From the IMG/VR virus record IMGVR_UViG_3300007735_000770, positions 1 through 60,971 of that record: 60,971 bases of DNA; one strand, given 5' to 3'. Made by a program: the position numbers and the translations under genes. The notes under the pieces are model-generated. The model was not told the DNA's origin. It ran no database searches and saw nothing but the letters and a program-made list of their open reading frames with translations. The stretch is from a virus. Taxonomy: Duplodnaviria; Caudoviricetes. Of this stretch, positions 1 through 60,971 are shown one piece after another. Position 1 is the stretch's first letter. Every line of letters begins with the position of its first letter.

Positions 1-127
1 ACGGTATGCTCTGTCCAACCATCGTAGTATCCGTGTTCGTTCATGTGGTGATACGAGGTAGTAAACACCAGTTTTTCGGCGTGCGATGTGTCGAAGTCAA
101 AATACGTGCCGTTGTCGAATCCGCTGC
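1..127. repeat. Terminal direct repeat, copy 1 (assembly overlap of a circular contig)
   Basis: Bases 1-127 are identical to 60845-60971; 127 is a common assembler k-mer; an ORF reads through the join. Confidence 0.95.
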
Positions 128-263
128 CGGATGGCATATGATCTTCCACCAGTTCGAGGATTGAATCCTCATGCTTATCACGCCATTCGGCGTTCCTAGT
201 TTTCTCGCAATTGCGCATCGCGCAAACTTTGCTTGCCAATTCGCTGTAGAGATAGCGTGCCAT
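1..263 (-). CDS. 5' part of an early phage protein spanning the circular join (continues to stop at 60721)
   Basis: AAGGAG RBS, ATG at 263, MARYLYSELASK...PSGSGFDNG...YHHMNEHGYYDGWTEH joins in frame with 60721..60912. Confidence 0.85.
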   Translation of the reverse strand, partial: MARYLYSELASKVCAMRNCEKTRNAEWRDKHEDSILELVEDHMPSGSGFDNGTYFDFDTSHAEKLVFTTSYHHMNEHGYYDGWTEHT

Positions 264-336
264 TGTGTTCTCCTTTTATCGGGCATATCGCCCACTAGCA
301 GCACCTTGATGCCGCTAATGGGGGGCAGGCCCCCTA
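264..336 (-). promoter_or_regulatory. Early-region intergenic hairpin + RBS module (variant copy)
   Basis: TAG stop followed by stem CCCATTAGCGGCAT/GTGCTGCTAGTGGG; shares CCCATTAGC..TAGTGGGC with the copies at 59773 and 60219; 70-nt gap. Confidence 0.7.
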
Positions 337-582
337 AACCGCATGGTTTAATTCGTCGTCAACAGCCGCTCGCGCCAGCGCTAGAATGTCGTCCGCATCT
401 CGGATGATTTGCGCGGCTTGCTTGGGAGTAAAACCCCATCGGAGTATCGCGTTTGCCGCGCGTTTACGTGCGGCTCTGAGCGAGCGTTCAGAGTGTCCGC
501 CGTTGCGACGATGCGACCAACGGTCGAGCGTAGCATTGCACGCTGCAATGTATTCATCTTGGATTTGCTGTAGGTTCTTCAT
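334..582 (-). CDS. Hypothetical early protein
   Basis: MKNLQQIQDEY..., start overlaps the upstream stop, GGAG RBS. Confidence 0.7.
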   Translation of the reverse strand: MKNLQQIQDEYIAACNATLDRWSHRRNGGHSERSLRAARKRAANAILRWGFTPKQAAQIIRDADDILALARAAVDDELNHAV

Positions 583-773
583 TATCGTGTCTCCATCCAT
601 TCCGGCATATCGCCGATATCGCCACCGCCACGCCGCCATACTTCATCGGCGAATTCACCCCAAATTGTTTCCGGCTCAACCAATGGGTGAGCGTATTGAG
701 TGCGAATGCCGTACAATACCGCGTCCATGTTGGCGGCCAGGCGGTAGGCAAGTGGCAAGTATGTGTAGATCAT
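582..773 (-). CDS. Hypothetical early protein, first gene of the early operon
   Basis: GAGGAG RBS, ATG at 773, just downstream of the predicted promoter. Confidence 0.6.
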   Translation of the reverse strand: MIYTYLPLAYRLAANMDAVLYGIRTQYAHPLVEPETIWGEFADEVWRRGGGDIGDMPEWMETR

Positions 774-810
774 GTTGTTTATCTCCTCGTCACCACTCGG
801 CGACAATCAC

Positions 811-839
811 AGATTAGTTGATTTCGTGGATGCAGTCCA
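811..839 (-). promoter_or_regulatory. Sigma70-like early promoter
   Basis: TGGACT-N17-TAATCT on the minus strand, upstream of the early gene array. Confidence 0.55.
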
Positions 840-900
840 ATCACAAATATTTATGGCGGTATAAATCTCGCTAATGATGGAATGCGGTATAAGGGAGGTA

Positions 901-1584
901 ATGTTGGCATCAGCCGCGCCACCAGGGCGTGCGAAAAAACCCGCCATCAGCCGCGCCAAACATGCGCAATTGAGGTTTAGAGAGGCACTCCTCAATAACG
1001 AAGGAGTTCCAGACTATCCCAAGGAACTGCAAGCCGCGCTCGATGAGTGTACGACCAAGCAACGCAACTTCGCGTTGCTAATGGCAAGCGGTCAAACGCC
1101 AATGCAGGCGTATCGGCAAGCATACGAACCATCCCCTAATCGCGATTTACGTTCAGTGTCGGCGGATGTGAATGAAGCAATGCTAAACCCAAGAGTGTCC
1201 CATGCACACTCATTGGCGGCGCAATGGCTAGACACGGCTTGGTTGCTTGAAGCTACAGAAGTAGTATCTTGGGCAGTCAGTAACCTCTATGACATCGCCG
1301 AGCACGCGCCACGTCACAGTGACCGGCTGAAGGCGACAGAACTACTCCTCCGCAAACATGGCGAACTGGTCGACAGAAAAGTAGTGACGCATATCGACGG
1401 AAGCGAAGCGGACACGCAAGAGGCGCTCTTAAAGTCGATCCTAGCTGATGTTGAGTTGATTCCCGCGCTGGAAACCACGTCGAATCAATTGATTACTGGG
1501 CCTGCCGTTAGGCCCATGAGTTGCCCACGTTGCGGTGGTGCTATGGTTGACTGGCCGATAACGGGCGATGGTGATGGCATCTAA
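901..1584 (+). CDS. terS: Terminase small subunit-like HTH protein with a C-terminal CxxC
   Basis: TTKQRNFALLMASGQTPMQAYRQAY...NPRV and DRLKATELL are typical TerS motifs; start position uncertain. Confidence 0.65.
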   Translation: MLASAAPPGRAKKPAISRAKHAQLRFREALLNNEGVPDYPKELQAALDECTTKQRNFALLMASGQTPMQAYRQAYEPSPNRDLRSVSADVNEAMLNPRVSHAHSLAAQWLDTAWLLEATEVVSWAVSNLYDIAEHAPRHSDRLKATELLLRKHGELVDRKVVTHIDGSEADTQEALLKSILADVELIPALETTSNQLITGPAVRPMSCPRCGGAMVDWPITGDGDGI

Positions 1585-1974
1585 GGCCATCCGGCGTTGC
1601 GTGCTGGCGGGTCTGTAGAGGGTACCGGGTAGCCAGGCACCCCTTTGGGCGCGGGTCGGGCGTCCAGGTTGACATACCATGCCAGCCACGTCTGGACCCA
1701 AATCCGGCCCGCTGAGGCGTTTTCAGTGGCGTCCGGCCTATGACTACCATCCAGAGGCAAATCGTCGCTCTACGGGCGGCTGTGGCTTAAATCTTGCCGC
1801 TACCCCCACCGGGGGTGTTTTTGATTTGTGGGTGTTTGGTGAGGGTGTCGGATATGGCGAGGGGGTGGTTGGGAAAAGGTACCCCGGTTGTGTGGGGTGG
1901 GGTATGGAATCCATCTCGGACTCCATGGCATCCATCGGGTGATGATGAGTGCCGGGATGAGTGACGTAGCAACT

Positions 1975-2165
1975 CTTTTGTTTTCTTATACTTATATACT
2001 CTTGGAATTCATGGAATTCATAAATAATAATAGTAAATATAATATATAGGGGGGGGGTAGGGGGTAGGGAGGGGGTGTGGGAGAGGGGTATAAGCACCTA
2101 TGCGAAAGATGAATTCCACGAGTTCCAGAGGCACTAAACTACTTTAGAATCAGTTGGTTAGCGCG
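1975..2165. other. Candidate replication origin: AT-rich tract, GAATTC-type repeats and a G-run cluster
   Basis: Non-coding, next to the primase-helicase 3' end; ggaattcat twice, AT run at about 2020-2048, G-runs at 2049-2088. Confidence 0.45.
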
Positions 2166-2245
2166 GAACGATGATGAGTGACATGGGATTCCAAAGGAGG
2201 GCAGATGGGTTCCAAAACGGTGCCGATCAGTGCCAATCAGGACCG

Positions 2246-2280
2246 AAAAGAAAACACCCACCTTGTAGTGGTGGGTGTTC
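2246..2280 (-). terminator. Intrinsic terminator of the replication operon
   Basis: AACACCCACC-ACTACAA-GGTGGGTGTT followed by TTCTTTT on the minus strand. Confidence 0.8.
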
Positions 2281-2318
2281 GGTGACGAGACAGGACGGTG
2301 TAGCTTGGTTGAGTTTCG

Positions 2319-4541
2319 TTAATCAACCTCTCCTAATTCGCCTCTCGGATCAGGCTGGCGGATAGATAGTCCGTACACCGCCCGTTTCTTGAACGGCCCG
2401 ATCCATTCCGAGTTTTCGCTTACCTCGTACCCGTGGGCGCGGATTTTATCGGCAAACTTCCGTGGGTCTTCTGGACGGCCAACCCATTTCGTGAATGCAT
2501 CGCGAAGATCAGGGAGGTGGCACTTGTGGTCAGGGTTTACAACGCACATGTCGGAAATAAATCCAGCGATCGGATCCTGGTCTTTTCGGTACTTCCGCAC
2601 CTCTTCCGCACCGGCTGCGGTGAAGACGCCTCTGTTGTGGTACAGCCGCTGCGCCCCCTCTAGCGCCCACAGGAGGATGCCAGGGAGTTCCCGCTGTAGC
2701 TTGTCTTCCAGATCGCGGTCCTGCTTCTCTATGGGGATAATGTGCCTGAATCGTATGATCAATAACCGGTTGTACGTCCCCATGCTGCGGTCGTTGATTG
2801 TCGGGAGGGTGTTCGTGATGATGACGTGCTTGCAGATTGGAACATCCATGATAGGGGTGATATTTTTGGGGTCGAAGAGGATCGGTTCCTCGGTGGAAAC
2901 GAGGGTTTTAAAGCCACCGTCAGCGATCATGGCGTTGCTTGTGAGTTCGGTGAGTAGGTTCACCAGCTTGCCAAGTAAAGGCGCTCGCTTCCGTGGGTCG
3001 TCCATATCCTCGACGCTGACGGAGCAGGTGTTCTTCTCACCTACCAGCATACGGATTATCTTTGAAATCATAGACTTACCGCAATCAGACTCGCCAACGC
3101 ACAGAAGCGCCTTCTTGTACCGGGCATGAGGCATCAGGCAGTAGCCAAAGAACTCTTGGATGGCGTCGATTTTCATATCTCGGTCAGGGTCGCCGTCAAA
3201 ATATGTGCGGAAACAGCGCTGCAGTTCACTGGTCAGTGCATCCGCGTAGAACGGCACCGGGGAACACGCCTGAAGGTAGTCCTCTGGGCGATGCGGGCGC
3301 AATGACATCGAACGAATATCGACAACTCCGTTAGATACAGGAATTTCCCACTGCTGAAGTTTGCGCCACTCCTGCGTAGAGCGGTGTGTTGTGTCCTCGA
3401 TATAGCTGGCGACCTCGCCACGGCGCTTCTGGGAGGTCCAGGCTTGTGAATCATACTCCATAGCCAGGGCGCGAAGGCGAGATTTATTGATCATTTGCCA
3501 GTAATTTTCGCTGTATTCGTACAGGTTTGTGCTGACGTTTATGATTCCTATATCCTTGAGAATCTTCTCCGCCAATTTATTCGGGTGCAGCTTCGGATCT
3601 GCGGATCCGTCGTCGTCTTGTCCTGATTCATCTGTATCGGCGTGCTGGTTTTCGTCTTGAAAAGATGTTCTGTTGGGTTCGTCTCCTTTTATCGTTTTCA
3701 GGAATTTATTCATCGCCCTTTCGGCGTATTCGCCGGACAAACCGGCAGGGTATTTGCACGCTCCAGCGACGATCTTGCGGACATGCGACTCTGGCGGTAT
3801 TTCCTCACACGTCTGAGCGGCCTTCCACACTAGTTCATGGATTTCGTCCTCAGTTTTCATGGTCGACGATCGAATTGAGCAGGCGTACTTGAACAGCGTG
3901 TGATGCTGGGAGGGGTGCATAATCCGCTCTGGAAGCTCAAATTTCGGCTTCCCACCGGCTGGCGCTGATAATTTTACACATGCGTCTAAAAGCCAAGAAG
4001 GAGCGTCAGAACACTCAACATCTGGAACATCGCCATCGCAATCGATCCAGTGATAGTTGGAAATCTTATTCCCTGGCTTCTCGCATCCAGTCTTATGCTT
4101 GTCTGGAGTTTGTCCGCAGCCAGTGCAAATTAGCGTCTGCGATGGTGGCGCTACGATGTACCCGCCGACACCGCGAACATCGACGCCACGAGACAGTAGG
4201 CTGGCGGAGTTGGATATCGTCGAGGACGGCATCTTGTAAAGAAGGTGCCGTCCTTTTCTCCCAGTCACAGACTCATTTGTAGCCGGTAGGTCGTTGGCCT
4301 CGTACCACGCAAGTCCGTCAGGATCGATATCGATCACGAAGAAGTCGTATCCGGTCGCAAGGCCGATGTTCGCATCAGGGAAAGTTGTCCACCATTTTCT
4401 GATCTGCTGCTCGTCGAGAGTGGCGTCTTTGCATCCGTTCTTTGAAATCGGAGTCTTGTCTAGTTTCCTTAGCGGATGGACTCGCCAGCCGCGACGGGCG
4501 TAAGCAAGGGCTGCTTCAAGGAGAGGGGAGGTTTTATTCAC
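2319..4541 (-). CDS. Bifunctional primase-polymerase fused to a D5/P4-type SF3 helicase
   Basis: Prim-pol motifs (YARRGWRVHPL, ANIGLATG, VIDID, GRHLLY, DVRGVGGYIVAPPS); C-terminal GESDCGKS Walker A, TNTLP, RLLII. Confidence 0.92.
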   Translation of the reverse strand: MNKTSPLLEAALAYARRGWRVHPLRKLDKTPISKNGCKDATLDEQQIRKWWTTFPDANIGLATGYDFFVIDIDPDGLAWYEANDLPATNESVTGRKGRHLLYKMPSSTISNSASLLSRGVDVRGVGGYIVAPPSQTLICTGCGQTPDKHKTGCEKPGNKISNYHWIDCDGDVPDVECSDAPSWLLDACVKLSAPAGGKPKFELPERIMHPSQHHTLFKYACSIRSSTMKTEDEIHELVWKAAQTCEEIPPESHVRKIVAGACKYPAGLSGEYAERAMNKFLKTIKGDEPNRTSFQDENQHADTDESGQDDDGSADPKLHPNKLAEKILKDIGIINVSTNLYEYSENYWQMINKSRLRALAMEYDSQAWTSQKRRGEVASYIEDTTHRSTQEWRKLQQWEIPVSNGVVDIRSMSLRPHRPEDYLQACSPVPFYADALTSELQRCFRTYFDGDPDRDMKIDAIQEFFGYCLMPHARYKKALLCVGESDCGKSMISKIIRMLVGEKNTCSVSVEDMDDPRKRAPLLGKLVNLLTELTSNAMIADGGFKTLVSTEEPILFDPKNITPIMDVPICKHVIITNTLPTINDRSMGTYNRLLIIRFRHIIPIEKQDRDLEDKLQRELPGILLWALEGAQRLYHNRGVFTAAGAEEVRKYRKDQDPIAGFISDMCVVNPDHKCHLPDLRDAFTKWVGRPEDPRKFADKIRAHGYEVSENSEWIGPFKKRAVYGLSIRQPDPRGELGEVD

Positions 4542-6070
4542 TTTGCTGATCCTGTGGTTAAAATTTCAGTATTCGTTTCTGCCCAGATTTTACGGCGTTG
4601 CGCGTCTTCTTCTACGAACTCAGGGTGTTGCTCAAGCCACTCACTGCGCCATCCTCGCTTTGGCCGCTCTTTGAATTCTGCGTTGTACTTCGCGAATGCG
4701 TATCCAGAACTATATGGAGCGCCATCTCGCTTGGAGCGAGTATGTTGCTGCAGCAAAAAGAAGCGGTACTGGCTTCTCTTTTGAGCCTCTGAGAAAGACT
4801 TCACCTCGGAGTCAGTGATCTCATGCAACTCGCCTTCGGCGTGTTTAGTTTGCCTTTCTTTGCGAACTGAAAAAGCATATCCGCAAGCGCACACAACGGT
4901 TTGCATGGGGTAAGCAAGACCGCACTCCGGGCAAACCTTTACTTCATCGGCATAGTTTGGCGAATCGGATTTTTTCTTTTTCCTGTCCTCGTCTAGCGAC
5001 CACTCTCGATGCGTTGACGGAAGACCATGCCCTGGGTGGTACACGTTCCCGGCATGGTCGAGAATAATGCAGTCGGTTTTTCCTGGATGCGGTCGCAGGC
5101 CGCGCCCTCGGCGTTGAAGGTATTTGACTAGCGATGCGGTAATAGCATCGTCGATTATGCAGGATACAGCAGGGCAGTCGACGCCTTCGTCGTAGATGCC
5201 GACATTGGATACCACCTGCGTTTTGCCGGAGGATAGACGGCCAACGATTCCATCTCGAATATCCGGTGGCGTATTAGCGTCGACGTGTTCAGCCGTGATG
5301 CCGTTGGATATAAACTCAGCGACGAGTGCGTTTGAGTGTTCAATGGTTGACGCGAAAGCGATAGTCGGTCGGCCTTTGGCTTTCGTTAGCCATTCTTTCA
5401 CTACGTCGCCAATAAGTTCAGGCTTGTTCATTTCAGCGGCAACGTCTTCTGGGCGGTAGTCTCCGCCTGTTTTCTTGTACGCCGACATGTTGTGTTTCTT
5501 GCCAGCATAGGTAATGGCTGGTACAAGAAATCCCATAGCCGTTAGTTCCGCCACTTGAGGGCATTCCACAATTCTCTGGAACAACGACCCACCAAGCCCC
5601 TTGCCGTCCAGTCGACATGGCGTAGCGGTAAGGCCAATGACGATCGGGCGACCAAGTGCATCGAGAACCGTTGTGTAAGTAGCCGCTCTAGCGCGATGCG
5701 ACTCATCAATGATGACGAGAGACGGAGGCTTGTAAAGGTCACGATTTACAAGTGTCTGTACACTGGCGATCTGAACTGGAAGGTGTGGCCGATTTCGCTT
5801 GTGGCCAGCCATAATGATTCCGTGGTCGATCCCCATGTCATCAAGCCTGCGCGATGGCTGGTATATCAGTTCTTTGCGGTGGGCCAAGAAAAGCACATTG
5901 CCACCCCTGGCGACTGCTGACTCTATAAGAAACGCGGCGATCGTGGTCTTGCCCGCTCCTGTCGGGGCGACTAAAAGCTGCCCCTTGATCCCGCGACGAA
6001 CGCCTTCTCTTAATTCCTCGATCGCCTTTTCCTGGAAAGGCCTAAGTGTTTGCCTCATGAGATTTTCCAC
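4538..6070 (-). CDS. SF2 DExH helicase with a C-terminal Zn finger (RadD/YejH-like)
   Basis: LRPFQ, APTGAGKT, DESH, TATP, QRRGRGLR, CPEC..CACG. Confidence 0.92.
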   Translation of the reverse strand: MENLMRQTLRPFQEKAIEELREGVRRGIKGQLLVAPTGAGKTTIAAFLIESAVARGGNVLFLAHRKELIYQPSRRLDDMGIDHGIIMAGHKRNRPHLPVQIASVQTLVNRDLYKPPSLVIIDESHRARAATYTTVLDALGRPIVIGLTATPCRLDGKGLGGSLFQRIVECPQVAELTAMGFLVPAITYAGKKHNMSAYKKTGGDYRPEDVAAEMNKPELIGDVVKEWLTKAKGRPTIAFASTIEHSNALVAEFISNGITAEHVDANTPPDIRDGIVGRLSSGKTQVVSNVGIYDEGVDCPAVSCIIDDAITASLVKYLQRRGRGLRPHPGKTDCIILDHAGNVYHPGHGLPSTHREWSLDEDRKKKKSDSPNYADEVKVCPECGLAYPMQTVVCACGYAFSVRKERQTKHAEGELHEITDSEVKSFSEAQKRSQYRFFLLQQHTRSKRDGAPYSSGYAFAKYNAEFKERPKRGWRSEWLEQHPEFVEEDAQRRKIWAETNTEILTTGSAK

Positions 6071-6405
6071 TCACTGAGCAGGGACATGAAAGACTCAAAA
6101 GAGTCAGCCCATCCAGCCTTGTACCCGAAATACTTCAGCTTCGCTATAAACTCAAGCTGGTCTTTCCTAGGCGATTCACCGGGCTTCTTAAACTCAACCC
6201 ATATGGCAGGCTGACCAGGGTGAGTAAACGTCCAATCGGACTCGCCCTTTTCACCCATGTGAATTGGTGTTTGGTTTTTTGTATAAAACAAGCCGACGTG
6301 GTTTCGTTTTGGACGCCAACCAATCGAGTGCATATACTCAACGCACTGTTTGACTACCTCGGCTTCTGTTGTCGCGTGGGTACGCGGAAGCGCGGAAGGC
6401 TTCAT
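6055..6405 (-). CDS. VRR-NUC family nuclease
   Basis: TEAEV...GESD...WVEFKKPG...RKDQ pattern; adjacent to the helicase. Confidence 0.85.
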   Translation of the reverse strand: MKPSALPRTHATTEAEVVKQCVEYMHSIGWRPKRNHVGLFYTKNQTPIHMGEKGESDWTFTHPGQPAIWVEFKKPGESPRKDQLEFIAKLKYFGYKAGWADSFESFMSLLSEWKIS

Positions 6406-6558
6406 ATTCACTGCACCTGCTTTTTTGGAATCATGTTCTGCTGAAAGGGTGAGGCCGGGGTTACCGGCCTCGATTCCAAGTCGGCAGAACGACAACGGGG
6501 GATCAGTCCCGTATGTAAACAGACTATCACAACGTAAGATTGCTTTTGATTAAAATTC

Positions 6559-6768
6559 TCATCTCCGCGCCGCTGGCCTCCCCCTCTTCTTCTTGGGCCT
6601 GATGTCACGCGGATCAAAGCCAGGAATGCGTGGGTGCTGGGTGGTGGGGATGCGAATGGCTGGGACTGGGCAATGCCTCCAGCAGAACTCTGAGTATAGC
6701 GACATCTCGTCGACCGGCCACCACTGCTGGCATTGGGGACAATATCTTGGTGGTTGGCGGCGGTTCAT
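6559..6768 (-). CDS. Small Cys-rich hypothetical protein
   Basis: CPQC...CWRHC; overlaps the upstream stop. Confidence 0.55.
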   Translation of the reverse strand: MNRRQPPRYCPQCQQWWPVDEMSLYSEFCWRHCPVPAIRIPTTQHPRIPGFDPRDIRPKKKRGRPAARR

Positions 6769-7559
6769 AGGCTACACTCATCCTCCTCTCCATCAAAGCA
6801 GCCACACGGAGTGTCGATCATGTCGGTGAACATTTTCATCTGCGCGTCATCGGCAGCGGCCAGTGACTCCCAAGACCAATTACGCCCAAGACCTTTGACG
6901 GCAGTGTTCTTAGATTGCGCGTTGCGCTCTATAGCCACAGCGCGGGCGAATAAATCTGGATGATCACGTCTGAGTTTTAATATCTCACCCTTCTTTGACG
7001 ATGGGCAAAAGAAGCACGCAGACTTGACTGGTACAGGAAGACCGGCACGAGTGATCGCGTCGATACACTCTTTGCGGCCCCAGTTCCATTCGCGGAGAGG
7101 GAAGAAGAACTCAGTCTTCGGGTCAGGCATCAGGCTTCGATGCGACTCGCCTGCGTCGTAACCGATGGCTTGACGGATCTTAATCCCAGCCTTTATAGCC
7201 GGTTGCGCAAACTCCCAATTGTTGAAAAACTTTCGCTGAGGATCTGCTTTCCATCGCTGTGAACAAGTCTTAAAGCCGTAGGCAATGGAAGGCAGTGTCT
7301 CCATCCGAAGGCATTGGGCCTCAAGAGTTTTTGCGACGGCGTTAGGGTTGTCTGCTACAGACACAACCGTGATCTGAGGCCACCCGATAGAGCGAAGCCA
7401 GCCGTTAACCAATTGCATATGGCTGTACGTTTCCGGTTTCTCTCCGCCGGTATCTGAGTTGATAATTAAGTCTGGTTTTTCTTGACGTTCGTAAAACCCT
7501 ACGAGCATTGCGACGGAGTTTACGCCTCCGCCATACGACACGACAAATGGTGCCTTCAT
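6765..7559 (-). CDS. PAPS-reductase-like PP-loop protein
   Basis: VSYGGGVNS, DTGGEKPETY, CSQRWK, IGYDAGE, FPL, KSACFFCP. Confidence 0.85.
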   Translation of the reverse strand: MKAPFVVSYGGGVNSVAMLVGFYERQEKPDLIINSDTGGEKPETYSHMQLVNGWLRSIGWPQITVVSVADNPNAVAKTLEAQCLRMETLPSIAYGFKTCSQRWKADPQRKFFNNWEFAQPAIKAGIKIRQAIGYDAGESHRSLMPDPKTEFFFPLREWNWGRKECIDAITRAGLPVPVKSACFFCPSSKKGEILKLRRDHPDLFARAVAIERNAQSKNTAVKGLGRNWSWESLAAADDAQMKMFTDMIDTPCGCFDGEEDECSL

Positions 7560-7709
7560 ACCTTCACCCCCATATATTCAAGCGTCTCCATGATCAGTTC
7601 TTCTGGCTCTTGGATGCCCATCGTCCAAGCTGGCCGGTTATTACGCAGCGCCTCCAAGAGCTTGGCTAGGCGCTTGGGGTCTTTGAGTTTCTTGGAGAGG
7701 GCGAGGTGT

Positions 7710-8255
7710 TCAGGTCGCATTTCTCGCCTCTTCAATAGCCGCCTTTACATTGGCCTGCCTGACGATCGACCGCCAAAGTTCGACATAGCCAGCGCCAGTA
7801 AAGTACGGAGGCTGGCCATCGTTACCACTCATGTCAGACAGGAGGCGTTCAACGTCGCGATGCTCTAAATATTTGGAGTAGCGAGCTTTAAAATACCGCC
7901 CTTTCGTCAACAGATCAGCATACGCTTCGAAACACTCTTCAAGCGTGGCGTAGTCGGCGAAGTCCTGTTCTAGTACGGCGACATGGTTTTTGTAAGAGAC
8001 GATGTTGTAGCCTTTTGCTCGCTCGGCTTCAAGTTGTTTTGGTGTCATTCGCTCAGTGGTGACGACACGGCGGAATGGTTGGCCTTTGACCGCCTTGATG
8101 CCAAACGCGTTGTTGCCAATAGCTTTGGAAAGCCACCCGGACTCAATGATGCACTGGACGGTGGATAGCTCAGCCGGGATATCGCGAGTGCGCTCGATAT
8201 GCACAGCGGCTTTGGCTATCTTGCGTAGGTTGTCGGCGCGTTGGGTAGTGGTCAT
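7710..8255 (-). CDS. GH73/FlgJ-like glucosaminidase or muramidase, probable endolysin
   Basis: QCIIESGW, NNAFGIKA, TTE, FADYATLEECF..Y; start placed at MTTTQ after a GGGGGAAG RBS. Confidence 0.8.
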   Translation of the reverse strand: MTTTQRADNLRKIAKAAVHIERTRDIPAELSTVQCIIESGWLSKAIGNNAFGIKAVKGQPFRRVVTTERMTPKQLEAERAKGYNIVSYKNHVAVLEQDFADYATLEECFEAYADLLTKGRYFKARYSKYLEHRDVERLLSDMSGNDGQPPYFTGAGYVELWRSIVRQANVKAAIEEARNAT

Positions 8256-8295
8256 TCTTCCCCCTCCGCGATCTGCAGCAGGCAGTGGGCGATAC

Positions 8296-9045
8296 TTATC
8301 CAAACAACCTCCCGTTCAAATGCGGCCCTTTAACGCCGCTCCACGTTGAGGCGCTGGCGTGATGCTCGATGCGATCCGCCAGCACTAGCGCCCGAGTTTC
8401 CTTTGACTTCGGAACGTATGGCCCAGACCACCGTACATCGATGCCGATGTTTCGCGCGACGTTGGTTGAGTCTGCGGATGATAATGGGATCTGAGAAAAG
8501 ATCGTTGGGTCAAGCATACGCAGCCCGTGCAACTTGCATTTCGGTACACCTCCACCGTAGCAAGCCACTTCCATGATTTCAGTCATGCGGCCCCACCATT
8601 TATCGCTTCCTATTTCCCAATACTCGCCTGAAGAACCGATCGCCACACGCCGAAAGGTAACCGCTAGGTAATCCATTCTGCTCAGGCTTTCGTGCATGTG
8701 GTAAACAGGCACAGATTCAAACTGCTGGTTTTCACTCATCCATTGATCAAGTAGTTCGTCGTTTTCCGCCTCGGTGCCGTCGATCTTGTCCGGTACGAGG
8801 CACCAGTCAAAGCCAGGATGGTTGCACCATGTTGCAACCCACTCGCGATATGCACCAACGTCGATGTCGCCTTTTCCAGCGGTAAACAGCGGGTAAGCTC
8901 CATTATCGAGAGAAAAAGACTGGCATACCTCAGCGGCAATCTCAATTTGGTCTGGGTTAGCAAACGAGATCATGGCGTGACGACGGCTCCACGCGGCAAT
9001 AGCTGCTGTGCGTGGAGTGATTGGTCCTCCGTGGTAGTGAATCAC
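8296..9045 (-). CDS. TGT/DpdA-like TIM-barrel protein, putative base-exchange or DNA-modification enzyme
   Basis: LDNGAY, VPDKIDG, VPVYH, VAIGSS, KLHGLRM, SSADST follow the motif order of TGT/DpdA proteins. Confidence 0.55.
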   Translation of the reverse strand: MIHYHGGPITPRTAAIAAWSRRHAMISFANPDQIEIAAEVCQSFSLDNGAYPLFTAGKGDIDVGAYREWVATWCNHPGFDWCLVPDKIDGTEAENDELLDQWMSENQQFESVPVYHMHESLSRMDYLAVTFRRVAIGSSGEYWEIGSDKWWGRMTEIMEVACYGGGVPKCKLHGLRMLDPTIFSQIPLSSADSTNVARNIGIDVRWSGPYVPKSKETRALVLADRIEHHASASTWSGVKGPHLNGRLFG

Positions 9046-9347
9046 TGTTCCCTTTCCGCTAAACGTAGCAACGACTGAGATATGGCTGCGGTTATGGTGT
9101 TTCCATGACCTAATACTCCTTCAATCAAAGACCGATAACCACGATCTACTCTGTAGGTGTTTATGTGCCAACTCCGACTTTTGCACAGCGCCTCCACCGT
9201 CGACAGCGTCTCTGCTGCGTCAACCTCAAAGTCGGGGAGTGGCTTCGTCCCCTCATCCGTCACGATGTAGTATTTGCCAGCGGGGGAGACTTGGACTTGG
9301 TAGCCACAGAGCTTCGTAGCTATCAGCGCGTTGGCTTCGTTGGTCAT
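9042..9347 (-). CDS. Hypothetical protein
   Basis: MTNEANALIATKLCG...; ATGA overlap with the upstream Zn-finger ORF. Confidence 0.65.
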   Translation of the reverse strand: MTNEANALIATKLCGYQVQVSPAGKYYIVTDEGTKPLPDFEVDAAETLSTVEALCKSRSWHINTYRVDRGYRSLIEGVLGHGNTITAAISQSLLRLAEREQ

Positions 9348-9463
9348 TTTGGTTTCCCCGTGCAACGAGGGGCGTGCTTTTGCCACTCGCGAGCGGACAT
9401 GATTTTCTTACACATGCCGCATTGGTATTGTTTAGGCTTAGGGCCTCGTTTAAGCGTGGACAT
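9344..9463 (-). CDS. 39-aa C2HC zinc-finger peptide (not in the ORF track)
   Basis: MSTLKRGPKPKQYQCGMCKKIMSAREWQKHAPRCTGKPK; follows TTGCGG-N17-TACAGT. Confidence 0.6.
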   Translation of the reverse strand: MSTLKRGPKPKQYQCGMCKKIMSAREWQKHAPRCTGKPK

Positions 9464-9501
9464 CTATCGGCTACTGTACTACAATAATTTTATGACCGCA
9501 A
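9457..9501. promoter_or_regulatory. Overlapping divergent sigma70-like promoters
   Basis: Plus strand TGGACA-N17-TACAAT, ATG 6 nt later; minus strand TTGCGG-N17-TACAGT, ATG 9 nt later. Confidence 0.6.
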
Positions 9502-9668
9502 CTACCAAAGACATCCTGCTTCTAGCCGCAGGCGCAGTGGCTTCCTGGGTGCTTGTTCTATACGCCAGCCGCGAGGTCGCCCCCTGCGGCTACGACGGCC
9601 AGCCTGATGCGCACTGGCAGGCGGAGTTCAATAAACTGGAAGAGAAGTACAAGAGGGAGGCAAAGTGA
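9492..9668 (+). CDS. Small single-pass membrane protein
   Basis: MTATTKDILLLAAGAVASWVLVLY; apparently leaderless. Confidence 0.55.
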   Translation: MTATTKDILLLAAGAVASWVLVLYASREVAPCGYDGQPDAHWQAEFNKLEEKYKREAK

Positions 9669-9882
9669 AAAACAAAGGCCCGTGGGCAGTATCCGACCTA
9701 TTCCGCCGCTGGCACCCATTCGACGCCCTGCTGGCCGAGCGCCGAGCTATCTTGGCGGGAGAGCGGGAGGCGCTGGAATATGCCGATAAGCGCGATGCCG
9801 CGTGGTGGCGGGAAGTGGGGCGAGGATGACACACACCGACATCCAATCAAAGATCGACGCAGGCGAGTAGTAGTATGGGGAT

Positions 9883-12141
9883 ATGCACATCCTCGTCATG
9901 TTCATTGCGGCGGTGGTCGCGTTCGCGCAGCAGACTGACTACAATAACGGAATAAAGAACCAGCCTGGGATACCATCTGGAGCGTTTGACTTCACGCCTG
10001 TGACGTTTACCACGGCGATCAGTAGCGGGACGTACAAGACGTTTTCGTTCAGCCGATGCCCTGCCGGAGTAAAGGGGACGAACCTAGGTCCAGCGGTCAC
10101 TATTACTGGCGCGGCAAACAACGGGAGTGGCGCGATCCGCATTACGACGGCGGCTAATGGGTTTAAGGCGTCGAACCGGATCACGATTGCCGGGGTAGGC
10201 GGGACGACGGAAGCGAACGGGAACTGGTCGATCACGATCATCAGCACGACGCAGTTCGATCTTGTCGGCAGCACGTTCACGAATGCCTATACGTCGGGAG
10301 GGACGGCCAAGCAGAACGTCCACTACTTGTATTTGAGCGGCGGGGTAGGGACGGCTGAGATTGTGCCGATCGGCGGTGGGACGTGTTCGTCTCCTGGTAT
10401 TGCTGGGACGGTTCAGGCGTATGTGGCGAACTCGCATAGCGGATCGTACACGCTTGGGTCGGCTACTGGCGGGATTATGGAGGCGATCTGGGCGCAGACG
10501 GCGGACTCGCGAGCGGTGTTGATCTCGAATAGCCCGACGATTTACGGACCTGTGTGGATCACGACGAACTATCAGCTTGACCTGTATGGTAGAGGGCAGA
10601 GGAATACTGTGTTGACAAGGGCATCCAATTACTCTGCAACTATAGTTCTGGTTGACCAAGCTGGAATTGCTGCCGGGTCTTCACTCGTTACGCTTCACGA
10701 TTTTTGGGTCTACGCTCCGTCGATGAATGCTGCATCTGGAGAGGGGGCGATCAAGTTCAGGAATATCACTTGCTGTGGTAGTCGCGCGTACAATATCACG
10801 GTATGGGACGACCGGAATGGCGTAATAGTAGAGTCTAGCGACAATATCGACCTTGACAATATCCAGTACCTTCAAACAACCAACACGGCACAACCTGATA
10901 ATGGCGTTTTGTGGACACAGACTCCGTCGTATGCGATCTCAAATGCAGCCAACAATGGAAGCGGGTCCATTCGTATTACGGCAGCTTCAAATAGCTATAC
11001 TACGGGCAGTAGGGTTGTGATTTCTGGCGTGACCGGGACCACAGAGGCGAACGGTTCGTGGCTTGTGACGGTTATCAATTCAACGACGTTCGACTTGCAA
11101 GGCAGTACATATACGAACGCATACGTCAGTGGCGGTATCGCGATAGCCGCCGTTTCTGGATTTGGGAATACGTCTTCAGGCGGGTCGATAAGCAACTCTG
11201 CGTTGGTCACTAATGAAGGATTTGCTCAATCTGGGGTAAACGCTTTAAGGAATGGCGTTCTGGTTGAGTCATACGATGGCTTGGTAATTTCCCACACAAC
11301 TCTTCGTGGCGAGTACGGACTACGGGTCAATCCAGTAATGGTCGGATCTGGCGTCATCGCTGACAGCTTAGTGCTTGACAGATCCAGGTATTCTGCTCTG
11401 GCGATTGGCGCTCAGACAGTCGGAGATCAAGGGCAGATTGTCATTAAAGGGTCTTGGATCGCAGGAAACTACGTATCAGCGTCACCACTGGTGATCGTTG
11501 ACATGACGAACATTTCGGCTGGTAGATTTGTTTTTTCAGACAACGACATCGCCGGATCGAATGGGGCGTGCATTCAACTAATTAGCGCAAAGGATGTGAT
11601 TGTCCACGACAACACGATTGCCTCGTGCGACTTGACCGCCACAGGCAAGGCTGGTATTGAGGTGGCAACTGCTGCGACTGGTATCAATATTCACGACAAT
11701 CGTTTTTACGACCTAACTTCGCTTGGATCAACTACGCAATTTGCGGTTTACCTTAACGCAAACATTACGAACTCGACGATTCATCACAATAATATTGGGG
11801 CGATGCAGGCGTCAGCGTTTTTCTACCAAGCTGGCACGAACTCGAACCTGAGAATCGTCGACAACATCACAACCGAGTCAATCCCCGGCGCGACGATCTC
11901 AGCCAGCAGTATCGCCTATGCGACTAACTTTCCGCCGATCGTTAGCCTGACTGGTGGTGGCACGGCAACGCGGGTGACTGGGATGTGGCCTGGGTTGAAG
12001 TTCCAAGTGATCACTGGATCCGCGACGACGTTCAACACTGGTGGAACGAACCCCGGTGACTTTGCACGGTCGCTGACGACGGCGGCGGGGCAGATGGTCA
12101 CGTTCGAGATGCTGGCAAACGGGAAAGTGTATGTGTATTAA
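9883..12141 (+). CDS. Right-handed beta-helix, tailspike/depolymerase-like protein with two repeated beta domains and a signal-peptide-like N-terminus
   Basis: MHILVMFIAAVVAFA-Q; AANNGSG.IRIT...GTTEANG.W...FDL.GST.TNAY.SGG occurs twice; Asn-ladder repeats (IHDN, IHHN, IVDN). Confidence 0.75.
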   Translation: MHILVMFIAAVVAFAQQTDYNNGIKNQPGIPSGAFDFTPVTFTTAISSGTYKTFSFSRCPAGVKGTNLGPAVTITGAANNGSGAIRITTAANGFKASNRITIAGVGGTTEANGNWSITIISTTQFDLVGSTFTNAYTSGGTAKQNVHYLYLSGGVGTAEIVPIGGGTCSSPGIAGTVQAYVANSHSGSYTLGSATGGIMEAIWAQTADSRAVLISNSPTIYGPVWITTNYQLDLYGRGQRNTVLTRASNYSATIVLVDQAGIAAGSSLVTLHDFWVYAPSMNAASGEGAIKFRNITCCGSRAYNITVWDDRNGVIVESSDNIDLDNIQYLQTTNTAQPDNGVLWTQTPSYAISNAANNGSGSIRITAASNSYTTGSRVVISGVTGTTEANGSWLVTVINSTTFDLQGSTYTNAYVSGGIAIAAVSGFGNTSSGGSISNSALVTNEGFAQSGVNALRNGVLVESYDGLVISHTTLRGEYGLRVNPVMVGSGVIADSLVLDRSRYSALAIGAQTVGDQGQIVIKGSWIAGNYVSASPLVIVDMTNISAGRFVFSDNDIAGSNGACIQLISAKDVIVHDNTIASCDLTATGKAGIEVATAATGINIHDNRFYDLTSLGSTTQFAVYLNANITNSTIHHNNIGAMQASAFFYQAGTNSNLRIVDNITTESIPGATISASSIAYATNFPPIVSLTGGGTATRVTGMWPGLKFQVITGSATTFNTGGTNPGDFARSLTTAAGQMVTFEMLANGKVYVY

Positions 12142-12264
12142 CAGCGAGAGCCGGTGTGGTGAGGCGGTTCATCACATCCGGCCCAGTAGAGTGGCGTAAG
12201 AGCGCTACGACTGACAACTGCATGGGAGAGGATATCACCGTGCAAGCTGGTAAGACCGTAACGC

Positions 12265-12477
12265 TCACCAAGTTTTCGGACAATCTTTGGTATCGCCTAA
12301 GCTGAAGCGAATAGCGTCTATCTCCTTTTGTCGGGCAATCCGCCCTTGTTCATGGCTGTCGCAGTACTTGCCAGAAACGGCGTTCTGGTGGCACCGGAAG
12401 CTGGCGCATTTCCTGCCGCCAACGGCCATGATCTTCCTGAGATCGTCTTTAGTCAACGAGTCTTTCATCAGTCCCAC
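12265..12477 (-). CDS. Small Zn-binding hypothetical protein
   Basis: CASFRC...YCDSH. Confidence 0.55.
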   Translation of the reverse strand: MGLMKDSLTKDDLRKIMAVGGRKCASFRCHQNAVSGKYCDSHEQGRIARQKEIDAIRFSLGDTKDCPKTW

Positions 12478-12971
12478 CTTGATAAGTTGAGAAGTATTCG
12501 GTGTTCTGCTGCTTTCTTTAACAATACAGCGATTTTCTGTTTTTCTTCCTCAGTATTTAGTAGCGGCAACGGCGGTTCTTTCTTCTCTGTTTTGGTGACG
12601 CGCTGTAGTTTTTGGCTTGTCGGCGGCTTAACGTAGACGCGAGGCTGCTTGTGTTCAGGCGTTGATCTGACCTTCTTCATGTGCTTACGCTTGGCTTTGA
12701 GCATAACCTCGCGAGCGTTCTCTTCCATGTGTTCGCGGCACAGGTTCAGCTTGGACAAGCGCTCTGCTGGCTTGTCGCATTTGGCGCACTTCCCGCGATC
12801 TCCGATGTAGAGGTAGTTGGCGGGGTTGATGCCGTTACGGACGCGCAGGCGCTCGCGTGTCTCGGCGTTCTTGCACTCCTTGTGTGCGCCTTTTATTAAC
12901 TCGCCTGGGAGTTGGCAGAATCGGCAGTGGGTGGCTTTTTTCACACGCCCACCTCCACAAACCATCCCCAC
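12468..12971 (-). CDS. Cys/His-rich putative DNA-binding protein
   Basis: CRFC..HKEC, CAKC..CREH; basic C-terminus. Confidence 0.6.
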   Translation of the reverse strand: MGMVCGGGRVKKATHCRFCQLPGELIKGAHKECKNAETRERLRVRNGINPANYLYIGDRGKCAKCDKPAERLSKLNLCREHMEENAREVMLKAKRKHMKKVRSTPEHKQPRVYVKPPTSQKLQRVTKTEKKEPPLPLLNTEEEKQKIAVLLKKAAEHRILLNLSRWD

Positions 12972-13267
12972 TTGCCGTCTCGCTGCTCGACGGTGATGGC
13001 GGTGATGGTGCGCTCGTGCGCCAGTAAGTCGTGCGTGGCCTTAAGCCGGACGCGGTCTCCAATGGTTCCGTATGGGCAGAGATACGGGTTAGTAGCCGTT
13101 GAGCGTAGTCTGAAGCCACCAACATTCCAGTACGGCTCAGGAGTAGGCTTTTCGTCGAATACAGCCACCATGGTCTTATCCGGCTGCTTCCGCATCGCCC
13201 GCCAGAAACGGCGCTCGCCGTTCGTGTAGGCGGCGGATTCGGATTTGGTGAGTCGGAGTGTCTTCAT
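12941..13267 (-). CDS. Phage protein with a CPYG..GDR motif (ASCH/PUA-like)
   Basis: LCPYGTIGDRVRLK, ITAITVEQ. Confidence 0.55.
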   Translation of the reverse strand: MKTLRLTKSESAAYTNGERRFWRAMRKQPDKTMVAVFDEKPTPEPYWNVGGFRLRSTATNPYLCPYGTIGDRVRLKATHDLLAHERTITAITVEQRDGKWGWFVEVGV

Positions 13268-13433
13268 GCGATCCTCTCTTTCCGTCGCTCGATGGCGCGG
13301 AGGGTGTCGAGTCGTCGGCACCAGCGCTCCCATTTCGAGTCATTTTTTCGGTCAGACTCAAACGAAGCCAACGTCCACAATTCCCGCTCCCGCGCAATCC
13401 CCAGCCGCTTGCGGGCCATTCGTAGTCGGTGGA

Positions 13434-13757
13434 TCATGCGGGGCCTCCGGTGGCATTGTACAAAGCCTCAGCAAGCGTTTCACCAGTGCCAGCGATCAGC
13501 GGATAGCGATTGAAACAACACGCGCACGCAGGCTTATCACCAAATGAATCTGATATCGCTGAACGGGTTTCGTAGTATCGCCCTTCCTTCTTCTTCCGCC
13601 ACGCCTCAGCCGCGCGGATGGCGGCGGCGGTGTCGGTGAGGTAGTGGGAAATACGGCCAGTGGCCGAACAGGCTCCCCACTCGTCAATCCACGCCTCAAT
13701 GCCCTCGCAATGCTCTGCAATCCACGCATCGTGCGCCCGCGTCCAGTTACTTGGCAT
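13434..13757 (-). CDS. Hypothetical protein
   Basis: Coherent ORF in a tightly packed minus-strand cluster. Confidence 0.6.
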   Translation of the reverse strand: MPSNWTRAHDAWIAEHCEGIEAWIDEWGACSATGRISHYLTDTAAAIRAAEAWRKKKEGRYYETRSAISDSFGDKPACACCFNRYPLIAGTGETLAEALYNATGGPA

Positions 13758-14384
13758 CGCTCACCTTCACTTTCGTTGGCTCCCATCCAGTGTCAGAGGC
13801 CAGGACGTTGTCGGCCCAGTAATTGATAGCATCGGTTTTAGTCGCGAATAGCGGCACGCGGTCGTAGCGGTCGCGCCAAAGTTCGCCGTTTCTTTGCAGC
13901 ACCCACATGGTCAGGTCGATCATGGCTTGCCCTCCGCAGCTTCGACGGCCTCGATGGCAGTGGGCGCTGGCACGCGAATCCAGGTGTGTTTTAGGTCAGG
14001 GTAGAACGACCATTTGTTATCCCTCCCAGGATACGCGAATAGCTCGCAATTCTCTCTGCGTTCGAGTGTCGCCCAAGCCCGAGCGCACCGTGCGAGGTCG
14101 AGTAGGTCTTTATTGCCTCCCCCTGCCGCCCAGCGCTCTGCATTCCGCGCCAACTCTTCCAACCGTTCACTCGTCATTATTTCCTCCCAGGTATTCGGCG
14201 TTACCCACATACGCGCGGAATCCACACACGGACATCACCGTGGACGTGTGGTCTGCATACCGCCCGTGTATTTCTTCGCCGGGCAGCGGATTTATCACGG
14301 TCAATTCATTCCACGGCCAGTCGTGCGTTTCGATCTTCCACCGATCCCCCGCTATCGGGGTTTTCAGCGCCTCTTCTTTCGTCC

Positions 14385-14669
14385 TCATGGCTTCCTCCTT
14401 TGCACTGGCGGCACCGTCCGCTTCGGCACGTCCACCACCACCGCCGAGTAAGTCCAGACCGGCTTCCCGGAAGGGCAAAACACCACCATTTTGTCGCCCT
14501 CGATCCAGTAGTCCTCGTTCTCGGCCAGAATCCGGTCCCCGCAAATCACTGGCGCGTCAACGATGGCTGGATAGCGGCCTTTGGAGTCCTCGGCCAGATC
14601 CACGCGGATTAGTTGCACTTGCGCGGTCTGCGCGGCCAGGGCGAGGGAGAATAGGAGGAGGCGGGTCAT
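14385..14669 (-). CDS. Small, possibly exported protein
   Basis: MTRLLLFSLALAAQ signal-like start; GGAGAAGGG RBS. Confidence 0.6.
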   Translation of the reverse strand: MTRLLLFSLALAAQTAQVQLIRVDLAEDSKGRYPAIVDAPVICGDRILAENEDYWIEGDKMVVFCPSGKPVWTYSAVVVDVPKRTVPPVQRRKP

Positions 14670-14909
14670 CCCTTCTCCTTCTCCATCGCGTCCAGCACGG
14701 CGGCGAGTGGGGTTGCGCCTTCGCCAGCGATCACCACTCCATCCCATTTCTGATAAACAAACCGCCACTTGCCATCCCTCGTGAATCGCGGCATCTGCCC
14801 CTCTCGCTGAACTACAGCCCACGCCTCCAGGGCTTCGGCTCCTCGCAGTTGCGCCTCTACCCGTGCGTACTCTGTGGCTTTTTCTCCCCGCAGCACCTCA
14901 GACGCCCGT

Positions 14910-15632
14910 TTACCGTCCATTCGCGGCCTCCTTCTCGGCCTCGGCTTCGATCCCGTCAGCCATCTGTTCCAGCCATCCAGACGCAGCGTAAATGGCGTTG
15001 ATGAACTCTGTACCTTGCACATCACCAGCCGCCGCTATCAGATCGTCCCGTAGCACCGCAGCACACTTACGGGTCGCCTCCACTTTAATCCGGTTCCCCG
15101 CGCTGGCCGGGGTGAGGGCCAGGGCGGCGTTGATTGCGGTGCACGAGGGGTGACAAACTTTGCCGCGTATCTCTTCGGTTTCGCAGAAGCACGCATGGAC
15201 CACATCGCCAGCCTCCTCCAGCGCCCCGCGTATCACGGCTACGAGGGACTGCGCTTCGTTCAGTTCCCGCATAAGCGCCACGACCACCGGGTGCTTCTCC
15301 ACGTCCAGCGCTTTCGTGCGCCACTCGTCCCGCTCCTTCTCGGCGGCTTCTGCGCGGGCGGTGGTGTTGACCACAGTGTCCAACGCATCGCAAAAAGCCT
15401 TAGGCTCGCCATGCTCGGCGAGGTACTGACCGCCGTCGCGGTGGATCGTAGCCAGTAAATTCTTCAGGTTGTACTGCGAGGCGTCAAGCGCTGTCCGCAG
15501 CCGGTCCACCTCGGCGCGGAGCTGGTCGCGCTCGGCAAACAACTGCTCTAGTGCCGCCGCGTTAACTATTACCCCTTCCCCGGTAGCCAGCATTTCGCGG
15601 GCTTCGATAGCAGATATGTCTTGCCGTTCCAT
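14910..15632 (-). CDS. Coiled-coil hypothetical protein
   Basis: AERDQLRAEVDRL, RAEAAEKERD. Confidence 0.7.
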   Translation of the reverse strand: MERQDISAIEAREMLATGEGVIVNAAALEQLFAERDQLRAEVDRLRTALDASQYNLKNLLATIHRDGGQYLAEHGEPKAFCDALDTVVNTTARAEAAEKERDEWRTKALDVEKHPVVVALMRELNEAQSLVAVIRGALEEAGDVVHACFCETEEIRGKVCHPSCTAINAALALTPASAGNRIKVEATRKCAAVLRDDLIAAAGDVQGTEFINAIYAASGWLEQMADGIEAEAEKEAANGR

Positions 15633-16015
15633 TACTTCCCCTCCCGCAGCCGTTGGGCCGCTTGCTTAATCGATACTTCCGGGTCATCGCTGGCCGAAAG
15701 GATAATCAACGCCATTCCCAAGCCTTCAAGGACTCCATCGCGCCGCTGCTGGGCGTCACGGTCTAATTGCTCCTGCACTTCGTCGCTGAGGTTGTCGAGC
15801 AGTGATTCACATTTGGCCTTGTATGCATCCCGCTCCCGCTCCGCCTCCGCCAGCCGCGACTCTGCGGCTTTCACCTCCCCGGCTTCGCGGGCCTCAGCGG
15901 CGGCGAGGAGGGCTATGTAATCCGCCTGTAGTTCTGGCACCGTCGCCGTAAAATCTCGCTGTGCGCGGTTCAGCGCTTCCACCGCACCCCGGTAAAACTC
16001 CGCGCTACGCTCCAT
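15632..16015 (-). CDS. Coiled-coil hypothetical protein
   Basis: Translationally coupled ORF. Confidence 0.65.
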   Translation of the reverse strand: MERSAEFYRGAVEALNRAQRDFTATVPELQADYIALLAAAEAREAGEVKAAESRLAEAERERDAYKAKCESLLDNLSDEVQEQLDRDAQQRRDGVLEGLGMALIILSASDDPEVSIKQAAQRLREGK

Positions 16016-16352
16016 GGTCGGCCTCCTTCGGCGGCGCGGGGATAGTGGCTCGCAGCTTATCCGCAGTCTCGTTCGTCAGTACAATCGGCGCAAAGTGCGT
16101 CCAACCGTACCACTCGCGACTCTCTTCGTAATCGGTGTCTAATGTGCTGGCGCACATCGGAGTATCAGCGTCCTCCATATTGATAAACACGCATTGGCCG
16201 TAGTCTTCGTGCGCCTCGCTAATCGGCCTCCACCGCCGCGCCTCGTGGGCCGCAACTACGGCGTCGGCTACGGCTTGCCAGGACTCCAGTGCTGGCAGCG
16301 ACCACGCCGCATCCATCGCCTCACACGCCACCTGCCCCAGCGCCTTCTCCAT
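16005..16352 (-). CDS. Hypothetical protein with WRPISEA...THF motifs
   Basis: Motifs common in phage accessory proteins. Confidence 0.6.
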   Translation of the reverse strand: MEKALGQVACEAMDAAWSLPALESWQAVADAVVAAHEARRWRPISEAHEDYGQCVFINMEDADTPMCASTLDTDYEESREWYGWTHFAPIVLTNETADKLRATIPAPPKEADHGA

Positions 16353-16521
16353 GGCTACACCACCTCCCAAACCGCCGCCCGCTCAGCCTGAATTGCCCGC
16401 TCACGAGCCTCAAGGCCACGCGCCTGCAGCAAGCAGTGACGAGCGACAAAGCGGAGGCAGCGGATGGGGGAGTGGAGGAAGAAAGTCAACGCCAAGCTGC
16501 CAGCGAGTACAGCTACCGCCA

Positions 16522-16785
16522 TTACGATTTGCATTCCGACACCCCTCTCCGCTGCTCCCACTCGATCACCATAGCTAATGCCTTGTCGAAGGCTTTATTT
16601 GACACGCCATTTAGCTTGGCCGCAACTTCGTCTAGAGAACCGATGACAACAACCCGGCTGTGGATGTGATCGCTGTCAGTGACGATCATTGTTGCCCCGT
16701 CGACCGTGGGGATGAGAGACACGACGTGGTCTGGATTGACGTACAACTGGTCTTTGCCCTTATCGCAAGTGAACTTAACCAGCAT
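16522..16785 (-). CDS. FlbD-like small protein
   Basis: LYVNPDHVVSL...TMIV...VIGSLDEVAAKL. Confidence 0.55.
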   Translation of the reverse strand: MLVKFTCDKGKDQLYVNPDHVVSLIPTVDGATMIVTDSDHIHSRVVVIGSLDEVAAKLNGVSNKAFDKALAMVIEWEQRRGVSECKS

Positions 16786-16933
16786 TCTTCACCTCCAAGT
16801 CCTTCTGCACAAGCTCTCGCAGGTACTGCGACCGCGAGACGCCAAGTTGTTTGCACCGCGCCGAGACACCACGCAGAACGGTCTTATCGACCAGTAGCGT
16901 GATGTGTTCGGTTTTGAGTTTTGTTTTCGCCAT
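16775..16933 (-). CDS. Ribbon-helix-helix regulator, 52 aa (not in the ORF track)
   Basis: MAKTKLKTEHITLLVDKTVLRGVSARCKQLGVSRSQYLRELVQKDL; follows TTGCAA-N18-TATGTT. Confidence 0.7.
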   Translation of the reverse strand: MAKTKLKTEHITLLVDKTVLRGVSARCKQLGVSRSQYLRELVQKDLEVKNAG

Positions 16934-16973
16934 TGAATATAACATAACATACCAGAAAAGCTGATTGCAATAG

Positions 16974-16999
16974 AAAAGCCGCCCTTTCGAGCGGCTTTA
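16974..16999 (-). terminator. Intrinsic terminator, possibly bidirectional
   Basis: AAAGCCGCTC-GAAA-GGGCGGCTTTT. Confidence 0.8.
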
Positions 17000-17108
17000 T
17001 TTTGGCCGACCCCATCCCCCCGGACGAAGCCAGCCTTTCTGTTCCGAAATCCTAACTCACTTTCTTTTGAAATTTCCCGTGTCGTGGGTTAGACGCTCTG
17101 AGAGATTG

Positions 17109-17594
17109 TTAGAAGGGAGTCGTGTCGTCCGCAGCCGCTACTGGTTCTTCTGTCGCAGGCGGCGCAACGTACTCGTCGGCCACGCCCATCATGCCGAGGA
17201 TACGCGACACGTCATCCTCGGTAGCCGCTTTGGCTTCGGTGATGCCGTTCAGCCACTTCACGCGCACTGAGCGCTCGACAGCACCGCCCTGCGTGGTGAA
17301 CTCGTGAAGCTCGGTTTCGATCTTGCACTCGCGGCCTTTGAGGAACTTTTCAGGATCACGAAGCAAGTACGGGTATGTTCCTTCCCAGATCTCAGGGTTG
17401 AGTTCTCCAACAACCTTCTTGGTCTGCGCCAGTGCGTTTGGCGTGAAGTATAGGTTGTGGTCGATGAACCCTTGTCCTTCAACCTGGATCCGCACCTTCA
17501 GCGACGACGTTACGCCGCCGTCTTTTTTCTCCAGCGTCTCCAGCCGTGCGCGGTGGATCACTCCACGGTAGATGCTATTGGGCAGAATTGGCAT
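17109..17594 (-). CDS. ssDNA-binding protein-like (OB fold, acidic tail)
   Basis: C-terminal ADDTTPF; lies in the recombination module. Confidence 0.7.
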   Translation of the reverse strand: MPILPNSIYRGVIHRARLETLEKKDGGVTSSLKVRIQVEGQGFIDHNLYFTPNALAQTKKVVGELNPEIWEGTYPYLLRDPEKFLKGRECKIETELHEFTTQGGAVERSVRVKWLNGITEAKAATEDDVSRILGMMGVADEYVAPPATEEPVAAADDTTPF

Positions 17595-18297
17595 TCACTT
17601 GCTCCTTTACGGTTTCAATCTCTTCCGGCATCCGCATGGGCGTAGCCGCAATCACTTCTTCCATCGTCGGTCCATCAAACCGATCGGTCATCCCGGCACC
17701 ACTGACTTCCTGCGCATAGATCGCGCCGAAGTCATGAATCACTTTAGCGAACAGCATCCGACGCGGGTACTTGTCGTAGGTGCCGTTGGCTTCCTGTTTT
17801 TCGCCTTGTTTAGGCGTGGTGCGTGCGCGTTCGACGAGGCCAGCTTTTTGCGCGTCAGCAATCGTCCAGCAGATCGTGAGCGGTTTGCCGGTTGCGTCCT
17901 TCATTTCCTCGCCGTTCTTGTAGAAAACGAACTCGGCTTTTGCGTCGGTGTGTTCAACGGGACGCCAATCGTAGCCAGCACGCTTCAATAGGAACGCGCG
18001 TCCCTTGTAATCGAGAACAGGTTTGTACGTGTCGCCCTTCATTGGGTACAGGTAGATCCATTCTTGCGACTGGATCTCATTGAACCCGTATGCACGACCG
18101 TACTTGATCTGAAGTTCGATCTTCGGCGCAACTACGCCAGTGGCGAGCGAAGCCCGCTGTGCGGACATCTGGTCGATGGCCTGCTGTTGGATTTCACGCC
18201 TGAGTTGCGCGTCTTCAACCAACTGCATCAGGTCGATGAGACTGGTCGTATTCTGTGTCTGTGTGGCCGAAGGTTTCGGCGGCGGTTGGGGGTTCAT
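17575..18297 (-). CDS. RecT-like single-strand annealing protein
   Basis: WTIADAQKAGL...YDKYPRRMLFAK. Confidence 0.7.
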   Translation of the reverse strand: MNPQPPPKPSATQTQNTTSLIDLMQLVEDAQLRREIQQQAIDQMSAQRASLATGVVAPKIELQIKYGRAYGFNEIQSQEWIYLYPMKGDTYKPVLDYKGRAFLLKRAGYDWRPVEHTDAKAEFVFYKNGEEMKDATGKPLTICWTIADAQKAGLVERARTTPKQGEKQEANGTYDKYPRRMLFAKVIHDFGAIYAQEVSGAGMTDRFDGPTMEEVIAATPMRMPEEIETVKEQVNANSAQ

Positions 18298-18956
18298 TTT
18301 TGAATGCTCCGTACTCCTGGCAATACCAGGGCTTGTTTATCGGCCTGCGCTCTTTGATTCAGCGCAGGCATGTTCGGCAATACATACGACTCCGGTACCA
18401 CGCCATCAGCGACAGCGCGGCACAGCTTCTTGATGTCCGTCACCTCAGCGCCCCATCGGCGGGTGATACCAAGGCCAGTTACCTTCTCATACGTCGGCGC
18501 GGCGATGGGAGGCGGGACGTATGGGGCAGGTTCAACGTAAACTTCTTCTGCGCCTTCCGCAATAGCCGCCTGCAGCGCTTCTTCTTCCCGCCGCTTGCGC
18601 TCTTCCTCAGCAGCAGCGCGGGCTTCCGCTTCGAGACGCGCTTGTTCAGCGCGGCGAATGGATTCCTGCTCGTCTTGCCACTTGATGATCGACGCCTTGA
18701 GCGTAGACTCAGCCTCAGTGATCGGCTTCAGGTACTCGCCTTCTTTGGCCGTGATCGTCTTGTGGGCCTTGTGAGCTGCTTCCTTCATTGGGGCAAATTC
18801 TTCGACAATCTTTTTCCGCCAGTCGCTCAACGTGATCTTGAACTCCGCCGCCTGCTTGTAGTCGTCGGCGGTTCGGATCACGATAGCCTTGGCTTTCTCG
18901 GGCAGTGTTAGTGCCTCAGGGAACTCCGGTGTTGCTGTCATCTCTCCCTCTTCCAT
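18294..18956 (-). CDS. Coiled-coil recombination-module protein
   Basis: Long helical region and C-terminal LPGVR; sits between the nuclease and the annealase. Confidence 0.6.
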   Translation of the reverse strand: MEEGEMTATPEFPEALTLPEKAKAIVIRTADDYKQAAEFKITLSDWRKKIVEEFAPMKEAAHKAHKTITAKEGEYLKPITEAESTLKASIIKWQDEQESIRRAEQARLEAEARAAAEEERKRREEEALQAAIAEGAEEVYVEPAPYVPPPIAAPTYEKVTGLGITRRWGAEVTDIKKLCRAVADGVVPESYVLPNMPALNQRAQADKQALVLPGVRSIQK

Positions 18957-19501
18957 CTCGCCACGTTGACCGCGCTCAACCCAACGGACAGGTTTAGCGC
19001 GTAGTTCTTCGTGTGTTCTACGGTTATTGGTTTGCCGTTCGGTTGGAGTCGCACAATGATGCGTCTCCGCGCTCTGGCATTCGGGTGAAAGTTTGAGTAC
19101 AGGGCAAGCTGCAAAGCGTGCCAGTCAGCGCAGGCTCCGGTTTTGCGGTCAACGTCCCACTCCTCGTTGTCGGCGTCCGGCGTTCCTGCGTAGAGGTATT
19201 GAGAATGGTACGTTGGCTGCTCAACCCGCTTAGGTTTGAAGCCTGTGCGATGGCACCACTCACGCCAGGAGTCGAGGTAACCGAGAGCGGCTGGATCGAC
19301 GGAGGACTCTTTGAGCTTACCGAGATCCCACAACTCGCAGCATTTATGGATCACGCTACCACGCCACGCCGACTGCTCATCGAACCATCTTGTGTCGATG
19401 ATGCCGGATGATACCAGCGCCTGCGTCACGCTGACCAGAGGTATTCCGTCTTCGGTGGTGTAGGAGTGGGTGGACTCGTCGAACTTTGGGGTGCTTACCA
19501 C
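18938..19501 (-). CDS. PD-(D/E)xK exonuclease-like protein
   Basis: SVTQ, RGSVIH, YAGTPD, DRKTG, QLALY. Confidence 0.8.
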   Translation of the reverse strand: MVSTPKFDESTHSYTTEDGIPLVSVTQALVSSGIIDTRWFDEQSAWRGSVIHKCCELWDLGKLKESSVDPAALGYLDSWREWCHRTGFKPKRVEQPTYHSQYLYAGTPDADNEEWDVDRKTGACADWHALQLALYSNFHPNARARRRIIVRLQPNGKPITVEHTKNYALNLSVGLSAVNVARWKRER

Positions 19502-19761
19502 ACCTGATCCTCGTTATATCCCCTGTCAGCCACCCGCCAGTCCCGCAACGGCGACGAAGCATAGCCGTGCTTGAGTAGCGACTCGCGTGCGTTCTCAACG
19601 GTGCAGTTCCAGTACTTCGCCATATCGACGCAGGCTTGCTGCATCGATACGCGGCGCGGGTTGTCATGGCTTTCGTCAGCCCACCGCAGCCACTGAGTAG
19701 GGCCGCCAAAGGCTTTCTGCCAAATGCGACCTACGATCACTTCAGGGTCTTGTCCCATCAC
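19495..19761 (-). CDS. Hypothetical protein
   Basis: Translationally coupled ORF. Confidence 0.55.
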   Translation of the reverse strand: MMGQDPEVIVGRIWQKAFGGPTQWLRWADESHDNPRRVSMQQACVDMAKYWNCTVENARESLLKHGYASSPLRDWRVADRGYNEDQVW

Positions 19762-19898
19762 GCTCCCCTTCGCTTTTCAATCGCTGCCGCGATCAGGGCA
19801 TCAAGCCAATCGCGAATGGTTTTTCTGTCAATTGCTGCGAGCGCCTTTGCTTGCGCCCACTTGTCTGGGTCAATCTCTACGCTTTGTTTGCGCCACAT
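19758..19898 (-). CDS. Ribbon-helix-helix-like regulator, 46 aa (not in the ORF track)
   Basis: MWRKQSVEIDPDKWAQAKALAAIDRKTIRDWLDALIAAAIEKRRGA; follows TTGTGT-N17-TACAAT. Confidence 0.65.
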   Translation of the reverse strand: MWRKQSVEIDPDKWAQAKALAAIDRKTIRDWLDALIAAAIEKRRGA

Positions 19899-19899
19899 C

Positions 19900-19953
19900 T
19901 ATAGTTATTGTAGTGAATCTCGTTGATAAACACAAGAGGTATAATGCAAACGA
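19900..19953. promoter_or_regulatory. Divergent promoter region between the middle and late operons
   Basis: Minus strand TTGTGT-N17-TACAAT; plus strand TATAAT 8 nt before the terL GTG. Confidence 0.55.
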
Positions 19954-22656
19954 GTGCCACCACTGAAGAAAAAGAAAGCTGTCGTAGATCCAGACACGAG
20001 GGCGCGGCAATCACTCGCCGCGATGGAAGAGATTCAGCGGGCCATCAAGCAGAAGATCGGCACGCAGGCGCTGCACGATGCGGTCATGGGGTTGCCTGAC
20101 GATAAGCGCCGGATCGTGTTTGAGAAGATGGCGAAGCTGAAGGAACTGCAGACTCGCGATCGGTGCCGGTTGTTCTTCAAGGACTTCGTCAACGAGATGT
20201 GGCCGGGAAATATTCCAGGGCCGCATTTTGATGAACTGGAGAAGATCTTCCACCGTATAGATGCTGGTGAACCAGTGCGTGCGATCGTGTGCCTTCCGCC
20301 TAGGTTCGGTAAGGCGTTGGAGATAAACACTAAAATCCCCACTCCGTCTGGGTTTAAGCGAATTATTGATATCCAAGTAGGGGACGTAGTGTTTGGCGTC
20401 AACGGAAAGCCGACATTGGTTATAGGGAAGTCAGATGTGTTTAAGGACCGCAAGCTGTTCAAGTGCTCCACAAGTGATGGCTATTCAGTGCTCGCTGACA
20501 GCCAGCACGTTTGGACCGTGCGGAAAGATCGAAAAGCAAAAAAGTGGACGGATGAGTTGACTGAGGCGATTGCCAGCAGGCAAGCGGAGCGGATTCGCGT
20601 AAAGCAGAAAGAGTTGCGACCTCCGGCTTTGCCGCTATGGCAGGCGTGTGAGATGCCGCACCGGGATATGGAACTAGACCCATATGTATTGGGGGTGTGG
20701 TTGGGAGACGGAGGACAACACAACAACACCATTTCAAAATCAGCCCCTGACTCTGAGTTTATGATCCCTAAGATCAGGAGTCGCGGAGTCGACATCACCC
20801 CTCACACGGGAGAAAAAGGGTGGACTTTACGGGGGTGGAATGAGCCGCTTAGAAGATTAGGCTTAAAGTGTAACAAGCATATACCAGAGGAATATTTATT
20901 CTCCTCGATTGAGCAGAGAACGGATCTAGTGAACGGGCTGATGGATACAGACGGTGAAGTGCGACTAGACGGTTGCTCTGTCTTCTACACGACAAGCGAG
21001 CAAATGGCTACTCAGTTCGCTCGTATTGTCAATAGCTTAGGGAAGAAAGCATCGATATCGAGGAAGAAGTCTTTTTTTGAGGGAAGACAGTATAAAGACT
21101 GCTTCGCTGTTTGCTTTTATATGGCGAATAGTTGCTCGTTGCCACGGAAGAAAGTGCGAGCGAGAGACGCTGAGAGACAGATACATAGAATGCTTTTTTC
21201 TGAAGAGTGCGGTACTGGCGATACAGTCTGTATTGAAGTGGCCGCTAGTGATGGGCTATTTTTATGTGGTGAGAATTTCATCCCAACTCATAATTCAGAA
21301 CGCCTAAGTTATTTGTTCCCAGCGTGGTACATCGGCAAGCACCCAGAAAAGCACATCATTCAAGCGTCGAACGTCAAGTCGCTGGCTGAAGACTTCGGTG
21401 GTAAGATCAGAAACCTTGTCGACTCCGAGGACTACAAGAAGGTATTCCCTGGTGTATCGCTCGCCGCTGACTCGTCAGCCAAGGGTCGTTGGAACACGAA
21501 CAAGGGTGGGCGATACTTTGCGGTCGGCGCTGGCGGCACGGTGGTCGGGCGCGGGGCGCACCTTTTAATCCTGGACGATCCCATATCCGAGCAGGCTATC
21601 GTCAACCAAGGTGCTGCTAACCAGATGCCATCGAAGGAGGACTTCGAGAAGGTATATAACTGGTTCACCTCTATCCGTGGCCGTATTGAACCGGGTGGGT
21701 CGATCATCATCGTGATGCAGCGTTGGGCACCATTCGATCTCGTCGGCAGGTTGATGGATGACATGAAGGTCAAGCGAGACGGCGATCAATGGGAAATTAT
21801 CGAACTGCCAGCATTACTTGAGAAGACGGATGAGAACGGGAAGCAGGTACTTGACGCAGATGGACAGCCATCCTACGACTCTTTATGGCCGCAGAGATGG
21901 CCTGTCAGTGAACTACTGAAGCTGAAAGCCACGCTCCCGTCTTGGAAGTGGTACGCCCAGTACCTGCAAGACCCTAGGTCCGACGAGAGCGCCATCATCA
22001 AGCGCGAGTTCTGGAAAATATGGGGGCAGAGGAGTATCCGTAAGCAGGACGGATCGATCGAACTTGGGGAGATTGACCATAACCTTCCGCCGCCGAAGTG
22101 CGAGTACGTTATCCAGTCGTGGGACACAGCATATACCGCGAACACCCGATCCGACTACTCAGCTTGCGTGACGGTTGGCGTGTTCACCAGCACCAATGAG
22201 GACGGCAAGTCGATCTACAACGTCATCGTGCTGGATGCGCAGAAGTGGAAGTTGGAGTATTCGGACCTCAAAATTAAGGCGCTGGAGAAGTACAAGCAGT
22301 TCCAGCCTGACACCTGTATTATCGAAGCAAAGGCGGCTGGCCTGCCTCTGTTGAACGACATGCGGAAAATGGGGATACCGATGTCCGACTATACGCCGAC
22401 ATCGAGGACTGGTGATAAGCTATCCCGCGTGAACGCCATAAGCGACCTGTTCGCCAGCGGATATATATGGATACCGGCTCGGCATTGGGCTGAGGATCTG
22501 ATCGAGGAGTTCGCTCTTTTCCCGAACGGGGAGCATGATGACTTGGTCGACTCGATGACCCAGGCTTTGCTGCGGTTCCGCATGGGTGGGTTTATCCAAT
22601 CTAAGCTCGACGAGGAGGAGGAAGAGTACGCTCCAGTTGACCGCCAATACTATTAG
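19954..22656 (+). CDS. terL: Terminase large subunit containing an intein
   Basis: PPRFGK/S Walker A, LILDDP Walker B, QRW, SWDTA, HDDLVDSMTQAL nuclease motifs. Confidence 0.95.
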   Translation: MPPLKKKKAVVDPDTRARQSLAAMEEIQRAIKQKIGTQALHDAVMGLPDDKRRIVFEKMAKLKELQTRDRCRLFFKDFVNEMWPGNIPGPHFDELEKIFHRIDAGEPVRAIVCLPPRFGKALEINTKIPTPSGFKRIIDIQVGDVVFGVNGKPTLVIGKSDVFKDRKLFKCSTSDGYSVLADSQHVWTVRKDRKAKKWTDELTEAIASRQAERIRVKQKELRPPALPLWQACEMPHRDMELDPYVLGVWLGDGGQHNNTISKSAPDSEFMIPKIRSRGVDITPHTGEKGWTLRGWNEPLRRLGLKCNKHIPEEYLFSSIEQRTDLVNGLMDTDGEVRLDGCSVFYTTSEQMATQFARIVNSLGKKASISRKKSFFEGRQYKDCFAVCFYMANSCSLPRKKVRARDAERQIHRMLFSEECGTGDTVCIEVAASDGLFLCGENFIPTHNSERLSYLFPAWYIGKHPEKHIIQASNVKSLAEDFGGKIRNLVDSEDYKKVFPGVSLAADSSAKGRWNTNKGGRYFAVGAGGTVVGRGAHLLILDDPISEQAIVNQGAANQMPSKEDFEKVYNWFTSIRGRIEPGGSIIIVMQRWAPFDLVGRLMDDMKVKRDGDQWEIIELPALLEKTDENGKQVLDADGQPSYDSLWPQRWPVSELLKLKATLPSWKWYAQYLQDPRSDESAIIKREFWKIWGQRSIRKQDGSIELGEIDHNLPPPKCEYVIQSWDTAYTANTRSDYSACVTVGVFTSTNEDGKSIYNVIVLDAQKWKLEYSDLKIKALEKYKQFQPDTCIIEAKAAGLPLLNDMRKMGIPMSDYTPTSRTGDKLSRVNAISDLFASGYIWIPARHWAEDLIEEFALFPNGEHDDLVDSMTQALLRFRMGGFIQSKLDEEEEEYAPVDRQYY
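20314..21294 (+). mobile_element. Class 3-type intein (327 aa) with a LAGLIDADG endonuclease, inserted in the TerL Walker A motif
   Basis: Starts ALEINTKIPTP, ends THN before Ser; Trp in HVWTV, Cys in VCIEV, Thr in PTHN; LGVWLGDG and GLMDTDG. Confidence 0.9.
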
Positions 22657-22678
22657 TGTTATACCGATAGCAGGCATT

Positions 22679-23080
22679 ATGAGCAAAACTGATACCTCGA
22701 TCTTCGATGACATCATTGCCGCACCTAAAGTGGACCCGTTGGAGAAGTATGCCAACCTGTTCACTGGCATCAACCTGAACGAGTTGGCGAGTCTGGATCA
22801 GGCGAAGGCGTTTGTGCCTCTGATGGAGAAGGTCTGGAAGGCGAACTCGCCGCTGACCTTTGTGCCGCCTGCCGTGGTGGCCATCCCTAGCGGGATGCAG
22901 ACTACGGTGGCCAATATCATCCCGGTTGAGGATATCGTGGCCGATGGGTTCCCGGCGAATAAAAAGGCGCATTACTTCTATCAGTTTGATACGCGCTTGT
23001 GCAACGTGGCCCTCCTGGTGCGGATGTACTTCTCGCCCAATCCGAACGGGGTCTTTTTGGAAATCTCGACCAAAGGCTAA
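22679..23080 (+). CDS. Hypothetical protein between terL and portal
   Basis: MSKTDTSIFDD...; fills the gap on the operon strand. Confidence 0.6.
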   Translation: MSKTDTSIFDDIIAAPKVDPLEKYANLFTGINLNELASLDQAKAFVPLMEKVWKANSPLTFVPPAVVAIPSGMQTTVANIIPVEDIVADGFPANKKAHYFYQFDTRLCNVALLVRMYFSPNPNGVFLEISTKG

Positions 23081-23083
23081 AGA

Positions 23084-25546
23084 TTGTTCGATCGCGTCAC
23101 CTCCCCCCTTATCCCGCTCGAAGAAGGCCCTGAAGTCTCGATTGAGATTGAAGGGCCTTCGGGCGTTGTGATCGAACTGGAGGATGGGTCGGTCGAGATC
23201 GGCGAGGAAGGGGAAGAAAGTGAACCAGAAGAACACCTCTCCAACCTTGCCAAGTTCATAGATGATACCGAGTTGCGCAAGATCGGCCTCGACATCATCC
23301 AGAACATCGAGGACGACATCAACTCCCGTAAGGAATGGGAGGATACGATCAAGGAGCGCCTGCCGCTGCTTGGCATCTCTGATGTCAAGGTAAGCGATCC
23401 TTGGCCGAACTCGTGCAACCTGATCCACCCCATGCTGGCCGAGGCGGTGATTCGCTTCCAGTCGAACGCCATCATGGAAATCTTCCCGGCATCCGGCCCG
23501 GTGAAGGCTGAGATCATCGGCGAGGTGACCGACGAGCGCATGGCCCAGGCTGAACGCGAGTCTGGGTACATGAACTTCCTTCTGACTGAGAAGATGGAAG
23601 ACTACCGGACGGAGACAGAGAAGCTGTTATTTGGTCTGGCGGTGTACGGATCCTCGTTCCGCAAGGGCTACTACGACGAGGTGTATCAGCGCGAGTGCGC
23701 GAAATACGTCCCCGCAAACGACTTCATTCTCCCGTATTCAGCGAGCAGTCTGCAGTCGGCATCTCGCTACGCCGAACGGATGCGCCTGCCGAAGAACGAG
23801 ATCCGCAAGTTGCAGGTGGCTGGTGTTTACCGCGACATCGAGATAGAGGATAGTCCCGACAACGGCGACGATCTGACTGAGGCTGTAGACAAAATCAAGC
23901 AGCAGTCTCCGTCATCGACCACCGTGGATAGCGACGACGTGCTGCTGTATGAGGCGCATTGCGATATCGATCTTCCAGCGTTCAACGGCGACGATGGTAT
24001 TGCTCGTCCTTATATTGTCACGGTTGATGATAAGGGAAACGTATACTCGATCTACCGCAATTGGAAAGAAGACGATCCGACCAAGCGGAAGATTCTTTGG
24101 TTTGCCCAGTACAACTTCATCATCGGCATGGGGGCGTATGGCCTCGGACTACTGCACCTTATCGGCGGATCCTCGAAGGCCGCAACATCAATTCAACGCC
24201 AGTTGATCAACGCTGGCATTCTGGCCAACCTGCCGGGTGGATTTAAGACGAAGGGGCTGCGTGTTAAAGGCGACGACTCTCCGCACCGTCCTGGTGAGTG
24301 GCGCGATGTCGACGTGTCGCAAGGCAAGATCGCTGACAACTTTTTCCCGCTGCCGTACAAGGAACCGTCGAACACGCTGCTGCAACTGCTGTCCGTGATC
24401 GTGGACGATGGACGCCGCCTTGGGTCGATTGCCGATGCCGAGATTGGCGATGTGAACTCGCAAGCGCCGGTCGGCACCACCTACGCCATGATGGAACGGG
24501 CGATGAAGGTACTGTCTGCGATTCAAGCCCGCTGCCACGCCTCGATGAAGGATGAGTTCCGCATCTTGGCGCGAGTCATCAAGGACCACCTCAGTGAAGA
24601 CGGGTACCCGTATGACGTGTACGGTGCCAGCCGACAGGTAATGGCGTCCGACTTCGATGGGCGCATCGACGTGATCCCGGTGAGCGACCCGAATGCGGCG
24701 ACGATGGCGCAGCGCATGACGCTGTATCAGATGGCCATCCAGTTGTCGCAGACCGCGCCCCAACTGTACGACCTTGGTGCATTGCACCGGCAGATGCTGC
24801 GGTCGAGTGGTATCAAGGATGTAAACCTGATCATTCCCGACAAGGATGATGTGAAGCCTGCCGATGCCGTGGTTGAAAATATGGCGATCGTCACCGGCAA
24901 GCCGGTCAAGGCTTTCGAGTGGCAGGACCATCAGGCGCACATCACGTCTCACATGTCTTTTGTCCAGGATCCGCAAACCGCGCAGATCCTTGGACAAAAC
25001 CCGCAGGCGCAGGGTATATTCGCCGCCGCGATGGCGCACATTGCGGAACACCTCGCCTATCTCTATCGCACGCAGATCGAGATGGAACTTGGGTTCCCGC
25101 TGCCTGATCTGGACAAACCTCTTCCCGGTGACATTGAATCGCGCCTGTCGCTGATGGTGGCTGAGGCCAGTCAGCGGTTGCAAGGAAAGCATCAGAACGA
25201 AGCGGCGCAGAAACAAGCACAGCAACAGGCGCAGGATCCGGTGATCCAGATGCAGCAGGCAGAACTGCAGATCAAAGCACAGAAGGTGCAGACGGACTCT
25301 GCCATCGCGCAGCGCAAACTCGAACTCGAAGCGGCGCGACTCGCCTCTACTAAAGAGGTTGAACTCACGCGCATCGCAACGCAAAAAGAAATGGCGGCTG
25401 AGGCTGCTATTGACCGGGGTGAACAGTTCCTCGCGGAAGCGAAACTGAACGCTCCCAAGCAGTCGGCTGAGATCCAAAAAATCAAGGCGCAGATTGCTGA
25501 ACTTCTGGCCCGTGTGGACCAGATGCAAGACGGAGGGATGGCTTGA
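23084..25546 (+). CDS. Portal protein (P22-like podovirus type)
   Basis: 820 aa after terL; HPMLAEAVIRFQ, PYKEPS, Gln-rich C-terminal helix. Confidence 0.9.
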   Translation: MFDRVTSPLIPLEEGPEVSIEIEGPSGVVIELEDGSVEIGEEGEESEPEEHLSNLAKFIDDTELRKIGLDIIQNIEDDINSRKEWEDTIKERLPLLGISDVKVSDPWPNSCNLIHPMLAEAVIRFQSNAIMEIFPASGPVKAEIIGEVTDERMAQAERESGYMNFLLTEKMEDYRTETEKLLFGLAVYGSSFRKGYYDEVYQRECAKYVPANDFILPYSASSLQSASRYAERMRLPKNEIRKLQVAGVYRDIEIEDSPDNGDDLTEAVDKIKQQSPSSTTVDSDDVLLYEAHCDIDLPAFNGDDGIARPYIVTVDDKGNVYSIYRNWKEDDPTKRKILWFAQYNFIIGMGAYGLGLLHLIGGSSKAATSIQRQLINAGILANLPGGFKTKGLRVKGDDSPHRPGEWRDVDVSQGKIADNFFPLPYKEPSNTLLQLLSVIVDDGRRLGSIADAEIGDVNSQAPVGTTYAMMERAMKVLSAIQARCHASMKDEFRILARVIKDHLSEDGYPYDVYGASRQVMASDFDGRIDVIPVSDPNAATMAQRMTLYQMAIQLSQTAPQLYDLGALHRQMLRSSGIKDVNLIIPDKDDVKPADAVVENMAIVTGKPVKAFEWQDHQAHITSHMSFVQDPQTAQILGQNPQAQGIFAAAMAHIAEHLAYLYRTQIEMELGFPLPDLDKPLPGDIESRLSLMVAEASQRLQGKHQNEAAQKQAQQQAQDPVIQMQQAELQIKAQKVQTDSAIAQRKLELEAARLASTKEVELTRIATQKEMAAEAAIDRGEQFLAEAKLNAPKQSAEIQKIKAQIAELLARVDQMQDGGMA

Positions 25547-25743
25547 TCATTGATCGTCTAGTTCCAAAACTGGAGGAGATGATTACGGAGCGAGTGCAAA
25601 CCCTGTCGACTGGAAGGTGTGAAACCATCCAGCAGTATTCCCACGCTTGCGGAGAGATCCTTGGACTCCGTCGAGCGCTTGACGAGTTCTTGGAGCTTCG
25701 GCGACAAGCAGACGACGATAACGATGGCGACCCCATCGCATGA
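25543..25743 (+). CDS. Small head-module protein
   Basis: Y..ACGEILGL motif, directly after the portal. Confidence 0.7.
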   Translation: MIIDRLVPKLEEMITERVQTLSTGRCETIQQYSHACGEILGLRRALDEFLELRRQADDDNDGDPIA

Positions 25744-25752
25744 GGGTAATTT

Positions 25753-26142
25753 ATGTCCACAGCAACACTCACTCCCCTGCCTATGGACGGTAAGGGCTTT
25801 ACGCCGGAACCACTCCTCCCTGTTCCCCAGGGCTGGATGCTCCTGGTGAAACCGTATAAAACTCCACGGCAAATCGGCAGTATCCACGTACCGGAGTCCC
25901 GTTCGGCGGATGAAGACCTTGCCAGCCCTCTTGCTCAGGTCGTGGCGATGGGGCCTGACGCCTACACTGGCGACAAGTTCCCGTCTGGTCCCCGGTGCAA
26001 AGTTGGCGACTATGTCATCTTTGCCACCTACACCGGGCAGAAGTTCAAGGTTGGCGACCCGGCTGTCGAGTACCGCCTGATCTGCGATGACGACGTGAAG
26101 GCGACCGTTGTAGACCCGACGATCATTCGGAGGGATCTGTAA
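25753..26142 (+). CDS. GroES/Cpn10-like co-chaperonin
   Basis: PQGWMLLVKP, GSIHVPES, VVAMGPDAY, KVGDYVIF..Y.G, YRLICDDDV. Confidence 0.88.
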   Translation: MSTATLTPLPMDGKGFTPEPLLPVPQGWMLLVKPYKTPRQIGSIHVPESRSADEDLASPLAQVVAMGPDAYTGDKFPSGPRCKVGDYVIFATYTGQKFKVGDPAVEYRLICDDDVKATVVDPTIIRRDL

Positions 26143-26143
26143 T

Positions 26144-27046
26144 ATGGACGAGGACCAACTCGAAGTAGAAGTACCAGTCGACGAAGCAGTTGAAGTTGAG
26201 ATCGTCGACGATACTCCTGACGAGGAAAAGCAGCCACCAAAGAAGGTCGAGTCGACGCCGGATCCTGACAGCGTTGACGAGATGTCCGAGCGCGTTCAGA
26301 AGCGCATCAAGAAGCTAACCTTCGAGAAGCACGAGACAGCGCGGCAACTTGCCGCTCGTGAGCGTGAGCATAGCGCCCTCGTCAACTTCACCCAGGGCGT
26401 CCATCTCTCCGCCAAGCAACTCGCCGATCGCGCGACTCGCGCCGAGGCCGCATGGAAAGCGGAAGCCGCCGCCCGTCGCGAAGCTGAACTGAAGCTACAA
26501 CAGGCCAAGTTTGTTACTGCCCGAGAGTCGAACGATGCCGCGACCGAAGCCGAGATCAGCGCCGCGATGGCGAAGATCAGCGCCGAGCGAGCCGAGGTAG
26601 ATCGCTTCCAGCCGCAGACGTTCAACATCCCTGACCTGCCTGTCATCCAGCAACCGATGGCAACTCCGCAACCGCAGGCTCCGCAGATTACTCAGGATGA
26701 CGCGGCTTGGCTACAACGCAACCCGTGGTTTGCCGCTGAAGGCAACGACGATCTCAAAGCGTTTGCAATTGCTTACGAGGAGTCGTTGGAACGAAAGGGC
26801 TTGCAACGCGGAACGAGCGAGTGCTATAAGGAACTTGACGCATCACTGCGCAAGGCATTTCCAGAGCGATTTGACGATAAGTCGACCTCTGCAACTCCCA
26901 AACGAACTTCTCCTGTAGTTGGGGCGCAACGCACTAGCGGAGCGAGAACAGGTGCCAAGGTTACTCTTACCGCTTCTGAGGCGGCGATTGCTCGCAAACT
27001 TGGCGTTTCCTACCAAGACTATGCCAAGTACAAAGGACAAGCGTAA
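26144..27046 (+). CDS. Capsid scaffolding protein
   Basis: Acidic N-terminus, VQKRIKKLT, WLQRNPWF, C-terminal LTASEAAIARKLGVSYQDYAK. Confidence 0.8.
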   Translation: MDEDQLEVEVPVDEAVEVEIVDDTPDEEKQPPKKVESTPDPDSVDEMSERVQKRIKKLTFEKHETARQLAAREREHSALVNFTQGVHLSAKQLADRATRAEAAWKAEAAARREAELKLQQAKFVTARESNDAATEAEISAAMAKISAERAEVDRFQPQTFNIPDLPVIQQPMATPQPQAPQITQDDAAWLQRNPWFAAEGNDDLKAFAIAYEESLERKGLQRGTSECYKELDASLRKAFPERFDDKSTSATPKRTSPVVGAQRTSGARTGAKVTLTASEAAIARKLGVSYQDYAKYKGQA

Positions 27047-27525
27047 TGAACAACAATCTCCGACCTCCGAGAACCCTGGAAACCCGCGAATCCCAGTCGC
27101 GCAATTACACGTATCGGCCCCCGTCTTCTCTGCCGGATGTTATCGAGTCGCCTGACTGGGCGTTTCGATGGATCGCGACAGTGGTGGCAGGATCTCCCGA
27201 TGTGGCGAATGTTCATAAGCGTATGGCCGACCAGTGGGAACCCGTACCGTGGGATGACCGCGTGAAGGTGCTGAAGCAGGCTGATGCCTTTCCAGCAATC
27301 GCGCGGAACACTGAAGGCAATATCGTGATTGGTGGTTTGATGTTGTGCCGCATGGCGAAAGAACGTGCCAATGCTCGCGACAAATACTACCGTGACCTCA
27401 CCGCTCGGCAGATCCAGGGAGTCAAACAGCAAAACGGACAGCAGTTTGACAACAAGTACACGCGCCTTGAGCAGTCGACGCAATCCGGTGTCAACGGCGG
27501 GCGCGAAGTAGAGTTCGGCAACTAG
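27046..27525 (+). CDS. Head-module protein
   Basis: FRWI, WEPV, IGGLMLCRM; between scaffold and capsid genes. Confidence 0.7.
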   Translation: MNNNLRPPRTLETRESQSRNYTYRPPSSLPDVIESPDWAFRWIATVVAGSPDVANVHKRMADQWEPVPWDDRVKVLKQADAFPAIARNTEGNIVIGGLMLCRMAKERANARDKYYRDLTARQIQGVKQQNGQQFDNKYTRLEQSTQSGVNGGREVEFGN

Positions 27526-27553
27526 CTGTCTCCAACCAACGGAGAACTATTCG

Positions 27554-28159
27554 ATGCCTACGACATCCGCTCCTTACGGGCTGATTCCGATTCAGCTTGT
27601 CGGCGGTGGGACTTCACAGGCTGGCATCCGCCAGTACAAGTTGTTGTCCAACTCCTCGACGGGCTTTTTCTACGGTGACATCGTGAACATCGGCGCTGGC
27701 GTTGCCACGCCCGTCACGGCCACCCCCACTACTACGCGCAACGGGAACACCCCCTGGGGTATCTTCCTCGGCTGCTCGTACTACGACACCAACGGTCAAC
27801 CGCGCTACTCGCAGTACCTGCCCGCGAACGGCTACACCACGTACTCCAGCTATGGCGACATTCTGCTGAACGTACTTGATGACCCGTTCTGCACGATGCA
27901 GGTGCAAGCGTCCGGCTCGGTTGCCAATACCGACATCGGCAAGAACGCTGCCCTCACGAATTTCTCGGCTGGTTCCACGACCACCGGCAACTCGAAGGTG
28001 CAGCTTGACCAGTCCTCGATCAACACGACCAACACTCTCGGCGTGAAGATCATTGCCATTGCCCCCGGCCCGAACAACGCGGCTGGCGACACGTACACTG
28101 ACGTTTGGGTTCGCTGGAACCAGAACGTCCATGCGTACACCAACATCCTCGGCGTCTAA
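27554..28159 (+). CDS. Capsid decoration or minor capsid protein
   Basis: APYGLIP...GIFLGCSY...DDP; immediately upstream of the major capsid gene. Confidence 0.7.
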   Translation: MPTTSAPYGLIPIQLVGGGTSQAGIRQYKLLSNSSTGFFYGDIVNIGAGVATPVTATPTTTRNGNTPWGIFLGCSYYDTNGQPRYSQYLPANGYTTYSSYGDILLNVLDDPFCTMQVQASGSVANTDIGKNAALTNFSAGSTTTGNSKVQLDQSSINTTNTLGVKIIAIAPGPNNAAGDTYTDVWVRWNQNVHAYTNILGV

Positions 28160-28177
28160 GGAAAGGACCACTGACAC

Positions 28178-29092
28178 ATGCCTGCCATTACACGGTCACA
28201 AGAGCAGAAAGAACTGGTCCCCGGCCTACATGCGCTGTGGGGCAACGAACTGAAGCGCTACGACAACCAGCATCTCGAAATCTTTGAGGTGAATACGTCC
28301 GAACGCGCGTTTGAAGAAGAACTGGCGCTGTCGCAGTTCGGTGCGGCCCCGATCAAGTCGGAAGGTTCCAACATCGTCTACGATCAGTCGCAGGAGTTCT
28401 TCACCTCCCGCTACCAGCACAACACGATCGCCCTCGCTTTTTCGATCACGGAAGAAGCGATGGAAGACAACCTCTACGCCGACGTTGCCAAGCGCAACAC
28501 CAAGGCGCTGGCGTTCTCGATGAACTACACCAAGCAGGTCATCTGCGCGGCGGTTCTCAACAACGCCTTCACCTCTGGCTACAATGGCGGTGACGGTGTG
28601 ACGCTGTGTTCCACCTCCCACCCGTTGGTCACGGGCGGCACTCAGTCCAATCGGCCTACCACGGGCGTCGATCTTAATGAGACGGCTCTCGAAAACGCCT
28701 GGATTCAGATGGCCGGATACGTCGACTTCCGTGGCCTCCTGCAAGCCGTCATGCCGAAGAAGCTCGTGGTCCCCAAGGACTATGCGTTCACGGCTGAACG
28801 TCTGCTGAAGACCGTCCTTCGCACGGCTACCGCCGACAACGACATCAACGCTGTCGTTTCTCGCGGCATGATCCCTGAGGGCTACACGGTCAACAACTAC
28901 CTGACCGACACCAACGCTTGGTTCCTTACGACCACTGCGCCGGATGGCATGAAGTACTTCCAGCGCGTGAAGTTGAGTTTCGCTGACCAGGGGGACTTTG
29001 AAACTGGGAACTTGCGTTTCAAGGCCCGTGAGCGCTATTCCGCCGGGTGGTCGAACCCATTAGGTTTGTACGGCAGCCCTGGAGTGTCCTAG
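28178..29092 (+). CDS. Major capsid protein
   Basis: AITRSQ..KELVPGL, SERAFEEE, ALAFSITEEAMEDNLY, DFETGNLRFKARERYS. Confidence 0.9.
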   Translation: MPAITRSQEQKELVPGLHALWGNELKRYDNQHLEIFEVNTSERAFEEELALSQFGAAPIKSEGSNIVYDQSQEFFTSRYQHNTIALAFSITEEAMEDNLYADVAKRNTKALAFSMNYTKQVICAAVLNNAFTSGYNGGDGVTLCSTSHPLVTGGTQSNRPTTGVDLNETALENAWIQMAGYVDFRGLLQAVMPKKLVVPKDYAFTAERLLKTVLRTATADNDINAVVSRGMIPEGYTVNNYLTDTNAWFLTTTAPDGMKYFQRVKLSFADQGDFETGNLRFKARERYSAGWSNPLGLYGSPGVS

Positions 29093-29151
29093 AATCAATA
29101 AGTTAGAGAGATAATCTCGAAACTGGTTGATGTTAGGCAACATAACATAAC

Positions 29152-30078
29152 ATGACAAGGCAAGAAGCGATAGAATCCGGGGTTGCGAAGTACACGTCAA
29201 CGACCAAGTGTAAGCGAGGTCATCTTGGCGAGCGCTACGTATCTACGTTTAACTGCGTTGATTGCCAAGCCATGCACGCAAAAGAGCGAGTGGAGGGGAT
29301 GTCCGCTGAAAAACGGACATCCCTGCTTGCATATAGAACTGAATTAAAGCGGAAAGCTGCTGCCGCCAAGCGAGCAGCCGAAGCCCCGGCGAAAGCCGCA
29401 GAAGAGCAGCGCATCCGAACGCTGATGGCTGAACTTGGACTTGACTTAAAGATTGTCCGTGAAGAAGCCAGGAAGGCTGGCGAGAAGTTTTACTTTTCAG
29501 GAAAGCCGTGCAGCAACGGACACATCTGCAAGCGCCACGTAGAGGGTGGGTGCTACGAGTGCAATAAAATGCATGGCCGAAACAACATGGCCAAAGTCCG
29601 AGTCGAACGCGCTGATGAACTGAAGGCCCGCAAGAAGGCCGAGTACCACCGCAACAAAGAAAAAAACAAGCCGAAGCGGAAGCAGTACAACATCGACAAC
29701 GCAGAACGGTTACGCGCTATAGCTTTGCAGTACTCCAAGGAGAATCCTGAAGTCCGTCGCGAGATAAGCGCAACCCGCCGCGCCCGTAAGCGTAACGCAA
29801 CGCCTCCCTGGCTGACGAAGGAGATGCGTGCTGAAATCAAAGCAATGCACGCAGAGGCCAATGCGCTCAAGGCTCAGTTAGGTGTTCGTTTTGATGTTGA
29901 TCACATAGTCCCGCTCGACGGTCGACACGTATCCGGTTTGCATGTGCCGTGGAACATGCGTGTCATCACCCACGCTGAGAATATCAGCCGCCCCAAAGTT
30001 TTCTCTGAACCCCATCTCGGTTTGGCAATGCCGCTTGGTTTAGGCTGCGGCGCTACGATCGAGTGCTATCAACTGTAA
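29152..30078 (+). CDS. Free-standing HNH homing endonuclease with two Zn-binding repeats
   Basis: CKRGH..CVDC and CSNGH..CYEC repeats; ATPPWL; VDHIVPL..SGLHVPWN..EN. Confidence 0.9.
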   Translation: MTRQEAIESGVAKYTSTTKCKRGHLGERYVSTFNCVDCQAMHAKERVEGMSAEKRTSLLAYRTELKRKAAAAKRAAEAPAKAAEEQRIRTLMAELGLDLKIVREEARKAGEKFYFSGKPCSNGHICKRHVEGGCYECNKMHGRNNMAKVRVERADELKARKKAEYHRNKEKNKPKRKQYNIDNAERLRAIALQYSKENPEVRREISATRRARKRNATPPWLTKEMRAEIKAMHAEANALKAQLGVRFDVDHIVPLDGRHVSGLHVPWNMRVITHAENISRPKVFSEPHLGLAMPLGLGCGATIECYQL

Positions 30079-30120
30079 TAATTAAGAGGCAGGTTCCACC
30101 CGCTTTAACCACAACACAGC

Positions 30121-30183
30121 CCCTACTCAGACTGCTACGGCAGACGTTCTGGGAGACGGAGTAGGGTAAGTACCCCAGAAGGA
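30121..30183 (+). ncRNA. Candidate pseudoknotted cis-regulatory RNA overlapping an RBS
   Basis: CCCTACTC pairs with GAGTAGGG and TTCTGGG pairs with CCCAGAA in a crossing arrangement; inner CTGC-TACG-GCAG hairpin. Confidence 0.55.
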
Positions 30184-30190
30184 AAAAACG

Positions 30191-30697
30191 ATGGCAAATT
30201 CTAGCTTTTCCGGACCTGTACGGTCCCAAAATGGCTTCGCTGCTTACACCCCTGGCAGCACGACGGCTGATAAGTCTATCCCGCTGGCTACTGTCGGCGT
30301 CGGCGTCGTGGTCCCTACGGTCGGCCCGATCGTCAATATCTCGACGGTGACCACGATCACCACGGCTGGCGCGGCGACCTACACAGCGGCGCAACTCAAG
30401 GGTGGCTTGATCCTGCGGGATCCGAACGGTTCTGGTCGCTCTGACGTGACGCCGACTGCGGCTTTGCTGGTGGCGGCTTTGCCTTCGGCGGTGGTTGGTA
30501 CGTCGTTTGTGTTCACGATCCGCAACGACGCCGACGCGGCTGAGACGATCACGGTCACGGCTGGTAGCGGTGCGACGTTGTCGGGTACGATGACGATCGC
30601 GCAGAACAATCTGAAGCAGTTCCTGGTGGTGTTGACAAACGTGACTAGCGGCGCTGAAGCCTACACGGTCTACTCCTTGGGTACGGTGGTGTTCTAA
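30191..30697 (+). CDS. Virion structural protein
   Basis: MANSSFSGPVRSQNGF start; Thr/Gly/Ala-rich; follows the capsid locus. Confidence 0.75.
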   Translation: MANSSFSGPVRSQNGFAAYTPGSTTADKSIPLATVGVGVVVPTVGPIVNISTVTTITTAGAATYTAAQLKGGLILRDPNGSGRSDVTPTAALLVAALPSAVVGTSFVFTIRNDADAAETITVTAGSGATLSGTMTIAQNNLKQFLVVLTNVTSGAEAYTVYSLGTVVF

Positions 30698-31008
30698 TGG
30701 CGAAGCGAATGTCGGTAACGGTCACGGGGACGGCAGCTTCGGCTGCTATCCCGCTTGACCTGAACAGCAATTCGCCATTCAATGTCTCGCTGTGGGTCGA
30801 TGTTGGCGCAGGCTGCACGTACACCATCCAATGCACGTCTGACCCTACGTCGACCAGCACGCCTGCCGTATGGATTGACCACTCGGACGCCACGGCATTG
30901 ACTGTTGACTGTGCGGTAGGGCTTGCTTTCCCCGCTACGGCGGTTCGGCTTAATCAAACGGCTGGTGCCGCAGCCAGCGTATTCACAGTTATTCAACAGG
31001 GGATATAG
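30697..31008 (+). CDS. Small structural protein
   Basis: Coupled, beta-rich ORF. Confidence 0.7.
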   Translation: MAKRMSVTVTGTAASAAIPLDLNSNSPFNVSLWVDVGAGCTYTIQCTSDPTSTSTPAVWIDHSDATALTVDCAVGLAFPATAVRLNQTAGAAASVFTVIQQGI

Positions 31009-31011
31009 CAT

Positions 31012-32451
31012 ATGGCTGTTTTTACGATCGGGTCCAAGACGCTTTCAGGATCTCCGACTGGTGGTGCAGTCGGTGGCGCGTCCAACCTCACCACCGTCGG
31101 CGCGATCCCCTATGTCTCGGCGAGTGGGGTGCTGAATCAGGATGCGACGGCGTTGTTCTGGGACGCGACGAATCATCGGTTGGGGGTGGGGACGGCGAGT
31201 CCGGTTTCTGGATATACGCAAACCATTGTCGCCCCTGACAACAGTGCCACCACTGCTCTATATCTGCTGTCCAATAATCTAACGCAAAACCTTCGACTTG
31301 GATGGAACGGTATATTTGGGAGTGCGGCTATTGATATAACTACTAACGGTGGCATTGCGGCAGCACGTTTTAACACCACCGGCAACCTCCTCATCGGCGG
31401 CACCACCGACGGCAACTACAAGCTCGACGTCCAAAAATCCGGTAACACCGGCACCCTCCGCGTCTATGACCAAACCGCCGTCACCGGCTCTACCCTCGCC
31501 GTGATACAAGCGGGCGCGGGGCAGAGTGGGAATTTGCTGAGCGTGAGGAATAATGCAGGGGTGGAGGTAACCAAGATCGATCAGTACGGCGATATTGGGA
31601 TTCAAACAACAAGTTCTGGGGGTGTTTCTATTGGCACGGTGGTGGGTGGTGTAACTCTTGGATCAGCGAATTTATTTGGCTTCACGGCCTCTAGTTCTGG
31701 CGGAACGCGAGACCTCTCCCTCTCCCGCGCCTCCGCTGGTGTGCTGCAAGTGGGGGATGGCGGGGCGAATGCACTAGGGACGGTGGCGGCGAAGCAATTT
31801 GCAGTATCAGCAGCTACTCGATTTATTTTTGATAGCGGTGGCAGCACGGTGTCCATGGGGAACGCCTATGGAACCTTGAAATTTATCGGCGCTGGCGAGG
31901 TACCCATGGGTTCTCTGACCAGCACCGGCACTCTGACGATCTACAACGAAACCGCCACCACTGGGTCAACCAAGGCAGTAGTTCGTGCTGGCGCGGGGCA
32001 GTCGGGAAATTTGCAGGAGTGGCAAAACAATGCGGGTAGCGCACTGGCTGCGATTGATTCCTCTGGGAATGTTATCCCTAACTCATTAGTTGTTGGAACA
32101 ACTGCGATAACAAGCACTGGGCTGGCTCAAGGCTCAGCTCGGGTTTTGACGTGGTCTTCTACTACTAACTATTTCGGCACCGCTGACCTCGGCCTAGCCC
32201 GCAACGCCGCTGGGGTACTGGAGATCGACTCAGGAACTGCTGGCCAGTATCGGGATCTACTCCTTCGCAGGTCACAGCACTCGGGCGTTGCGGTTTCTGC
32301 GCTCCCTGCCGCCGCCGCTGGTAACGCTGGTTCCATCCAGTACGTGACTGACGCCAACGCAACCACCATCGGAAGCACCGTGGCTGGCGGCGGCAGCAAT
32401 AAAGTCATGGTTTGGTCGGACGGCACCAACTGGAAAATCTTCGCAAGCTAA
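31012..32451 (+). CDS. Tail or head fibre protein with an internal duplication
   Basis: LFWDATNHRLGVGTASP; GTL..Y..TA.TGST.AV..AGAGQSGNL...NNAG occurs twice; WSDGTNW C-terminus. Confidence 0.8.
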   Translation: MAVFTIGSKTLSGSPTGGAVGGASNLTTVGAIPYVSASGVLNQDATALFWDATNHRLGVGTASPVSGYTQTIVAPDNSATTALYLLSNNLTQNLRLGWNGIFGSAAIDITTNGGIAAARFNTTGNLLIGGTTDGNYKLDVQKSGNTGTLRVYDQTAVTGSTLAVIQAGAGQSGNLLSVRNNAGVEVTKIDQYGDIGIQTTSSGGVSIGTVVGGVTLGSANLFGFTASSSGGTRDLSLSRASAGVLQVGDGGANALGTVAAKQFAVSAATRFIFDSGGSTVSMGNAYGTLKFIGAGEVPMGSLTSTGTLTIYNETATTGSTKAVVRAGAGQSGNLQEWQNNAGSALAAIDSSGNVIPNSLVVGTTAITSTGLAQGSARVLTWSSTTNYFGTADLGLARNAAGVLEIDSGTAGQYRDLLLRRSQHSGVAVSALPAAAAGNAGSIQYVTDANATTIGSTVAGGGSNKVMVWSDGTNWKIFAS

Positions 32452-32461
32452 AGGACACCCA

Positions 32462-32773
32462 ATGAAACTCACATTCACACTGACCGACGACAACGACAAA
32501 GTCTTGTCGTCTGAAACGATGGCTGGACCTGGAGTCGCTATCGGCTTCGACGTTGCCGAGAAATGGCGGCTGACGCAGTTCGGCGACGATGGCAAGACGC
32601 TGAAGTACCCCAACGTCCTCTCCATCTTCAAGTCGCAGATCGCCGACACGGTGGGGCGCATGGCCGACGTGGTTGGGTCGGACGCTCTGAAGCCTCTACG
32701 CGATGCGAAGGCGAAGGCTGAAGCCGATCTGGAAGCTGCGAAAGCGGCGCTCATCGCGGCGGTGAAAGCATGA
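32462..32773 (+). CDS. Hypothetical protein, possibly a fibre chaperone
   Basis: AAAGGA RBS; follows the fibre gene. Confidence 0.6.
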   Translation: MKLTFTLTDDNDKVLSSETMAGPGVAIGFDVAEKWRLTQFGDDGKTLKYPNVLSIFKSQIADTVGRMADVVGSDALKPLRDAKAKAEADLEAAKAALIAAVKA

Positions 32774-32997
32774 GTATTGAGATTTCGGTATCGCCGATCG
32801 TTGAGGAATACCTTGAGTTGATGGGTAAGGCACTGGGTATGTCCACGGCTGATGTGGTGAAGAAGATCGTGATCGATACCTTCGCCGACAATATCCGCCG
32901 TAGTAAGGACGTTCGCCCTGCGGCTATCCACGCTGAGATCGAGGCGTTGGAGAAGCAGGCGGAAGAAGTGTTTCAGAGAGCGATAGCGGGAGCATAA
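32770..32997 (+). CDS. Hypothetical protein
   Basis: ATGA-coupled ORF. Confidence 0.6.
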   Translation: MSIEISVSPIVEEYLELMGKALGMSTADVVKKIVIDTFADNIRRSKDVRPAAIHAEIEALEKQAEEVFQRAIAGA

Positions 32998-33690
32998 ATG
33001 GCAACCAGCGGAACGGCGACGTGGAACCCCGGCATCCTTGAAGTGATCGAGGAGGCGTTTGAACGGATTGGTGGCGAGTCGCGAGTCGGCTACGACATCA
33101 CCACGGCACGCCGTTCGCTGAACTATTTGTTCTCCGAGTGGGCTAATCGGGGCATCAACATGTGGACGCTGGAGTCTGGGACGCAGTTGCTGACTGCGAG
33201 TCAGGCTACGTACACGTTGCCAGCGGATACGGTCGACCTGCTAGATGGAGCGATCCGCACCAACTCTGGGAACACGACAACCCAGACGGATATCCAGATC
33301 CAGCGGATCACGTTTGACACGTATCAGGCTATCCCGAACAAGACGACGACTGGATACCCCACGCAGTGGATGCTGCATCGTGGCACCTCAGCACCTACTT
33401 TGTATTTGTGGCAGGTGCCTGATGATACGCAGACGTATTACTTCTACTACTGGCGTTTGCGTCGGATCCAGGATGCTGGAAGCACGTACTCGAATACAGC
33501 GGATGTCCCGTTTCGATTCCTTGCCGCGATGACGAGTGGACTGGCGTACCACTTGGCAGCAAAGAAGCGTGCTGGTCAGCCGATCGTGCAGGAGTTGAAG
33601 GCTCGGTACGAGGAAGACTTTGAGCTTGCCGCGAGCGAGGACCGAGATAGGTCGTCGTGGATGATCGTGCCGTTTACGGGGTACCTCTGA
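32998..33690 (+). CDS. Head-tail adaptor / tail tubular A-like protein
   Basis: IEEAFERIG, ARRSLN..EWANRG.N.W, G.PTQ, PFRFL..GLAY.LA, EDRDR. Confidence 0.75.
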   Translation: MATSGTATWNPGILEVIEEAFERIGGESRVGYDITTARRSLNYLFSEWANRGINMWTLESGTQLLTASQATYTLPADTVDLLDGAIRTNSGNTTTQTDIQIQRITFDTYQAIPNKTTTGYPTQWMLHRGTSAPTLYLWQVPDDTQTYYFYYWRLRRIQDAGSTYSNTADVPFRFLAAMTSGLAYHLAAKKRAGQPIVQELKARYEEDFELAASEDRDRSSWMIVPFTGYL

Positions 33691-33691
33691 G

Positions 33692-34003
33692 ATGGCATAC
33701 GCATCCGGCAGACACGCAAATGCGGTATGCGACATCTGCGGACGCGACTGCAAATATCGTGATCTGCGGAAGCATATCACGAACCAGAAATGGGATGGTT
33801 TAAAAGTCTGCCCAGACTGCTATGATGTGGATAACCCGCAGTTGCAGGTTGGCCGCGTCAGAACGGCTGACCCGCAGGCTTTGTATCAGGCTAGGCCAAA
33901 TTCCGGGGAGTACGTGGGTATCCGCGCATTCGCTGGCTTTAATCCAGTGGTCGGACTTGGGGCGCAGGCGCGTCTTGGTCAAGTCACAGTAACCACCTCA
34001 TAG
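33692..34003 (+). CDS. Zn-ribbon tail-module protein
   Basis: CDICG...CPDC, DPQAL..ARP. Confidence 0.7.
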   Translation: MAYASGRHANAVCDICGRDCKYRDLRKHITNQKWDGLKVCPDCYDVDNPQLQVGRVRTADPQALYQARPNSGEYVGIRAFAGFNPVVGLGAQARLGQVTVTTS

Positions 34004-34013
34004 GGAGGGAAGA

Positions 34014-34484
34014 ATGCGTAAATTTCAAGGACAGCCATGGACGCCGCGTAAGGCAGGTGGCGGGACGTTTGCTGATGTCGATGCGGGGCCTCTGCCTGGA
34101 GTGGCGCAGCGCATCGTTTCCGGCGAGATGGCTGGCATTCCGACGAAGATGGCCAGTCGGTTCAGCAACCCTGCCATGCTGAAGGCGATCGCGACGGGCG
34201 CTGTCGGTGGACTTGGTGGCAAGTCTGGCATGACATCGGCGCTTATCATGAACGGCATTGATGTGCTGTCGAAGCTGATGGCGAACAAGAAACAGGCAGC
34301 GAACAACCTTGCTGTGTCAAAGCAGATCACGGGTGGTGGCGCTGGCCTCGATGCGCAACGAGACAAGAAGGGAGGAAAGCTGAAAATGAAGGGTCGTACC
34401 ACGAACACGCAGAAGCCGAACAAAGCTGGCAAGAATGGTCCCGCGCCGAAGATGGCTAAGGGCGGCATGAAGAAGGGCTGCTAG
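34014..34484 (+). CDS. Basic Gly/Lys-rich protein with repeated xxxGG motifs
   Basis: RKAGG, DKKGG, MAKGG. Confidence 0.65.
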   Translation: MRKFQGQPWTPRKAGGGTFADVDAGPLPGVAQRIVSGEMAGIPTKMASRFSNPAMLKAIATGAVGGLGGKSGMTSALIMNGIDVLSKLMANKKQAANNLAVSKQITGGGAGLDAQRDKKGGKLKMKGRTTNTQKPNKAGKNGPAPKMAKGGMKKGC

Positions 34485-35125
34485 TGACTTACGCTGAACT
34501 CAACCAGCTACTGCAGGATTTTTTGGAGAACTCGGAAACAAGTTTCGTCTCCAATATTCCTACGATCGTCAATCAGGCGGAAAACCGTATTTACCATACG
34601 GTGAATACGCCTGATCAGCGGTTGTCAGAAACGGGTGCATTACTTGCAGGCGAGGAAGTAATTACTTGTCCTGCGGCGTTTCTTGAACCGGAAGCGCTGT
34701 TCATGACGATCGATGGCGAGCGTCTCCCATTACTGCAGAAGCAGTTGAGTTGGCTTCGCACAGTGTACCAGTATAACGATACGGGGTTCCCTGCGCACTA
34801 CTGCCTGAGTACAGCTGGGTCTTCTTCGACAACTATTATCGTTGGACCGATTCCGTCAGCCTACGCAACTTACGAGTTGTACTACTTTGGCAATCCTACA
34901 TCAGTAGTGACAGCCGGATCCACTTGGTTGAGCGTACAGTTCCCAGAGGCGCTGCTGTATGGGTCGTTGCTTGAGGGCTACGTTTACATGAAAGGCGAGA
35001 AGGATATGCGCGACACGTTTCAAGAGCGGTTTGACCGCGCGATGCAGACGCTGAAACAGTCGGTTGACGTGCAGCAACTCAACGACGAGTACCGAAATTC
35101 ACCGCCTAGCAGAGAGGTTCAATAA
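34484..35125 (+). CDS. Adaptor or tail tubular protein
   Basis: MTYAEL, QAENRIY, GFP.HY, TWLS..FPEALLYGSL.E.Y.YMKG. Confidence 0.75.
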   Translation: MTYAELNQLLQDFLENSETSFVSNIPTIVNQAENRIYHTVNTPDQRLSETGALLAGEEVITCPAAFLEPEALFMTIDGERLPLLQKQLSWLRTVYQYNDTGFPAHYCLSTAGSSSTTIIVGPIPSAYATYELYYFGNPTSVVTAGSTWLSVQFPEALLYGSLLEGYVYMKGEKDMRDTFQERFDRAMQTLKQSVDVQQLNDEYRNSPPSREVQ

Positions 35126-35580
35126 TGGCCTTCACGGGGAGCGCTGTATGCACTTCGTTTTACACCGACTTGCTAAATGGTGTGTTCAATTTCAGCACGC
35201 ACACGTTCCGGCTGGCCTTGTACAACTCAAGCGCCACGCTCAGTGCGAGTACGACAGCGTACACGTCAACCAATGAACTCGCTACGGCTGGCGGGTATAC
35301 GGCTGGCGGTACGATAGTCGCGCCGACTGTGTCGACGGCTTCAACGTCGAATGGCACCGTAGTGATCGTCGACTTCGCGGATGCCTCATGGGCAGCGTCG
35401 ACGTTTACGGCACGAGGGGCGTTGTTGTATGACGACACTGCCGCCAGCAATCAAGCTATCGCGGTGATCGATTTCGGATCCGACAAGTCTTGCACGGCGT
35501 CGACGTTTACCGTTCAATTCCCAGCGGCGACCGCCAACGCTGGCTTCATCGTGTTCCAGACTATTTTGAGTAGCGTGTAA
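35125..35580 (+). CDS. Virion structural protein
   Basis: CTSF..LL.G..F, FRLALY, GYTAGG, TARGALLY, DFGSDK, FTVQFP. Confidence 0.75.
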   Translation: MAFTGSAVCTSFYTDLLNGVFNFSTHTFRLALYNSSATLSASTTAYTSTNELATAGGYTAGGTIVAPTVSTASTSNGTVVIVDFADASWAASTFTARGALLYDDTAASNQAIAVIDFGSDKSCTASTFTVQFPAATANAGFIVFQTILSSV

Positions 35581-35582
35581 TG

Positions 35583-36116
35583 CTATTTTCTACCCCATCG
35601 ATGGCCATGTACTGGCGGTGCTCCTGGAGGCATCGGGACGTGTTGGAAGACGTGTCCGTTTACAACATTGCAAACCGTAGACCTGTTGACCTTGTACATG
35701 GTTGCGATCTCGCCTTGAGTGAACAGCCTGCTGAACCAAAACTCTCTCATCATAAATACATCGTTGTCAGAGAACTGAGATCCGCCGCGACTATGCCTAA
35801 GTTTTCGGCACATATCTTGGGTGTTGTCCCTGCTCGTTCCAAGCCACAGGTGCGCTGGATTGCAGCACGGCGGGTTATCGCAGGAGTGGCAGACCACTGC
35901 GTCTCCTGGGTCAACCCCGTTCACCAAAAAGTACGCAATGCGGTGGGATATCAGGAGCTTGTGCGACCCATCTTCGCACGAGAAAAACTTCCCGTATCCC
36001 TTGGAGTCTGTTGCGCCGATCCACTCCCAGCACTCGTTCGGCGCTTTCTTCTCAACGTTGTTCCAAAACTTTCTGATGCGCCGTGGCGGGAAAGTTGGCA
36101 TTCTATGTGTAGCCAT
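35583..36116 (-). CDS. HNH homing endonuclease inserted antisense in the tail operon
   Basis: CWEWIG..GYG, HRIAY, VCHSCDNPPCCNPAHLWLGT..DN, C-terminal HTH; GAGGAG RBS. Confidence 0.92.
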   Translation of the reverse strand: MATHRMPTFPPRRIRKFWNNVEKKAPNECWEWIGATDSKGYGKFFSCEDGSHKLLISHRIAYFLVNGVDPGDAVVCHSCDNPPCCNPAHLWLGTSRDNTQDMCRKLRHSRGGSQFSDNDVFMMREFWFSRLFTQGEIATMYKVNRSTVCNVVNGHVFQHVPMPPGAPPVHGHRWGRK

Positions 36117-36192
36117 ATGATCTCCTCGATAGATTATGTGGTTAGAGCCGTTTGGGGTGTGGTGACCCCTTGCGGCTTGTTTTATTTTAACA
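36110..36192 (-). promoter_or_regulatory. Promoter and structured leader of the HNH gene
   Basis: TG-T-TAAAAT extended -10; AGCCG..GGGGT/ACCCC..CGGCT hairpin; CATAATCT can pair with AGATCATATG over the start codon. Confidence 0.55.
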
Positions 36193-36210
36193 CCAGATTA
36201 GAGGTGCGCT

Positions 36211-37344
36211 ATCCCTTCTAGCTATACTTCCAACAACGGTATTATTCTACCAGCAACAGGCGAGAATAACAACACCTGGGGATCGCTTTGGAACTCAAGC
36301 GGTACCGAGCTAATCGACACCGCCCTCGACGGTGCTGTCTCCGTCACGCTCACCGGATCCACCCACTCGCTGGCGATCACTGATGGCACGGCGAGCGACG
36401 GGCGTAACCGCGTGCTGTTGTTCTCTGGGTCGCCGGGTGCTAATTGCACTGTCACGGTGACGCCGAACGATGCGGAGAAGTGGTACTTCGTATACAACGG
36501 CACATCGGGCGGCTTCTCCGTAATCATGGCTCAAGGTGGAGGGTCTGGGTCTACTGTCACGGTGGCGAACGGATACTGGGCGCTGGTGCGGCTGGACGGT
36601 ACCGGGTCGAATGCCAACGTGACGCGGCTGCTCGATAGCTGGGAGGTGACTACTGCGCTCAAGGCTGCTACGTACACTTCTGCCTCCACTCTGTCGATAA
36701 AGCCTGGAGCAGACTCGACAGCAGCTATCAGGCTTCAGAATTCGGCTGGAACACAGAAGGCCGCGCTAGACACAACCAACGGCAGGTTCATTATTGGAGC
36801 GACCACACCTGGATCTATATTTGAGGTGAACTCAAATACAGTTGCGGTGACTCCCGACCAGACGACGGACGTGAATATCGTTGGGTCTGACGCAGGTGCT
36901 GGCAATCGGGTGATGATCACTGGCTTCACTAATTCCGGCACGTATATCGGTAGGCTGGCGTCTGGGACTGGGGCGGCCCCCACTGCTGTGCAGAATATGG
37001 GATATCTATGCCAACTTCAAGGACGCGGATACCTTACGAGCACTTGGAGCAGCAGCCTTGGTCGCGTAGCCTTTGTGGCTGAAGAGAACTTCACGAACTC
37101 TACGGCCAAGACAGCCATCGCTTTTGAAGTCACGCCAGCCGGTGCTGTTACTTCGTCCGAGAAGATGCGCCTTACCGGGTCTGGGCAGCTTGAATTGTCG
37201 ACAACCACAGGTGGACTGCTAGTGCCGCGCCTGACTACCACGCAAAGAGATGCACTAACCCCGTCTAACGGGCTGGTCATCTACAACACCACAACCAACA
37301 AGTTCCAAGGGTATCAAGCAGGAGCTTGGGTTGATTTCGTATAA
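36211..37344 (+). CDS. Tail fibre-like protein with a probable non-canonical ATC start
   Basis: The frame is open 67 codons upstream of the tracked GTG and reads (I/M)PSSYTSNNGIILPATGENNNTWG; GAGGTG RBS; in-frame TAG at 36199. Confidence 0.7.
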   Translation: MPSSYTSNNGIILPATGENNNTWGSLWNSSGTELIDTALDGAVSVTLTGSTHSLAITDGTASDGRNRVLLFSGSPGANCTVTVTPNDAEKWYFVYNGTSGGFSVIMAQGGGSGSTVTVANGYWALVRLDGTGSNANVTRLLDSWEVTTALKAATYTSASTLSIKPGADSTAAIRLQNSAGTQKAALDTTNGRFIIGATTPGSIFEVNSNTVAVTPDQTTDVNIVGSDAGAGNRVMITGFTNSGTYIGRLASGTGAAPTAVQNMGYLCQLQGRGYLTSTWSSSLGRVAFVAEENFTNSTAKTAIAFEVTPAGAVTSSEKMRLTGSGQLELSTTTGGLLVPRLTTTQRDALTPSNGLVIYNTTTNKFQGYQAGAWVDFV

Positions 37345-37352
37345 GGAGAAGT

Positions 37353-37520
37353 ATGAACTGGAAAGCCATACTCAAAACCGTCGCCACTATTGGCGCTGCA
37401 ACCGTACTGACGACTGCTGGTGAAACAGTCGATCCAAACAAAAAGGTTAATGCCGAAAAGGCTGCGGCTGTCATCGTTGCCGTGGCCGCTTTGTTCGCCG
37501 AGAAGCCCACTAGAAAGTAA
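37353..37520 (+). CDS. Small protein with two hydrophobic segments, holin candidate (not in the ORF track)
   Basis: MNWKAILKTVATIGAATVLTTAG...AAAVIVAVAALFAEKPTRK; AAGGAG RBS; stop overlaps the next ATG. Confidence 0.55.
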   Translation: MNWKAILKTVATIGAATVLTTAGETVDPNKKVNAEKAAAVIVAVAALFAEKPTRK

Positions 37521-39340
37521 TGCTCCAGTCTCTCAAGCTCCGTCCAGGCATCACCAAGGACATCACTGACCTGTCAAACAGCGGCGGGTGGTATGACTCC
37601 GACAAGGTGCGTTTTAGGATGGGGTATCCGGAGACGATTGGCGGATGGCAGGCGTACACGTCCAATGAATTCCTTGGTGAATGTCGCGCACTGCATCAGT
37701 GGACCGCGCTTGACGGCACGAACTACACCGCTTACGGGACGAACCTGAAGCTGTACGTGGAGACGGGTGGTGACTACTACGACATCACCCCGATCCGCAG
37801 GACTGTCACGCTTGGAGCGAACCCATTCACCACGCAATCCACATCGAACGGGAAGTTGACCGTCACCGACGCGAGCAATGGCGTGGTGCTGCACGACTTC
37901 GTGACGTTCTCTGGCGCGACCGCGTTTGACAACTACACGACCGGGATGTTGAACGCTGAGTTTCAGGTGATCGAGGTGCTGACTTCCGGCACGTACACGA
38001 TCGAGGTGACTGGCGTTACGTCAGCATCGGCTGGTGTCAGCGGTGGTGGCGCGGCTGTGTCCGCTGCTTATCAGATCAACACTGGACCGGACACGCAGGT
38101 GTTTGGAACTGGGTGGGGTACCGGCACGTGGGGACGCGGAACGTGGGGGTCGGCTTCCAGTTCAGGCGTAAGCACTGGTCAGATCCGGATCTGGAGCCTT
38201 GATAACTTCGGCGAGGATCTGGTTGCCGCAGTGCGTGGTGGCAACATCTACTGGTGGGACGCATCGGTTGGGACTGGTACGCGAGCGATTGCCTTGGAGG
38301 ATATCCCTGGTTCAAATCAAGCACCGACCATTTGTTATGGGATCCAGGTTTCTGACGTGGATCGCCATCTTGTTGTCTTTGGCGCGAACGAGAACGGTGA
38401 AACCACTCAGGACTATTTGCTGGTCCGGTGGTGCAGCGCGGAAGACCTTACGGAATGGGAAGCCAATACCACGACCACGGCTGGATCGCAGCGGCTGTCA
38501 TCTGGCTCGCAGATCATTGGCTGGACGCGGGCGCGGCAGGAGATCCTGATCTGGACGGATGTTGGCTTGAACACGATGGCATTCACTGGGCCTCCGTATA
38601 CGTTTGGGTTCAATCTCATGGCCGAGGGGGTCTCGATCATGGGGCCGAACTCGATGGCGGAAGACAAGAATACCGTGTTCTGGATGGACCTAAATTCGTT
38701 CCGCATCTACGACGGGTCAGTGAACACTATTCCATGCCCAGTGCAGGCGTATGTGTTCGATAATCTTAACTTCGATCAGCGCTATAAAGTGTTCTGCGGA
38801 ACCAACTCCCGGTTTAACGAGGTGTGGTGGTTCTACCCTGCTGGGGCTTCAAATGAGAACAATCTGTACGTGGCATTCAACTACGTCGACAACACTTGGT
38901 TCATCGGGCAACTAGAGCGCACTGCGTGGTGGGATATGTCGTTCAACGGCTACCCGATAGCCACGTCCGATGGGACAACATGGACGCAGGAGTACGGGAC
39001 AAACGCTGGTGCATCTGCGTTGGAACCGTATATCGAGGGATCTGACCTGCAAATTGGCGATGGTGAACAGTTCTCGTTTATTACGCGCATCATCCCTGAC
39101 ATCACGTTCACTGGTGAAAACCAAACCCCGCTTGCTAACTATCTGATCCTCCGCCGCAACTTCCCTGGTCAGGACTTCACGACTGGCTACACGTCGACGG
39201 TATCAAATGATACTGAACAGAAGTTCGTGCGCGTGCGCGGGCGTCAGTTTGCCCTGCGCGTCGAGAGCAGTGAACCGAATCAGGCGTGGCGGCTAGGCGT
39301 GACGAGGTTTGACATGCAGCCGGATGGGAGGAAGACGTGA
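37520..39340 (+). CDS. Tail nozzle / DNA-stabilisation protein (P22 gp10-like)
   Basis: DKVRFR.G.PE.IGGW, WSLDNFGEDL, IPCPVQAYVF, FNEVWWFYP, RVRGRQ, DMQPDGR. Confidence 0.8.
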   Translation: MLQSLKLRPGITKDITDLSNSGGWYDSDKVRFRMGYPETIGGWQAYTSNEFLGECRALHQWTALDGTNYTAYGTNLKLYVETGGDYYDITPIRRTVTLGANPFTTQSTSNGKLTVTDASNGVVLHDFVTFSGATAFDNYTTGMLNAEFQVIEVLTSGTYTIEVTGVTSASAGVSGGGAAVSAAYQINTGPDTQVFGTGWGTGTWGRGTWGSASSSGVSTGQIRIWSLDNFGEDLVAAVRGGNIYWWDASVGTGTRAIALEDIPGSNQAPTICYGIQVSDVDRHLVVFGANENGETTQDYLLVRWCSAEDLTEWEANTTTTAGSQRLSSGSQIIGWTRARQEILIWTDVGLNTMAFTGPPYTFGFNLMAEGVSIMGPNSMAEDKNTVFWMDLNSFRIYDGSVNTIPCPVQAYVFDNLNFDQRYKVFCGTNSRFNEVWWFYPAGASNENNLYVAFNYVDNTWFIGQLERTAWWDMSFNGYPIATSDGTTWTQEYGTNAGASALEPYIEGSDLQIGDGEQFSFITRIIPDITFTGENQTPLANYLILRRNFPGQDFTTGYTSTVSNDTEQKFVRVRGRQFALRVESSEPNQAWRLGVTRFDMQPDGRKT

Positions 39341-39633
39341 ACCTCCGTCGACCACTCCCCCCACTCAAGATTCCTCCTCGTGAGTACCGGATCGAGGATT
39401 TTCAACAGGTCGTTCGTTTTGTGAATGAGTTGTTGAATAATATAAACAACCCTGGCGATATCGTCGGGTGTTCTCTGCAGTTCATCAACCTCGCAGAGAA
39501 TGGGTACGGCCTGCCGACTGGCGGCGTTTACGTTGATGCAAACGGTTTCCTGAAAGTGGTTCGGGATAACGAGGTATTCGCGCCTTCGTTCGATGCTCGG
39601 GCCAAGCTCGGGGTTGTGACAGTAAATACGTAA
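39337..39633 (+). CDS. Small tail protein
   Basis: Coupled ORF after the nozzle gene. Confidence 0.65.
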   Translation: MNLRRPLPPLKIPPREYRIEDFQQVVRFVNELLNNINNPGDIVGCSLQFINLAENGYGLPTGGVYVDANGFLKVVRDNEVFAPSFDARAKLGVVTVNT

Positions 39634-39648
39634 ACGTGAGGTGAGAGT

Positions 39649-40617
39649 ATGGCAGGCTTGCGGAAGCTGGCCGATCAGATTGCCGAGCATGGGCGCTACG
39701 GCGACTCCGAGTTGGTTCATATGAACCCCGAGGAGATCGCGGTGTTGGAGCAGTTGCTTGGGCCGATGACGGTAAACCCAGAGACGGGGCAACCGGAGGC
39801 GTTTAGCTGGAAGAAGTTGTTGGCTGGCTTGGGTGCGGCGGCGGGCGTGGCGATGTTGGCGATACCTGGGCTTCAGCCTGCTGGGATGGCAACACTGATG
39901 AAATCAGCACCATTACTTGCCACGACATTAGCTGGCGTTGGTTCTACAGCAGCAACCGGGCTTATTTCCAGCGCATTCAAGAAGGACGAAAAGTCAGATC
40001 CAAAACTCTCCGAAGCCGCCGAATACCTCAAGAAGAAGAATGAAGCTGACGCCAAGAACAACGCTGGCGTGCCTATCATCGCGGCAAACCTGAACCAGAA
40101 CGTAGGCGGATACGATCCACTTGGGCGAGAGAAGAACTACTTCTCCTACGGTCAGCCGGTACAGCCTGAACCGATGGCGGGTGGGATCAGGTCGTTGATG
40201 GCTAATGGCTACGCTGGTGGTGGGCAGCTTGAGCCTGAGGAACTGAAGGGCCAGCGGATCATCGAGATGGCGATGCGGGCGCTCCAGGGGCAGAGCGAGG
40301 ATCCGCACGCTGATCTGAACCAGTTTGTGGCTACCTACGGGCCTGAAGCGCTACAGTCACTTGCGCACGGCGGTAAGGTGGAAGGACCTGGCGGCGGCAT
40401 GGACGACATGGTGACGGCTGACTTGAACGGGCAAAAGGTGTTGCTATCGCCTGACGAGTTTGTAGTGCCAGCCGATGTAGTGAGTGGGCTTGGCGATGGT
40501 TCCAGTGAGGCTGGTGCGCGTAAGCTGCACGCCATGATGGCGCGAGTACGGGCAGAGCGCACTGGAAAGACAACGCAACCGAAGAAGATCAACGATCAGA
40601 AAGTGATGCCGAGGTAG
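39649..40617 (+). CDS. Internal virion / ejection protein
   Basis: GRYGDSELVHMNPEE, NPETGQPEAF, hydrophobic segment, GPGGGMDD, LSPDEFVVPADVVS.LGDGSSEAGA. Confidence 0.75.
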   Translation: MAGLRKLADQIAEHGRYGDSELVHMNPEEIAVLEQLLGPMTVNPETGQPEAFSWKKLLAGLGAAAGVAMLAIPGLQPAGMATLMKSAPLLATTLAGVGSTAATGLISSAFKKDEKSDPKLSEAAEYLKKKNEADAKNNAGVPIIAANLNQNVGGYDPLGREKNYFSYGQPVQPEPMAGGIRSLMANGYAGGGQLEPEELKGQRIIEMAMRALQGQSEDPHADLNQFVATYGPEALQSLAHGGKVEGPGGGMDDMVTADLNGQKVLLSPDEFVVPADVVSGLGDGSSEAGARKLHAMMARVRAERTGKTTQPKKINDQKVMPR

Positions 40618-40619
40618 CC

Positions 40620-43600
40620 ATGGCTGAAACCACATCCCAGGTAAACGTAAACGACATTCCTGAGTACCTGAAACCGTACCGGAATGCGCTGCTGAATGCG
40701 GCGTTTGGGTTGGCGATGAAGCCAGAGTACCTGCAGAAGCAAGGCATCCCTATTATGGGTGGGACTATCGCTCCGCCAGCGAATCCGCCGGTACAGCCCA
40801 CGATCCCCCCGACTCCAACATCTCCGGCACCACCTGATCAGTCTGTGCCGGATGCGATGGCGCGGATTACGACAGAGCCAGTTCACGGCGGATCTACGCT
40901 ATCTCGTGGCGCTGCTGGTATTGAGGAGTTGCTTCGGTCAAACCGAATCGGGTACGCAGAGGGCGGGAGGTTGGCGAACTCCGCTGCTGGTATTGAGGAA
41001 TTGCTGAAAAGTTTCTCCGTCGCTCCCGCTGGATCAGATGTGTGGCTGGGTGAAGGCGGAACCCCGCTGGGTGGCGTCTACAACGGGAATAACGTCAGTC
41101 CGACGCCGAAAATACCGTCGACGATCGGTACTGGCACGCAACCTCCGCCGACACCGCAGCCGCCATCGGTTACGCCACCTTCGACTGCTGGCCCTGGTGG
41201 TGTGATCACTACGCCTCCAAGTGGCACGCTGCCTGTCGGTAATCCTAATCCGACGAATAAGCCGCCGCAGGTTGGCACTGGGATAGGAGGTGGTGGTGGG
41301 GTAACCCAGCCGCCTCCTGCTACGCATGGCGGTGGGCCGTCGACACCCATACCGCAACCTTCGCCGAATCCAAACGGATATCAGACGCCTCCCGCCTTCC
41401 TTGCCCATCGCCCCGACAACTTCGCTGGTGCGGCACAAGCGGAGAAGATGGGCTACAACCCCAACCAGTATGCTGAGGAGCGCACGGCGCAGGACTTGGC
41501 TGACCGGCATGGGGCGCAGTTGGTGTACACCAACTCTGGCGGTCCTATCTCTCCGCCGTCGCAGGCCACGCTGTACTCCGGTGGTGAGTCATTTCAGAAC
41601 GCTGGTCTCGTCAACGATGCTTACACCCGCTTCAAGGACGATCCCGGTCAGTTGCAGTTGCGACTGAATCAGATCCGAGATGAGATCCGCCAACTTGGCG
41701 GAACGCCGGGGTTCAAGAAGGGTGGCGTTGTCCGAGCATTCGGTGGTGCGGCTTTGGATTCAGGGAGCAATCCGTTTAACCCGTTGAAGAACAACTCAAG
41801 CAGCGGGCCAATGGATGGGTTCATGAACAACGGGTTCCCTGTTCCTCAATCTCCCGCTTCTACTGGGATGATGGGGTCTAAGTCTGCTCTCAACACGGGG
41901 TTCATGCCGCTACAGGCACAGGCTGAAACCGCTACTACGGGTACGCCTACGGGTACGCCTACACAGCAGACTGTCGCGCAGAATGCGCTCGATGTATTGC
42001 AACCGTATCAGGCATATGGTGGCCAGCGGACGCTTTCTAATGGGTTCAATACCGGAGCAGTAAACAACGGAGTCGCCCAAATCTCCGACCTCACCCGCAA
42101 CGCTCTCGGTGGCTACTCTGGATTGCCTTCGTACTTGGACTCGGCTGGAAACATCAACGCAGGTCGCACTGCCAGCGGTCAGGCAACAACCAACTTCGGT
42201 ATCGCTAACGACACGTTCAACTCGGCTGGCCAGTTAGCTCTCGATGCTAGTACTAGAGCGGGGGATGCCAGCTACGAGTCTCCGTTAACGTCTTCGTTCC
42301 AGGACACGATGAACTTTATTCGTGGCAATCCGCAGGCGTTCCAAGCTGGAGAGATTTCGTTGGGCCAACTCAGCGCACCGCAGGTTGACGCGCCTCTCGG
42401 TATCTCTCCATCGCAGTTGACGAGCTATCAGATGGCTGGCCCTCGTTTGATCGACACGTCCGTATCGAACATCGACCCGCACTACATCCAAGGCCAGAAC
42501 CTACAGCAGTATCAAGCGCAGTCGCCTGAGTCTGTGCGCGGCGCTCAGTATCGTGCCAACACGATCGACACCACTCCTACGGTAGACACGAACCAGATCA
42601 CGCGCAACTTCGAGAATAATCGGATGACCGCTCCGGGCAATGTCACGGCTGGGCAAATTCAAGGCATCGATCGATTCATCGACAATCGCAACGCACAGAA
42701 CTACATGTCGCCGTATACGCAGAACGTAACCGACGTTCGGCAGCGGCTGGCACGGCAGGCGTTCAACGAGCAGAAGGCCGCGCGTGATGCGAACGCAGTC
42801 AAAGCAGGAGCCTTCGGTGGCAACCGGCAGGCTGTCGCTGACTCGCTGGCAAACCGTGACTTGATGAACCAGATGGACCAGATCGCGGCGGAAGGCGCTC
42901 AGTCGGCTTACGAGAACGCGCAACAGCAGTACGAGCGCGACCGTAACGCTGGCATGGGGGCGCAGCAGTTCAACGTACAGGCGCGGATGCAGGGCGACCT
43001 TGCCAATCAGCAAACTGGTCTGCAGGTCGGTGGGAAGAACTTGGACGCGGCGCTGGCGACGAACAACCTGCTGGGCAACATCGGGCTGCAGGGTCTGCTG
43101 GCTAATCAGAACGCTGGGCTGACCGTGGCGCAGGCGAACCAAGCTGCGCGCAACCAGTCTGGACAGTTCAACGCGGCGAACCGTCAACAGGCGTCGTTGG
43201 CTAACCAGAGCGCGAATCAAGCAACGGCGCTGGCCAACTTGCAGGCGTTGCTTGGCACGCAGCAGTTGGGTGCGAACCTCGGGCAACAGGCCAACCTTGC
43301 AAACCAGAGCGCCTACATGGACGCGGCGTCTCGTAACCAGGGGACCAACCTACAGGCACAGTTGGCAAACCAAGCAGCACTGCAGCAGGCGAACCAGCAG
43401 AACCTTGCCGCTGCCCTCGGAGTTCAGGAACTCGGTGCGAACCAGTCACTCGCGGCGCAGCAAGCAAACCAAGGCGCTGGCCTTCAGGCTGGGTTGGCGA
43501 ACCTCCAGGCGGCTATGGGTACACAGCAGTTGGCTCGTACCAGTGGCCTGACGGCGGCACAGGCGAACCAACAGACGCGACTGGCGCAGAACCAAGCGTT

Positions 43601-44033
43601 GCTCGATGCAGCGGCGCGAGAGGATCAACTCCGTCAGCAGGCGCAACAGGGGAACTTCTCCAATCGCCTCAGTGCCATGGGTCAGCAAACGAACTCGGCG
43701 CTCGCGGCGAACCAGATCGGACAGTCTCGCGCCGATCTGCAGCGGCTTGCCAACGCGCAACAGTTGCAGAACCTGCAGCAGCAGATGGCGGCTGGTGCCA
43801 CGATCGATCAGCGCACGCAGGGCAATTTGGATCAGGCGTATCAGGACTTCATCAACCAGCGCAATGATCCGTTCCAGAAACTCAACTGGCTGCAAGGCAT
43901 TCTCGCCGGGACGCCGATCGGGTATAACCAAGAGCAGGTACTGTTCAACCGTACTTCACCCGCCTCGCAGATCGGTGGCCTCGCTACGGCTGGGCTTGGA
44001 GCACTCACCTCTTACCTCGGGAACAAGCAATGA
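40620..44033 (+). CDS. DNA pilot / ejection protein with a Pro-rich N-terminus and Gln/Asn-rich 11-residue repeats
   Basis: IPEYLKPY, YMSPYTQNV, AGAFGGNRQAV, ANQ repeats, C-terminal QIGGLATAGLGAL. Confidence 0.8.
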   Translation: MAETTSQVNVNDIPEYLKPYRNALLNAAFGLAMKPEYLQKQGIPIMGGTIAPPANPPVQPTIPPTPTSPAPPDQSVPDAMARITTEPVHGGSTLSRGAAGIEELLRSNRIGYAEGGRLANSAAGIEELLKSFSVAPAGSDVWLGEGGTPLGGVYNGNNVSPTPKIPSTIGTGTQPPPTPQPPSVTPPSTAGPGGVITTPPSGTLPVGNPNPTNKPPQVGTGIGGGGGVTQPPPATHGGGPSTPIPQPSPNPNGYQTPPAFLAHRPDNFAGAAQAEKMGYNPNQYAEERTAQDLADRHGAQLVYTNSGGPISPPSQATLYSGGESFQNAGLVNDAYTRFKDDPGQLQLRLNQIRDEIRQLGGTPGFKKGGVVRAFGGAALDSGSNPFNPLKNNSSSGPMDGFMNNGFPVPQSPASTGMMGSKSALNTGFMPLQAQAETATTGTPTGTPTQQTVAQNALDVLQPYQAYGGQRTLSNGFNTGAVNNGVAQISDLTRNALGGYSGLPSYLDSAGNINAGRTASGQATTNFGIANDTFNSAGQLALDASTRAGDASYESPLTSSFQDTMNFIRGNPQAFQAGEISLGQLSAPQVDAPLGISPSQLTSYQMAGPRLIDTSVSNIDPHYIQGQNLQQYQAQSPESVRGAQYRANTIDTTPTVDTNQITRNFENNRMTAPGNVTAGQIQGIDRFIDNRNAQNYMSPYTQNVTDVRQRLARQAFNEQKAARDANAVKAGAFGGNRQAVADSLANRDLMNQMDQIAAEGAQSAYENAQQQYERDRNAGMGAQQFNVQARMQGDLANQQTGLQVGGKNLDAALATNNLLGNIGLQGLLANQNAGLTVAQANQAARNQSGQFNAANRQQASLANQSANQATALANLQALLGTQQLGANLGQQANLANQSAYMDAASRNQGTNLQAQLANQAALQQANQQNLAAALGVQELGANQSLAAQQANQGAGLQAGLANLQAAMGTQQLARTSGLTAAQANQQTRLAQNQALLDAAAREDQLRQQAQQGNFSNRLSAMGQQTNSALAANQIGQSRADLQRLANAQQLQNLQQQMAAGATIDQRTQGNLDQAYQDFINQRNDPFQKLNWLQGILAGTPIGYNQEQVLFNRTSPASQIGGLATAGLGALTSYLGNKQ

Positions 44034-45496
44034 ACCTCATCCAGCAGGCCGAAGAACTGAAGAACGTACCTGATCAGGCACTCGCCCAGATGTCGCAAGG
44101 GATGGGTAGCGTCCCGCCGTATCTCGTGATGAGCGAGATGAAGCGCCGCGAGCAAATGCGCAAAGCCTACACTGCGCAAAAAGGAGGTGATCCCGTTCAG
44201 CGGCGCACGGTCATGGAGGAGATGCGAGAGCGCTTCACTCCTATGGAGATGCAGCAGCAACAGCAGCAGCCTCAGGTCGGTCAGGTTGCGCCGAATGCGC
44301 CTGCTCCTAGGATGGCGGGGGGTGGGGTGGTTCGCCGCGACGGTGGTGGGGTGGTTAACCTGCAGGGGTTCTTTGATCAGTTGAAGGGCGCGTCAGCGTT
44401 GCCTGAAGTTGACCCGACTCACGTTGCATGGCAGATGCCGGGACAAGAGGCTATCCCGTTTTCCGAGGATGAGTTAGCCACAGCGCCAGACCGAATCGCG
44501 CAGCGGTATGGAAAAGCTCCAAGTATTGAAGAAACAATGAAGCAGGTGCAAGCGCTGCGCGGACCATCACGGCTTGCTGGTATCGCTGAGCAACTAGCCG
44601 CACGAGAGCAGGCGGCTCGCGGCAAGAAAGCAGACATCGGGCAGATCTTGATGCAACTTGGCCTTGGTATGGCAGCGTCTCGCCGTCCTGACTTCGCGGG
44701 TGCCATCGGTGAGGGTGGATTGGGCGCGTTGCACGGGTACATGCAGCAGAAGCAGTTGAATCAAGCACAGGCTGACAACTTCATGAAGCAGCGGCTGGGC
44801 GTGCTTGAGGCCATGCAACAAAGCGATGACGTTGCGACCCGTGAGGCTGGAGAGTTGAATCGCGGGAACATCGCTGGCAGAAACACGGAAATCATGGCTG
44901 GTGAGCAGGGCCGCACAGCAATGATGCGGGCGAAGAAAGACGAGCGAATAAATCAACTCAACCGCGAGGCGCAGGCGAAGATCGCGGCTGATAGGATCGC
45001 GGCTGAAGCGGCATTGGCTGATAAAAAAGAGGCTGGCGACTTTAAGGTTGATGAGGCGGCGATCAAATCATGGCTCCAGAAGCATCCAGACAAAGATTTT
45101 ATGGACGCGGTTGCCGTATTAACGCGAGCGAAGCATGTGCCAGAAAGCGGAAGTAAAGACAAAGACAAGTCCGATAACTTCTATCGCTTCATCAACGCCA
45201 ATAATGGAACAATCCAGGCCAATGAACGGGAGATCATTGAACTCCAAAAGGAACTCATTGACATGGGGCCTGGAACCAAGGGTGTGCCTGATCCCAAGCG
45301 AGAACTTATTGCGAATCGGATTAACGCCATTCGCCGTCACAACGACCGCATTCGACAGCAGACCGAAGAGTTGTATGCTGACTCAAAAGGGATTCCGATA
45401 GCCGAACCACCTCCCCGCCCAATACCCCCTCAGCGGAGGGGCGGATTGTCTGGGCTGAACCTGATGGGCGCGAGCGATCTATTTAAGGCCAAATGA
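44030..45496 (+). CDS. Internal virion / ejection protein
   Basis: VPPYLVMSEMKRR, LMQLGLGMAAS..FAGAIGEGG. Confidence 0.7.
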   Translation: MNLIQQAEELKNVPDQALAQMSQGMGSVPPYLVMSEMKRREQMRKAYTAQKGGDPVQRRTVMEEMRERFTPMEMQQQQQQPQVGQVAPNAPAPRMAGGGVVRRDGGGVVNLQGFFDQLKGASALPEVDPTHVAWQMPGQEAIPFSEDELATAPDRIAQRYGKAPSIEETMKQVQALRGPSRLAGIAEQLAAREQAARGKKADIGQILMQLGLGMAASRRPDFAGAIGEGGLGALHGYMQQKQLNQAQADNFMKQRLGVLEAMQQSDDVATREAGELNRGNIAGRNTEIMAGEQGRTAMMRAKKDERINQLNREAQAKIAADRIAAEAALADKKEAGDFKVDEAAIKSWLQKHPDKDFMDAVAVLTRAKHVPESGSKDKDKSDNFYRFINANNGTIQANEREIIELQKELIDMGPGTKGVPDPKRELIANRINAIRRHNDRIRQQTEELYADSKGIPIAEPPPRPIPPQRRGGLSGLNLMGASDLFKAK

Positions 45497-48400
45497 AAAA
45501 GCGCGTTTACTACCGTGGCTATGGGATCGTAGAGATTCCTGAAGGCGCAAGCCCAGAACAAATATGGGCCATTCTTGACGCAAAGAAAGCCAGCGAATCA
45601 GGCGAAGACCTGATGCCTGTGTTTGAGCAGCCAAGAAAGCCGGAAGAACCTGGGTTCCTGTCGCAAGTTGCCAAGAACGTCAAAGCTGGTGTCGCGGCGA
45701 TCCCGGGCGCGTTGATCAATACAGCCGCCGCATTGCCAGAGATGATCGGCGCTGTTACGGCTGGCGAGCCTGAGGCTGGTCCTGGATACGGCGCGAACGT
45801 AGGGCTGCATCAACTTTCAGCGCCTATGCTTGACGCGGCAAAGTTCATCCGCGATAACCCAGTGTCTAGGTATTTGTCAGAGGTACCACAAGACCAGAAG
45901 GATGATGCTGGCAACCCTGTGATTGGCAGGCAGATTGGCGACGTTGCTGGGCAAGTCGCGGGCATGATGATCCCAGGTGCAGCCGGGATGCGTGGGGCAA
46001 AAGCCTTGTCGTATATCCTTGGCGCATCACAGCAGGCTTCTCAGGTGCAGCAGGATGCTGACCGTAAGCGAGCAGCGGGGATGGCTATCGCGCCGGAAGA
46101 TTCCGCTGCTGCGGCGGTGGCTGCTATGCCATCGGCTGCTCTTGATGCTTTTAATATTGGCCGTATTGGTAGGTTTCTCCCTGGGTACGCCAAGCACGAG
46201 GCGTTGAAACAGGCTGCTGAAATCAGCGGTCAGTCGTATTTACGGCCAGCGCTGGAGACTGGCTTGTCGGCGCTCGGCGGGGCAGCGGTAGAGTCCGGTC
46301 AGCAGCTTGCTGCTAACGCCGCCATCAAGTCTACATACGATCCCGCACAGGCTTTAGATGAAGGACTGATGGATAACGCCATCGCGGGCGGCGGAGCAGA
46401 TGCCGGTCTTGAACTGATAAACCAGATTCTTTTGCGCAAGACGGCTAAGAACATCCACACCCGTCGCCAAAATATAGCCGCAGAACGCGCCCGCCAATCC
46501 GCCCCCGAAGTTCTACCGGGTGACGAGGAAGCGATCGGGATTCGGTCGCAGATGGATGGCACGCCGGAAGTGAAGTATGTGCAGCAGCGCAGGCCGACTC
46601 GCAACGAAATTCTGGACGAGTTGTCTCTTGGGTTGTATGGCAAGCCGCTGTCTGAGTTGGACGCGCAGCGCGGGATGCACCTCGATCGCAGCTATGAAGA
46701 CCTGCGCAAGATGGGTATGTCTGATCAAGAGGTGATTGACCACCTGACGCAGCCGATAGATCTTGCGCCCGATCCGGTGCAGCGTCCTACCCCAGGCCTG
46801 CCAACCGCACTGCCACCCGACGCACCGCCAGTTCGCCTGACCGACGAAGGCGCTATCGACGCAAGCGCCGTTCAGTACCCGTCGTTCCTTGACCAGATCA
46901 TGGCGCAGGAGCCTGCTCTGTATGAGCGGCTGCAGGGGCAGGATGTCGTCAATAGCTTGTTGGCAAACCCGTCAGAGCCTCGCGGCGTCACTCCCAACAA
47001 GCCAAGACCAAAGCCGCCAGTACAAAACGCTATCCTCACGGACGAAGGCGCTATCGCCACCGACCAGCAACCCACTGAGATCCGACGAGAAGGCATCCGC
47101 CCGATGCCGACGAGGGAGCAGATCATTGCTGAGGCTACCGCTGCTCGCCAGCAAGCCGAACAACTCAAATCACAGCGCCGCGCAGAAGCCGACGCCATTC
47201 GCCTCCAGAAAAAGCAGTCGCAAGTAACCGTACCCGAAACTGGCATCGCCAACGAGCGTGACGCCGATGCACGGCAGCGCGTTAGCCGTGAACTCTTTGG
47301 CCGCAACTTCGATCAACTCACCCCAGAGCAGATCACTGAGGTCGACAGCTATCGCGCCGAAGGTTTGGGCGAGGCGGTGCAGCCGCAAGAGATCGCTGAG
47401 ATCAACGAGTTCGCTGACCTGCCGTTCAGTCGCGACCAGTATCGGTCAGCACTGGAGGTTGGGCGCGCGGCTGGAGTTAACACAAGGCCGGTCAGCATGA
47501 CGGCAGTAGCGAAGCAAGCGAAGGTCAAGCCAGAGGTCGCCACCCAGATCATCAACCACATGGTGACTCGTGGCGATGCTCAGTTGATTGACGGTAAGGT
47601 GATCGTTGATCCGACTGCGATGGGGCCTCGCTACAACCTCGGCCAACCCACCCCATCCCCCAACACCGTAGCCTCGCAACGCCAACTGCTCGAAGAAGGC
47701 AAGCAGTCAGAACTAGCGAACAGCATCTTCGGCGAGATGCAGCGCTTGGGCGTCGATGACATCGTGTCTACCCGGCTCGTCGACAACCTCAAGGTCCAGC
47801 CGAATGCCAAGGGATCCTACGCCAACCAGATCATCTCGCTGGCTATGGCGGTGCAGGATCCGAAGGCCATGAAGGAGACACTACATCACGAGGCAGTCCA
47901 CGCCATGAAGGCGATGGGCTTGTTTAACGATGCTGAGTGGAACATCCTTCAAGGCGCGTTGAACCCCAACAGCGTTCTCTCCGACGACGAGCGCCGCCAG
48001 TATGGTGAGATTTATGGAGACCGGCCAGACATCATCCAGGAAGAAGCGATCGCTCGCGGCCTGGAGCGCTACATGGCGGGGCAACTTTCGCTCGATGGGC
48101 CAGCGAAAGACATTGCCGCACAGAAGATGTCTACGTTGCAGCGCATCGGAAATGCGTTCAAGTCGAACAACATGCAGTCGCCAGCCGATGTCGCTTCGGC
48201 GTTTAAGAGTGGCGAGATTGGAAGAAGGGAAGGCAACTATGCCGTCAATAACGCGGTCGCAAATGACCAAGCAGGTGTCGATACCGAACGGCGCATCAGT
48301 GCGGAAGCCGGGACCACGCAAGACATCCCAGCCGTCGATGCCGCGAAAGCCACGGAAGCCGTAGATCAGTACGACATCAGGGCTTGGCTGACGGATACGG

Positions 48401-50931
48401 ATGATAGCGGGGAAGTGAAGCCGACAACCGAACAGCGGATGTCAGTCCAACAACTCCCCGTCAACGGTCGCATATTCGCCGAGCCAGACAGCCGCAGTCA
48501 GCTCCGAAAGCAGATCGACGAACTGAAGTCTGGCGCTACGCCTGGGGCGCTCGGTGGCGCTGGACTATCGCTTCGCCAGCAAGCGCTCGACGCGAGGGCA
48601 GGGATCGAGAAGCTGTCGCAGCAAGTTGGCACGGCGACAAATGCCAAGGTCGGATCGATCCCTGCTGTCCGTGCGGCTGACGTGTCCAGCGAATACGCTT
48701 CTGCTGCACTGAAGAACGGTGGGCTTGAGTTCGTCGGCACTCCCGGCAATGGATACTTCCGCGCTAAGAAAGACGGTCCTGCTCCGTTTGGCAAGGATGG
48801 TTTTTTCACCAAGGCGTACAATAACGGCAAGCTCGACCGAGTGTTCCATTACATTGCTGGTAAGCGAGGCCAGGAACTAATGGCGCAGGGCCGCGAAAAG
48901 TTGATGACGCCGCAGCAGATTGCTGAGTACGTCAACTACGGCAATGATGCTGAAGTGCGAGATGCGGCGCAGCAGTGGAAGCAGTTCAATGACAGCGTCG
49001 TCGATGCAGTGCAAGCGTCTGGACGTATCGATGCCGCCACCGCTGCCGACTGGAAGGCGAAGACGTACCTGCCGTTTTATCGCGTTGACCCTGACACCGG
49101 GGCAGTCACAGCGCAAGGGCCTGGGGCGTTGAGCGGAACCGGAAATATTCAGAAATTAAAAGGTAGCACTCGCGAGATCGCCGATCCTATTGAGAACATC
49201 GTTCGCAACGTCAACGCACTCACGTCCATGGCGATGAAGAACGAAGCCATGCAGCGTGTGGCTCGCGATGGGATGCAGATGGGGTACATGAAGCAGGCGC
49301 AAAAAGGATCGCCTGCCAAAAACCAAGTCACGCTGTACGTCGACGGCAAGCCTAAGAAGTTTGTCATCACTGATCCAATTCTTTACGAGTCTGTCACCGC
49401 CTCACGGATACCAGCCAGTACTGTGATGAAACTTGCCGCGATGCCGGGAAACTTCCTGCGCGAGTCTGTCACCCTCTTTCCTGCCTTCATGGTGCGCAAC
49501 ATGCTTCGCGACTCGATGATGGTGTGGGCGCAGGGATACACGCCGGTCCCATTCGCCAACATTGCAGCCGATGCGACCAAAGCACTAAAGGAAGCCGAGT
49601 CGTTCAAGAACTTGGAGCGCCTTGGCGTAGTCGATGCAGGGATCCGTGGTGATGGCGGCGCTGGCGGTACTGCCGCCAACATCAGAGGACTGATGGACGG
49701 ACCAACAAAGAACCCGCTGAAGTGGTTCCAAGATAAGTCCAAGAAGTCGGAAGCGGCGAACCGCATCACCGTCTTTGAATCCGTCATGAAACGCACTGGC
49801 GGCGATGAGGCGCAGGCTGCTTTCGAGGCGCGGGAACTACTGAACTTCAACCGTCGCGGGGCCAGTCCGATCGCGCAGGTACTCACCGCTATGACGCCGT
49901 TCCTTAACGCCCGGTGGCAGGGGTTGGATGTGGCGTATCGGTCGGCTATGGGCAAGGGCGCTAATCCGCAGATGAAATCTCAAATGCTTCGCCGTGCTGC
50001 GTACCTCGGAGCGCTATCTACGATCTACGCTGCGCTTGTCAGCCAACTCCCTGCATGGCAGAATGCCACCCCTGAGGAGCGCGACAACAACTGGTTTGTG
50101 CCGACTGGTGATGGCGAAGCGGTGAAGGTGCCGATTCCATTTGAGTTTGGCTTTGTGGCTAAGGTTTTGCCTGAACGGTTTGTGGCGGCTGCGATGGGGA
50201 ATGAGGAGTGGACTGAAGCACTCAGTTCGTTTGATCGCTTCCTGCGTGGAAATATGAAACTCGACATGCCTCACGTTATCAACCCGGTGTACGAGGTCAG
50301 CAACAACATGGACCGATTCCGTGGGCGAGAGATCGAGCAGCCGTGGATGCGGAAGCTGGATAAGGACTACCGCTACGATGAGAACACCAGCGAGTTAGCG
50401 AAGGAGGTGGCGCGGTACAGCAGTCTCTCCCCAGTCCAACTAGACCACATCCTGCGTGGGTACCTCGGCACTAGCGCCATGTACGCTGTAAATCTCGCTG
50501 ACGTGCTGGCTGGCCCAGACCCGACCGGAACAGTAGCCGACATCCCTGACCGCAAACTCAGCCAGATGCCGGTATTCGGCAGCATGTTCCAGCGCGAAGA
50601 CGGCGCTCGCAAGCTGCTTGAGTTCTACGAGATCCGCAACGTAGCCGAGCAAGCCAAGAACACCCTGTCTATGCTGGCAAAGTCCAAGACGCCAGCCGAA
50701 GAAGGCGACCGCGAGCGTCTGAACAAAGCAGCGAAGGTTGAGACTGCGACACGCGCTACCGACAAGCGCATGAGTGACATGACCAAAGTGGAGCGGCAAG
50801 TACGTGGCGACATCAAGGCTGGGAATATAACGCCAGCGCAAGGGCGCAAGGTACTCGAAGAATTACGCAAGCGGAAGCTAGAGTTGGCCGCGCCGGTCAT
50901 CGAGCGCTACAAAGACGCCATCAAGCCATAG
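45493..50931 (+). CDS. Large polyvalent injected protein with an HExxH zincin-like domain and an LPD38-like C-terminus
   Basis: LHHEAVH..EEAIA; YLPFYR; RNMLRD; SEAANR; NFNRRG; PFLNARWQG; VPIPFEFG; SPVQLDHILRGY. Confidence 0.8.
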   Translation: MKKRVYYRGYGIVEIPEGASPEQIWAILDAKKASESGEDLMPVFEQPRKPEEPGFLSQVAKNVKAGVAAIPGALINTAAALPEMIGAVTAGEPEAGPGYGANVGLHQLSAPMLDAAKFIRDNPVSRYLSEVPQDQKDDAGNPVIGRQIGDVAGQVAGMMIPGAAGMRGAKALSYILGASQQASQVQQDADRKRAAGMAIAPEDSAAAAVAAMPSAALDAFNIGRIGRFLPGYAKHEALKQAAEISGQSYLRPALETGLSALGGAAVESGQQLAANAAIKSTYDPAQALDEGLMDNAIAGGGADAGLELINQILLRKTAKNIHTRRQNIAAERARQSAPEVLPGDEEAIGIRSQMDGTPEVKYVQQRRPTRNEILDELSLGLYGKPLSELDAQRGMHLDRSYEDLRKMGMSDQEVIDHLTQPIDLAPDPVQRPTPGLPTALPPDAPPVRLTDEGAIDASAVQYPSFLDQIMAQEPALYERLQGQDVVNSLLANPSEPRGVTPNKPRPKPPVQNAILTDEGAIATDQQPTEIRREGIRPMPTREQIIAEATAARQQAEQLKSQRRAEADAIRLQKKQSQVTVPETGIANERDADARQRVSRELFGRNFDQLTPEQITEVDSYRAEGLGEAVQPQEIAEINEFADLPFSRDQYRSALEVGRAAGVNTRPVSMTAVAKQAKVKPEVATQIINHMVTRGDAQLIDGKVIVDPTAMGPRYNLGQPTPSPNTVASQRQLLEEGKQSELANSIFGEMQRLGVDDIVSTRLVDNLKVQPNAKGSYANQIISLAMAVQDPKAMKETLHHEAVHAMKAMGLFNDAEWNILQGALNPNSVLSDDERRQYGEIYGDRPDIIQEEAIARGLERYMAGQLSLDGPAKDIAAQKMSTLQRIGNAFKSNNMQSPADVASAFKSGEIGRREGNYAVNNAVANDQAGVDTERRISAEAGTTQDIPAVDAAKATEAVDQYDIRAWLTDTDDSGEVKPTTEQRMSVQQLPVNGRIFAEPDSRSQLRKQIDELKSGATPGALGGAGLSLRQQALDARAGIEKLSQQVGTATNAKVGSIPAVRAADVSSEYASAALKNGGLEFVGTPGNGYFRAKKDGPAPFGKDGFFTKAYNNGKLDRVFHYIAGKRGQELMAQGREKLMTPQQIAEYVNYGNDAEVRDAAQQWKQFNDSVVDAVQASGRIDAATAADWKAKTYLPFYRVDPDTGAVTAQGPGALSGTGNIQKLKGSTREIADPIENIVRNVNALTSMAMKNEAMQRVARDGMQMGYMKQAQKGSPAKNQVTLYVDGKPKKFVITDPILYESVTASRIPASTVMKLAAMPGNFLRESVTLFPAFMVRNMLRDSMMVWAQGYTPVPFANIAADATKALKEAESFKNLERLGVVDAGIRGDGGAGGTAANIRGLMDGPTKNPLKWFQDKSKKSEAANRITVFESVMKRTGGDEAQAAFEARELLNFNRRGASPIAQVLTAMTPFLNARWQGLDVAYRSAMGKGANPQMKSQMLRRAAYLGALSTIYAALVSQLPAWQNATPEERDNNWFVPTGDGEAVKVPIPFEFGFVAKVLPERFVAAAMGNEEWTEALSSFDRFLRGNMKLDMPHVINPVYEVSNNMDRFRGREIEQPWMRKLDKDYRYDENTSELAKEVARYSSLSPVQLDHILRGYLGTSAMYAVNLADVLAGPDPTGTVADIPDRKLSQMPVFGSMFQREDGARKLLEFYEIRNVAEQAKNTLSMLAKSKTPAEEGDRERLNKAAKVETATRATDKRMSDMTKVERQVRGDIKAGNITPAQGRKVLEELRKRKLELAAPVIERYKDAIKP

Positions 50932-51547
50932 GCTCGGCCACGCCAATCCATCCCAATACCCTGCCGTTCGATGACATCGAATGTGCTTTCAGTCTCACTG
51001 GAACAATCACCCCATCTGAGGCAATATAGCGGGCGGCAAGGTTAAAGTCAGCGCCTTCGCTAACGACCCGCGCCCACTCGCTGAACACCCGGTTGGCATC
51101 GTCTGGGTGAATAAAGTTCTTCCAGTTGCTGCCCAGGATCTCGCCCTCGCCCATCTTCAGCAACTCGCACAACTCAGAGTTCGCCGCTGTGCATCTGCCG
51201 TTTGAGTCCGACTCCCACCCTGCCACGCCAGCCGCCATCTTCCATCGCGTCTGGTGCCTCACGTCGATGCGGACTATCGAGTCGCCAAGTTCATCAATCT
51301 TCCGTGCTGTACGGTCAATAGCATCCCTTAAACTGCTACCCCCGTTCGGCTTCACTTCTTTCAGAAGGGCATCGAATCGATCGGGTAGCGCATTCAATCG
51401 TTCAATTGCTTTAGCGATCTGGTAAACCATACGGGCATATCTCCAAACTGCTGGAGCGATTTTTGTCGCCACTAACACGGCGGTTGCGGCGAACAGATAG
51501 ACAGTCGGGTGAGCATCCTTCAGATGTGCAATCACCATACCGCTCAT
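50921..51547 (-). CDS. Membrane-anchored protein with a C-terminal PAS domain
   Basis: Hydrophobic N-terminus, KPNGGSSLRDAIDR, then WESDSNGRC..AN..C, G.NW..FIHPDD, GRVLGWIG. Confidence 0.85.
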   Translation of the reverse strand: MSGMVIAHLKDAHPTVYLFAATAVLVATKIAPAVWRYARMVYQIAKAIERLNALPDRFDALLKEVKPNGGSSLRDAIDRTARKIDELGDSIVRIDVRHQTRWKMAAGVAGWESDSNGRCTAANSELCELLKMGEGEILGSNWKNFIHPDDANRVFSEWARVVSEGADFNLAARYIASDGVIVPVRLKAHSMSSNGRVLGWIGVAEPMA

Positions 51548-51632
51548 TATTATCTATAATCACCACTTGACCTAATCTACCATTGGGTCGCAGAAAGCTA
51601 TAGACTTTTCCTCTGGAATTTGGGATAAGCGG

Positions 51633-52469
51633 CTATTTCAACATCTCCGCCATGGCGTTTGATGCGTTGCGGGTGAAGTCGGGGGCCAGCTTCATGTACA
51701 CGCGCTCGGTTATCGCCGTGGATGAATGCCCGAGCAATCGCGATACCTCCAAGACAGGGACTCCATTGGAGATAAGATGGCTGGCGACTGAATGCCGCAT
51801 CGTATGCGGCACCGCGCCATCAATCCCCGCCAACTTGCAAGCCTTCTTCCACTGCCAAACGAACCGATCCCGCGAGATCATCTCCCCTTCATTGGTGATT
51901 ACGTAGCGCGGCGACTTGCCACGGCACTCGTCCAGTATCACCTTGATCGCTGGCGTAACCGGGATCACCCCGCGCCGCTTGTGACGCCGCGACATGCCGA
52001 TGTTGAAGTCAATCACTCCGTGCTGGATCTGCTCCCACTGGAGCGTCAGAACGGCAGTGATCCGTTGCCCGGTGAGAAACGACAGGTTTAGCACCCAGTC
52101 GAACCAGATCGGCACGTCTACACGCCGCCCCACCTCCAGCAACTTCTGCATCTCCTCCTTCGTCAGCCACCGCTGCCTGGGCTTCGACTCCGCTGGCGTC
52201 TTCCACTTCGGCGTCTCCGCGATCAGCTTCTGGTCGAGCAGCCACTTGGAAAACACCGACAGATCGGCCAGCGACCGGCGTACCGTCGACGCGGAGTAGG
52301 TTTTCAGTAGTCTGGCAATCTCCTTACCCACGGCCTCGCTCGTAAACTGCTTCGGCGCGAGCTTATGCAGCCCAGTGAACTGCTTCCAACTCGTCGTCGC
52401 GCGGCGACCGCAGATCACCTTGTCGTTATGCTGTCGCCACCAGATTTGGTAGTGGTCGGTGAGAGTCAT
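51633..52469 (-). CDS. int: Tyrosine recombinase / integrase, short form without an arm-binding domain
   Basis: TGQR, K, HTMRH, LGHS, RVY catalytic residues. Confidence 0.92.
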   Translation of the reverse strand: MTLTDHYQIWWRQHNDKVICGRRATTSWKQFTGLHKLAPKQFTSEAVGKEIARLLKTYSASTVRRSLADLSVFSKWLLDQKLIAETPKWKTPAESKPRQRWLTKEEMQKLLEVGRRVDVPIWFDWVLNLSFLTGQRITAVLTLQWEQIQHGVIDFNIGMSRRHKRRGVIPVTPAIKVILDECRGKSPRYVITNEGEMISRDRFVWQWKKACKLAGIDGAVPHTMRHSVASHLISNGVPVLEVSRLLGHSSTAITERVYMKLAPDFTRNASNAMAEMLK

Positions 52470-52671
52470 GGCTTTATTCCTAATACTGCCTTCAGGTCTA
52501 GGTCTACATACGGATACGAATATATCGTGAACCCGCCATTAAACGGCGGTATTGTTATCGGGGTGCTTACCGTCATCGTGTACTTCTTTGGCACCATCAC
52601 TATGGCGGTGCGTGTCGCCACCGGCATAGCCACCGCGAATCCAGTAGCAGCTTTCATGAATGAGCGGCGGG

Positions 52672-52923
52672 TCATGGCTTGCATCCCCGCAACAGCACAA
52701 ACTCCTTCGCTGCCTCCAGCACCCACTCCACCGCAACGATATCCGGGTCGGTAATCTTGTACGTCTTCAGCAAACCAAGCATATTCGACGCATCGTGGAT
52801 CGCCTTCTTGATGTCGGTCCCACACGGGTTGGACCTGTATGCGCTGGCCTCTTTATTCAGGCGCTGGATGTCGTCCTCCAGCCGGTTAATGTAGCGGATG
52901 AGGATTTCGTTAACGGGTGTCAC
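52672..52923 (-). CDS. Hypothetical protein
   Basis: Coherent ORF in the early cluster. Confidence 0.5.
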   Translation of the reverse strand: MTPVNEILIRYINRLEDDIQRLNKEASAYRSNPCGTDIKKAIHDASNMLGLLKTYKITDPDIVAVEWVLEAAKEFVLLRGCKP

Positions 52924-53440
52924 CTGCACGCCCCCAGCGCCAAGCAAATGAAGAACAAGATCGCCATCGGCAGATCGGCTGTTGGTTTTGATCGTCTCAT
53001 AACACCTCCAAATAAACCGCCACCCCTCGTTCAGTCAGGTGGTCGAACTCAAACCCGTCCACTCGCTTCGGCGGCACCGCGTGCCAGCCAAACCATGTGT
53101 CCTTTACTTCCATCTCAATCAGCCCTTCCCGAATCCCCCCTCGGTTGTCGATCATGCGGCAGTGGGTGATCATCGCTCCCTCACCTCCGCCCACCCATCC
53201 ACTACCTCGATCACGACAGGCCGAGCCACCCACTCGCGCCGCGCTCGATCGTTAGGCAATTGCTTTAGTATCCGGTGGTACTCGATCAGCGGCGGTTCCT
53301 CGGTGACCTTGAACCGGATCCGGCTAATGCGCGTGCCGGTGCGGGTGACGGTGGCTTCAGGCATTGCCACACCAATCTTCGCCGTAGATGTCGGCGATGG
53401 TGACCGTGCAGGTTTTGTTACTCATACATCCTCTCCTTTT

Positions 53441-53803
53441 CTATCCACCATGTCCCATTCCTTTAACCGCTTCATTCGGCATACCGTACACAGGGATCAC
53501 GGCACGCCGCTCACGTTTGCCAGCCATACGCAACTGCCGTTCGGTCAATTCCTCGCCAGTATCGTGACGCAACCAGACAGACGCCTTACCACGGTGACGG
53601 ACGAACGAGGCGACGATCGAGTTCTTTGACCTCTGCGTGATTGGCGGCGGCGCGTCCTGCGCTTTGGTTGCCATCTCCCACGCCTGCTCGATCGCCAATA
53701 CGAACCGCTCTCGAAACCCGAACAAGTTCATCTCAATCGTCGTGTCAGTCACGGTAACCATGATGTCCCGGCCACGCACCTGGATCTTCGAGCGCTGAGT
53801 CAT
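53441..53803 (-). CDS. Hypothetical protein
   Basis: GAGGA RBS and ATG. Confidence 0.6.
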   Translation of the reverse strand: MTQRSKIQVRGRDIMVTVTDTTIEMNLFGFRERFVLAIEQAWEMATKAQDAPPPITQRSKNSIVASFVRHRGKASVWLRHDTGEELTERQLRMAGKRERRAVIPVYGMPNEAVKGMGHGG

Positions 53804-54385
53804 ACATCCTCTCCTCCTTCGTCAAGTACACCCGCGACCGCAACAGCCAAACCTTCAGTGAGATATCCAGCCAAGCCCACGCTGCGATCGCACGCCACAC
53901 GCCGCCGTGGATCTCGCGCAGCATCCGGCGGCACGGTACCGCCAGCATCTGGTCGCGGATGGGAGAAGGGAACAGACCCTCGGCGTCCATGTGCATTGTT
54001 CTGATGAGGACGCTACGCGCTGTCTCGATGCTCATGTTGCTCCTCTTCCCGCGCCAGCAGCGAAGCCTTGAACTCCGCGTGTTCCAGTGTGAGCAAGAAC
54101 TTCCGGTACTCCTTCGCCCTTGCCGCCTCTTCCGCCCGCTTGATGCAGGCAATCAGTTCCTCGTGTATACTCATATCAGTCACTCCTATCCGTCCTCCAC
54201 CCCGCCGCCTTCAATCTCCTTGGGCGGCGGTGGTGTTTAGAGGGTATCCGCCAGTTGCTTTGCTTCTTCTAGTTGGGCCTGCAAGTCCCACTTCAACTCA
54301 CATCGCGGCCCAACCTCCCGCATCTCCGTCGTCAGCAGCTTCAACTCCAGCGCCAGTTCGTCGAGCTTTCGTAGTGTTTCGTCCA

Positions 54386-54844
54386 TTACAGTTCTCCCAT
54401 CGCGACTCTCAATTTAGCCAAAGCCTTAGACTTCAGCCTTGAATAGTAAGCCTCGGTCGTACCCATGATCCTCGCGGCTTCGGATTGCGGAGTCTCGTCC
54501 CAATAGCACGCTTGCAGTACCGCCAATTCCTTCGCCGTCAAAACATCGACCGCCCGTCGCAGCCGTACGCGCACTTCGGAATCCAAGGCTATGCGCTCTT
54601 GCCTCGGTTCTCCGGTCGGCATCCACCAAATCGTTTGCAGGCATTGGCGGCGTGTCCCGCGTGATCCCGGATTGCAGCGGCGCAGGTATCCGATGATGGC
54701 CCGCTTGGCGGCAATTACTTCGCAGCCTTCACGCGCTTGCAAGGCACCAAGTACGGCCTCGCTGGTGATGTCGTCAAGCTCGTTTCCGGGTGGAAGTCCG
54801 CGCCAAATGAAATAAGCGAGGCGCTTGATACGCTCCATCACCAC
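54386..54844 (-). CDS. Compact sigma70-family factor (FliA/ECF-like regions 2 and 4)
   Basis: ELDDITSEAVLGALQA, AIIGYLRR, LTAKELAVL..CYW...QSEAARIMG.TEAYYSRL..KALAKLR. Confidence 0.8.
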   Translation of the reverse strand: MVMERIKRLAYFIWRGLPPGNELDDITSEAVLGALQAREGCEVIAAKRAIIGYLRRCNPGSRGTRRQCLQTIWWMPTGEPRQERIALDSEVRVRLRRAVDVLTAKELAVLQACYWDETPQSEAARIMGTTEAYYSRLKSKALAKLRVAMGEL

Positions 54845-55150
54845 ACCCCCACCGCATGAAGGATCGTGCCTAGGCCAAGCGTTAGGCAGATGCCGAGAGA
54901 CGCCCAGCGCTGGTTGTCGTCTACCCAGTCATCGATCCACACGCAGATGCCGATGGTGGCGACGATCAAGCCGCAGATCACGCTGCATACCGCGCCCATC
55001 ACAGCACCCCCAACGCGCGGAGGATGGTGATGAGGCCGAGAACAGAAGCAGTTCCGCCTGATATGCGCTTATCCTCTGCGATCACCGATATGCCGCCGAC
55101 GAACAGCATGAAGCCGCTCAGGCCCACACAAATCCGAACCAAAATATCCG

Positions 55151-55351
55151 TCATCCTTCTCTCCTTTTAAACCGCTTCTCCGCCAACACAAACACCCGCG
55201 TAGCCTTGACGTAGTAGGACCGGACGATCCCGGCCTTCTCAAGCCGGACCAGCGTTGTGTGTACGTTGGGGGCCTTCTTGCCTGATCGCCGCGCCACCTC
55301 GGAAGCCGTCCCCGGTAGGTGCGACGTTAAGAACAACTGCTTCAGTGTCAT
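55151..55351 (-). CDS. Winged-HTH protein
   Basis: TASEVARRSG..APNVHTTLVRLEKAGIV. Confidence 0.7.
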   Translation of the reverse strand: MTLKQLFLTSHLPGTASEVARRSGKKAPNVHTTLVRLEKAGIVRSYYVKATRVFVLAEKRFKRREG

Positions 55352-55373
55352 AATACTTCCACAGCTTAACATG

Positions 55374-55586
55374 TTACCCGCGCTGCCGCAACCGATAAAT
55401 CGACCGCAGCCGCCCGTTATTTTTCTCAAACGCCTCCTCCAGCACGCCATGGTCCCGCGCCCACGACAGACCGCGCTGCACGTTGCCGGAAGCCATACCC
55501 GACACCTCGCACAGCGCTTGCCGGGACACCCACTCATAGCCCACGTATGGCGCTACATCGTCCCAGTGTGAACGGCAGGTGGTCAT
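55374..55586 (-). CDS. Winged-HTH-like protein
   Basis: SRQALCEVSGMASGNVQRGLSWARDHGVLE. Confidence 0.6.
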   Translation of the reverse strand: MTTCRSHWDDVAPYVGYEWVSRQALCEVSGMASGNVQRGLSWARDHGVLEEAFEKNNGRLRSIYRLRQRG

Positions 55587-55795
55587 ACATCCACCCGCCC
55601 GTTCAGCATCTCCAGTACGGCACGCCGCGCGGCCCTGGCCGACCTCTCTCGCAGTAGCCTATCCGCCAAGGCGTCGATCGCGTGTTCCAAGGCGGACGCC
55701 TCTGCGGACAGGTAACTGTTGCCAGTCTGCTCTAACTTGTTCAGCACCCAGGCGTGACGCTTCTCTAGTTCGGTGATGGCTTTACTTGTCGTCAT
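55583..55795 (-). CDS. Hypothetical protein
   Basis: GAGGAG RBS, MTTSKAITEL. Confidence 0.55.
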   Translation of the reverse strand: MTTSKAITELEKRHAWVLNKLEQTGNSYLSAEASALEHAIDALADRLLRERSARAARRAVLEMLNGRVDV

Positions 55796-55856
55796 TTTGA
55801 ACTCCTCACCAGCCACACCACGCCAGCTAGCCATAGAACCAAGCAGATGGCGGTGG

Positions 55857-56108
55857 TCATGCGGACTCCTTGGTAAACATCGGCTCATGCTCCATCGATC
55901 CGCCCAGTTCAGTCACCACCGCCAATGCTTTGTCGTGGTGCTGCTGGTACTCGTCAATGATCGACTGGAGCGACTGCCCGCTCTGCCCCCACTCAAGCGA
56001 GGCATCTCTCCCTCGTGCCGCTGCTTTTGCGCGGTACAAGTTATCAGCCGCTCTGCCTGCTTCATCTTTTGCCAAGCGGATCAACGCCGCTTTTGTTTCC
56101 TGTGTCAT
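55857..56108 (-). CDS. Hypothetical protein
   Basis: MTQETKAAL..., purine-rich RBS. Confidence 0.6.
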   Translation of the reverse strand: MTQETKAALIRLAKDEAGRAADNLYRAKAAARGRDASLEWGQSGQSLQSIIDEYQQHHDKALAVVTELGGSMEHEPMFTKESA

Positions 56109-57095
56109 ACCCTTCCCTCTCTTCTCCACCCGCTCCCTATACGGTCTGTCACACCGCATAAGCAGCGGTGCTGGTTTTGACGGCCCAGCACCGGCTACTG
56201 AATCGACGGTCTAAAGCGTTCGCTTTACTCGATAGCATCACCTCCCTTCACCTTCATCTCTAACAACTCCTTCACCGCCGCCGCTGCCTCGCCCCAGGCG
56301 GGGCTGTGCGACTCACCGCGATGCACTAAATACTCGGCCAGCCTGTCCCGGTCCTCTATCGCCAGCCTCAGCAGGTAGTCGCGGGTGGCGGCGGTCATGG
56401 CTTTACCGCTTTCAACTCAGCCAGTTCAATACGGCATTGCTCCAGTTCTTCGCCAAGCACCTTCATCGCGTCGCGCCTCGATTGCAACAGTGACCGACTC
56501 TCCAGCGCTTCCCGCACCGCATAATACAAGTCAGAAGCGGCGGACTCATCGGTCGGCACTTTACCCGTTTCCAGTATCCGCATCAGTTCGCGCAATGCTC
56601 TATCTGACAGTCCCATTGGATTCCTCCGCTTCTGGCACCAACGCCGGACGCCTTTTCTGTTCAGCGTAGTACGCCTTCCACAACGCCGTTCTCGCGTCGT
56701 TAATGTCTGGAGGCAGCGCGTCAATCGTAAACCCCCACTCATGACGCAAGCGTCCTAGTTGGTGGATAGCGGCCTCGATGCACTCAAGCCGCGCTTTGTG
56801 GCTGTAGAACACTACATCAGCAGCGTGTACCCCTGTGGTTAAGCTTTTCATCTCATCTCCTCTACGGGCTTTACGCCGCCCGCTGGCGATCCTCCCACCC
56901 CATCTCCCGGCACACCGCCAGCGCGGCCCACAACATATAACCGCTCCCCTGTGCCATCTTCAGCGTCTCCCGTTTGCCATACCACCACGGCATGAAATCG
57001 CCGTGCTTCGACACCGGGCCGTCCATCCACTTCTTCCCCTGGCTTCGCCGTCCGCAGGATACGGCAGCACTCGGCTGTGACGTAGCAGTAGGTCT

Positions 57096-57344
57096 TCATG
57101 CGTGCATACCTCTCACATAATCGACCATCTCCCGGTACTCCCGCGATACCGTTCCAGCCGCAACCATCCGCTCAATATACGCCGCCCGGATCGACCATTG
57201 CGCCTCGCTAATTGATGAGGCATACGCCCTCCTTCCGATCACCTTAACCACACAGTCGGAGTCCTTCGGATCACAGATATCGTAGCCCGCCGTGAGGCCG
57301 ATAACGATGCCTGTCTTGTTGTCGTACAGTCTGTATGTCGTCAT
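57096..57344 (-). CDS. Hypothetical early protein
   Basis: GGAG RBS and ATG. Confidence 0.65.
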   Translation of the reverse strand: MTTYRLYDNKTGIVIGLTAGYDICDPKDSDCVVKVIGRRAYASSISEAQWSIRAAYIERMVAAGTVSREYREMVDYVRGMHA

Positions 57345-57586
57345 TCTCTTCTCCGGTGTCCTTTATCACCGCTGGAAGGCACCCCGCAGGATGCCGCCCA
57401 GTGGCGGGGCTGTCGCCAGCCCGGCCGGACGCCTTAGCGCCTACTCCGTTCTATCTCGTCCTCTTCGGTTATCATCCGTCTCATGCGGCCACCCCTTCCT
57501 TATAGACAACCGCGCCATCGTCGCCGAAGTCTAAGCTCCACGGTCCCTCTGTATGTCTCATCCGTCTCCTTCTCTCTCGTACAGCC

Positions 57587-57634
57587 TAAGCCGTCCGCCC
57601 CTGCCGTCTGTCACCCGGCAGAGAATGCGGCCTA
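57587..57634 (-). promoter_or_regulatory. Early-region hairpin module
   Basis: TAGGCCG..CTCTGCCG-loop-CGGCAGGG..CGGCTTA; 70-nt gap. Confidence 0.7.
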
Positions 57635-57800
57635 GCGCGAGTAGTAGTACCACCGACCGCCGTACATGCGCCTGTAGTGCCGTGGATCTGACAACCCACC
57701 ACCACGATAAAACGCGGCCTTCGTTATCCTCATCGGTACTCCCTCCACGCCCACCACAACGCCAGCACGCCCAGCGCCCAGATGAACAAATACGCTACGC

Positions 57801-57974
57801 TCATACCTTTACCCTCCGCTTAATCACCTTGCAAGCCGCTTCCGGCTGATTGGCGCGGTATTCCTTCAATCGCGCCCTGGCATCCTTCCACGTGTCCTCA
57901 TAGCACACTTCCTCCCACTGGCCCCAGTACTGCCATATCTGGTATTCGTCGCGGGTTTTGCGTTGGTAGGCCAT
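57801..57974 (-). CDS. Small early protein (not in the ORF track)
   Basis: MAYQRKTRDEYQIWQYWGQWEEVCYE..LKEYRANQP; TAATG overlap. Confidence 0.7.
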   Translation of the reverse strand: MAYQRKTRDEYQIWQYWGQWEEVCYEDTWKDARARLKEYRANQPEAACKVIKRRVKV

Positions 57975-58291
57975 TAGATCACCCCCATAACGCCGTACCC
58001 CTGCTTTTCAAGCCACGCATAGACCGACTCGCGGCCAGCATCGGGACAGTCACCCCCAAACACCTCGGACAACGCTTGCGAGAGCTTATCGTAGCCGTAG
58101 CCGCCCGCCTTTGCTGTCTTCTTGGGCATGTCCTTCAACGGTCCATCCCAAATCCCAACGGTAGCCGTACAAACGCTACCCATCGGGTTGTCGCTCCAAT
58201 TAGCGACGATGCGCCCGGCGAATTTGCCGTCAAACGTCAACGCTACCGCTGTAACGCTCTTAACGTGTGCCATATCGTATGCAGTCTTCAT
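57974..58291 (-). CDS. Hypothetical early protein
   Basis: AGGYGYDKLSQAL; strong RBS. Confidence 0.8.
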   Translation of the reverse strand: MKTAYDMAHVKSVTAVALTFDGKFAGRIVANWSDNPMGSVCTATVGIWDGPLKDMPKKTAKAGGYGYDKLSQALSEVFGGDCPDAGRESVYAWLEKQGYGVMGVI

Positions 58292-58313
58292 ATCTCTCCT
58301 CTTTTCTGGGCCG

Positions 58314-58363
58314 GAATCCGCCCCCCCAGACCTACCGCGCGGGTAGGGCTGAGGCGGGGACTA
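58314..58363 (-). promoter_or_regulatory. Early-region hairpin module
   Basis: TAGTCC..CCTACC-loop-GGTAGG..GGATTC; 69-nt gap. Confidence 0.75.
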
Positions 58364-58642
58364 GCGGACCTCAAAAAACTTCGCGTTCCCTTCGACGTAG
58401 CGGAAACCACCGCCAGTGGCGCGAATCCGTTCATGGGTGCCGTACCGCTCAGAGTGGACGGTGATAGATTCCACTTTCAACCCGTGAATAGCCGGGTGAT
58501 ACTTCCCCTTGGAGTCTGTGAACGCCGCGTAGGTGACGGTATCGCCTACGCTAATGCCGTTTTCGGATGTGGTAACTTCGCGGGTTCCTTTGAAATGGCT
58601 ATGAATGCCGTTGCAGGTGACTGAATGTAGTTCTGTGAACAT
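58361..58642 (-). CDS. Hypothetical early protein
   Basis: RBS and ATG, TAG stop. Confidence 0.75.
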   Translation of the reverse strand: MFTELHSVTCNGIHSHFKGTREVTTSENGISVGDTVTYAAFTDSKGKYHPAIHGLKVESITVHSERYGTHERIRATGGGFRYVEGNAKFFEVR

Positions 58643-58655
58643 GGTTTTCTCTTTC

Positions 58656-58949
58656 CTACGCTATCCCTACCGCCGCCCGCGATTCCTCAACCCGTTGCCG
58701 ATATGAGGAATACTCTCCGACCTCATGAGGCTCGGCACATTGGTGCCAGTACCGCCCGTCCACCTTCGTTGATCGGTACAGTACCCCATGGGCATTGATA
58801 CCGCCGATCCGCTCGCCTTTCAGGTTGTAGAGCAATACCCCGTTAGCATTGCGTTTGTACCATCCAACGGCGGTACCGCCCGTCTGGAATAGCGTATCGG
58901 TTACCGTACGTTTCCCGTTGGCAAATTTCTTGCCGTTCAATATCAACAT
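58656..58949 (-). CDS. Hypothetical early protein
   Basis: GAGGA RBS and ATG. Confidence 0.75.
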   Translation of the reverse strand: MLILNGKKFANGKRTVTDTLFQTGGTAVGWYKRNANGVLLYNLKGERIGGINAHGVLYRSTKVDGRYWHQCAEPHEVGEYSSYRQRVEESRAAVGIA

Positions 58950-58970
58950 GGTTTCCTCTTTTCCAAGCCG

Positions 58971-59021
58971 TAATCCGACTCCCCCAAGCCACTCTAAGGA
59001 ATGACGTGGGAGCGCGGACTA
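58971..59021 (-). promoter_or_regulatory. Early-region hairpin module
   Basis: TAGTCCG..GTCATTC-CTTA-GAGTGGC..CGGATTA; 69-nt gap. Confidence 0.75.
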
Positions 59022-59219
59022 ATAGCTCCTGTTAATCACCATGCGGCCCTGATGGTATAGCACCCACCACGCGCCATGCTTCACAGCGTTATAGTGGTGC
59101 ATCTGAGAACCGGATACCCCTCCCATATCGTCATAGACCCACGCGATAGCATCGCGTTTTGTGGGGAAGATTGAAACCCGTTCCCGCATGTTGGCGCTTG
59201 CTTGTTCCCTGGTTATCAT
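59019..59219 (-). CDS. Hypothetical early protein
   Basis: AAGGGGG RBS and ATG. Confidence 0.65.
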   Translation of the reverse strand: MITREQASANMRERVSIFPTKRDAIAWVYDDMGGVSGSQMHHYNAVKHGAWWVLYHQGRMVINRSY

Positions 59220-59228
59220 CGTTCCCCC

Positions 59229-59741
59229 TTATGCAATCAAATCATTAGGACAGTGCAGCATGTTCGCAGCATATCCCCAGTCACCCCGCATTGCCCCCAT
59301 GAGCGACCGCCAGTCGGTCACGGTATGCGAGTGCTTACGGAAATACGCAACACGTTCGCGCATGTCGTAGCAGTCGCGCCATACCGTCTCGCATTCCTCA
59401 TCTTCGAGCTGTGAAAACAGGTCTTCATCCAATACTGGATAGTCATCCAGCCGCGCCAACGCTTTATCGGCTACTTCGAGCGCGGCCGTGTTGGATTCGT
59501 GAATAGCAATCCACTCCACCCAACCAACGGCCCAATGGGACTCGCGGACTACCTGCAAACCGAATTCGTCACCTGCCTCAACTTCAGGACACTCCTTTAA
59601 TAGCGTTAACATCGCTTGGAAGTTGGCACGTTCCAAGGCGTCAGAGTCGCGCGATTGGCCAACACCCGCGCTATACCAGTCTTCCCACGTTGCGCCCATG
59701 TAGTACTGCGGGCGAGTCCATTTTTGAATGTGAGTATGCAT
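59229..59741 (-). CDS. Hypothetical early protein
   Basis: SRDSDALERANF, HWAVGWVEW, LDDYPVLDED. Confidence 0.8.
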   Translation of the reverse strand: MHTHIQKWTRPQYYMGATWEDWYSAGVGQSRDSDALERANFQAMLTLLKECPEVEAGDEFGLQVVRESHWAVGWVEWIAIHESNTAALEVADKALARLDDYPVLDEDLFSQLEDEECETVWRDCYDMRERVAYFRKHSHTVTDWRSLMGAMRGDWGYAANMLHCPNDLIA

Positions 59742-59772
59742 TGTCTCTCCTTTATCGGTAGGCTAATCGCCA

Positions 59773-59816
59773 TCCCCCATGCCCACTATCGCTAATGGGA
59801 CAGGGGGAGGGGACTA
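59773..59816 (-). repeat. 44-bp exact direct repeat (hairpin module), copy 1
   Basis: tcccccatgcccactatcgctaatgggacagggggaggggacta is identical to 60219-60262. Confidence 0.95.
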
Positions 59817-60188
59817 GTACGCTTTATTCGTACCCTTCCAGAAATGCTTCCCATCGGAAATGAGCGATCCATCCCCATCGGGAAATAGCGCGCGCCACTC
59901 CTCAAACTTTGCGTAGTACTTGCCGTCTGGACCCAACATCCGGTACTCCAGATGTTGATATATACTCATGTTCCCCGGACCATAGAACAGGTGCGTATTG
60001 ATAGCCCGCACGGCGTGACGGCGGAACATCGGCAATCGCTTAAAATCGATTGAAGCGGACAGTTTATCCCACGCGATCATGACTTCAGCATGGGTCCATT
60101 TGCAGACCACGGCGGTCTGATAGTTTTCCCGCACGCTGGCTATGCATCGCGCCTCTCGTTCGGTATCGCGGTCTAGTTTGGTTCGCAT
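59814..60188 (-). CDS. Hypothetical early protein flanked by identical repeats
   Basis: AAGGAG RBS and ATG. Confidence 0.75.
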   Translation of the reverse strand: MRTKLDRDTEREARCIASVRENYQTAVVCKWTHAEVMIAWDKLSASIDFKRLPMFRRHAVRAINTHLFYGPGNMSIYQHLEYRMLGPDGKYYAKFEEWRALFPDGDGSLISDGKHFWKGTNKAY

Positions 60189-60218
60189 CTCATCTCTCCT
60201 TCTGTCGCGGTAATCCGC

Positions 60219-60262
60219 TCCCCCATGCCCACTATCGCTAATGGGACAGGGGGAGGGGACTA
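60219..60262 (-). repeat. 44-bp exact direct repeat (hairpin module), copy 2
   Basis: Identical to 59773-59816. Confidence 0.95.
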
Positions 60263-60703
60263 CTCCTGATTTGCCGCAATAACAGCCGCGATAACCGAAT
60301 CAGTGGCGAACGCGGACGCCTTCACGCAGAAACAATCCAGCGTTTCACTTGCAAATGGTTCGCTGGCGTTGCCAAGGTAATAGATTCCCTCATACTCCGG
60401 GAATCCATCGTCACTAACGCCTACTTGGTAGTCTTTCATATCTTCCTCTGAACACAAAAGCGAGTCGAGCTTGCCACGGTCGCACGCCTCATCTAGCGCG
60501 TCCTGTTCACTGTATGCGTAGTACTCCGCGAAGACAATCGCTAGCACATAGCCAGCATTGTGGATCACCCATGCGCGGTCCATGCGCGCATCGCTTCCGT
60601 CAAACTCGCCACTATCGGCGTTGACGAAGTCTTCAGGCGAGTACCGAAACTCGAAATTGTCGCGCGTGATAACGCGGTCGGTCGTGTTTACCTTGGTCAT
60701 CAT
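60260..60703 (-). CDS. Acidic hypothetical early protein
   Basis: EQDALDEA.D, YLGNASEPF; AAGGAG RBS. Confidence 0.8.
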   Translation of the reverse strand: MMTKVNTTDRVITRDNFEFRYSPEDFVNADSGEFDGSDARMDRAWVIHNAGYVLAIVFAEYYAYSEQDALDEACDRGKLDSLLCSEEDMKDYQVGVSDDGFPEYEGIYYLGNASEPFASETLDCFCVKASAFATDSVIAAVIAANQE

Positions 60704-60720
60704 TCTCTCCTTATCGCGCG

Positions 60721-60971
60721 TTAGCGCGTCACTTCCGTCTGTAGTGCATTGGCAAACACTTCCCCGATATACGATTTGATATCGTTCCGATTCCTGCCAC
60801 TAACGCGGATGTTGAATCCGCCAATAAAAGATGGCGTGATCGTAACGGTATGCTCTGTCCAACCATCGTAGTATCCGTGTTCGTTCATGTGGTGATACGA
60901 GGTAGTAAACACCAGTTTTTCGGCGTGCGATGTGTCGAAGTCAAAATACGTGCCGTTGTCGAATCCGCTGC
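60721..60971 (-). CDS. 3' part of the gene spanning the circular join
   Basis: In frame with the ORF starting at 263. Confidence 0.85.
   Translation of the reverse strand, partial: SGFDNGTYFDFDTSHAEKLVFTTSYHHMNEHGYYDGWTEHTVTITPSFIGGFNIRVSGRNRNDIKSYIGEVFANALQTEVTR
60845..60971. repeat. Terminal direct repeat, copy 2
   Basis: Identical to 1-127. Confidence 0.95.

Follow-up and report, generated by a model that had tools for sequence, protein, structure and literature searches.

Genomic setting

The window, by which we mean the whole 60,971-nt viral record analyzed here, comes from a temperate, uncultured phage. One of its genes specifies P0001, a protein in which one N-terminal transmembrane (TM) helix is followed by an invariant E..PNGGSSLRD block, then by a helical stalk and lastly by a PAS_3 domain. 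This gene and the features discussed with it are as follows:

50921..51547, minus strand: PAS-protein gene (P0001; ORF list and translation), 208 aa, ATG start, stop codon counted in
51548..51632, no strand: A+T-rich spacer of 85 nt between the integrase and PAS genes, 60% A+T against 44% for the genome
51633..52469, minus strand: tyrosine integrase (PF00589, E 2.7e-23; phrog_1, E 1.9e-45), upstream of the PAS gene and co-directional with it
45493..50931, plus strand: final late-operon gene, with a product of 1812 aa containing an LPD38 domain, convergent with the PAS gene and overlapping it by 11 nt
7710..8303, minus strand: GH73 (glucosaminidase) endolysin candidate (PF01832, E 6.7e-12; endolysin PHROGs, best 8.5e-13)
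37353..37520, plus strand: 55-aa ORF which fills the slot held by the PAS gene in L007 and L008, two syntenic relatives

The ORF list and base composition confirm the position given in the first-pass annotation, with the integrase on one side, the close of the late operon on the other and an A+T-rich spacer in front. The PAS gene directly adjoins that operon's end, though on the opposite (early/lysogeny) strand. Since several homologues (P0002, P0004 and P0007 in the family alignment) start at the residue equivalent to M4, the true start may be M4 (51538). Twenty-five homologues found in the homology search are comparable in length to P0001. No 11-mer of the spacer recurs elsewhere in the genome, its minus strand revealed neither a sigma-70-like site nor a terminator, and no late promoter was found for the PAS gene. 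In L007 and L008 the PAS gene lies within the late structural operon/tail module, on the same strand, and its stop overlaps the start of the next gene. The 55-aa ORF occupying that slot here encodes two weakly hydrophobic Ala/Gly/Thr-rich segments and shows no similarity to P0001.

The PAS gene is the last of the leftward arm, on the same strand as the integrase and behind it, and the A+T-rich spacer could house a promoter of its own. The gene has moved between syntenic phages, and its family is found in very mixed contexts, as is usual for accessory genes. On these grounds P0001 might be a PAS protein tethered to the membrane for some purpose unconnected with lysis, an accessory ('moron'-type) product expressed together with the integrase or during lysogeny. 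It could then monitor the host so as to inform induction or the choice between lysis and lysogeny, take part in superinfection exclusion or interfere with a host membrane process. We regard this as rather unlikely. It sits poorly with the late-operon location in L007 and L008, and with a GC3 of 0.61, which is similar to that of other genes of the phage and not that of an imported island; it is the integrase which stands out, its GC3 of 0.80 being the highest among the 28 genes measured. Nor was there a match to any PADLOC defence family.

The GH73 gene is the sole recognized lysis gene in the genome, and no holin or spanin PHROG was found in the whole of it. Its neighbors resemble queuine tRNA-ribosyltransferase and PAPS reductase genes, and it lies 43 kb from the PAS gene on the record, or ~18 kb across the terminal repeat; joint action of P0001 and the GH73 enzyme is a conjecture. 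A TM scan of the genome found a clear TM segment in four ORFs only, P0001 included.

Membrane anchor, motif and stalk

Four parts of P0001 can be placed on the DNA:

51446..51502, minus strand: TM helix, residues ~16-34, hydropathy 1.81, predicted N-out/C-in
51323..51358, minus strand: invariant block E64-x-x-P67NGGSSLRD75, predicted to be cytoplasmic, ~33 residues past the TM helix
51233..51337, minus strand: helical stalk, residues 71-105 (helix in the AF2 model), connecting the motif to the PAS domain
50930..51226, minus strand: C-terminal PAS domain (PAS_3 type), residues ~108-206 (Pfam, NCBIfam, AF2)

The hydrophobic N-terminus noted earlier is evident, the best 19-residue window being residues 16-34 with a mean Kyte-Doolittle value of 1.81. 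This region is helical in the AF2 model, at a low pLDDT of 50-56. Positive-inside counts gave one Lys or Arg residue before the helix of P0001 and three after it, and an excess after the helix in 31 of the 32 family representatives having a clear TM segment. P0001 is therefore predicted, from its sequence, to be a bitopic protein of the inner membrane, only its very short N-terminal end lying outside and the remainder in the cytoplasm.

The sequence motif to which the first-pass annotation drew attention is present as KPNGGSSLRDAIDR, residues 66-79. E64 and P67-D75 are unchanged in all 21 aligned family members, the identity of which to P0001 falls as low as 24%, while four motif positions (N, the second G, the second S and D) do not vary in any of 40 cluster representatives. 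Residues 48-88 match the PHROG profile phrog_9869 (E 3.3e-7). In the AF2 model residues 66-70 form the sole helix break within the N-terminal part of the protein. Charged residues make up 37% of residues 35-105 and 43% of residues 76-105. Conservation within the family is strongest in this membrane-proximal PNGGSSLRD module and not in the PAS domain. Together the TM helix, its basic flank, the next helix, the PNGGSSLRD turn and the charged helix, ~105 residues counted from the N-terminus, make up a phage-specific module.

PAS domain

Residues 122-204 match PAS_3 (PF08447) with an E-value of 2.9e-14 and 53.5 bits against a Pfam cut-off of 25.6; PAS_4, PAS and PAS_9 likewise reach or exceed their cut-offs, and the NCBIfam model TIGR00229 also matches (E 3.2e-8). 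The AF2 model has a PAS fold at residues 110-206 with pLDDT >90, its strands (110-114, 119-122, 168-175, 181-193 and 196-206, with helices between) forming a five-stranded antiparallel sheet. Foldseek returned a probability of 1.00 to many solved PAS domains, with a TM-score on the target of up to 0.83; the PDB matches include the PAS domains of LOV proteins, ARNT, FixL and Aer, at 13-20% identity. Profile matches of the PAS part in the PDB include 3nja and ARNT, and the Aer PAS domain 8dik is among the fold and profile matches.

Only 2-4 residues remain beyond the domain. Pfam and NCBIfam profiles detected PAS families only, with no HisKA/HATPase, GGDEF, EAL or HTH output of the kind that marks PAS-containing sensor kinases, cyclases and transcription factors, and the earlier description of a single PAS domain that ends the protein with no kinase, GGDEF or HTH output is upheld. 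The gating of P0001 by a ligand, also proposed in that annotation, found no backing, there being no cofactor signature in the Foldseek or PDB-profile matches. P0001 resembles the Aer-type membrane-tethered PAS sensors in that a cytoplasmic PAS domain is held at the membrane; it differs from them in having neither HAMP nor signalling output, in the position of the PAS domain C-terminal to the anchor, and in that no FAD-binding signature is established.

Long signalling proteins match P0001 over the PAS part only, and the nearest relatives of its PAS domain are those in multi-PAS bacterial signalling proteins. A domain of this common PAS_3 type, lacking any output, might act as a decoy, pairing with the PAS domains of sensor kinases or cyclases in the host, the signalling of which it would jam. 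We consider this very improbable, as it would explain neither why conservation peaks at the PNGGSSLRD module instead of the PAS domain nor why that module occurs separately in lysis cassettes.

The module as a separate protein

The module (TM helix, E..PN[GS]GSSLRD, helix) also exists as a separate protein without PAS, ending 15-70 residues past the motif. Such proteins include mu1/6 gp52, TurkishDelight gp37, gp72 of Arthrobacter phage Laroye and Mufasa8 gp22, and members of 87-89 aa in the viral contigs L071, L080, L082 and L084. These stand-alone phrog_9869 proteins are, by sequence comparison, the true family of the N-terminal half of P0001. The gene order is endolysin gp50, holin gp51, module gp52 in Streptomyces phage mu1/6; endolysin gp35, holin gp36, module gp37 in Streptomyces phage TurkishDelight; module gp22, metallo-endopeptidase, hypothetical gene, holin gp25 in Arthrobacter phage Mufasa8; and module, endolysin, holin in an Amycolatopsis prophage (L003). 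Database labels of the stand-alone proteins are limited to membrane protein, hypothetical protein or holin, the last being the RefSeq label of the Arthrobacter phage members. The first-pass statement that small membrane proteins of phages, encoded close to lysis genes, carry NGGSS.RD motifs thus holds for actinophages, and a link between the anchor-plus-motif module and lysis is supported. An accessory role outside lysis would leave the lysis-cassette position of the stand-alone module unexplained.

P0001 itself was also suggested to be a holin or antiholin. This was not sustained: its best PHROG holin match (phrog_15431) has an E-value of 0.37 with no stretch passing alone, and none of the canonical holin families of Pfam matches it. 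T4 holin T (class III) and its antiholin RI offer a parallel, T being a one-TMD lysis protein of ~200 residues, the large soluble domain of which receives a lysis-delaying signal. The likeness to P0001 is one of concept only, and no sequence relation was found. In T4 the signal comes from outside the cell, whereas the sensor of P0001 is predicted to face the cytoplasm. PMC13056207 gives T an N-in topology with a large periplasmic domain. The predicted topology of P0001 is the opposite of this N-in/C-out arrangement of T-type class III holins.

Possible relationship to the DUF2746 lysis regulators

In phages carrying LysF1b or LysA2b, a one-TMD protein sets the timing of lysis, its proposed action being the activation of a small partner with two TMDs. 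Deletion of lysF1b or lysA2b leads to severe lysis defects (PMC13056207; bioRxiv 10.64898/2026.08.27.747656), and the LysA2b gene lies among tail genes, distant from the lysins (PMC13056207; bioRxiv 10.64898/2026.08.27.747656). LysF1b is gp35 of mycobacteriophage Girr and gp33 of mycobacteriophage NormanBulbieJr, in a pham shared with Ms6 gp27 and Waterfoul gp32, and LysA2b is gp30 of D29; both belong to Pfam DUF2746 (PF10874). The criterion for this class is that deletion delays or impairs lysis and that energy poisons trigger lysis.

Like LysF1b and LysA2b, P0001 has one TMD, at the N-terminus, which basic residues follow, and its topology is likewise predicted to be N-out/C-in. The cytoplasmic part is helical in each, with a polar turn and then [LM]-R-D-x-[LIV]-D some 25-34 residues past the TMD. 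The genes too are in part similarly placed, in lysis cassettes or amid tail genes where the late operon draws to a close beside an integrase; on the DUF2746 side the latter setting is known from Kalpine gp33 and D29. In Girr gp35 the one N-terminal TMD is followed by EQTVNTHDTNMRDDLDEI. DUF2746 proteins of prophages and phages carry QVANTHSTNLRDDLD, where P0001 carries KEVKPNGGSSLRDAID at the matching place. The P0001 motif PNGGSSLRDAID is related to, yet unlike, N-T-H-x-T-N-[LM]-R-D-D-[LIM]-D, L-R-D and the later D being common to both, and the variants PNHGSS and PNSGSS form a partial bridge between PNGGSS and the DUF2746 motifs.

An alignment of 40 modules was compared with DUF2746 sets using hhalign. 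The motifs came into register in each of three comparisons: a set of 37 DUF2746 proteins gave P 0.0023 and a score of 22.6, Girr gp35 by itself gave P 0.013, and a thinned DUF2746 set with Girr and Kalpine added gave P 3.2e-4 and a score of 26.6. For the two DUF2746 sets the hhalign probability was only 12-39%. Reversed alignments scored 13.5 and 15.0 and 30 column shuffles reached a maximum of 15.0; the score of 26.6 also exceeds all of 40 shuffles, the maximum of which was 17.7. Upon removal of the ten motif columns from both alignments the score fell from 26.6 to 17.6 (P 0.011), not above the best shuffle, and so the case for homology draws largely on one short motif together with the shared topology. 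Searched at E-values up to 10, PF10874 (cut-off 23 bits) matched neither P0001 as a whole nor its N-terminal 107 residues, and at the same limit it matched nothing in the whole genome or in any of 16 family members. A tblastn search with the stand-alone module of Actinosynnema gave a weak match (E 0.3) to the DUF2746 gene of the Streptomyces phages Izzy, Rusticus and phiScoe23. None of four actinophages carrying the module has a DUF2746 gene, which is consistent with the module filling the DUF2746 slot.

There are differences as well. The AF2 model of one DUF2746 protein is a single unbroken helix with a confidence dip at the motif, where P0001 has a Pro-Gly-Gly break; in a class marked by an extended helical C-terminal part in the cytoplasm with 30-50% or more DEKRH, Girr gp35 is 54% charged compared with 37-43% for the P0001 stalk; and P0001 ends in a globular PAS domain of ~100 residues, absent from the DUF2746 proteins examined, and has no free tail. 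The weakness of the LysF1b homology is a point in favor of an accessory role outside lysis. Overall, the P0001 module is most likely a distant relative of LysF1b and LysA2b, or at least their topological and positional analogue.

Family distribution and gene neighborhoods

The P0001 family is a phage family, with 336 relatives among viral contigs. The eight relatives in cellular genomes lack the PAS fusion, and three of three queries found no PAS-fused member in 50,697 isolated-phage records. Most carriers have the look of lytic or large phages, with the gene amid replication or structural genes and not beside integrases; this again speaks against an accessory product tied to the integrase or the lysogen. 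Some of the carriers encode Rz-like spanins, and their hosts are therefore probably Gram-negative. LysF1b-type proteins differ here, occurring mainly in phages of Gram-positive hosts in their authors' account.

With respect to linkage with lysis genes the expectation in the first-pass annotation is partly supported. A lysis gene lies at most three genes away in 8 of 41 representative PAS-fused loci, and none was recognized within that distance in the other 33; by the annotation's own yardstick, namely that homologues unlinked to lysis genes would count against the idea, these 33 weaken the case for lysis, although D29 LysA2b shows that a regulator of this type may be encoded at a distance from the lysins. 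Lysis was the best PHROG category of 9/233 genes within three positions and of 1/150 random genes at least five positions off, an enrichment which is marginal (one-sided p 0.049, two-sided 0.096). Small TM ORFs are more frequent nearby, with 15/152 within two genes as against 23/602 at least four genes away (odds ratio 2.8, p 0.006). The other neighbors include ribonucleotide reductase, terminase, PhoH and tail fibre genes.

In L007, L008, L060, L069 and L082 the PAS gene lies beside tail spike, fibre or virion structural genes, in the present phage it stands at the end of the virion operon, and some DUF2746 genes are annotated as 'minor tail protein' or 'tail needle protein'. P0001 might accordingly be an accessory to virion or tail assembly, for example by anchoring a tail or fibre assembly step at the membrane. 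This we think improbable. Many family members are distant from tail genes, and no part in tail assembly is known for a PAS domain that an N-out/C-in membrane protein holds in the cytoplasm. Moreover, D29 LysA2b sits amid minor tail genes and yet deletion analysis makes it a lysis regulator, which renders a position among tail genes uninformative.

Proposed role of P0001

We favor the view that P0001 regulates lysis in the manner of LysF1b and senses through its cytoplasmic PAS domain, at a probability of about 0.5; the homology to LysF1b, the role in lysis and the sensing by the PAS domain we infer alike. Because an anchor distantly resembling lysis regulators of mycobacterial phages is joined to a PAS sensor predicted to face inward, P0001 may couple lysis to the cell's condition. 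The protein would accumulate in the membrane late in infection, where its PAS domain would bind a ligand or cofactor, or shift its dimer state with redox, energy or metabolite status. The state of the PAS domain would in turn control the oligomerization of the membrane module or its engagement of a small membrane partner, and the module would thereby time both the permeabilization of the membrane and the access of the GH73 endolysin to the wall.

More tentatively, the family might constitute a widespread group of phage lysis regulators that incorporate an intracellular sensor, in which a LysF1b-like module has spread beyond actinophages and become fused to PAS. If so, a one-TMD module so far known from actinophages would extend to new hosts, some of them probably Gram-negative. 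The moment of lysis would then be set by an intracellular signal (redox, energy or metabolite) in addition to holin accumulation and membrane potential, and a single protein would tune lysis timing to host physiology.

One further locus of the window may be relevant to the small membrane partner:

54838..55154, minus strand: pair of small ORFs, 54 and 51 aa, that overlap; the TM scan shows two hydrophobic helices in each

Neither ORF has a PHROG match. By analogy with LysF1a the pair are candidate two-TMD partners; they overlap each other and the adjacent ORFs by 4 nt.

Genome context of the PAS gene

The first and last 127 bases of the record are identical, and IMG/VR classes it as having direct terminal repeats and as 100% complete; we therefore regard it as a complete phage genome of about 60.8 kb. 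The features of concern here are the following.

7710–8303, minus strand: GH73 enzyme, endolysin candidate, the sole recognised lysis gene of the genome
19954–50931, plus strand: late operon, from the large terminase gene to the end of the gene for a 1812-aa virion protein
37353–37520, plus strand: 55-aa ORF in the slot which, by synteny, is that of the PAS gene in viral contigs L007 and L008
50921–51547, minus strand: PAS gene, 208 aa (ORF list and translation)
54838–55154, minus strand: tandem pair of overlapping ORFs, 54 aa (54838–55002) and 51 aa (54999–55154), with two hydrophobic helices each (TM scan)

The PAS gene is convergent with the gene for the 1812-aa virion protein, with an overlap of 11 nt, and is preceded on its own strand by a tyrosine integrase gene (51633–52469). 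The two are separated by a spacer of 85 nt and 60% A+T, which bears out the first-pass annotation in placing the gene between the integrase and the end of the late operon, behind an A+T-rich spacer. Its GC3 (0.61) matches that of the other genes of the phage. GC3 was measured for 28 genes. It is highest in the integrase gene (0.80), the others ranging from 0.49 to 0.76, and lowest in ORF 52466–52825 just upstream of the integrase; based upon GC3, the integration module may have been recently acquired. A promoter search revealed no sigma-70-like site in the spacer on the strand of the PAS gene, no 11-mer is common to the spacer and other intergenic regions of the genome, and no promoter or terminator signal was found which settles how the gene is expressed in this phage.

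Synteny with the late operon of the window (32–68% protein identity) is seen in two viral contigs, L007 and L008. Their PAS gene (47–50% identity) lies inside the late operon, between the homologs of 36412–37344 and 37520–39340, and its stop overlaps the start of the next gene; in these contigs it must be a late gene. The window differs in that the PAS gene is on the opposite strand from the late operon, behind the integrase. The 55-aa ORF, which has two weakly hydrophobic Ala/Gly/Thr-rich segments, was considered as a remnant of the PAS gene and rejected because it bears no similarity to the PAS protein.

The PAS protein

The first-pass annotation had described an ORF with a hydrophobic N-terminus, a motif, and a terminal PAS domain lacking any output domain, and translation, hydropathy and Pfam analyses agree. 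Residues 16–34 are the sole strongly hydrophobic stretch, residues 66–79 form the motif stretch KPNGGSSLRDAIDR, and PAS_3 covers residues 122–204 (53.5 bits, cut-off 25.6). Three further Pfam PAS models also scored at or above their own cut-offs, and Pfam recognised no domain C-terminal of the PAS domain. A possible alternative start lies at 51538, the residue matching M4 being the first residue in several homologs.

In an AlphaFold2 model built from 21 family members a long helix (14–65) is followed by a break at 66–70 (the PNGG turn), a second helix (71–105) and the PAS fold (110–206). The PAS fold is confident (pLDDT above 90) and the N-terminal part is of low confidence (pLDDT 50–60). Fold and profile searches gave only generic relatives of the PAS domain at 13–20% identity (LOV, ARNT PAS-B, FixL, Aer, and the PAS of a GGDEF protein), from which no cofactor or ligand can be deduced. 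BFVD includes uncultured-phage proteins that share the overall shape of the PAS protein and carry no other name than “PAS domain.” PADLOC matched the protein to no defence family, and a phmmer search of PDB gave no match. The N-terminal profile retrieved only de novo designed helical proteins from PDB, which we take to be spurious.

Lysis genes and membrane proteins of the phage

The GH73 region adjoins the replication genes. The neighbours of the GH73 gene (6765–9045, minus strand) resemble queuine tRNA-ribosyltransferase (phrog_887, E 9.6e-64) and PAPS reductase (phrog_424, E 4.2e-30), a hint of a DNA modification module of the 7-deazaguanine type. Searches against PHROG matched no holin or spanin family anywhere in the genome; there is thus no lysis cassette from which the PAS gene could be absent. 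Clear TM segments occur in only four ORFs, namely the PAS gene, the 54- and 51-aa pair, and a small ORF near 9.5 kb. One neighbour of the pair encodes an HTH protein and the other a sigma-70 region-4 protein; overlaps of 4–7 nt suggest translational coupling. Neither member matched a PHROG family, and they could be holin-like or exclusion proteins.

The protein family and its motif

A word-indexed search yielded, among 300 candidates, 25 proteins at E up to 0.001, all of 146–245 aa and all PAS-bearing; the two with a source name are called only “PAS domain S-box-containing protein.” In a 21-member alignment identity to the window protein falls to 24%, yet E64 and P67–D75 are invariant, as are five PAS positions, and conservation within the protein is highest in the short motif. 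Scanning of viral contigs by pattern disclosed 336 stretches encoding relatives, of which the best 80 were kept. Cellular genomes (one per species, 185,579 species, single pattern PNGGSSLRD) contributed 8 relatives, spread over 6 loci; every one of them is a short form that lacks the PAS domain.

Grouping at 60% identity divides the 84 target proteins into 42 clusters; most of the proteins are of 184–280 aa, with the order TM helix, motif, helix, PAS. Motif variants include PNHGSSIKD, PNSGTSLKD, PNGGGSLRD and PNGGNSLRD, and the N, second G, second S and D are invariant in all 40 representatives. Lys and Arg are more numerous after the TM helix than before it in 31 of the 32 representatives with a clear TM segment, which predicts a short N-terminus outside the cell and a cytoplasmic motif and PAS domain.

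The PAS-fused form was not found in 50,697 isolated-phage records searched with three PAS-fused queries, so no cultured carrier is at hand. Nor was there a match by tblastn of P0001 (the PAS protein) against isolated phages, in a scan of viral contigs with P0001 as single sequence, in a short-protein search with its residues 1–100, or in a protein atlas search with residues 1–105. No published description of the family was found in the literature searched. Since 21 of 37 inner branches stay open in a tree of 40 N-terminal modules (TM helix, motif and helix), the tree does not decide between a single and a multiple origin of the PAS fusion. Family members at L021–L024 were called as 338-aa ORFs in which an Arg/Pro/Ser-rich stretch of some 135 residues precedes the TM helix, probably an over-long call in high-GC DNA rather than a real domain.

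The module alone in lysis cassettes

Residues 48–88 of the PAS protein match phrog_9869 (E 3.3e-7), a family without assigned function. Proteins with TM helix and motif but no PAS domain are of 87–89 aa in four viral contigs and of 122–172 aa in actinobacterial genomes. With the stand-alone form from Amycolatopsis, tblastn found 21 isolated-phage records, in which the gene is labelled “membrane protein” (GenBank) or “holin” (RefSeq).

Gene order around the stand-alone module
Streptomyces phage mu1/6: endolysin gp50, holin gp51, module gp52
Streptomyces phage TurkishDelight: endolysin gp35, holin gp36, module gp37
Arthrobacter phage Mufasa8: module gp22, metallo-endopeptidase, hypothetical, holin gp25, peptidase, integrase
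Amycolatopsis prophage L003: module, endolysin, holin
Arthrobacter phage Laroye: module after minor tail genes; endolysin ten genes further on

The mu1/6 holin has reportedly been tested experimentally. The earlier statement that such motifs occur in small phage membrane proteins near lysis genes was correct for actinophages, as mu1/6, TurkishDelight, Mufasa8 and L003 attest. Two of 16 module proteins, the 87–89-aa stand-alone forms L082:5588–5851 and L071:7951–8220, showed weak matches below cut-off (E 4.7e-4 and 0.15) to Pfam Saf_2TM, which in CBASS systems is the membrane effector domain joined to SAVED.

Comparison with LysF1b and LysA2b

LysF1b (Girr gp35, NormanBulbieJr gp33), a mycobacteriophage lysis regulator, is according to Pollenz et al. 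(PMC13056207) 124 aa long, with a single TMD at the N-terminus and a predicted N-out/C-in topology; the TMD is followed by basic residues, and the protein has an extended charged helix. Phages from which the gene has been deleted are severely defective in lysis, the protein supports triggering by energy poisons, and an HHpred match to Pfam DUF2746 is reported. The gene for its D29 homolog LysA2b lies, according to bioRxiv 10.64898/2026.08.27.747656, among genes for minor tail proteins and remote from lysin A and lysin B, a position common to all cluster A phages, and its deletion produces severe lysis defects despite this distance. The DUF2746 gene of cluster A phage Kalpine (gp33) is at the end of the tail operon, two genes away from the integrase. 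Two Streptomycetales prophages (2 of the 201 genomes searched) carry theirs with a tail-fibre gene on one side and an amidase gene on the other.

The Pfam DUF2746 model matched neither the window protein, the window genome nor any of 16 family members (HMMER). At the motif the PAS protein reads KEVKPNGGSSLRDAIDRT (compared by eye with DUF2746), mu1/6 gp52 ELHPNSGSSLRDAVNRIE, Girr gp35 (sequence from the accession given in PMC11075535) EQTVNTHDTNMRDDLDEI, and the two prophage DUF2746 proteins, about 25 residues past the TMD, QVANTHSTNLRDDLD. Profile–profile comparison of 40 modules with 37 DUF2746 proteins placed the motifs in register (P 0.0023, score 22.6). Against Girr gp35 alone P was 0.013, and against a thinned DUF2746 set plus Girr and Kalpine it was 3.2e-4 (39% probability, score 26.6). 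Controls, comprising reversed alignments and 30 and 40 column shuffles, reached at most 15.0 and 17.7 versus the real 22.6 and 26.6. Removal of the ten motif columns from both alignments kept the register and lowered the score to 17.6 (P 0.011), which does not exceed that of the best shuffle. AlphaFold2 models a DUF2746 protein as one unbroken helix, with no more than a dip in confidence at the motif, whereas the window protein has a break there.

Weighing the HMMER, profile–profile, shuffle, motif-removal and fold results together, we consider homology of the module to DUF2746/LysF1b likely, though not established. Analogy is well supported on three counts: topology, place of the motif and genomic setting. 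The stand-alone module of Actinosynnema weakly matches (tblastn, E 0.3) the DUF2746 gene of Streptomyces phages Izzy, Rusticus and phiScoe23, and the four module-carrying actinophages have no DUF2746 gene, both of which fit such a link.

Neighbourhoods of the PAS-fused genes and proposed role

We analyzed 233 genes within three positions of the target at 41 representative loci (all clusters except the 910-aa protein L077), counting as lysis genes those whose best PHROG falls in the lysis category; a tape-measure protein with only a secondary endolysin-labelled match was excluded. There is a lysis-category neighbour at 8 loci (nine genes; L003, L009, L036, L048, L050, L057, L063 and L066), but none within three genes at the other 33, where neighbours are ribonucleotide reductase, terminase, portal, PhoH, tail fibre or of unknown function. 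Of 150 genes drawn at random from these loci at a distance of at least five positions, one gave a lysis match; it is itself an endolysin, some 1.3 kb away from the target at L085 (9/233 versus 1/150; one-sided p 0.049, two-sided 0.096). Small TM ORFs are commoner beside the gene (15/152 within two genes versus 23/602 at four or more; odds ratio 2.8, p 0.006), as judged from crude gene calls and hydropathy only. The association with lysis genes is at best real in part; PHROGs miss many holins.

Distance from lysis genes is the strongest objection to a lysis role; D29 LysA2b, encoded far from the lysins and yet giving severe lysis defects upon deletion, removes that objection. The main alternative, that the protein is an accessory membrane sensor with no part in lysis, we consider less likely than the lysis reading. 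To the reading as a LysF1b-like one-TMD lysis regulator with a cytoplasmic PAS sensor, a computational prediction of function, we assign a probability of about 0.5. The earlier proposal of a role in lysis is supported in part, by the module in actinophage lysis cassettes and by its alignment with the LysF1b motif.

Lysis timing largely sets the burst size and fitness of a phage. The lysis clock is known to take its input from holin concentration and membrane potential, to which T-even phages add the periplasmic sensing of superinfection. If the PAS protein is a lysis regulator, its cytoplasmic PAS domain would provide a direct route from host physiology to lysis time, and the recently defined LysF1b/LysA2b class would reach beyond actinophages, into a family common in environmental viral contigs. 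Should the lysis link fail, there is still a conserved phage-specific family of membrane PAS proteins with an invariant nine-residue motif and no assigned function.

Other genes

In ORF 52466–52825 (minus strand), the immediate upstream neighbour of the integrase gene, an internal Met precedes a sequence resembling a twin-arginine signal, MTRRSFMKAATGFAVAMPVA (Pfam TAT_signal, E 0.016, below cut-off); the product may be a small, exported protein of some 70 aa. The 1812-aa virion protein (45493–50931, plus strand) contains an LPD38 (large polyvalent protein associated) domain at residues 1521–1694. Together with the 1137-aa and 488-aa proteins encoded upstream, which lack family matches, it may belong to a set of podovirus-type internal or ejection proteins. 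The large terminase ORF (19954–22656, plus strand) is unusually long at 900 aa; terminase PHROGs cover both of its halves, and a DnaC-like helicase-loader PHROG also matches its residues 101–332.

Follow-up and report, generated by a model that had tools for sequence, protein, structure and literature searches.

Six of the gaps between the small genes of an uncultured aquatic phage are 69–72 nt long and fold into a hairpin, which raises the question of what such a joint is for. Reading the letters of the window (the whole 60,971-nt stretch analysed here), the original prediction had proposed a joint for RNA processing or stabilisation and, more speculatively, for recombination. According to our analysis, the hairpins probably shape the mRNA and provide seams at which genes are shuffled.

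Six modules in one leftward operon

The six modules (H1 to H6, Table 1) all lie on the minus strand, within one leftward operon that spans both contig ends, these ends carrying a 127-nt terminal overlap. This operon is a long leftward run of small ORFans, going from about 773 over the contig ends and towards the integrase gene, in which the modules set apart tightly packed blocks of one to four genes. Most of its junctions are devoid of hairpins and consist of overlaps or of gaps of 9–18 nt; the 97-aa ORFan even ends with a TAG, yet no hairpin follows it, only a 13-nt gap. For the ORFs of the module zone (from 773 across the contig ends to 57632), which the original prediction saw as putative host-takeover or anti-defence genes, zero Pfam or NCBIfam families were matched, and the PHROG matches amount to two weak families, both of unknown function. 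The 170-aa gene is the only gene of the array with many relatives (69 loci in IMG/VR and 13 in genome contigs), while the 147-aa ORFan has none in IMG/VR and two distant ones in metagenome contigs, and the 124-aa ORFan has neither a family match nor any relative in IMG/VR. Genes located downstream include those of a sigma-like protein and of an HTH protein. Finally, the phage encodes a RecT-like annealing protein and an exonuclease, which, judging from their sequences, are a candidate phage-borne recombination system that would be able to use short homologies.

The gaps sit where they had been placed and measure 70, 71, 72, 69, 69 and 70 nt (H1 to H6), or 76, 77, 78, 75, 75 and 76 nt with the stop and start codons included. 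A TAG stands immediately upstream in all six modules, and their plan is always the same: TAG, a bulged hairpin of 48–56 nt, a linker, a purine-rich SD and ATG, with 17–24 nt between the stem end and the ATG in the five modules measured. Orientation and register to the stop codon and SD are identical in 6/6 copies. The stem bases quoted in the prediction are correct (TAGTCC..GGATTA in H2 and H4, TAGTCC..GGATTC in H5, TAGGCCG..CGGCTTA in H6), and the TAG does form the base of the stem, as claimed, in H2 to H6, but not in H1, whose fold leaves it outside; it is paired in five of the six copies, and in every fold for four of them. The helices comprise 18–22 pairs in 46–53 nt (five copies measured; the H6 hairpin is 48 nt long), and are interrupted, at two conserved places, just by 1-nt bulges and 1x1 mismatches. 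Moreover, each module has a C-rich 5' arm and a G-rich 3' arm, while the SD is unpaired or weakly paired in the predicted folds.

Table 1. Positions of the modules, of the 44-nt repeats and of selected genes in the window.
Feature	Positions	Strand	Remarks
H1	264..336	(-)	TAG 334-336, hairpin, linker, SD
H2	60189..60262	(-)	TAG 60260-60262; 52-nt hairpin, 22 pairs; 22-nt linker with SD; precedes 124-aa gene
H3	59742..59816	(-)	TAG 59814-59816; hairpin; linker with SD; precedes 170-aa gene
H4	58950..59021	(-)	TAG 59019-59021; 51-nt hairpin; linker with SD; precedes 97-aa gene
H5	58292..58363	(-)	TAG 58361-58363; hairpin; linker with SD; precedes 105-aa gene
H6	57562..57634	(-)	TAG 57632-57634; 48-nt hairpin; linker with SD; precedes 26-aa ORF
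44-nt direct repeat, H2 copy	60219..60262	(-)	TAG, 5' arm, loop, most of 3' arm
44-nt direct repeat, H3 copy	59773..59816	(-)	identical to H2 copy
First two operon ORFs, 63 and 82 aa	334..773	(-)	upstream of H1
128-aa ORF across contig ends	5' part 1..263; 3' part 60721-60971	(-)	ORF 263..60721; 127-nt terminal overlap
147-aa ORFan	60260..60703	(-)	upstream of H2
124-aa ORFan	59814..60188	(-)	flanked by the two 44-nt repeats; preceded by H2
170-aa gene	59229..59741	(-)	unknown function; preceded by H3
66-aa ORFan	59019..59219	(-)	between 170-aa gene and H4
97-aa ORFan	58656..58949	(-)	preceded by H4
93-aa ORFan	58361..58642	(-)	upstream of H5
Three small ORFs, 105, 57 and 33-41 aa	57632..58291	(-)	H5-H6 block
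Tyrosine recombinase gene	51633..52469	(-)	5.1 kb downstream of H6, same leftward gene run
RecT-like annealing protein and exonuclease genes	17575..18956	(-)	phrog_4171 at 6e-11; phrog_10477 at 6e-20

Fold stability, paralogy and covariation

The minimum free energies of the six hairpins range from -24.8 to -33.3 kcal/mol (the latter for H2), with z-scores against dinucleotide shuffles of -2.86, -5.94, -4.84, -4.87, -3.57 and -3.63 for H1 to H6, and all six belong to the most stable 0.01–0.23% of the 56-nt windows of the genome's minus strand. It had been argued that G-U pairs favour folding of the mRNA strand. The sense fold is indeed the stronger one in 6/6 modules, and the composition-controlled z agrees in all six, but the argument is weaker than claimed, as nearby coding windows likewise favour the sense strand, by 2.5 kcal/mol; part of the advantage of the modules is a matter of composition. 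Among the stop-anchored hairpins of all loci examined, the antisense strand folds better in 15/56.

H2 to H6 are one paralog family with compensatory changes: the model R1 recovers them with 66.7, 52.4, 60.8, 59.4 and 53.8 bits, respectively, and finds zero further copies in the whole 61-kb genome. Regarding H1, the idea of a six-copy family has to be relaxed, since R1 misses it at E-values up to 10 and its only stretches in common with H2/H3 are one 10-mer and one 8-mer in the upper stem; it is a diverged relative whose apex is extended and whose lower stem differs from that of the family. Nor can H2 and H3 count as independent: from the TAG on, their first 44 nt match letter for letter, whereas not a single letter is shared upstream of it. 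In general, the copies are conserved at the base and vary towards the top, and the stem base TAGTCC/GGATTA with its G-U pair is conserved in 5/5 copies (H2 to H6).

The statement that stem sequences differ while pairing is kept is borne out by the H2–H6 alignment, a sample of five paralogs of which two are nearly identical: 88.2% of the cells are paired, vs. 76.3% in shuffles (0/500 shuffles that high), and 9 of the 21 pairs have changed on both sides, which is equalled in 1/500 shuffles. Sliding the register brings the paired share of this alignment down to 39–59%.

Gene gain and loss in wild variants

Variants of the phage were read from metagenome contigs of four runs (X4, X6, X8 and X11) originating from rivers, a lake and the sea. 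In the riverine X4, 59772 is directly followed by 60219 in a contig of 2868 nt, a 446-nt skip at whose joint 44 letters are compatible with either side; what is missing is the 124-aa gene, exactly between the 44-nt repeats, and depth drops to 0–0.36 over 59800–60199 vs. 11.8 beside it. X6 features a 212-nt skip, from 59020 (in the TAG of H4) to 59233, so that the 66-aa gene is gone and the 170-aa gene meets H4 directly. X8 (lake water) misses a net 43 nt of H3, i.e., most of the hairpin, while X11 (seawater) has a 308-nt skip from 58647 to 58956, a joint resting on ~17 matching letters, and is devoid of the 97-aa ORFan. The H5–H6 block has a depth of 0–1.9 over 57800–58199 in three of the four runs (X6, X8 and X11). 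Further breaks are observed at H4, which is touched by four variant joints, at H5, where the match of a variant contig ends at 58293, and at H6, where variant contigs diverge at 57586–57588 and at 57634. Divergence also changes abruptly at some of the joints: 26/2031 letters differ on one side and 35/511 on the other in X4, and 14/133 vs. 9/561 in X8.

Gene-content changes had been expected to break at the modules, and they do so in these contigs: each of the eight joints listed or shown in 57500–60971 has at least one end in a module, as do 10/16 joint ends, vs. a share of ~10.5% for the modules in that interval, with the qualifications that a single contig, whose sides measure just 30–34 nt, supplies three of these joints and that a relative's diverged hairpin may be aligned to whichever hairpin of the window it resembles most. 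Eight further joints are found at 55000–57500, mostly at gene borders, where there are no family hairpins. Since flux also occurs where hairpins are absent, many breakpoints could lie at junctions simply because selection keeps genes intact.

Possible roles of the hairpins

The explanation that we prefer, at about even odds (roughly 0.5), is that the modules are sense-strand RNA joints which process or stabilise an early polycistronic mRNA, as T7 RNase III sites do, and which double as PeSL-like homologies for cassette exchange. Each copy would provide a sense-RNA hairpin of about 21–22 pairs with small bulges, its base holding the upstream TAG and its 3' end falling 17–24 nt before the next ATG, which would leave the SD single-stranded. 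Most likely, these hairpins would act post-transcriptionally: a double-strand-specific endoribonuclease, e.g., the host RNase III, may cut the polycistronic RNA into gene blocks and, alternatively or in addition, the hairpin may shield the upstream piece from 3' exonucleases, making the expression of a block independent of its neighbours. Their similarity over 30–44 nt would also let the copies serve as homology patches, at which recombination, possibly by the RecT-like/exonuclease pair, could add, remove or swap gene blocks. As regards the RNA role put forward in the original prediction, it fits the sense bias, the covariation, the lack of a U-tract, the fixed register and the helix size, whereas the cleavage or stabilisation itself, the enzyme, the early timing and the recombination pathway are what we infer.

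Early T7 mRNA is cut by RNase III at intergenic hairpins, in which large internal loops are typical. Like the sites of T7 (and also of T3 and SP82), the modules are intergenic hairpins of at least 20 pairs, several per polycistronic phage operon, without a U-tract and shortly followed by the SD of the next gene; each is a hairpin of about two turns in a spacer between same-strand genes of such an operon. They differ from them in their near-continuous stems with 1-nt bulges, and any cut could differ as well, in the stop codon lying within the stem, and in being clear sequence paralogs of one another. T7 has 10 RNase III sites in intergenic regions (PMC9135205). A second point of comparison is provided by the hairpins that process or stabilise bacterial operon transcripts (including REP-type 3' hairpins), which likewise form a stable stem-loop behind a cistron; according to PMC10667835, an intergenic stem-loop can protect the upstream RNA and set the levels of neighbouring genes apart. 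Such hairpins are usually placed at some distance from the stop codon, in contrast to the paired TAG of most modules; a ribosome that terminates at this TAG has to open the lower stem, which fits poorly with a role limited to 3' stabilisation. Two REP features are not seen either, as the modules have no conserved GTAG and a single orientation.

Instead of being processed, the hairpins might be structural insulators that are never cut, folding the spacer away to keep the SD free whatever the upstream gene, and also blocking both Rho loading on the C-rich 5' arm and ribosome sliding into the next cistron. The register fixed from the stop codon to the stem end, the free or weakly paired SD, the C-rich and G-rich arms of all six modules and the separation of compact gene blocks suit this role, which we consider rather unlikely: most junctions of the operon work hairpin-free, a stem of about 15 pairs would suffice, and the conserved stem base with its invariant G-U pair suggests recognition by a factor. 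With a rather low probability, insulation of the blocks at the RNA level could be combined with DNA homology for RecT-type swapping in a dual-purpose cassette joint involving no dedicated recombinase or promoter. If so, each block would be, as RNA, an independent insulated expression unit with a stop codon supplied by the module, while 40–50 nt would be just long enough for the phage's own RecT-type annealing to swap, delete or capture ORFan blocks between co-infecting relatives. The joint would then be a phage counterpart of the integron, driven by homology, and the genome-specific module families of this sort in many uncultured phages would represent one and the same invention.

In attC sites, the core consensus is RYYYAAC for R'' and GTTRRRY for R'. 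That the modules are such sites, which the downstream integrase would use in folded single-stranded form to excise and insert gene cassettes, is extremely improbable, even though attC sites are also bulged, imperfect hairpins at cassette 3' ends, often overlapping the stop codon and bordering gene gain and loss, and even though gene blocks come and go at the modules. R'' and R' are absent from 6/6 modules on both strands, and nothing points to a fixed crossover point. The integrase, predicted at about 5 kb downstream and present at 5.1 kb, is a tyrosine recombinase but a generic phage enzyme: only its C-terminal catalytic part matches the integron-integrase model TIGR02249, at 41.9 bits for a cut-off of 265, it reaches 29.8 bits for a cut-off of 435 with NF011946, and it scores higher on Xer models, yet below their cut-offs too. 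The attC reading is thus contradicted on two defining features, the core sites and IntI. Furthermore, the 44-nt identity at the X4 joint is what homologous, rather than site-specific, exchange would leave. From the recombination reading, what stands is that variants break at the modules, one of them exactly between the 44-nt repeats; what falls is the integron-like mechanism. Homologous recombination between hairpin copies, in the PeSL style described in PMC2839356, explains the joints without any site-specific enzyme.

In the PeSL cassettes of T4-like phages, indels and replacements bounded by the modules are attributed to homologous recombination between them (PMC2839356; PMC4122927). The modules of this phage resemble PeSLs in recurring between stop codon and SD of ORFans within a plastic region (PeSL regions being early-expressed), in having many G and C tracts in their stems, and in bounding indels and replacements between close relatives, as at all eight joints above. 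However, PeSLs are defined by a strong promoter and occur in ~50 copies per genome, whereas this phage has six copies, with no sigma-70-type promoter in or beside any of them; our scan returned no promoter-like site on the minus strand at any module and 5 sites in the whole 10.5-kb region vs. 5.3 expected, which rules out sigma-70 promoter cassettes. One may also suppose that the modules were selected primarily for exchange, as promoter-less PeSL counterparts whose maintained likeness would let homologous recombination shuffle ORFan blocks within and between co-infecting relatives, with a secondary RNA effect. The precise 446-nt loss between two identical copies, the module-touching joints, the divergence steps at H2/H3 and at H3, the H2/H3 identity that begins exactly at the TAG and the RecT-like and exonuclease proteins all speak for it, as does the placement of PeSLs in ORFan-rich regions, between stop codon and SD (PMC2839356 and PMC4122927). 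Yet, we regard this view as unlikely: recombination needs identity and not a hairpin, and copies that keep pairing while their sequence drifts are the opposite of a homology patch. The identity needed to exchange efficiently is shared by H2 and H3 alone, genes also come and go at module-free places, and selection for evolvability is a weak force.

Two further explanations appear improbable. A selfish miniature palindrome (REP- or MITE-like), spread through the spacers with no role for the phage, would account for the conserved base and variable top, and for the X8 variant, as expected from a unit of insertion or excision, but slippage during replication, with loss of the palindrome, accounts for X8 equally well. 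Besides, the six copies have one orientation and one register, with none elsewhere in the genome, the PHROG scan of 90 ORFs revealed no transposase and no REP-associated tyrosine transposase, and the hairpin pattern is absent from IMG/VR save for two chance matches. Slightly less probable still are terminators or attenuators without a U-tract, at which RNA polymerase would pause or stop between blocks and which would be read through by means of a phage antiterminator, as in the lambda pL operon. The layout is similar, with leftward accessory genes ending with the integrase, the pL operon also ending at int, and the sigma-like and HTH proteins are encoded downstream. PeSL stem-loops act as terminators in reporter tests (PMC2839356). 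Against this, and in agreement with the claim that the modules are not intrinsic terminators, no stem is followed by a U-tract and 0/6 are listed by terminator scans that find canonical U-tract sites elsewhere in the genome (2252–2280 on the minus strand, 1801–1817 on the plus strand). To get past six stops within 3.5 kb of a single operon, antitermination would have to be very efficient, and no antiterminator was recognised among the phage ORFs in the PHROG scan.

Phage accessory regions hold most of the unknown genes, including counter-defence genes, and their fast turnover is poorly understood beyond T4-like phages. In this phage, the seams at which single genes, and once a hairpin, come and go are marked by a defined family of hairpins without promoters. 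If the hairpins also process or insulate mRNA, any newly captured gene could be expressed without tuning by means of a compact natural part, which is of interest for both phage evolution and operon design. In practice, hairpin families can be used to delimit cassettes in uncultured phage genomes.

Rfam yielded no match at the gathering score over the whole window, and the covariance-model scan of relatives that the original prediction had called for returned nothing at E ≤ 0.1 among 93 related loci. In several relatives, a stop-anchored hairpin directly follows the homologue of the 170-aa gene, and other stop-anchored hairpins occur at junctions of the same kind. Across loci, genome-specific repeated gap modules were found in 18/64 locus sets, vs. 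6/3000 random between-locus pairs.

Genome setting and architecture of the modules

The window is an entire phage contig, whose first 127 nt recur at its end and which is the sole sequence of its genome record; metagenome runs of viral, riverine, lake and seawater origin contain near-identical DNA. When 90 ORFs were scanned with PHROG and Pfam, tailed-phage genes were recovered for a primase-polymerase, a helicase, a DpdA-like transglycosylase, a RecT-like annealing protein, two exonucleases, the large terminase, the portal and the major head protein, along with a tyrosine integrase gene and one for a small sigma-like protein. The closest cultured terminases are those of the Pelagibacter phages HTVC023P and HTVC027P (44–46% identity, C-terminal half), and close relatives, judged by their primases (89% and 78% identity), lie on contigs that stop short of the array. 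The modules lie in one leftward gene run on the minus strand. Its start, at about 773, adjoins a divergent AT-rich spacer, and the run then passes the contig ends and reaches the integrase gene.

Several genes of this phage deserve a brief comment (see table). The DpdA-like and PAPS-reductase-like genes suggest that the phage DNA carries 7-deazaguanine modifications. The 900-aa terminase ORF is either a fusion or the result of a start codon called too far upstream. The PAS-domain protein, encoded directly downstream of the integrase gene, is an unusual phage cargo. Finally, the sigma-like and winged-helix-like proteins, encoded in the same operon downstream of the hairpin zone, are possible phage regulators.

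Coordinates of the modules, genes and other features, in the window unless a related locus is named
Feature	Coordinates	Strand	Details
Module H1	264-336	-	gap 70 nt
Module H2	60189-60262	-	gap 71 nt
Module H3	59742-59816	-	gap 72 nt
Module H4	58950-59021	-	gap 69 nt
Module H5	58292-58363	-	gap 69 nt
Module H6	57562-57634	-	gap 70 nt
147-aa gene	60260-60703	-
124-aa gene	59814-60188	-
170-aa gene	59229-59741	-
66-aa gene	59019-59219	-
97-aa gene	58656-58949	-
93-aa gene	58361-58642	-
Two adjoining hairpins	57345-57437	-	spacer after 26- and 16-aa ORFs downstream of H6; SD and 82-aa gene come next
Strong sense-strand hairpins	54153-54236 and 55657-55712	-	same operon
Integrase gene	52469..51633	-	tyrosine integrase
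PAS-domain gene	50921-51547	-	208 aa; PF08447, 3e-14
Sigma-like gene	54386-54844	-	152 aa; sigma-70 region 4 (PF04545, 5e-9), weak region 2; below Pfam cut-offs
Winged-helix-like gene	55151-55537	-	128 aa; weak matches below Pfam cut-offs
DpdA-like and PAPS-reductase-like genes	6765-9045	-	queuine tRNA-ribosyltransferase homolog (phrog_887, 1e-63); phrog_424, 4e-30
E1 FCCH-like gene	9883-12141	+	752 aa, no PHROG match; two stretches resemble the ubiquitin-activating enzyme E1 FCCH domain (PF16190, 2e-11)
Large-terminase ORF	19954-22656	+	900 aa; cultured pelagiphage terminases align to residues 441-900 only; N-terminal 440 aa match other terminase and ATPase PHROGs
U-tract terminator behind primase gene	2252-2280	-	canonical
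U-tract terminator	1801-1817	+	canonical
Hairpin of L005, L006, L007, L010, L070	about 6475-6630	+	invariant 12-pair GC-rich stem
Repeated gap modules, L073	4735-7570	+	-35/-10-like words (by eye)
Repeated gap modules, L056	3855-4880	+	-35/-10-like words (by eye), hairpin between them
Hairpin family, L077	2241-8500	+	67-95-nt stop-to-SD gaps
Hairpin family, L012	5888-11900	+	67-95-nt stop-to-SD gaps
Hairpin family, L024	6830-7800	+	67-95-nt stop-to-SD gaps
Hairpin family, L068	3177-4840	+	67-95-nt stop-to-SD gaps

The six gap lengths announced by the original prediction agree exactly with our measurements, and each gap is indeed preceded by a TAG and followed by a purine-rich SD and an ATG. 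The hairpins have 18–22 pairs within 46–53 nt and end 17–24 nt before the ATG in the five copies measured (all but H6), H6 being a 48-nt hairpin. That the TAG forms the base of the stem was found in every fold for H2, H3, H4 and H6 and, from its A onward, for H5 folded alone, but not for H1. Against dinucleotide shuffles, the six hairpins have z-scores of -2.86 to -5.94, and among the 56-nt windows of the whole minus strand they rank within the top 0.01–0.23% for stability, far beyond what chance would give.

Other strong hairpins occur in this operon. The two adjoining hairpins downstream of H6 include the most stable 56-nt window of the minus strand (-38.2 kcal/mol); their architecture is unlike that of H2–H6, and R1, the covariance model built from H2–H6, gives no match there. 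Of the two located further downstream, one directly follows a TAA stop, ahead of an SD (-30 kcal/mol), and the other, a 54-nt stem (-32.8 kcal/mol), falls within a predicted ORF of 70–101 aa.

When aligned, H2–H6 have a mean column identity of 72% and share the base TAGTCC/GGATTA (TAGGCC/GGCTTA in H6), a middle stem pairing a C-tract with a G-tract and two conserved small bulges, with a variable upper stem and loop. RNAalifold predicts 21 pairs for this alignment, with compensatory changes in nine of them. The third pair is G-U in all five copies. Paired cells amount to 88.2%, against 76.3% in column shuffles (none of 500 reached the observed value) and 39–59% when the registers are slid by 1–3 columns; this covariation is drawn from five paralogs, two of which (H2 and H3) do not differ in their first 44 nt. 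Upstream of the TAG, H2 and H3 have no letter in common. As for H1, a diverged cousin of the family, it has an apical extension and a different lower stem, and a 10-mer and an 8-mer of its upper stem are common to H2/H3.

In the window, R1 recovers only its own five sources, missing H1 (next match E 0.29), and a Rfam scan of the whole window has zero matches. The scan of related phages put forward with the original prediction came out negative: 69 loci yielded no R1 match at E ≤ 1, and 24 further loci only three, at E 0.69–3.1. Similarly, an IUPAC pattern of the H2/H4 stem has two matches in IMG/VR, neither of which folds as the module hairpin. With no convincing R1 match in these 93 related loci, the sequence family is specific to this phage lineage.

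The original prediction also held that G-U pairs favour folding of the mRNA strand. The sense strand does fold better than its complement in all six modules, by 3.7–13.7 kcal/mol, but part of this advantage is due to base composition, since coding windows outside the hairpins in 57600-60900 also favour the sense strand (mean 2.5 kcal/mol). After correction for composition, shuffle z-scores still favour it in six of six cases (mean -4.3 vs -2.4). Combined with the uniform orientation of the modules and their constant register relative to the stop codon and SD, these z-scores favour a role in RNA; the same strand may also act as single-stranded DNA, which is compatible with these data.

Hairpins beside relatives of the array genes

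The 170-aa gene is the sole array gene with many relatives (69 IMG/VR loci and 13 in genome contigs; best identity 58%), and its protein has no match in cultured phages and no usable Atlas match. The 147-aa protein has no IMG/VR relative and two distant matches in metagenome contigs, the 124-aa protein has no IMG/VR relatives, and the searches with the 105-aa and 93-aa proteins returned zero loci and zero relatives, respectively. Directly 3' of the 170-aa homolog, several loci carry a stop-anchored hairpin of 40–95 nt and of quite different sequence, as in L001, L002 and L003, with a conserved one recurring in L005, L006, L007, L010 and L070. In the latter group, the apical part ranges from ~8 to ~60 nt between phages, so that, as in the modules of the window, the foot is conserved and the top variable. 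The orthologous hairpin of six relatives yields no covariation because its stem is invariant. Same-strand gaps across all loci contain 56 single hairpins anchored at a stop codon; the sense strand folds better in 41 of them and does not in 15.

Gap modules repeated within a locus were found in 18 of 64 locus sets (window included), while equal likeness occurs in only 6 of 3000 random between-locus pairs, and genome-specific intergenic modules are therefore common in these ORFan arrays, the family of the window being one promoter-less kind. L077, L012, L024 and L068, which are uncultured phages or MAG contigs carrying the 170-aa gene, have families of repeated hairpins of their own that, by eye, are of the same kind as that of the window, and the two TAG-anchored 57-nt copies of L068 differ by compensatory changes in the upper stem. 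By eye, the modules of L073 and L056 look like true promoter/stem-loop cassettes of the PeSL type (promoter-early stem-loop) outside T4-like phages.

Gene turnover in wild variants

Contigs of four metagenome runs from four studies were matched to 55000-60971 at ≥80% likeness, and three events have long, well-matched sides. A 2868-nt contig of the riverine run X4 spans 57742-59772, skips the next 446 nt and resumes over 60219-60729, with 44 letters that fit both sides; a single hairpin takes the place of H2, the 124-aa gene and H3, and depth over this gene is 0–0.36 against 11.8 alongside. A 1408-nt contig of run X6 leaves out 59020-59233, carrying four other letters in its place; it lacks the 66-aa gene, and the TAG of the 170-aa gene adjoins H4, as in distant relatives. 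In the lake run X8, both flanking genes are kept and 36 letters replace 79 nt at 59733-59813; because these letters fit the SD, linker and 3' foot of the stem (by eye), most of the H3 hairpin is absent (net 43 nt). Divergence from the window steps at the joint in X4 (26/2031 letters on one side, 35/511 on the other) and in X8 (14/133 vs 9/561).

Elsewhere, the X6 match runs out at 58293, at the start codon that immediately follows H5, and the X4 match at 57588, in the 3' foot of H6. Only islands of a second X4 contig match, one being the 3' arm of H4. In the seawater run X11, the 97-aa gene is skipped from the H4 linker (58956) to the spacer of the next gene (58647). Another X11 joint (60201 to 57586) could have been read as a translocated 124-aa gene, an interpretation that we dropped, its cover beyond the joint being only ~17 letters of the SD region.

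The original prediction asked whether changes in gene content break at the modules. Each of the eight joints listed in 57500-60971 has one or both ends touching a module, and 10 of 16 ends fall in modules, which occupy ~10.5% of this zone. Three of the eight derive from a single contig whose sides measure 30–34 nt, the X11 joint from 60201 to 57586 depends on ~17 letters, and short hairpin pieces of a diverged relative align to whichever window hairpin is most alike. However, eight further joints are among those listed in 55000-57500, a zone devoid of family hairpins, most of them at gene borders; they include three independent skips from 56389-56399 to 56849-56855 and a separate one that removes precisely the 82-aa gene. 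The operon as a whole is thus subject to gene turnover, and the modules contribute at least one event that bears the hallmark of homologous exchange between copies.

Probable role of the modules

We regard the modules as processing or stabilising signals in polycistronic phage mRNA, with a probability of about 0.5, because a helix of some two turns, whose base and small bulges are conserved and which lies on the sense strand between tightly packed cistron blocks, leaving the SD free just behind it, would fit such a signal. RNase III would most likely be the enzyme. T7 is the textbook case of processing signals in polycistronic phage mRNA, 10 intergenic RNase III sites being known in that phage (PMC9135205). 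Stable hairpins between cistrons could also insulate them without any cleavage, which we consider unlikely, if still credible. An attenuator, for its part, would have to be U-less and is improbable: as originally predicted, a U-tract is absent from all six modules, which rules out intrinsic terminators, and a terminator scan that does find canonical U-tract sites picks none of them.

Whatever their primary role, a recombination effect at the modules is observed in nature. RecT-type systems work with homologies of about 40–50 nt, and the RecT-like/exonuclease pair of the phage is thus a plausible agent of the exchange. The modules had been proposed as recombination joints, and the X4 event does suggest exchange between copies; that exchange is their primary role nevertheless seems rather doubtful to us. 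The integron-like route, in contrast, is very improbable: attC core motifs are absent from both strands of all six modules, and the integron-integrase model, whose cut-off is 265 bits, gives the integrase a score of 41.9; Xer models score it higher, yet below their cut-offs. A selfish palindrome is hardly more convincing than an attenuator, and REP/MITE-like elements are rejected on the basis of a single orientation, a single register and the lack of other copies and of a transposase. Likewise, TAG readthrough or recoding signals are dismissed, there being no tRNA gene and the long genes being intact under the standard code; by eye, only two of the six gaps could be read through in frame into the next gene, which is about chance.

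The modules resemble PeSLs in position, plasticity and G/C tracts, as these are described in two studies (PMC2839356; PMC4122927), but strict PeSLs are ruled out by the absence of a sigma-70-like promoter on the minus strand of all six. Both kinds of components, phage hairpins of the RNase III type and shuffling seams of the PeSL type, are already known. We found no such arrangement in the literature on repeated intergenic stem-loops in phage early regions, where it may still be in print, and neither Rfam nor the literature searched offers a counterpart to the combination, in which the hairpins of an uncultured aquatic phage form a family that is anchored at stop codons and lacks promoters. 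At its seams, wild variants differ by single genes, and by one hairpin.
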